Positions 1 through 22,054 of a DNA stretch of 22,054 nt are shown here, piece by piece. The translations under genes were made by a program, and so were the position numbers. Every line of letters starts with the position of its first letter. Within the stretch, counting starts at the first letter, position 1. Source of the DNA: an uncultured bacterium (GTDB lineage: Bacteria > Abyssobacteria > SURF-5); contig CAZSKP010000035.1 of assembly GCA_964607485.1 (NCBI GenBank), positions 22,650-44,703 of the forward strand. Direction: 5' to 3'. Below the pieces are notes generated by a model that saw only the letters and a list, made by a program, of their open reading frames with translations, had not been told where the DNA came from and did no database searches.

Positions 1-1
1 T

Positions 2-280
2 CACGGGCTGCCTGATCATCTCCTGCGATGACATGACGATGATTTGAATCGAAGGATACAGGTGCCAAAACGGCTGAAGGGCCGTCTTATACGATTTGTC
101 CGGCGTCGATTCCTTGAGAATCTCCAAATCTGTGAAGATGAGGTCGTATCGCTTCCGGCGAAGCATATCGAGCGCGGCGTCGTTGTCGGACACCGCGTCA
201 ACCTTGTCTCGCTTGGCGAAGCATTCGCGAATTGTGCCACCGACCTCCGGCGTCTTCGATATTACGAGTACGGATTTCAT
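2..280 (-). CDS. N-terminal part (93 codons, runs off the window) of a response-regulator-like protein with an atypical receiver domain; probably a sigma-54-dependent (NtrC/Fis-family) activator
   Basis: Not in the ORF track. Manual translation from ATG 280 is open to the window edge: MKSVLVISKTPEVGGTIRECFAKRDKVDAVSDNDAALDMLRRKRYDLIFTDLEILKESTPDKSYKTALQPFWHLYPSIQIIVMSSQEMIRQPV. Receiver-like pattern (SVLVI...YDLIFTDL...IIVMS). Divergent from a sigma-54 promoter. The AAA+ domain is inferred, not visible. Confidence 0.75.
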   Translation of the reverse strand, partial: MKSVLVISKTPEVGGTIRECFAKRDKVDAVSDNDAALDMLRRKRYDLIFTDLEILKESTPDKSYKTALQPFWHLYPSIQIIVMSSQEMIRQPV

Positions 281-329
281 TCTATCCCCCACCCTATGCG
301 CGTGGTTTCTGCAAAAGCCTCCATAAAAA

Positions 330-516
330 TCGGAACTGATTGGTCCGACTTACCTAATTATACCCCATTTTTAGGGTTTTTGTGAGCTTTTTTTGCCCGA
401 AAGAAAGTTTTTTTGGACCCTTGAGCGGTCCGAATTTCGGAATCAGAAGTTCCTAAACAGTAGATATCGGAACTGTCAATTCCTAAAATATTTCGTCTTG
501 GAATCACGTTATCCCT
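330..516. promoter_or_regulatory. Four copies of an imperfect palindrome T(C/T)GGA-N9-TCCNW; putative activator binding sites (UAS)
   Basis: TCGGA-actgattgg-TCCGA (330-348), TCGGA-atcagaagt-TCCTA (437-455), TCGGA-actgtcaat-TCCTA (467-485), TTGGA-atcacgtta-TCCCT (498-516). The last three start 30 and 31 bp apart. Confidence 0.65.
357..362 (-). promoter_or_regulatory. Putative sigma-70 -10 box (TATAAT) for the divergent regulator
   Basis: ATTATA on + at 357-362, 77 bp upstream of ATG 280; the -35 match is weak. Confidence 0.4.
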
Positions 517-520
517 TTAG

Positions 521-533
521 TATCAATATGTTA
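521..533 (+). promoter_or_regulatory. IHF binding site
   Basis: TATCAATATGTTA exactly matches WATCAANNNNTTR and lies between the UAS-like repeats and the -24 element. Confidence 0.65.
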
Positions 534-539
534 TGAATT

Positions 540-554
540 TGGCACATTGTATGC
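540..554 (+). promoter_or_regulatory. Sigma-54 (RpoN) -24/-12 promoter
   Basis: TGGCACATTGTATGC: GG (541-542)-N10-GC (553-554), close to the TGGCAC-N5-TTGC consensus; about 50 bp upstream of the first operon ATG. Confidence 0.85.
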
Positions 555-603
555 CATCTTTTATAAAGATGGAGAATTACGCGAAGGAATTGAGAAAACG
601 CAC

Positions 604-867
604 ATGAGCGGCAGACCTACCGCGATACAGGGTGTGGTTATTCCGGTGGAATGGGACGGAAGAGGCAAGGTGCTTGCCGTCGCTATTTCCGCCCGGGACG
701 AATCGGAATACCGGGTCGAGAAATCCGGCAAAGGACTCAACCTTATGAGGCTCATTCACAGAGAAGTGAAGGTCACCGGCGAAGTGAAGGAGGAAAGCGG
801 AAAGAAGACAATCCGAGTGGAGGCGTACCGCCTGCAAAAGGTGCCGGACCAACAGTCAATTCACTAG
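604..867 (+). CDS. Small hypothetical protein (87 aa), beta-strand-rich, possibly OB-fold-like
   Basis: ORF 547..867 re-started at ATG 604 because TTG 547 lies inside the sigma-54 promoter. IQGVVIPVEWDGRGKVLAVAI...EVKVTGEV...IRVEAY has alternating beta-strand patterning. First gene of the operon. Confidence 0.75.
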   Translation: MSGRPTAIQGVVIPVEWDGRGKVLAVAISARDESEYRVEKSGKGLNLMRLIHREVKVTGEVKEESGKKTIRVEAYRLQKVPDQQSIH

Positions 868-896
868 GTCAAACTTGGGAGAGGATCCAGACAAGG

Positions 897-2213
897 ATGA
901 AGAAGGAATTAATCAACGCCGAAGAAGTTGAGCCTCCGGGTAGTAGCATCACATCGGTTTCATTGCAGGAGACAGTACCCGATGAACCGACAAATTCTCT
1001 GCGACAGCCTGCGCCGAAGCAACGCGGACGGGTGTCTTTCCGAACCGCACAACGTTTTAGGCGAGCAAGAAGAGGCGCACGAACCGTACAGTTTTGGAGA
1101 CGTTTTTTCACTGAGATAACAGACGCCGAGTGGGACGATTGGCGGTGGCAATTGGGCCACCGCATATGTAACCTAAAAGCGCTCGAACAGATCATCAGGC
1201 TTTCCGAGGACGAGCGAGCCGCCATCACCCGCTACAAGGGTTCGCTGCCGGTCGCCGTCACTCCGTACTATGCCAGCCTGCTCGATGCCGGCGATGCTTC
1301 TCAGCCTTTGCGACGCGCCGTGATTCCGGTGACCGATGAACACCTGCATTCGCCCGGTGAATTACGTGACCCGCTTGCAGAGGACGAAGACACCGCCGTG
1401 CCGGGGCTGGTGCACCGGTATCCCGACCGGGCGCTTTTCCTCGTCACCGACTACTGCTCGACCTACTGCCGCTATTGCACGCGCTCGCGGATGGTCGGGA
1501 GGCGGAACGGACACCGCTTCGGTCCGGAACAGTGGAACCGAGCCATCGCGCACATCGAGACGACGCCCGCTATCCGTGACGTGCTCTTGTCCGGCGGCGA
1601 CCCGTTGACCCTCCCCGACGAAAAACTGGAATGGTTGCTGTCGCGGCTTCGCCGGATTCCGCACGTCGAGATGTTGCGGATCGGGACGAAGGCGCCCGTG
1701 GTGTTGCCGCAACGCATCACTCCGGCGCTCACCAGGATGCTGAAGCGCTATCATCCCCTGTGGATGAGCATTCACTTCACGCATCCCGATGAGCTGACGC
1801 CCGAGGTCGCGCAGGCGTGCGAGCGCCTGGCCGACGCGGGCCTGCCGCTGGGCAGCCAGACCGTTCTGCTGAGCGGAATCAACGATGACGTGGAAACCAT
1901 GAAGCGATTGTTCCACGGCCTGCTTCGCATGCGGGTCAGGCCATACTATCTCTACCAGTGCGACCCGATACTGGGCTCGGCGCATTTCAGGACTCCCGTT
2001 TCAAAGGGCCTGGAGATTATCCAGGGCCTGCGGGGTCACACGACCGGATATGCGGTGCCGCACTACGTCATCGACGCGCCCGGGGGCGGCGGCAAAATCC
2101 CGCTGCTCCCCGAAATGGTTGTCGGCCGCGACGGCGACGACCTGCTGTTGAGGAACTACGAGGGGCATATCTATCGTTATCCCGACGGCGGGGGCGAGAC
2201 GAGGAACAGTTGA
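897..2213 (+). CDS. kamA: KamA-family radical SAM/PLP enzyme (lysine 2,3-aminomutase-like), 438 aa
   Basis: WDDWRWQL, GLVHRYPDRALF, CxxxCxxC (CSTYCRYCTR), LLSGGDPL, IHFTHPDE, SQTVLL, PYYLYQCD, YVIDAPGGGGKIP (PLP lysine). Start moved to ATG 897, downstream of the previous gene and purine-rich RBS-like sequence. Confidence 0.93.
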   Translation: MKKELINAEEVEPPGSSITSVSLQETVPDEPTNSLRQPAPKQRGRVSFRTAQRFRRARRGARTVQFWRRFFTEITDAEWDDWRWQLGHRICNLKALEQIIRLSEDERAAITRYKGSLPVAVTPYYASLLDAGDASQPLRRAVIPVTDEHLHSPGELRDPLAEDEDTAVPGLVHRYPDRALFLVTDYCSTYCRYCTRSRMVGRRNGHRFGPEQWNRAIAHIETTPAIRDVLLSGGDPLTLPDEKLEWLLSRLRRIPHVEMLRIGTKAPVVLPQRITPALTRMLKRYHPLWMSIHFTHPDELTPEVAQACERLADAGLPLGSQTVLLSGINDDVETMKRLFHGLLRMRVRPYYLYQCDPILGSAHFRTPVSKGLEIIQGLRGHTTGYAVPHYVIDAPGGGGKIPLLPEMVVGRDGDDLLLRNYEGHIYRYPDGGGETRNS

Positions 2214-2238
2214 AATGCAGCGTGACGCTGAAAATAAA

Positions 2239-3303
2239 ATGAAGATAGGGCTGACCTACGACCTGCGTCAGGACTACCTCGACGAAGGGTACGGCGAAGA
2301 AGAAACGGCTGAGTTCGACCGGCCGGATACAATCGAGGCAATCGAACGCGCCCTGCACGAATTGGGTTTCGATACCGACCGAATAGGAAACGTTCGGAGC
2401 CTGACGCGCCGCATTGCGGCGGGCGACAGATGGGACATGGTGTTCAACATCGCCGAAGGCGTCAGGGGCTTCGGAAGAGAGGCGCAGGTGCCCGCGCTGC
2501 TCGAGGCGCACGACATCCCCTACACCTTCTCCGACCCGCTTGTCCTGTCACTCACGCTCCACAAGGGCATGACCAAGCGCGTCATCCGCGACCTCGGTAT
2601 TCTCACGCCGGATTTTCGTGTCGTGGAGACCGAACTCGACGCGGCGAGAATCGACCTCCCCTTCCCCCTCTTCGCCAAGCCGGTGGCCGAGGGGACCGGA
2701 AAGGGAATCACCGCGCGCTCGAAAATCACGGACAAGAGCCAACTGGTCTCGGTGTGCAGAACGCTCTTGGAGCAATTCAGGCAACCGGTCCTTGTCGAAA
2801 CGTTCCTGCCGGGCCGCGAGCTCACCGTGGGGATTCTCGGCACCGGAGCCGAGGCCGCCGCGATAGGCGCGATGGAGGTCATGCTCCGCGACGATGCCGA
2901 ACCCGACGTCTACTCTTACTGGAACAAGGAAAACTGGAGACAGTTCGTGGAATATCGTCTGGTGGATGACGCAATGGGAGAACGGGCGAAAGCGGTCGCT
3001 CTGGCTGCATGGAGGGGACTAGGCTGCAGGGACGGCGGACGCGTCGATTTGCGGGCCGACATGTATGGCATGCCGAACTTCATGGAAGTCAATCCGCTCG
3101 CCGGGCTTCACCCCGAGCACTCCGACCTCTGCATCATCGCCACCAAGGTCGGCATGAGGTACAGCGAACTCATCGAGGCCATAGCCCTGTCTGCCCTCGA
3201 CCGGTATTCGATAGCGAGAACAACACATGAGCGAACCGATTATAGGCATCCTTCACAACGAACCGGCCCCGCCGGGACACGCCTTCTCGGAAGCGTCTCT
3301 TGA
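2239..3303 (+). CDS. D-Ala-D-Ala-ligase-family ATP-grasp ligase (paralog 1)
   Basis: VFNIAEG, IPYTFSD, LHKGMTK, FPLFAKPVAEGTGKGI, VETFLPGRELTVG, GRVDLR, MEVNPLAGL. Lacks the Ddl N-terminal GGxSxE motif. Alternative ATG at 2215. Confidence 0.88.
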   Translation: MKIGLTYDLRQDYLDEGYGEEETAEFDRPDTIEAIERALHELGFDTDRIGNVRSLTRRIAAGDRWDMVFNIAEGVRGFGREAQVPALLEAHDIPYTFSDPLVLSLTLHKGMTKRVIRDLGILTPDFRVVETELDAARIDLPFPLFAKPVAEGTGKGITARSKITDKSQLVSVCRTLLEQFRQPVLVETFLPGRELTVGILGTGAEAAAIGAMEVMLRDDAEPDVYSYWNKENWRQFVEYRLVDDAMGERAKAVALAAWRGLGCRDGGRVDLRADMYGMPNFMEVNPLAGLHPEHSDLCIIATKVGMRYSELIEAIALSALDRYSIARTTHERTDYRHPSQRTGPAGTRLLGSVS

Positions 3304-4264
3304 TGTTCTCACACAAGCGGAAGCCATCGAAACAGCCCTCAAAGAGATGGGATACCCTTCGACTCGAATCCCCTTTACGAGGGACCTGAGCGCCTTCCTT
3401 CAAAGGATGGCGGGTGAAAAGGTGGAGATGGCGTTCAATCTGTGCGAGACCGTGGACGAGAACCCGCAACTTGCGGGACACCCGGCCGCCGTGCTGGAGC
3501 TGATGGGGATTCCCTTTTCGGGTTCGCCGTCGCCGGCCATCACGCTCACGACGGATAAGCTCATGACGAAGCGTCTCCTGAAAGCGAAAGGGATAGGAAG
3601 CCCGAACTACCTCGTCTACAACGGAACCGCCGCCTTCCACGCGGAGGCGCTGACGTTTCCCGTCATCGTCAAGCCGAGGTTTCAGGACGCCAGCATCGGC
3701 ATCGACCAGGAATCGGTCTTCAGCAGCGTCAAAGAGCTCCACGCGAAAGTCGGCAAGCTGTTTGACCGTTTCGGGACGCTGCTGGTCGAGGAATACATAG
3801 CCGGCAGAGAGTTCAATATCTCGCTGCTGGGGCATCCCTCGCCGAAGGCGCTTCCCGTTGCGGAGATCGATTTCTCCGGTTTTCCCGAGGGCCTTTTCCC
3901 GATAGTCGGATACAAGGCCAAATGGGACACGTCGTCCCCCGAGTACCGGCACACCGCCCGCCGGTTTCCGGAGGACCTGCCCGATGCGCTGCGAAGGGGT
4001 TTGGAACAGACGGCGCTCGAGTGTTTCCGTCTGTTCATGCTCAGGGACTATGGTCGGGTTGACGTTCGCGTCGACCAGGCCGGGCAGATTCACGTGTTGG
4101 AAATCAACGCAAACCCATGCCTGAGTCCCGACGCAGGGTTTGCGGCGGCCGCTGAACGCGCAGGCATAAACTATTCCAAGATGGTTGGGCATTTTCTGGA
4201 TTTCATTATCCAAAGGTCACACGAACATGATTATCAGACCCATCGTTTATCAGGACAGAGATAA
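3227..4264 (+). CDS. D-Ala-D-Ala-ligase-family ATP-grasp ligase (paralog 2)
   Basis: AFNLCE, IPFSGS, TDKLMTK, FPVIVKPRFQDASIGI, VEEYIAGREFNI, YKAKW, RDYGRVDVR, LEINANPCLS. Confidence 0.9.
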   Translation: MSEPIIGILHNEPAPPGHAFSEASLDVLTQAEAIETALKEMGYPSTRIPFTRDLSAFLQRMAGEKVEMAFNLCETVDENPQLAGHPAAVLELMGIPFSGSPSPAITLTTDKLMTKRLLKAKGIGSPNYLVYNGTAAFHAEALTFPVIVKPRFQDASIGIDQESVFSSVKELHAKVGKLFDRFGTLLVEEYIAGREFNISLLGHPSPKALPVAEIDFSGFPEGLFPIVGYKAKWDTSSPEYRHTARRFPEDLPDALRRGLEQTALECFRLFMLRDYGRVDVRVDQAGQIHVLEINANPCLSPDAGFAAAAERAGINYSKMVGHFLDFIIQRSHEHDYQTHRLSGQR

Positions 4265-4799
4265 GATACTGCGCCTGCTGAGGCAGAGAGGCACCTTCGG
4301 CGAGGCCGAGATTGGTGTCGCCATGGAGGTCGTGGACGAGGCGCTTCAGCGCCCCGAAAGGAGAGATTACAGGATCTATTGCGCCTGTCCCGGTCCCGAG
4401 GAGCTCGCCGGATACGTTTGTTTCGGTGTCATCCCGATGACAAGCGATTGCTACGACCTGTACTGGATCGCAGTGGATGAGAAGTTTGCGGGAACAGGGG
4501 TTGGCGCGGCACTTCTCTCGTTCATGGAAGAGTCGGCCGCGAACGAACACGTCAGGAGAATCTATATCGACACCTCATCGACGCCTGCTTACGAGGCAGC
4601 TCGTTCGTTCTACAAGAAACATCACTATGATGTCGTATGCGTGATGAACGATTTCTATCGCCCGGGCGACCACAAGCTGATATTCATGAAAGAGGTACGC
4701 AGCGTCGTCGCGCCCGGCGTCGGAAGCGTCTATGCAGGGGAGATGCCGCGCGACGAGCAGGGATGCGATTTCCATGTTTCGCATACGCAGAATTTATGA
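4227..4799 (+). CDS. GNAT family N-acetyltransferase (190 aa)
   Basis: YDLYWIAVDEKFAGTGVGAALL (acetyl-CoA motif A) and DTSSTPAYEAARSFYKKHHY. ATG 4227 chosen because MIIRP is a typical GNAT start. Confidence 0.88.
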   Translation: MIIRPIVYQDRDKILRLLRQRGTFGEAEIGVAMEVVDEALQRPERRDYRIYCACPGPEELAGYVCFGVIPMTSDCYDLYWIAVDEKFAGTGVGAALLSFMEESAANEHVRRIYIDTSSTPAYEAARSFYKKHHYDVVCVMNDFYRPGDHKLIFMKEVRSVVAPGVGSVYAGEMPRDEQGCDFHVSHTQNL

Positions 4800-6513
4800 C
4801 GACGGCGTGCCCGTCAACAAAGCGGCAATCGAGGAAGTCCAGAACATCCTCCGGACACAATTCAGCGCTCTGTCCGAAGAGGAAATTACAACGCTTCCCG
4901 AACGACTGCGAAACCCGCTGAAATACCGCTTCCGCTCTGTTCTCTTTGTCGCCGACGACCAACAGGGGCATGTCAAAGGGTTTGCCCACCTGTTCCACGC
5001 GCCCGACCTGAATTTCTGCTATCTCGATTTCATTTCCACGGCCCGGCACAGGATAGGCGGCGGCATCGGCGGCGCACTGTACGGCAGGGTTCGCGAGCAC
5101 GCGCGTTCGCTGAACGCGACGGGCCTGTTCTTTGAATGTCTGCCGGACGACCCGAAGCTGTGCAAGGATCCGAATGTCCTGAGACAGAACGCCGCCCGGC
5201 TGCGATTCTATGAACGTTACGGCGCCCGACCCATCGCCGGCACCGCCTACGAAACCCCGGTGAAGCCCGGCGACGACTGCCCGCCGTACCTTGTGTATGA
5301 CGACCTGGAACGGAACACGAAACTGCGGCGCGACGCGGCCCGCTCCATCGTCAAGGCAATTCTGGAGAGGAAGTACGGAGATTTATGCCCGCGCGAATAC
5401 GTGGACATGGTCGTGGCCTCATTCAAAGACGACCCGGTAGCTCTGCGGGCACCACGATACCGCAAGAGCAAGCCTCTGCGCGAGACGACCCGGCTACGAT
5501 GGGTCGAACGACGTATCGCTCTCGTTGTTAACGACAAGCACGAGATTCATCATGTGCATGAGCGGGGTTACGTCGAGTCGCCCGTCAGGATAGGCTCGAT
5601 ACTCAGAGAAATCCAGCCGACCGACATGTTTGAAAAAATGGAGCCCCGGCGTTTCGCCGAAAAACACATTACGGCCGTGCACGACGCCCGGTTCGTCGAT
5701 TATCTGCAGAAGGTGTGCGCAAATGTCGAGCCCGGAAGGTCCGTCTATCCCTACGTGTTCCCCATTCGTAATGCGGCGCGTCCTCCGAAGGAGCTGCCCA
5801 TTCGCGCGGGGTACTATTGCATCGATACGTTCACCCCTCTGAATCAAAATGCCTATCTTGCGGCCAGAAGAGCCGTTGACTGCGCGTTGACTTCCGCCCA
5901 GGCCATCCTCGACGGCTATCGTTTCGCGTACGCCCTCGTCCGTCCGCCCGGGCATCATGCCGAGCGTCATTCGTTTGGGGGATTCTGCTATTTCAACTCG
6001 TCGGCGATCGCCGCGCACTATCTCAGCGCCCATGGGAAAGTCGCCGTCATCGACATAGACTATCATCACGGAAACGGAACGCAGAACATCTTCTATGAAC
6101 GTTCCGACGTGCTGACAATTTCCGTCCACGGGCACCCCCGCCTGGCCTATCCCTACTTCAGCGGGTTCGAAGACGAGACGGGAGGCGGCCCGGGTGAAGG
6201 TTTCAACGTAAATGTTCCCCTTCCCGAGCATGTCAACGGAGAACGCCATCGGGAGGTGCTCGGCAGGGTTCTGAGGCGGCTGAGAGGCTTTCAGCCGACA
6301 TTCGTCGTCATCGCGTTTGGTTTGGACACCGCGAAGGCCGACCCGACGGGCTCGTGGGATTTGAGCGCGAAAGATTTCGAAGCAAACGGGAGGATAATCG
6401 GAGGACTGGGATGTCCGCTGCTCATCGTCCAGGAGGGTGGATACAGAACCCGATCGCTCGGGGTAAATGCGCGGCACTTCTTCCAAGGATTATTGGCGGG
6501 TTCTCAATTGTAA
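4774..6513 (+). CDS. Fusion of an N-terminal GNAT-like domain and a C-terminal Zn-dependent histone-deacetylase-family (acetylpolyamine amidohydrolase-like) domain, 579 aa
   Basis: N-terminal: YLDFIST, RIGGGIGGALY, RLRFYERYGA. C-terminal: ESPVRI, RPPGHHA, GGFCYFN, DIDYHHGNGTQ, SVHG, GLDTAKADP, QEGGY. Confidence 0.9.
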   Translation: MFRIRRIYDDGVPVNKAAIEEVQNILRTQFSALSEEEITTLPERLRNPLKYRFRSVLFVADDQQGHVKGFAHLFHAPDLNFCYLDFISTARHRIGGGIGGALYGRVREHARSLNATGLFFECLPDDPKLCKDPNVLRQNAARLRFYERYGARPIAGTAYETPVKPGDDCPPYLVYDDLERNTKLRRDAARSIVKAILERKYGDLCPREYVDMVVASFKDDPVALRAPRYRKSKPLRETTRLRWVERRIALVVNDKHEIHHVHERGYVESPVRIGSILREIQPTDMFEKMEPRRFAEKHITAVHDARFVDYLQKVCANVEPGRSVYPYVFPIRNAARPPKELPIRAGYYCIDTFTPLNQNAYLAARRAVDCALTSAQAILDGYRFAYALVRPPGHHAERHSFGGFCYFNSSAIAAHYLSAHGKVAVIDIDYHHGNGTQNIFYERSDVLTISVHGHPRLAYPYFSGFEDETGGGPGEGFNVNVPLPEHVNGERHREVLGRVLRRLRGFQPTFVVIAFGLDTAKADPTGSWDLSAKDFEANGRIIGGLGCPLLIVQEGGYRTRSLGVNARHFFQGLLAGSQL

Positions 6514-6531
6514 GGAAGGGTTTTGTGGCTC

Positions 6532-6593
6532 TGGGGACTGTCCCGGATTTACGGGCCGCGTCTTATGCGGCCGTAGAATCGGGACTGTCCCCA
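6532..6593. repeat. 62-bp REP-like palindrome
   Basis: TGGGGACTGTCCCG...CGGGACTGTCCCCA (13/14 inverted match) with inner arms GATTTACGG/CCGTAGAATC and GCCGC/GCGGC; begins 19 bp after the HDAC stop. Confidence 0.7.
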
Positions 6594-6644
6594 TCGTGGG
6601 CCAAGTATGAGACAGATAATCTGAATGGTTTTTGTGAGGATGCC

Positions 6645-6854
6645 ATGAAAGACAAGACCATAATATGCGTTCAATGTCAATCCCCATTCATATTCGGCGT
6701 CGCCGAACAGGAACGGTTCCTCGCCCGGGGGTTCGACGCTCCCAAACGCTGCCCTGAGTGTCGCGAACGCAAATCCAGAACGCCCGAAACGAACAAGAGA
6801 TGGAAGGAAAAAGGGAGACACAGGCACGGTTCGAGAAAGGCGGCGTTCGAATAG
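6645..6854 (+). CDS. Small zinc-ribbon protein (zf-trcl-like), 69 aa
   Basis: MKDKTIICVQC...F...EQERF...GF..PKRCPECR, the CxxC-x-PKRCxxCR signature; GAGGA RBS before ATG 6645; basic tail. Confidence 0.85.
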   Translation: MKDKTIICVQCQSPFIFGVAEQERFLARGFDAPKRCPECRERKSRTPETNKRWKEKGRHRHGSRKAAFE

Positions 6855-7043
6855 CCTGCTCTGCCGGCATATGCCACGCGAGTATCGGCGGACCCAACAC
6901 CACCTCCAGCACCCCACGTTTCCCTGAAGAGCTGAGGACCGGCGGGCGTCCAACAGGGGCAACGCTCATTCCGGCAACTGACATGAAAACGCAAGAATTG
7001 TTTCTTCGATGAGCAAAAAGTAGGTGCGAGAAGGATTACGTCG

Positions 7044-8501
7044 GTGAATCTTTTCGAGAAAGACGATTTAAGGAATTCGATTTTCGAGGGCGTGTTTGCC
7101 AACGTGTTCGCAACCCTCACGGGAGGCGTGTTCCTCACGGGCTTTGCGCTTTACATGGGGATGGACGAGTTCATGATAGGGCTGTTGGCTTCGATGCCTT
7201 TCATCGTCGCAGCCATCCAGTTGCCGACCTCATTTCTCATGGAGAAGACCGGCAGGAGAAAAGGTTTTTGGTACTGGGGCGCACTGCTTACGAGAGTGAC
7301 GTGGATTCCGGTTCTCATCGTTGCGGTGCTGCCCATCTCGACATCGGGGAAATACGCGGCCGTCCTCGGCCTGATTTTCTTCTCCTACTGCGCCAACTCG
7401 GTCAGCAGCGTCTCGTGGCTCTCCTTGATGTCCGACCTGGTGCCGGACGGAATCCGGGGAAGCTTCTTCGGGACGAGGAGCATGCTGTGCGGCGCTGCCG
7501 GCATGGCCGCAATGCTCGTCTTCGGGAAGGCCCTCGACTTCATGGAGGCCCACGCCCACGGAGGCTCATCGCTGGGATTCGGCGTGGTGTTCGTGGCGGC
7601 CGTACTTTTCGGCGTGGTGAGTTTGCGATTTCTGAAGCGGGTGTCGGAGCCCAAGCTTGCGCAGATTGAAGCCCACCGCTCCTTTGGAAAGGAGTTGACG
7701 CTTCCCTTCAAGGAGCCCAATTTCAATAAGTTCCTGATCTTTGTTTTTCTGTGGAGTTTTTCCGTCTTTTTCGCGGCTCCGTTCTTCACGCTCTATTTTC
7801 TCCAGGACTTGAAGTTCAGCTACGGCTTCATCGCCGCGTTGGCCACGATATCCGGTGTGGCCGACCTGACGGGAATGCGGCTGTGGGGCAGAATTTCCGA
7901 CAGCGTCAGGAATAAGGCGGTCATCCGCTTCTCAAGCTGGGTGGCCATCTTGGTGCCTCTGGCCTGGGTTTTCGTCCGACCCGGCAGTATTGTGTTGCCG
8001 ATTGTTTTCAACGTGATAGGCGGCGGTTTTTGGGCGGGCATCAATCTTTGCATGAACAACCTGCTGCTGGAAATTTCGCCGAAGGAAAACAGGGCCTTGT
8101 TCCTGTCGATGTATAACATCGTCGGAGGATTGGGCGCTGCGGCGAGCCCCATCATCGCGGGCCTGCTCCTCACTTCCATGAACGGACACGTCAGCCTGTG
8201 GCGTTGGGAGGCGCTGCCCATTCAGGTTATCTTCCTGATATCCACCGTGCTCCGATTCCTGAGCTATCAACTGTTCAAGTATGTCCGCGAACCGGAGGAG
8301 GTCGAGCCGGGTCAGGTGGTCAGGATAATTTGGAGTGTCAGGGGATTGAACGTCGCGACCGGATTCAGCTATCTGCTCCATCCGTTCGTCGAGATTGCCA
8401 GAAACAACCGCAAGGGGGCGCACAACGGCGGTCCCGATAAGAGTGAAGAACCCGTTGGCTCGCAAGAGTTGCATCAAGAATGCGGAAGCGCTCGTCTGTG
8501 A
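7044..8501 (+). CDS. MFS transporter
   Basis: About 12 hydrophobic segments; MEKTGRRK and WGRISDSVRNK motif-A-like loops; AGAAGGA RBS before GTG 7044. Confidence 0.88.
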   Translation: MNLFEKDDLRNSIFEGVFANVFATLTGGVFLTGFALYMGMDEFMIGLLASMPFIVAAIQLPTSFLMEKTGRRKGFWYWGALLTRVTWIPVLIVAVLPISTSGKYAAVLGLIFFSYCANSVSSVSWLSLMSDLVPDGIRGSFFGTRSMLCGAAGMAAMLVFGKALDFMEAHAHGGSSLGFGVVFVAAVLFGVVSLRFLKRVSEPKLAQIEAHRSFGKELTLPFKEPNFNKFLIFVFLWSFSVFFAAPFFTLYFLQDLKFSYGFIAALATISGVADLTGMRLWGRISDSVRNKAVIRFSSWVAILVPLAWVFVRPGSIVLPIVFNVIGGGFWAGINLCMNNLLLEISPKENRALFLSMYNIVGGLGAAASPIIAGLLLTSMNGHVSLWRWEALPIQVIFLISTVLRFLSYQLFKYVREPEEVEPGQVVRIIWSVRGLNVATGFSYLLHPFVEIARNNRKGAHNGGPDKSEEPVGSQELHQECGSARL

Positions 8502-8555
8502 TGTGTGCCGGCGTCCAGCCCGCTGAAATGGTTGAACTCAGAAGGGAGGATACAA

Positions 8556-8765
8556 ATGGAACACATGGAACGAGAAATCGGAGAAGCGGCTGGAAAAATC
8601 TGGAACGCGTTGAATGCAAAGGGAGCGATGTCGAAGGCCAGGCTCGCGAAGGTAACAGCGCTCCCGACTGCCCGCGTGGACCAGGGCATCGGCTGGCTCG
8701 CCCGCGAGGGGAAGCTTGCCGGAAAGGAAACAAAACGGGGCGAGCTTCTCTCGTTAAGAGAATAG
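8556..8765 (+). CDS. Small winged helix-turn-helix protein (DUF2582-like), 69 aa
   Basis: IGEAAGKIWNAL...GIGWLAREGK signature; GGAGG RBS before ATG 8556. Confidence 0.85.
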   Translation: MEHMEREIGEAAGKIWNALNAKGAMSKARLAKVTALPTARVDQGIGWLAREGKLAGKETKRGELLSLRE

Positions 8766-8824
8766 TCTGAATCGCGTCTCGCCCGCTACGGCGCGGCCGG
8801 TAAAATTGGGATGAAGGGGATTCG

Positions 8825-8833
8825 TGTTATAAT
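8825..8833 (+). promoter_or_regulatory. Extended -10 promoter element for the K+ uptake genes
   Basis: TGTTATAAT (TGn-TATAAT), about 38 bp upstream of ATG 8871. Confidence 0.5.
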
Positions 8834-8870
8834 AACCCCGGTTGAATAACCGCAATCGAAGAGACCCATA

Positions 8871-10253
8871 ATGTCCCGCTTCGCCGACAAGAAAAACAAC
8901 TTCGGCAGAAGGCCTCTGTCGCCCTCAACTGTCCTCGTGGCGGGTTTTGCCGCAACCATCGCCATCGGAACCTCCCTGCTCATGCTGCCCGGGATGTCCG
9001 TGGAGGGCAGGCTGGGACTCGTGGACGCCCTTTTCACCGCCACATCGGCCGTATGCGTGACGGGATTGGTGGTCGTGGACACGGGCACTCACTTCACGAA
9101 AACCGGCCAGTGGATCATTCTCTTGTTAATCCAAGTCGGAGGACTGGGCATATTCACGTTCTCAACTTTCTTCATGCTCATCCTGAGGGGCAAGACGACG
9201 CTGAAGAGCCGGCTGCTGCTTCAAGAAACGATGACGCATTTTCCCTATCGAAACCTGCTAAGGCTGTTGCGGAACATCCTGCTGTTCACGTTCGGCGCGG
9301 AAGCGCTGGGAGCCCTCTGCCTTTGGCTCGCTCTCAGGGAAAGATTCGGCGCGGCCAGCGCCGCGCACTTTTCCATATTCCATTCTGTGTCCGCCTTCTG
9401 CAATGCCGGATTCTCGCTGTGGACAAACAACCTTGAAGATTATTGCGGCAACGTCCCGGTGTCTTTGACCATCATAGCTCTCATCGTTTTGGGAGGGCTC
9501 GGGTTCACCGTCGTGACGGAGGTCGGCGGAAAACTTCTTCGAAAGCAGTCCGAGTTCAGCCGGCTCTCGTTAAATTCGCGCGTGGTGCTCACGACCACCG
9601 TTTCGCTCATCATCGCGGGCGCTCTGTTGTTCTGGCTTCTGGAACGTTCCAACGCGCTCGCGTCGAGGCCTCATTCCGAGCAGGCGCTGGCATCCGTCTT
9701 CCAGTCGGTCACGGCTCGTACGGCGGGATTCAACACGATACGCACGTCCGACTTGACAGGCGCGACGCTGTTCGTGCTGATCGGCCTGATGTTCATAGGG
9801 GCCTCGCCGGGGTCCGTGGGCGGCGGAGTCAAGACGACAACGTTCGCTATCTACGTCGCGATGGTCGTCTCCTATCTCAGGGGGAAAGAGAACGTGGAGA
9901 TGTTCGGCCGGACGGTCCCCGCTCAGATTTCCTCGAAGGCGACGGCAACTCTTGCAACGTCGTTTGCGCTCGTTGTCGTTTCCGCACTGCTGATTCAGAT
10001 ACTGGAAGGCCACCGGCTCGATTCGCCGACGCACGTGCACTTTCTCGACTGGCTGTTCGAGGTCGTGTCGGCCTATGGAACCGTCGGGCTTTCGACCGGC
10101 GTGACTCCCGCACTCAGCAAGGCCAGCAAGTTGGTCATCGTCGGCACCATGTTTGCCGGGCGCGTCGGCCCGCTCGGGCTGGCCCTTTCTCTGTTCGGAC
10201 GCGAGGCCGCGCAGCGCTTTAAGTATCCGGGAGAAAATGTTATGATCGGTTAG
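8871..10253 (+). CDS. ktrB: TrkH/KtrB-family potassium uptake membrane subunit
   Basis: Four pore-loop glycine motifs (SAVCVTGL, SAFCNAGF, TARTAGF, SAYGTVGLS), plus GASPGSVGGGVKTTT and GRVGPL. Confidence 0.92.
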   Translation: MSRFADKKNNFGRRPLSPSTVLVAGFAATIAIGTSLLMLPGMSVEGRLGLVDALFTATSAVCVTGLVVVDTGTHFTKTGQWIILLLIQVGGLGIFTFSTFFMLILRGKTTLKSRLLLQETMTHFPYRNLLRLLRNILLFTFGAEALGALCLWLALRERFGAASAAHFSIFHSVSAFCNAGFSLWTNNLEDYCGNVPVSLTIIALIVLGGLGFTVVTEVGGKLLRKQSEFSRLSLNSRVVLTTTVSLIIAGALLFWLLERSNALASRPHSEQALASVFQSVTARTAGFNTIRTSDLTGATLFVLIGLMFIGASPGSVGGGVKTTTFAIYVAMVVSYLRGKENVEMFGRTVPAQISSKATATLATSFALVVVSALLIQILEGHRLDSPTHVHFLDWLFEVVSAYGTVGLSTGVTPALSKASKLVIVGTMFAGRVGPLGLALSLFGREAAQRFKYPGENVMIG

Positions 10254-10264
10254 GAGGATGTCGC

Positions 10265-10951
10265 GTGAAAAGGTTCGCCGTTCTGGGTCTCGGCAATTTC
10301 GGCTCGCAACTGGCCCGTTCGCTCGCTCAGAAGGGAGCCGAAGTTCTCGCCATTGACGTTGAAGAAGAGGCCGTGCTTGACATAAAAGACTCGGTCACGC
10401 AGGCCGTCGTGGCAAACGTCTCGGACAAGAAGGCCCTGCTCTCCTTGAACATCGACGCGTTCGACTGCGTCACCGTCAGTCTTGGCGACAAGGTGGGCGC
10501 TTCCATTCTGGTCGCTCAATTTCTCAAGAAGGTGGGCGTGAAGGAAATTCTCGTGAAGGCGATAAACGAGGACCATGCAGAGGCGCTCCAGAACGTGGGC
10601 GCAACAATCGTCGTGTTCCCCGAACGGGACATCGCAATAAAGATTGCCGACAGCCTGCTCACCCCAAACCTCATCGACTTCATTCCGCTCTCGGAAGGTC
10701 ACAGCATAGTCGAGATGACTCCCCCCTCGCAGTGCATCGGGAAGACGCTTTCCGAGATGAGGCTCCGCAACCGTTTCGGCCTGCAGGTGCTGGCCGTGAG
10801 GAGGGTGGCTGACTCAGAGGAGATCGAGATAGGAAAGCTGACTCCCGACTCCATCGTGATTCCGGATGCGACGTTCCGGGTGGAAAAGCACCACGTGCTC
10901 ATCATCATGGGAGAAAACAAGAATATCGAGAAGTTCCGGAAGCTTTCCTGA
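10265..10951 (+). CDS. ktrA: TrkA/KtrA-family RCK regulatory subunit
   Basis: FAVLGLGNFG Rossmann motif, VVFPERD, C-terminal TrkA_C (GKTLSEMRLRNRFGLQVLAV); AGGAGG RBS. Confidence 0.92.
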   Translation: MKRFAVLGLGNFGSQLARSLAQKGAEVLAIDVEEEAVLDIKDSVTQAVVANVSDKKALLSLNIDAFDCVTVSLGDKVGASILVAQFLKKVGVKEILVKAINEDHAEALQNVGATIVVFPERDIAIKIADSLLTPNLIDFIPLSEGHSIVEMTPPSQCIGKTLSEMRLRNRFGLQVLAVRRVADSEEIEIGKLTPDSIVIPDATFRVEKHHVLIIMGENKNIEKFRKLS

Positions 10952-10965
10952 GCGAAGCGATAGCC

Positions 10966-11167
10966 GGGGACAGGTCTTCACGGCTTGCTTCCCAAAGAGT
11001 TTTTCAGACGACATGGGTTCTATATTTTGTCATTGCGAGAAGCGAAGCGACGGAGCAATCCCGATAACATAGGGAAAAATCTCCGGGATTGCTTCGGTCG
11101 GGTCGTTGACCCTCCCTCGCAATGACACCAAATGGTCTGAGCAACACCCCCCTGAAGGCCTGACCTC
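10966..11167. repeat. Nested palindromic REP/MITE-like element, copy 1
   Basis: Outer IR GGGGACAGGTCTTCA (10966-10980)/TGAAGGCCTGACCTC (11153-11167); inner perfect IR TGTCATTGCGAG (11028-11039)/CTCGCAATGACA (11116-11127). Confidence 0.75.
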
Positions 11168-11175
11168 TCTTACCC

Positions 11176-11215
11176 AAAACAAAAGGGAGGCCGCTCCATT
11201 GGAACGGCCTCTCTT
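11176..11215 (-). terminator. Rho-independent terminator of the acyl-CoA dehydrogenase gene
   Basis: On -: AAGAGAGGCCGTTCC-AAT-GGAGCGGCCTCCCTT running into a T-rich tail (TTTTGTTTT), beginning 14 bp after the stop codon. Confidence 0.75.
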
Positions 11216-11228
11216 AATCTGTACGTGC

Positions 11229-13049
11229 TTATACGCTGAAGGCGTTATCAGGTATCTCGATGCAGCTGCGGTCCCTATTCGCGATGACTTTGGCCTTCAT
11301 CTCGACGCCGGGCAGGATGTTGCGTACGAAGAACTGGGCCGAGTGGATCTTGCCGGTATAGAAGGCGAAATCGACGCTGTCCTCGGCGAGACCGTCCATC
11401 TTGTCGGCCGCCACCGCAGCCTGCTCGATGAGCTCGCGGGCCAGCGCCACCTCTCCGAACATGTGCAGGTAGCGGGTGGCAATCGACATCACGTAGTCGA
11501 GGTCTCCCTCCATCGCGAAGCCCGCTATCTTCATGGTCGTTTCGAGCAGGGTCGTCTTCGCAGCGTCGAGCTGCTCGACGAGGTCGCCCACCTTCGCATG
11601 TGCGCGAAGGCCGTTGATGAACTCATCCAGCACGGTCATGTAGTTCTGCATCAGCACGCCGCCGCCGATGTTGAGCTTGCGGCCGATCAGGTCGGCGGCC
11701 TGGATGAAGTTCGTCCCCTCGAATATCATTGCGATTCGCGCGTCGCGGCAGTACTGTTCGACGGGATATTCCTGGCAGTAGCCGTAGCCGCCATAGCACT
11801 GCATGGCGACGGATGTCATGTCGAACGCCATGTCGGAGCAGTAGGCCTTGACCATGGGCGTCATGAGGTCCACGTAGCCCTGATAGAAATTCCGCTTCTC
11901 CTCGTCGGGATGCGCGTGGGCGAGGTCTTCATACATCGCCAGCCGATACGCAAACGCCCTCATCCCTTCAGCCATACACTTCTGCAGGAGAAGCATGCGG
12001 CGCACGTCGGCGTGTTTGATGATGGGCACGCGGGGCGCGTTCGGGTCCTTCATCGCCTTGACATCGACGCCCTGGATGCGTTCCTGCGAATACTGCACGG
12101 CGTTCTCGAATGCGGCGGCCGCGAGCGCGATTCCCTGAAGGCCGGTGGTGATGCGGGCCTCGTTCATCATCTGGAACATCTGCCTCATGCCCTTGTTCTC
12201 CACGTCTCCGAGCAGGTAGCCGCGGCAGGGGCCGTCTTCTCCGAAGTTGAGCGTGCACGTGGCGGAGGCCTTGATTCCCATCTTATGCTCGATGCCGGCG
12301 CAGGTGACGTTGTTGAAATCGCCGATGCTGCCGTCGTTGTTCACCCAGTACTTGGGTACTATGAACTGGCTTATGCCCTTCGTTCCGGGTGGCGCTCCTT
12401 CAATCCTGGCGAGCACGCCGTGGATGATGTTCGGAGTCAGGTCGTGGTCGCCCGATGTGATGAAGCACTTGGTGCCCGTGATGAGATAGGTGTCGCCGTC
12501 CTTCTTCGCCGAGGTGCGTATGTCGCCCACCGCGCTTCCCGCCTGCGGCTCGGTGAGACACATCGTGCCCTGCCACTCGCCGGTGTACAGCTTCTCGCAA
12601 AACAAATCTCGAATCTTGTCGGGACCGAAATTCTCGACCATGTGAGCGACGCCGGGGCCGGGAAAGTAGAGCATGAACGACGTGCACGCTCCGAAGAATA
12701 TCTCTCCGGCGCTCATGGCGATCACGCCCGGAAGCCCCTGTCCGCCCAACTCCGCGCTGTTCGACATCGAGATCCAGCCGTTTTCACAGGCGAGCTTGTA
12801 CGCCTTGTGGAACGCGGGCGGCGCCTTGACGGATCCGTTCTCGTAATGGGCGCCCTCTCGGTCCGCGTCCTGGTTGAGAGGTCCGAGCACCTCCTGCGCG
12901 AACTTGACTGCCTCGCTGATGATCATGTCGAAATCTTCGCGCGAGAAATCCTTGAACTTGTCAAGTTCGCATAGTTGCTCCGCGTTGAGCTGCTCGTTGA
13001 TAACAAAGTCGAGGTCGCGCTTGTTGGCCCGATAAAAATTATTTCCCAT
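11229..13049 (-). CDS. Long (606 aa) acyl-CoA dehydrogenase
   Basis: GTMCLTEPQAGSAVG, GTKCFITSG, EHKMGIKASAT, MMNEAR, QCYGGYGY, IFEGTNFIQA, and a C-terminal extension typical of the ~600-aa subfamily; GGAG RBS. Confidence 0.95.
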   Translation of the reverse strand: MGNNFYRANKRDLDFVINEQLNAEQLCELDKFKDFSREDFDMIISEAVKFAQEVLGPLNQDADREGAHYENGSVKAPPAFHKAYKLACENGWISMSNSAELGGQGLPGVIAMSAGEIFFGACTSFMLYFPGPGVAHMVENFGPDKIRDLFCEKLYTGEWQGTMCLTEPQAGSAVGDIRTSAKKDGDTYLITGTKCFITSGDHDLTPNIIHGVLARIEGAPPGTKGISQFIVPKYWVNNDGSIGDFNNVTCAGIEHKMGIKASATCTLNFGEDGPCRGYLLGDVENKGMRQMFQMMNEARITTGLQGIALAAAAFENAVQYSQERIQGVDVKAMKDPNAPRVPIIKHADVRRMLLLQKCMAEGMRAFAYRLAMYEDLAHAHPDEEKRNFYQGYVDLMTPMVKAYCSDMAFDMTSVAMQCYGGYGYCQEYPVEQYCRDARIAMIFEGTNFIQAADLIGRKLNIGGGVLMQNYMTVLDEFINGLRAHAKVGDLVEQLDAAKTTLLETTMKIAGFAMEGDLDYVMSIATRYLHMFGEVALARELIEQAAVAADKMDGLAEDSVDFAFYTGKIHSAQFFVRNILPGVEMKAKVIANRDRSCIEIPDNAFSV

Positions 13050-13187
13050 TGTTCTCTCTCCTTTGGAGGTCGGCCTGAGACTAACGACAATTTCTCGCTG
13101 GGAGATCGGACCGACTCAGCAGGTCCTACACGGTCATATTCTCACGGAGCGCCTGCTTTGGGGTTTTCGGTCCGTTTCACAATGCAT

Positions 13188-13196
13188 ATTATACCA
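13188..13196 (-). promoter_or_regulatory. Extended -10 promoter for the acyl-CoA dehydrogenase gene
   Basis: TGGTATAAT on -, in an AT-rich patch about 140 bp upstream of the ATG. Confidence 0.55.
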
Positions 13197-13233
13197 GAGA
13201 TTTTGAGAAATTTCCACTTTTTTGTGCAGTGCG

Positions 13234-13341
13234 TCATTTCACGCCGGAACTGCCCGCGGTGCTCACCCCCGCCGTTTGGGCTATTTTCGCGATATCCTTG
13301 ACCTCGATGCTCCCCTCCGAACCTTCGGTCCTGAGGGCGTC
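13234..13341 (-). pseudogene. 3' remnant of a homolog of the Fe-S gene at 14754-15902
   Basis: 13278-13341 matches 14765-14828 at 54/64 nt ungapped. It translates DALRTEGSEGSIEVKDIAKIA versus DALRAEGLEGSIEVKDIAEIA and runs to a TGA at 13234. Confidence 0.7.
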
Positions 13342-13369
13342 GGCGGACTCGGAGGAGGTCATAAGCGCT

Positions 13370-13585
13370 GAGGCGGGTCTTCACGGCACGTTGCCCAAAC
13401 CAGTTCTTGTCATTGCGAGGGAGGGTCAACGACCCGACCGAAGCAATCTCGAAGGCGTTCCCCCCTTGCCATCGGGATTGCTTCGTCGCCCGAGCTTGCA
13501 GCTCTTTGCTCCTCGCAATGACAAGGTACAGGAACGATCTCGTGTGAGAAATCATTCGGGTAACAGGCCATGAAGGCCTGACCCC
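13370..13585. repeat. Nested palindromic REP/MITE-like element, copy 2 (inner part inverted relative to copy 1)
   Basis: Outer IR GAGGCGGGTCTTCA (13370-13383)/TGAAGGCCTGACCCC (13571-13585); inner IR TGTCATTGCGAG (13408-13419)/CTCGCAATGACA (13512-13523). 13408-13448 is the exact reverse complement of 11087-11127. Confidence 0.75.
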
Positions 13586-13606
13586 TCCTTTCGGGCTTTT
13601 CTTGCC

Positions 13607-13936
13607 CTATTCCTGCTTCAGTGTGTCCATGGCAATGGCGCCGTGGGCCATCGAGGCGCCCGCGCTCATGGCGGCGGCGACGATAATCGCCTCTGCGATC
13701 TCGGAGTCGGTGGCGCCGGACTCTTTGGCTTTGCGCGCGTGGCCGTCGATGCAATAGGGGCATCGGGTGATGTGCGCGCAGGCAACCGCGATGAGTTCCT
13801 TCGTCTTCGCGGACAGGTCACCTTCAGCGAAAGCCATCATGTTGAAATTCATGAAGGCTCCCAGCAGGTCGCCCTTCAGCTCCGCAAGCTTGCCTATCGA
13901 AGCCAGCGCGTCCTTGTGATAAAAATGCTCACTCAT
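13607..13936 (-). CDS. Carboxymuconolactone decarboxylase / AhpD-like protein (109 aa)
   Basis: LSAKTKELIAVACAHITRCPYCIDGH...GATDSEIAEAI; CxxC plus His; GGAGG RBS before ATG 13936. Confidence 0.88.
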   Translation of the reverse strand: MSEHFYHKDALASIGKLAELKGDLLGAFMNFNMMAFAEGDLSAKTKELIAVACAHITRCPYCIDGHARKAKESGATDSEIAEAIIVAAAMSAGASMAHGAIAMDTLKQE

Positions 13937-14013
13937 GTTTCCTCCTGCATGCGGTGAAAAGATATCTTCGGTTATCGGCAGTTTCAAAAAGGGTTCCGGT
14001 TGTTCCGACACGC

Positions 14014-14640
14014 TCATAGCCCGAGCGATTCTCTATAGGCGGGCACTGCGGCCAGCGGATTGTGGTCGTTCTGCCTGTCTTTCACGGCCAGTATGGTTAC
14101 CGGCGCCTCTGAGTGCTTGATAAAGATGGTATCATCACCGACGCACAGTCCGACGGCAACGTTCAGGTCGGTCTTGTACTTATTCAGAAGCAGCGCCTGG
14201 CCCACGGGATTGCACTGCGGCTGACGCGCGTCTTTGACGATTTTGTCTTCCTCGCTCAGCCCGATGTCGTCGGAACAGATGCCGCCCGTCATGCAGCAGG
14301 CCGAGACCACCTCGAAGCCGCCCCCTTCGAATACAGCCGAGATCACCTTCGCTTCCTTGAGGAACAAAGCGCAGAACGCCAGCCCCAATCGCTTGAACCC
14401 CATGTTTCCGGCGTAGATCATTGTTTCCTCTATCCGATTCTTGCTCAAGCCGGACTTCTTCCAGGTTCTGGCCACGGCTCTGAGCATCTCGGCGGCCTCG
14501 GGTTCTGCGATGACGCTTCGAACGTCATCGAACGTGCCCGGCGTAATTATCATCGGGCATATTTCCGTGCCCTCCTGGGAGAAACCTTTCATGCATATCC
14601 GTCGAGGACATTCGGCACACTTCGGATACTCCGCTTCCAT
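14014..14640 (-). CDS. DUF1847-family putative metal-binding protein (208 aa)
   Basis: Cys-rich N-terminus, RIEET, KRLGLAFC, CNPVGQALLLN, GLCVGDD, SEAPVTILAVKDR; AAGGAG RBS before ATG 14640. Confidence 0.82.
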   Translation of the reverse strand: MEAEYPKCAECPRRICMKGFSQEGTEICPMIITPGTFDDVRSVIAEPEAAEMLRAVARTWKKSGLSKNRIEETMIYAGNMGFKRLGLAFCALFLKEAKVISAVFEGGGFEVVSACCMTGGICSDDIGLSEEDKIVKDARQPQCNPVGQALLLNKYKTDLNVAVGLCVGDDTIFIKHSEAPVTILAVKDRQNDHNPLAAVPAYRESLGL

Positions 14641-14753
14641 TGTTCTTCTTGCTCCTTTCAAACACTCAGAGCGCGCGCATACTGGGCCTGCGCCTCATTT
14701 GTTCCGGCAAGTAACTCAAAGTCAACTGTCGCCGCGTAATCGACAAGACGCCG

Positions 14754-15902
14754 TCATGCGCCGAGGGCGATTTCGGCTATGTCTTTGACCTCGATGCTCC
14801 CCTCCAACCCTTCGGCCCTGAGGGCATCCTCGAACATCTTGGCGCAATTCGGACAGGCCACAGCCAATATTTCCGCGCCGGTGTCCAGCGCTTCCTTTAT
14901 GCGGACCCGCGCGGGAGCGCCCTCGCCGGTTCCGATGACGTCGGTGAAGAAGTTGCCGCCGCCTCCGCCACAGCACAGCGAGTCCTTTTTGTTCTTGTCC
15001 ATCTCCATCAATCTGAGGCCGGGAATGGCCCTCAGCACTTTTCTGGGGGCGTCGAACTCGTCGTTGTGCCGGCCGAGATAGCAGGGGTCGTGGTAGGTGA
15101 CCTTGGTTTTCGACTCCGAAAAAGCAACCGCGCCCGATTTGATGAACCGGCTCAGCGCCTGCGTGTAGTGTATCACCTCGAAATCCGCGCCGAGCCGAGG
15201 ATATTCATTCTTGAACGCGTTATACCCGTGGGGCGAGAGCGTAATGACGCTCTTCACGCCAAGCTCTTTGAACGTCCGAATGTTGTTTTCCGCCAGCGTC
15301 TGGAAAAGCTCCGATTCACCCAGTACCCTTACCTCATTTCCGTCGCATGCCTCCTTTTTGCCGAGGATACCGAACGAAACGCCCGCCTCTTTCAGCACGG
15401 TCGCAACCGCTCGGGCTATCTTTTTCCCTCTCTCGTCGTAGGAGCCCACGCAGCCGACGTAGAGCAGATAGTCCTGCCCCGAATACGGTTCGACGCCGAG
15501 GCCGTCGGCCCATTTGCCTCGGTCCTCGCCCGCCTCTTTGTACGGGTTCCCGTGGGTGTGAATCCCCTTGAGATAGTCCCTGACCGACGGCGGCGCGAGC
15601 CCTTGCTCCACCATTTCACCCCTCGCGGCCACGAAGATGTTGACGAGGTCGGCGTTGAACTTGAACACGCAGTGCTCGACGCAGTTCCCGCACGTGACGC
15701 ATGAGTAGAGGATTTCCGCGAGGCGCTGGCTCGGCTGAATCTCGCCGTTGAGCCACCCTCTCAGGAGCCACATCCTGCCGCCGGGCGAATAGGTCTCGAA
15801 CCAAAACTTTCGGTAGGTGGGGCAGTTGAAGTCGCGATAGTCGCGCGTGAACTTGCAGTAGCCGCATCGAAAGCACCGGTGGATAACGTCGGCGTATTCC
15901 AT
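14754..15902 (-). CDS. (Fe-S)-binding oxidoreductase subunit, HdrD/GlpC-like (4Fe-4S dicluster + CCG domains)
   Basis: CFRCGYC...CP, CVTCGNCVEHC, YVGC, YHDPCYLGR, CCGGGGG, ACPNC. Confidence 0.9.
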   Translation of the reverse strand: MEYADVIHRCFRCGYCKFTRDYRDFNCPTYRKFWFETYSPGGRMWLLRGWLNGEIQPSQRLAEILYSCVTCGNCVEHCVFKFNADLVNIFVAARGEMVEQGLAPPSVRDYLKGIHTHGNPYKEAGEDRGKWADGLGVEPYSGQDYLLYVGCVGSYDERGKKIARAVATVLKEAGVSFGILGKKEACDGNEVRVLGESELFQTLAENNIRTFKELGVKSVITLSPHGYNAFKNEYPRLGADFEVIHYTQALSRFIKSGAVAFSESKTKVTYHDPCYLGRHNDEFDAPRKVLRAIPGLRLMEMDKNKKDSLCCGGGGGNFFTDVIGTGEGAPARVRIKEALDTGAEILAVACPNCAKMFEDALRAEGLEGSIEVKDIAEIALGA

Positions 15903-17282
15903 CTATCTCACCTCCCAGTTGCCGGGGTTCATGATGCCGTTGGGGTCGAGGGCCGCCCGGATTCTGTTCATCAGCTTGAGCGTCTTCGGGTCCATCTTTT
16001 CGAGAATGAGTTGCTGGGCGGGCTCTTCGGCCTTCCAGGGTATTCCGCCCAATTCGAGCGCTGCCACGTTGCTGTCGTGCAGCGCGCGCTGGGCCCGCTT
16101 GACGTCCTCGTCGTCGGCCCGGTTGAAGGCGTAACCGTATGCGAACATCATGCAGTGGCCCCGGCCGATGACGCGGGCGGTCAGGGAGTACGGCATGTCG
16201 TGTTTCGCAGCAATCTCGACCCCCGCCTTGTGCGCCTTCGAGAAAAGCTCAAGCGGCATGATAGCGCCGACGTATTCGAATCCGCCGCCCTTCCTGGTGT
16301 CGGCGAACTTCGTCATCTCTCGAATGGGGGTCTCGAGGAAGCGGCCCTTGGCCATTGTCGGCATAAACATGAAGCCGCCCTCTTTGTCGTCGATGTAGCT
16401 GCGGAGCGTCTCGCGGATGGTTCGCTTCTTGAGATTCAGCTCCTCGTCGGAGTTCGCGGTCACGTAGATGAGCGTGAGCTGAAGCCCCTCCATGTAGGGC
16501 GGAAGCTGCGAGGCTGTGACGTTCAGGTCTTCCGCCATCTCCGTGCCGGTGACCTTGAAAAGTATGTCGGTGAGGTAGTCGGGGTTCTCGGTCAGAAACG
16601 CCATCACGTCCTTCTTGGCCGGCTTGGGATAGAGCTTGATGCCCATCTTGGTGACGACTCCCGTCGTGCCGAACCACCCCACGAACAATCCCGCCAGGTC
16701 GGGTAGCGGAGACCGTGAGAACCAGTACGGCGAGGTCGAGCACGAACCGATCTTGCACACCTCGCCGGTGGGCAGCACGACCTCGAGCCCGTTGAGCATT
16801 TCGGAATGGAAGCCGGTCGCCTGCGACAGGTGACCCGAGCCGTGAATCAGCACGTTGCCTGCTATCGTAGCCGTAGGCGGGGCATCGGGAAGGGAATGTT
16901 TCAGATGAGGATGGTGCTTATTGAGATACGCCTGCAGCACCCCCTGCGAAACGCCCGCCTCGACGACCACGTACCGGCTGGTCTCGTTCACTTCAAGGAT
17001 GCGGTTCATCCGCTTCATGTCGAGCACGATCCCCTTCTTGAGCGGTCGAGACAGGCCCGACAGCACCAGCCCTCCGCCCAGGGGCACGACGGGAATCTTC
17101 TCGCGGTTGGCCAGGTGCACCACCGCCTGCACCTCCTCGACGGTTGAGGGTATCGCCACGAAGTCCGGCTTTCGGGGCTCCATCGTGCCGGGGTCGCGGG
17201 AGTAAATGAAAAGCTCCTCCGGCTGATTCGACACGTACTCCTTCCCCACTATCTCGGCTAATGCCTCATGTACACGTTCCAT
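15903..17282 (-). CDS. FAD-binding oxidoreductase (FAD_binding_4, GlcD/VAO fold)
   Basis: PSTVEEVQAVV, PLGGG, DMKRMNRILEV, VEAGV, GLEVVLPTGEV, GTTGVVTK, C-terminal LDPNGIMNPG; abuts Fe-S genes on both sides. Confidence 0.9.
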   Translation of the reverse strand: MERVHEALAEIVGKEYVSNQPEELFIYSRDPGTMEPRKPDFVAIPSTVEEVQAVVHLANREKIPVVPLGGGLVLSGLSRPLKKGIVLDMKRMNRILEVNETSRYVVVEAGVSQGVLQAYLNKHHPHLKHSLPDAPPTATIAGNVLIHGSGHLSQATGFHSEMLNGLEVVLPTGEVCKIGSCSTSPYWFSRSPLPDLAGLFVGWFGTTGVVTKMGIKLYPKPAKKDVMAFLTENPDYLTDILFKVTGTEMAEDLNVTASQLPPYMEGLQLTLIYVTANSDEELNLKKRTIRETLRSYIDDKEGGFMFMPTMAKGRFLETPIREMTKFADTRKGGGFEYVGAIMPLELFSKAHKAGVEIAAKHDMPYSLTARVIGRGHCMMFAYGYAFNRADDEDVKRAQRALHDSNVAALELGGIPWKAEEPAQQLILEKMDPKTLKLMNRIRAALDPNGIMNPGNWEVR

Positions 17283-17285
17283 CGG

Positions 17286-18329
17286 CTACGCCCCCAATCC
17301 TTTCAACTGCTCACCCAGAGCGAGACGGCACAGGTCGCTCAGGAGCAGCGGCATCATGCCGTTTGCCGCAACCATCTCTCCAAGCATTATGAGGCAGAAT
17401 TGACAATTGAACACGCAGGCGGTGGCCCCGGCGTCGGCCATGTCGTCGAGGTTCCTCTTCTGGAGATCCTCGGCGAGGTCGTCCTTGCCCTGTGACAGCA
17501 GCACTCCGCCGCAGCATAGCGCGTTCTCGCCGTCGTACTTCCTCTTGACCCGCTCGACTCCGATCAGTTCGAGGATGTCATCGACATAGTGTTGTGTTTC
17601 GGGAATCAGGCGGTTGGAGCACGGGCGCTGGTAGGCGACCTTCAGGGGAAGCTGTTTGATCTCGCTCTTCAATTCTTTCATCCTGCCGAGGACGAAATCG
17701 AAGAAATGCACCGGTTTGAAGGGAACGTCGATACCGAACGCAGGAGCCCACGAGGTCAGTGTTCCATAACACTCGTCGTGGAAACAGACAACTTCTTGGA
17801 TGTTGTTCGGTTCGAGATAGTACTTCGATATGTTCTCGATGCTTTTCGGGAGCCTCTCCTTGATGACGGAATTCTTCGCGAAGTGCAGAAACATGAGGTT
17901 GCAGAAGATGTCGTTTCCGGAAACGGTGGAGACATCTTCAAAAATCTTCCCCTGGATCGAATATTTCTCGAACATTCCGAAGGCGCAGAGGTCTATGAGC
18001 GGAGACTTCAGCTCCTGCTGCTCGACCGTTCCCCTGGGAGCCATCATCCTCACCTGCTGTTTCTCTATCGGCTTCGGAGCCGGATGGAAACCCCTCGCCT
18101 CCTGCAGCTCGACAAGCTGGTAGAACGGATGGTTTCCGTAAGGGCAATATTCCTCGCAGGCGTAGCACGTGGCGCAGTCCCTGAGCACCTGGGAATCTTC
18201 GCCGCGGATGATTTTCCACCTCTCCTCCTTCGCCTTCTCCAGATTCAGGTCCATGTACTGGCATCTCACGAGACAGTCGTAGGTCTCGCAAGACGCGCAC
18301 ACATTCTCATCGAACTTTAGCTGATACAC
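17286..18329 (-). CDS. (Fe-S)-binding protein with ferredoxin-like N-terminus and CCG domain(s), 347 aa
   Basis: CASCETYDCLVRC, CATCYACEEYCP, CFHDECY, YQRPC, LCCGG, FNCQFC. GTG 18329 has AAGGAGG 7 nt upstream. Confidence 0.87.
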   Translation of the reverse strand: MYQLKFDENVCASCETYDCLVRCQYMDLNLEKAKEERWKIIRGEDSQVLRDCATCYACEEYCPYGNHPFYQLVELQEARGFHPAPKPIEKQQVRMMAPRGTVEQQELKSPLIDLCAFGMFEKYSIQGKIFEDVSTVSGNDIFCNLMFLHFAKNSVIKERLPKSIENISKYYLEPNNIQEVVCFHDECYGTLTSWAPAFGIDVPFKPVHFFDFVLGRMKELKSEIKQLPLKVAYQRPCSNRLIPETQHYVDDILELIGVERVKRKYDGENALCCGGVLLSQGKDDLAEDLQKRNLDDMADAGATACVFNCQFCLIMLGEMVAANGMMPLLLSDLCRLALGEQLKGLGA

Positions 18330-18359
18330 GTGACCGCCTCCTTCGCATTCCCGTGTTTC

Positions 18360-18443
18360 TGTCATCCTGAACGAAATGAAGGATCTTGTCTTTCGTCGGA
18401 CTTACCGCAATCCTTGAGATTCTTCGCTGCGCTCAGAATGACA
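18360..18443. repeat. REP-like palindrome of the GTCATCCTGA...TCAGAATGAC type
   Basis: TGTCATCCTGAACG...CGCTCAGAATGACA termini, with inner GAAGGATCT/AGATTCTTC arms. Confidence 0.75.
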
Positions 18444-18562
18444 TTCATTTGCCTGCCCAGGATGACAATCGTTTGCTTGCTCCGGGTGACAACCGTTTGC
18501 TTGCTCCGGGTGACAACCGTCACCTACTCAGAATGACAGCCTATGCTTGCTCCGAGTAGTAA
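18444..18562 (+). repeat. Degenerate 23-24-bp tandem repeat, about 5 units
   Basis: TTCATTTGCCTGCCCAGGATGACA, ATCGTTTGCTTGCTCCGGGTGACA, ACCGTTTGCTTGCTCCGGGTGACA, ACCGTCACCTACTCAGAATGACA, GCCTATGCTTGCTCCGAGTAGTAA. Confidence 0.8.
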
Positions 18563-18564
18563 CG

Positions 18565-19809
18565 TCAAGCCTTCAAGATGGTCACCGACAAGGCCGCCTC
18601 GGTGCCGCCGACGCTTCCTCCCGCGTTCTGGGCGAGGCCCACCTTGGCGCCCTCCACCTGCCTTTTGCCGGCTCGCCCGGTCAGGTGCCAGTACAGCTCG
18701 ACGACCTGACGAACGCCGGTGGCTCCCACCGGATGGCCCTGCGACTCGAGCCCTCCCGAGACATTGACCGGCATCTTCCCGCCAAGCGTGGTGTGGCCGC
18801 CCTCGGCAAACGGGCCGCCCTCGCCTATCGGGCAGAAGCCCAAGTGTTCGGTGGTGGCAAGCTCGCCGAACGCCGTGGCGTCGTGCAGTTCGGCCACGTC
18901 TATGTCGTTGGGGCCGACGCCCGCCTTCTCATAAGCCTTCCCCGCCAGCTTCGTCAACGTCGAATCTTCGCCTTCCTCTCTGTCCTCTCCGCTGGCCAGA
19001 ATACAGGCCGCTACCTCAGGCGCGCGCTTGACCCCAAGCTTCTTCGCAAAGTCCTCAGAACAGATGATGGCCGCAGCGGCTCCGTCGCCAATGGGCGAGC
19101 ACATGGGGCGCGTCAACGGCCAGGCCACCTCGGGGGCGTCGAGCACCTCTTGCACGGTGAACGTGGTCTGGTACTGGGCGAGCGGATTCATGGAAGAATG
19201 AAAGTGGTTCTTGGAGGAAATCGCCGCCAGTTGCCTCTGGGTGGTGCCGTACTTCTCCATGTGCCGCCGTGCGACCCACGCATAGACGTCCATGAACACG
19301 GTGCGCTGTCCGGATTTCTTCTTCTCCTTCTCGCCCCTGGCCTCGCGGGCCTTCTTTATCTGCTCCTCCTCCTGCCTGGACGCTTCCATGAACTGGGCTA
19401 CCGTTTCGACATCCATGCCGCCCATGAACGCCTTCAGCACGCGGCTGCGGTCCTCGAAGTACATCTTCTCCATGCCCAGCACAAGCGCGACGTCGATCTC
19501 TCCCAGCGCCACCATCGCCCATGCGCCGTTCAGCGCCGTGGCCGACGACGCGCAGGCGTTCTCGACGTTGATGACCGGGATGCCGCCGATTCCCATCGCC
19601 CGTAGCACGACCTGCCCCCGGACGCATTCCTGGCCCTCCATCACTCCCTGCGACGCGTTGCCGACCCACGCACCCTGAAGGCGTTCCTTTGCGATGCCGG
19701 CATCTTCGAGGGCGCCTCCCACGGCCTCGGCGACAAGAGACTTCATGTTGCGGTCGAGGTGTCTTCCGAACTTCGTCACCGCGCCGCCTATGATTTTCAC
19801 TTTCCGCAT
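18565..19809 (-). CDS. Thiolase-family protein, SCP2/SCP-x type (414 aa)
   Basis: VENACASS, MCSPIGDGAAA, ELHDAT, VNVSGGL, GHPVGATG, QNAGG; GAGGAG RBS before ATG 19809. Confidence 0.92.
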   Translation of the reverse strand: MRKVKIIGGAVTKFGRHLDRNMKSLVAEAVGGALEDAGIAKERLQGAWVGNASQGVMEGQECVRGQVVLRAMGIGGIPVINVENACASSATALNGAWAMVALGEIDVALVLGMEKMYFEDRSRVLKAFMGGMDVETVAQFMEASRQEEEQIKKAREARGEKEKKKSGQRTVFMDVYAWVARRHMEKYGTTQRQLAAISSKNHFHSSMNPLAQYQTTFTVQEVLDAPEVAWPLTRPMCSPIGDGAAAAIICSEDFAKKLGVKRAPEVAACILASGEDREEGEDSTLTKLAGKAYEKAGVGPNDIDVAELHDATAFGELATTEHLGFCPIGEGGPFAEGGHTTLGGKMPVNVSGGLESQGHPVGATGVRQVVELYWHLTGRAGKRQVEGAKVGLAQNAGGSVGGTEAALSVTILKA

Positions 19810-19847
19810 GCTGCAATTCTCCTCTTCGGTGTCGCCGGACTGCCGGC

Positions 19848-20843
19848 TCACCGCTCTATCGCAGGACCTTTGGCGCCGGGACGGAACCACGCGACGGGCT
19901 TGGCCTCGCGCGCCGCTGCGCCGTGCTGTTTGAACGCCGGGTAGCCGAGCGCGATGGAAGCGACCACCTTGTAAGGCGCTTCTATGCCCAATCGCTCCAT
20001 GACTTCGGGCATCATGTTGACCAGGCCGATAAACCCGACCCAGCACGAACCCAGGCCGAGCGAGTTGGCCACGAGCGTCATGTTCTGCCCGCAGATGCCG
20101 ATGTTTATCTCCGGCCCGCTGACGGCGCGCTCGTCGCCCAGCAGGACTATGACCGCGGGAGCGTCCAAAAGGGCGGGCAGAACGCCCTCGCCGACAAAGT
20201 GTATGCCGGCCTGGACGCGCGGGTCGAACAGCCCCGGCTGCGGGTCGGCCTCGTACTGCGCCGCAAGCGTCTCGAGCATTTCGTCGGTGCGGTACATCAT
20301 GCTCACCATCTGCGCCATCGGCTGGATGCGAGCGGCGATGTCGTCCAACAGCGCCTTGTCGGTGATAACGATGAAGCGCCACGGCTGGCAGTTGCCCGCG
20401 CTGGGAGCGTGTCGGCCCGCTTCGAGTATCCGTCGTATCAGGTGGTCGGGCACCGGCTTGTCCTCGAAGTTTCTGACGCTGCGGCGTTCGAACACCGCCC
20501 TCTCCACCGCCGTGTATTCGGTGGGGTTGCCTTCGGCGGCGAGCGGCGGCGCGGGCGGCATGTACGGAATATCGGCGGGGGTCGTCTCAAAGTACCCCTC
20601 TTCAACATAGAACGTTTCCTTTATCGAAATGGCGTCCGTCGGGCAGGTGACCACACAGTTCGAGCAACTGACGCACATTTCGCTACCCATGTAGGCTTTG
20701 TCGTTGTCATCGAGGGCCGGGATCCCGCCGGGGCAGTTCTGTGTGCACTGTCCGCAGCCGATGCATTTTTCGGCGTCGATCTCGATTTTTCCCCAGTGAA
20801 TCTTGGGACGGAACATGTCCATGTACTTCTTGTCCAAACTCAT
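19848..20843 (-). CDS. Nitroreductase-family protein with an N-terminal 2x[4Fe-4S] ferredoxin domain (331 aa)
   Basis: CIGCGQCTQNCP, CVSCSNCVVTCP, RRSVRNF, APSAGNCQPWRF, LGLGSCWVG, IALGYP; GGGAG RBS before ATG 20843. Confidence 0.92.
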   Translation of the reverse strand: MSLDKKYMDMFRPKIHWGKIEIDAEKCIGCGQCTQNCPGGIPALDDNDKAYMGSEMCVSCSNCVVTCPTDAISIKETFYVEEGYFETTPADIPYMPPAPPLAAEGNPTEYTAVERAVFERRSVRNFEDKPVPDHLIRRILEAGRHAPSAGNCQPWRFIVITDKALLDDIAARIQPMAQMVSMMYRTDEMLETLAAQYEADPQPGLFDPRVQAGIHFVGEGVLPALLDAPAVIVLLGDERAVSGPEINIGICGQNMTLVANSLGLGSCWVGFIGLVNMMPEVMERLGIEAPYKVVASIALGYPAFKQHGAAAREAKPVAWFRPGAKGPAIER

Positions 20844-20884
20844 GCTGACGTTCTCCCTTCTCCCGGATGCGCTATCCGGCGAAG

Positions 20885-21487
20885 CTATTTCTTCTTCAGG
20901 AGCGTCTCGGTGTAACTGCTGAGCGTCTCTCTGGCCCAGCGGGTTGCATGTTGGTCGCGGTCGAGAAACCACCGCGAAACCACGCCCTGGCAGAGCGCGC
21001 AGATGGCCATGGCGCTCTCTTCGGGGTCAACGTCGGCGAAGTCGCCCCGCTCGATGCCGTCCTCGATGGCGCCCTTGATCAACTCCGCCCAGCTCGTAAC
21101 CCATTCATGAAAGAGGTTGTGAAACGTTTCCTCGTACACCGCCCGCGCCATGCATTCGAGATACAATGGATAGCCGACGCTGAAGGTGGGGTCGCTCTCG
21201 TCAAACAGCCCGTCGCCGACGGAGCGCAGTTTTTCCAGCGGGTCGTCGTGGCGGGCCATGGCGCTCTTGCTGCGTTCGAAAATCTGCCGGAAAAATTCGC
21301 GGAACACGGCGGCGAAGAGTTCGTTTTTCGTGGGATAGTAGTGCAGCACGGCGCCCTTCGACAGGCCGGCCTCGGTCGCCACGCTCTGGATGCTGACGTT
21401 ATAGCTGCCGTTCTTGGCGATGAGGCGGAGAGCCGCCTCGATGATTTGGCTCTGCCTGACCGGCTCGATACCAACCTTCGGGCTCAC
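20885..21487 (-). CDS. TetR/AcrR-family regulator (BetI-like C-terminus)
   Basis: RQSQIIEAALRLIAKNG...VATEAGLSKGAVLHYYPTKNELF HTH; GIERGDF. Confidence 0.92.
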   Translation of the reverse strand: MSPKVGIEPVRQSQIIEAALRLIAKNGSYNVSIQSVATEAGLSKGAVLHYYPTKNELFAAVFREFFRQIFERSKSAMARHDDPLEKLRSVGDGLFDESDPTFSVGYPLYLECMARAVYEETFHNLFHEWVTSWAELIKGAIEDGIERGDFADVDPEESAMAICALCQGVVSRWFLDRDQHATRWARETLSSYTETLLKKK

Positions 21488-21534
21488 AATTCACTGCCTT
21501 TTGTTGGCGACGCGGGGAATGTTGGGCGGGGTTT

Positions 21535-21579
21535 AAACCGTCTGGACGGATTATAAAAAATGACTGCGACAAATGTCAA
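21535..21579 (-). promoter_or_regulatory. Consensus sigma-70 promoter with an overlapping palindromic operator upstream of tetR
   Basis: TTGACA (21579-21574)-18 bp-TATAAT (21555-21550) on -; palindrome AAACCGTC-TG-GACGGATT at 21535-21552 covers the predicted start site. Confidence 0.8.
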
Positions 21580-21662
21580 GAAGAAAATGCGTACGAGCTG
21601 TCGCCAACCGGGAGTAGTCTGAAAGGGCTATCGCGATCTTTCCAGTTGTTTGGGCAAGTACT

Positions 21663-21739
21663 AACCACCAAGGCACAAAGGCCCAATAAAGACCCTTTCT
21701 TGTTTCCTTTTTTCTTTGTGTCTTGGTGTCTTTGTGGTT
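21663..21739. repeat. Palindromic element with 9-bp periodic arms
   Basis: AACCACCAAGGCACAAAGGCCCAATAAAG ... CTTTGTGTCTTGGTGTCTTTGTGGTT. Confidence 0.65.
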
Positions 21740-21783
21740 CAAAATGCCAACAGCGGAACTTCATTCAGCCACAGAGAATTTAG

Positions 21784-21944
21784 TTCACGGTTTCCGGTCT
21801 CCGGTTTGAACCGTAAACCGTAAACGTCAAACCGTAGACCGATTTCGTCCTTCGCCCTTCGCTCTTCGTCCTTCGTGATCCTTCGTGCTCTTCGTGGATA
21901 AATCCTTCCAATCCGCAATCCGAAATCTGCAATCCGGAATCGAA
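21784..21944. repeat. Cluster of short tandem heptamer/nonamer repeats
   Basis: TTTCCGG-like and AAACCGT-like arms (21784-21841), TTCGTCC-like run (21844-21899), AATCCGC-like run (21901-21944). Confidence 0.7.
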
Positions 21945-22054
21945 AAGCCTGGCGCTCCGGCGCCGGAGGTGTGTGCTGGCAGAGCGCGCCCTTCTCGTGC
22001 GCGCTCCTGTGAACTGGAGACAGGCGACCCCTTCTCGTCCGCCCCGGCCCCCAT

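Follow-up and report, generated by a model that had tools for sequence, protein, structure and literature searches.

A conserved cassette of kamA, two Ddl-like ATP-grasp ligases and a GNAT that probably joins beta-lysine into a small acetylated amide

Introduction

To our knowledge, few fates of beta-lysine are known. Excerpts of PMC3543383 describe the AblA/AblB pathway for N-epsilon-acetyl-beta-lysine in methanogens and its prediction in Pelobacter carbinolicus. As regards translation, N-terminal stretches of acidic residues and proline are reported, in excerpts of PMC11162784, PMC8129111 and PMC12856214, to destabilise the ribosome; according to the same excerpts, ribosomes stall strongly at PPG, and selection acts against CCC/U-C. 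The literature searched for a cassette of kamA, two ligases and a GNAT yielded no description of one, and the words aminomutase, KamA, D-Ala, Ddl and deacetylase do not occur in the main text of PMC8939145. We describe here such a cassette, which probably joins beta-lysine into a small acetylated amide, the product being proposed from the genes themselves.

Organization of the Locus

ORF calling in the window (the whole stretch of 22,054 nucleotides analysed here) confirmed the open reading frames, their co-orientation and the sigma-54 site of a preliminary description of this DNA, and recovered exactly the overlaps of 77, 38 and 26 bp given there (ligase 1/ligase 2, ligase 2/GNAT and GNAT/fusion, respectively). 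The features are the following:

1..292, minus strand: 5' part of a gene for an NtrC-type sigma-54 activator (receiver domain in the window)
540..554, plus strand: sigma-54 -24/-12 promoter-like site (pattern match, enriched at related loci)
604..867, plus strand: orf0, 87 aa, no known family, accessory (no Pfam or NCBIfam match)
897..2213, plus strand: kamA, KamA-family lysine 2,3-aminomutase (Pfam LAM_C and Radical_SAM)
921..941, plus strand: E-E-V-E-P-P-G element of kamA, codons 9-15, candidate translational pause/destabilisation element
2239..3303, plus strand: ligase 1, Ddl-fold ATP-grasp (Pfam Dala_Dala_lig_C)
3227..4264, plus strand: ligase 2, Ddl-fold ATP-grasp (Pfam Dala_Dala_lig_C)
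4227..4799, plus strand: core GNAT (Pfam Acetyltransf_1)
4774..6513, plus strand: accessory GNAT-deacetylase fusion, HDAC fold (Pfam Acetyltransf_1 and Hist_deacetyl)
6645..6854, plus strand: zinc-ribbon protein, local companion (Pfam zf_Tbcl)
7044..8501, plus strand: MFS transporter, local companion (Pfam MFS_1)
8556..8765, plus strand: winged-helix (wHTH) protein, outside the conserved cassette (Pfam DUF2582)

Gaps of 131 and 189 nt precede the zinc-ribbon and the MFS genes, respectively. An Rfam search of the window returned zero matches, and scans for sigma-70 promoters and terminators gave counts at chance level. The sigma-54 site follows the pattern GG-N10-GC (TGGCAC-N5-ATGC) and is faced by the divergent activator gene, which starts at position 292 and whose AAA+ and HTH parts lie outside the window, on the far side of an N gap; the NtrC gene is likewise divergent in G005/L108 and co-oriented in several other relatives. 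The pattern was found within 300 nt upstream of 22/68 related kamA and 6/12 orf0 genes, against 26/2280 random 300-mers. Since it was found in 0/36 phylogenetically broader loci, scanned within 450 nt, the putative sigma-54 control of the cassette looks lineage-limited. As for orf0, it occurs in 21/130 loci and accompanies the NtrC gene; its matches in the Atlas are nameless Thermodesulfobacteriota clusters, and the Atlas search left orf0 without a name and the GNAT of the fusion without a specific family.

Conservation of the Cassette

In the main set of 80 ligase-1 loci, which includes Desulfobacterota, Bacteroidota, Planctomycetota, Gammaproteobacteria and Acidobacteriota, ligase 2 is present in 78, kamA in 73 and the GNAT in 67. 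Among the 40 loci of a broad genome sample, kamA and two ligase domains were each found in 28, the GNAT in 20 and all of them together in 15; some of the loci from which the GNAT is absent, that is half of the 40, lie on short contigs. Natural fusions join kamA to ligase 1, ligase 1 to ligase 2, ligase 2 to the GNAT, and the GNAT-HDAC to the GNAT. An adjacent kamA is missing from 7/80 and 12/40 ligase loci, and a tailed kamA lies elsewhere in the genome in 5 of the 10 genomes checked with such a locus. The gene cassette is real and widespread, and its conserved unit consists of kamA, two Ddl-like ligases and a GNAT. The five enzymes plus MFS grouped together in the preliminary description are co-conserved as regards these four genes, and not as regards the accessory GNAT-deacetylase (13/80 loci) and the MFS transporter (8/130 loci); given this scarcity of the transporter at related loci, the export of the product suggested there finds little support. 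The zinc-ribbon and wHTH genes were found in 4/130 and 0/130 loci, respectively. Ligase 1 was matched at E<=4e-67, a cut-off picked after inspecting the matches, in 56/401 broadly sampled genomes and most of the relatives examined lie beside kamA, so that a metabolite common among sediment bacteria and other anaerobes may have escaped identification.

The Enzymes of the Cassette

The CxxxCxxC motif is kept in 78/78 KamAs, and the equivalents of D293 and D330, which we take to be lysine-binding, and of K337, presumably the PLP lysine, in 77/78. The protein scores 477.7 bits, under the equivalog cut-off of AblA (TIGR03820, 525.4) and above that of the KamA family (TIGR00238); it lacks the C-terminal extension and the Cys268 of C. 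subterminale LAM, and begins with a 56-residue disordered tail. From the intact active-site residues we infer that it converts L-lysine into beta-lysine. A search for KamD gave no match in this genome, and its control likewise matched nowhere.

The nearest solved family to both ligases, by sequence and by fold, is Ddl (TM about 0.77 for ligase 2). The residues K97, K144, E180, E187, K215, R255, D257, E/D270 and N272 of E. coli DdlB are kept in 24-25 of the 25 sequences sampled for each ligase, and R80 is invariant in ligase 1. Other positions differ from DdlB: H63->E, E68->R and L282->D in ligase 1; H63->E, Y216->W, G276->C, S281->A/G and L282->G in ligase 2. The H63->E change is found in 25/25 of each ligase, Y216 is replaced in both, and neither has Glu in the column of E15, the alignment register being uncertain there. 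On these alignments, both ligases are predicted to retain the ATP machinery, with substrate pockets rebuilt and more acidic. Three kamA-ligase-1 fusions have Ala at the E270 equivalent, so that ligase 1 may be dispensable in them. A complex prediction with ligase 1, ligase 2, KamA residues 1-32 and ATP scored 0.00, and its controls did not fold.

The kinship with Ddl, together with the name 'putative D-alanine N-acetyltransferase' under which the solved structure 2R7H, an orthologue of the core GNAT, was deposited in the PDB, might suggest that the ligases make an unusual envelope dipeptide (a stem terminus or a bridge with beta-lysine) that the GNAT acetylates. We consider this very unlikely, since the ligases score 134.5/104.4 and 131.7/117.6 bits against Ddl cut-offs of 243/245.65 bits, D-Ala pocket residues (H63, Y216, S281 and L282) are changed, a separate ordinary Ddl is encoded in the same genome (on C13), and no mur/dcw genes are found among the recurring neighbours of the cassette. 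The same cut-offs and pocket residues speak against the possibility, foreseen in the preliminary description, that the ligases simply make D-Ala-D-Ala.

The core GNAT does not match the AblB model (TIGR03827), which found no AblB-type GNAT in this genome and whose control matched in 6/14 genomes. This bears on the idea that the cassette extends ablAB and serves mainly as a stress-solute route leading to N-acetyl-beta-lysine, or to an acetylated beta-lysine dipeptide, under salt or cation stress, an idea that overlaps with the amide proposed here and differs from it in purpose, the ligases being secondary. It would agree with the ablAB logic of a kamA with a GNAT (excerpts of PMC3543383), with the TrkH/TrkA potassium uptake pair detected by Pfam downstream in the window and with the CorA gene adjoining locus L182. 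However, the GNAT is not of the AblB type, ligase 2 is conserved at least as well as the GNAT (78/80 versus 67/80), and TrkH/TrkA occur in 2/130 loci, which makes this idea quite unlikely in our opinion.

The best PDB matches of the deacetylase domain are acetylpolyamine amidohydrolases (6PHR and 3Q9B, E 7.5e-72), and its catalytic motifs PPGHH, DxDxHH, GxD and EGGY are intact in 13/13 fusions, with one GLDP variant; the domain is closest to an acetylpolyamine amidohydrolase. Of the fusion-bearing genomes, 9/10 also have ligase 1, four of these unlinked. The peptide or polyamine conjugate envisaged in the preliminary description can be narrowed to some extent, the polyamine-like option being favoured by this resemblance. 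Genes of polyamine metabolism were detected at just 2 loci (107 neighbour ORFs scanned, out of 222 picked): an AdoMet decarboxylase gene adjoins L160, and agmatinase-family and arginine decarboxylase genes adjoin L178.

The Acidic-Pro-Pro Element

A conserved feature overlooked in the preliminary description is an E-E-x-E-P-P-G/S element, a conserved island within the otherwise disordered tail of the cassette KamA, present in 97/104 top homologues and in 65/78 KamAs of a second alignment count, and in 0/20 KamAs without an adjacent ligase; the motif matched once among the 10,307 frames of its own genome. In a comparison resting on a quick version of the kamA tree, the element is found in 39/46 loci where kamA comes first in the cassette and in 0/9 where it comes last; the scoring did not find the motif in seven kamA-first loci. 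The first Pro falls at codon 13 in 30/60, and D-P-L variants without Pro-Pro exist. Four loci carry the element again outside kamA, either within ligase 1 or in a small ORF upstream.

The codons are constrained as well. The Pro-Pro-Gly is here encoded by CCT CCG GGT, and the first Pro codon is CCT in 57/80 (22% expected; 46/199 in the flanking tail), as well as in 24/33 rows less than 75% identical. After Pro-Pro, Gly is GGT in 22/29 (32/112 in the flanking tail) and Ser is AGT in 33/37 (56/325), with p-values that overstate the bias because kin share codons; AGT stands in 3/7 among 33 lineage representatives (p=0.08, not significant). RNA structure is generally unsupported as the cause of this bias: no conserved pairing was found, the pairing at the element being no better than in synonymous shuffles in 17/33 and 34/81, and hairpins occur in just a Desulfobacterota subset. 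A programmed frameshift was also rejected, as the +1 and -1 frames close at a median of 16 and 11 codons, respectively, with no shared peptide. In 76/80 element windows, 4-6 of 6 residues are D/E/P, and the element combines the N-terminal D/E/P-rich window and the slow proline codons by which excerpts of PMC11162784 and PMC8129111 define pause elements. This fits a candidate sensor of the MgtL type, based on translational pausing or destabilisation; conservation extends to the peptide as well, which would also be expected of a protein-level role.

According to such a protein-level role, the acidic-Pro tail would be a peptide substrate, carrier or docking tag, either with beta-lysine loaded on Glu/Asp in a LysW/RimK-like manner or with KamA held for channelling. 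This would agree with the island in the disordered tail, the retention of the tail in kamA genes that lie apart from the ligases, the duplicated motifs of L034/L046, L150 and L158, the invariant R80 of ligase 1, and the stand-alone small ORFs of D-P-L-G form, with a ribosome-binding site, lying directly before lig2-lig1 in G038 and G070. Nevertheless, a protein-only role leaves unexplained the constraint on synonymous codons, the dependence on the first position and the motif within the N-terminal loop of ligase 1 itself in the ligase-first loci L180 and L184; moreover, the donor pockets look acidic rather than basic, and the core contains no peptidase (an M20 peptidase lies downstream in 4/80 loci). 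We regard it as unlikely.

A Pro-Pro motif at the head of the operon might also report the status of EF-P, with the ligases replacing EpmA in attaching beta-lysine to it. This would agree with EpmA passing its cut-off in only 5/30 cassette genomes, this one not included. However, the EF-P loops of the cassette genomes (23 read of 30) are mixed (PGKG, the Lys34 form expected for beta-lysylation, as well as PGNW, PGNK, PGNL and PGRY), that of this genome being PGNKRG, and efp lies near the cassette in 1/130 loci. On loops and linkage, EF-P was rejected as the ligase target; furthermore, stalling in kamA would lower, not raise, the beta-lysine supply, and the whole proposal is extremely improbable.

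Proposed Pathway

Because the core genes are co-conserved, the ligases are not ordinary Ddl enzymes and neither EpmA nor AblB was found in the genome, none of the outcomes named as refuting in the preliminary description was encountered, and its pathway is supported in part. In the scheme that we put forward, and that we hold to be somewhat on the probable side, the four genes lead to a beta-lysyl amide that is small, cationic and acetyl-capped, under an NtrC/sigma-54 drive and with tuning by a ribosome pause; what we observe are the genes with their conservation, the residues, the motif and its codon bias, and from these we infer all substrates, the product, the heterodimer and a role in regulation. 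KamA would supply beta-lysine from L-lysine, and ligases 1 and 2, probably as a heterodimer, would form amide bonds at the expense of ATP. The pocket residues hint that the acceptor of ligase 1 may have a basic side chain as well as a carboxylate, as in beta-lysine or lysine, and that of ligase 2 may be a roomier amine without a carboxylate, e.g., a polyamine. The core GNAT would cap a free amine, and the GNAT-amidohydrolase fusion, where present, would remove or recycle the acetyl group. In this lineage, transcription would be driven by the NtrC/sigma-54 system, and the acidic-Pro-Pro stretch with its slow codons near codon 13 would probably cause a ribosome pause or drop-off, which might adjust the expression of this tightly coupled operon to the state of translation or of cations, possibly through product feedback.

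A bolder version, which we consider doubtful, is that about one in seven broadly sampled genomes makes a polyamine-like beta-lysyl polycation via a Ddl-derived heterodimer, switched by acetylation and sensed on the ribosome by the acidic-Pro-Pro nascent peptide. If this is true, arrest peptides that sense polyamines would have a counterpart in bacteria, in the form of a portable element moving to whichever gene is first. The four enzymes, together with the solved GNAT structure, make the cassette directly testable, and, if the pause reading is true, synonymous recoding of the seven-codon element should change expression. If the element senses the product, it would both name the cellular role of the compound and provide a new ribosome-based sensor.

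Comparison with Known Systems

The cassette shares with ablAB a lysine 2,3-aminomutase and a GNAT in one operon; it differs in that its GNAT is not AblB and the two ligases look like obligatory partners, and its KamA, compared with AblA, falls below the cut-off, lacks the C-terminal extension and bears an N-terminal tail. The ligases share the fold and the ATP, Mg and oxyanion residues of D-Ala-D-Ala ligases (TIGR01205, PRK01372; E. coli DdlB), whereas they are paired paralogues, often fused, with replaced substrate-pocket residues. Glutathionylspermidine synthetase/amidase and the ATP-grasp amide ligases of peptide natural products presumably represent the same chemistry, in which an ATP-grasp enzyme joins an amine acceptor in amide linkage and a hydrolase is paired with it; compared with both, we take the cassette ligases to belong to another ATP-grasp branch, with beta-lysine coming from a radical-SAM mutase. 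Unlike the acetylpolyamine amidohydrolases 6PHR and 3Q9B, the deacetylase is fused behind a GNAT and is almost confined to ligase-1 genomes. Finally, the element has in common with the MgtL leader (EPDP), with intrinsic ribosome destabilisation and with the CCU-CCC-CCU pause of CadC, as presented in excerpts of PMC11162784, PMC12856214 and PMC8129111, an N-terminal position, acidic residues with proline and slow proline codons; with no attenuator structure found, it differs from them in standing mostly in frame with the first enzyme of the cassette instead of in a leader of its own.

Organization and conservation of the gene cassette

The nine frames of the preliminary description were all found on the + strand with labels matching our family scans; its overlaps of 77, 38 and 26 bp were borne out, the remaining gaps being 29, 25, 131, 189 and 54 nt. 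The features of the region are listed below (G000 is the window's own genome, C35 its contig CAZSKP010000035.1).

292 (start), - strand: NtrC-type activator gene, divergent from the sigma-54 pattern, extending out of the window and across an N gap
540-554: sigma-54 pattern
604-867, + strand: orf0
897-2213, + strand: kamA, followed by the genes for ligases 1 and 2
4227-4799, + strand: GNAT
4774-6513, + strand: GNAT-deacetylase fusion
6645-6854, + strand: zinc ribbon
7044-8501, + strand: MFS
8556-8765, + strand: wHTH
8806-8833: sigma-70-like site of the following pair
8871-10951: TrkH/TrkA potassium uptake pair
11229-21487, - strand: TetR-headed run (nitroreductase-ferredoxin, thiolase-like, CCG/FAD-oxidase/Fe-S, DUF1847, CMD, acyl-CoA dehydrogenase; family scan)
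G000:C35:13635-18491, upstream of and outside the window: alpha-2-macroglobulin-like protein, 1618 aa (label by eye)
G000:C35:19732-21441, upstream of and outside the window: ETF:quinone oxidoreductase-like gene (label by eye)

When ligase 1 was used as query, 117 relatives were confirmed. In the best 80 loci, on which the counts rest, ligase 2 is present in 78, kamA in 73 and GNAT in 67, so that the co-conservation proposed for the whole set holds for kamA, the two ligases and GNAT, but not for the GNAT-deacetylase (13, one partial), the MFS (6) or the wHTH (0); orf0 occurs in 17, NtrC in 15 and the zinc ribbon in 3. The gene order of the window is exactly repeated in one genome (G005) and nearly so in another (G004). 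A ligase-1 match at E<=4e-67, a cut picked after the results had been viewed (ordinary Ddl reaches ~1e-50), was found in 56 of 401 sampled genomes. A broader set comprises 40 loci from 39 of the best-scoring genomes outside the window's family, several contigs being short: 28 have kamA, 28 have two ligase domains, 20 have GNAT and 15 combine all of these.

Fused forms join kamA and ligase 1 (loci L040, L043, L088, L089, L093, L152), ligases 1 and 2 (L157 and many two-domain proteins), ligase 2 and GNAT (L073, L150), and GNAT-deacetylase and a GNAT (L155). The GNAT-deacetylase protein occurs in 10 of the 401 genomes, nine of which also possess ligase 1, unlinked to it in four; the tenth holds the most divergent fusion (41%). 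On the basis of the locus counts, the fused forms and this co-occurrence, the core consists of four genes, the GNAT-deacetylase is a dependent accessory and the remaining neighbours are local.

More distant ligase-like genes lie near divergent KamA-like genes (32% and 24% identity) in L115 (G023:C193:3643-6684) and L117 (G060:C103), which suggests sister cassettes. A protein of ~300 aa without Pfam match adjoins the cassette in two distant lineages (L178:6134-7057, L182:4523-5419); in L178 its neighbours are arginine decarboxylase and ligase 1, in L182 kamA and corA. The TrkH/TrkA pair accompanies 2 of 130 cassette loci, and the TetR-headed run appears to serve anaerobic oxidation of the fatty-acid or lactate type.

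Of the related kamA starts, 22 of 68 have the sigma-54 pattern no more than 300 nt away, as have 6 of 12 orf0 starts, against a control rate of 26 in 2280 random stretches; in the 36 more remote loci, a search of 450 nt did not find it. Genes for sigma-54 activators adjoin L145, L160, L166, L170 and L172. In the window's genome the NtrC gene is split by a 10-N scaffold gap just outside the window start (G000:C35:22640-22649), with its halves out of frame.

The ligases and the acetylation enzymes

Both ligases have the Ddl fold (the ligase 2 model has pLDDT 94 and TM ~0.77 to Ddl) and score about half of the Ddl cut-offs; a separate, ordinary Ddl is encoded on contig C13 of the same genome. A cell-wall dipeptide is a possible but rather unlikely product of the cassette. 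When 25 sampled members per family were compared with E. coli DdlB, the ATP, metal and oxyanion residues were kept in both, whereas His63 was replaced by Glu in all members. Ligase 1 also differs by Glu68->Arg and Leu282->Asp, with Ser281 kept, and ligase 2 carries Trp216, Cys276, Ala/Gly281 and Gly282; the C-terminal register of this alignment is confirmed and that at Glu15 uncertain. From these pocket residues and Ddl chemistry, we infer that both enzymes may take basic substrates, ligase 1 perhaps a carboxylate-bearing acceptor and ligase 2 a roomier amine.

Three KamA-ligase 1 fusions (L088:1-2256, L089:2245-4635, L093:6630-9020) have Ala at metal-binding E270 and Asp for the conserved Glu73, and their ligase domain is possibly dead. 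A separate family, found in relatives lacking the cassette (L110:6417-8420, L111, L112:6555-8528, L113), consists of ~660-aa fusions between a SAM methyltransferase and a Ddl domain that resembles ligase 2 (H63->E, Y216->W).

Among PDB entries the core GNAT strongly matches 2R7H alone (annotated as putative D-alanine N-acetyltransferase), and its acidic residues E28, E34 and D77 are kept. The closest relatives of the deacetylase domain are acetylpolyamine amidohydrolases, and its catalytic motifs are intact in 13 of 13 fusions. Of 222 neighbour frames, 107 were scanned, and genes for polyamine synthesis were found beside two loci, a hint at most of a polyamine link.

An acidic-Pro-Pro element at the start of KamA

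Residues 1-56 of KamA are disordered in the structure model; inside this tail the stretch E-E-x-E-P-P-G/S (codons 9-15, 921..941 of the window) is conserved in 65 of 78 locus KamAs (loose pattern) and in 97 of the 104 top homologues whose N-terminus is long, after exclusion of 8 short ones. Pro13 is invariant in the 79-row alignment, and the strict pattern matches one of 10,307 frames of the window's genome, namely kamA. The element spans two separate KamA clades (quick tree) and is absent from 20 of 20 KamAs without a ligase inside 1.5 kb; of the 10 genomes checked in which ligases and kamA are unlinked (one of them, G017, being actually linked), 5 have a tailed kamA elsewhere. When kamA comes first, 39 of 46 loci have the element; when kamA is last, none of nine does. 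Half of the 60 distinct cases (30) place its first proline at codon 13; in Bacteroidota it stands at codon 22-23. The most divergent KamA (L183) carries it at residues 2-6 with identical codons. Two ligase-first loci (L180, L184) have a similar stretch within the N-terminal loop of ligase 1, and in G038 and G070 a kamA-less lig2-lig1 pair follows a short ORF, 63 or 91 codons in length, which has a ribosome-binding site and bears a D-P-L-G form of the element; nothing resembling it was found in many other ligase-first loci. A role as peptide substrate or docking tag appears to us rather unlikely.

A truncated kamA of 184 aa (L055:7432-7983) retains the element ahead of intact ligases, in a genome that yielded no full kamA.

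CCT encodes the first proline in 57 of 80 cases, against an expectation of 22% based on the same genes, and CCT and CCC together account for 75; after the Pro pair, GGT encodes 22 of 29 glycines and AGT 33 of 37 serines, a bias whose p-values overstate its significance because related rows are not independent. Since the flanking tail gives lower fractions (CCT 46/199, GGT 32/112, AGT 56/325), the preference is not a general 5' bias. Among the 33 rows <75% identical, CCT (24/33) and GGT (12/16) recur and the AGT bias is not significant (3/7). In the long frames of the window's genome, Pro-Pro opens with CCT in 272 of 1205 cases, and the glycine of PPG is GGT in 7 of 97. RNA pairing beats synonymous shuffles in just 17 of 33 and 34 of 81 cases and gives no general explanation of the codon bias, although alternative hairpins cover the element in a Desulfobacterota subset; no conserved shifted frame was found downstream. 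Whatever likelihood the other readings leave falls to a site bound as DNA or RNA, or to simple tuning of copy number.

According to the available part of PMC11162784, N-terminal stretches with at least three D/E/P per six residues destabilise the ribosome, and PPG is among the strong motifs. The available part of PMC8129111 describes CCC/U-C as counter-selected and, for CadC, a copy number set by slow codons. In the element, four to six of six residues are D/E/P in 76 of 80 cases. Given the codon bias and this fit to the published sequence features, we lean slightly towards a cis-acting pause or drop-off site. A ribosome stall within the first coding frame would reduce expression, which would fit product feedback.

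Comparison with known systems

KamA aligns with the C. subterminale LAM (2A5H) at E 8.6e-138. All 78 homologues retain its cluster cysteines, and 77 retain the equivalents of D293, D330 and K337, the roles of these residues being presumed. Unlike that enzyme, it lacks Cys268 and the long C-terminus. A family of long KamA-like radical-SAM proteins (600-780 aa; L133, L134, L138, L140, L028:12874-14697) shows another cluster motif context and turns up repeatedly among these genomes.

The KamA of the window is the only one of its genome (97.5% complete), where neither EpmA above cut-off nor AblB was found, and it scores below the AblA cut-off. A search for KamD gave no match there, and its control matched nowhere either. 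A pure osmolyte role is possible but rather unlikely. EF-P fails as ligase target: EF-P loops are mixed across cassette genomes, a single one of 130 loci has efp nearby, and 5 of 30 cassette genomes possess EpmA as well. The sole efp linkage is in L152, where an EarP-like gene (label by eye) and efp, at 2025-3707, immediately precede the fusion of kamA with ligase 1.

Searches of the open literature turned up no account of either the cassette or the element; PMC3543383, in its available part, covers ablAB alone. Judging from sequence, the cassette is real and widespread and probably a beta-lysine amide pathway of known enzyme families, apparently undescribed so far; the element would be a new candidate for translational control, to be set beside MgtL, in which proline and acidic residues act as a Mg2+ sensor (PMC12856214, available part).
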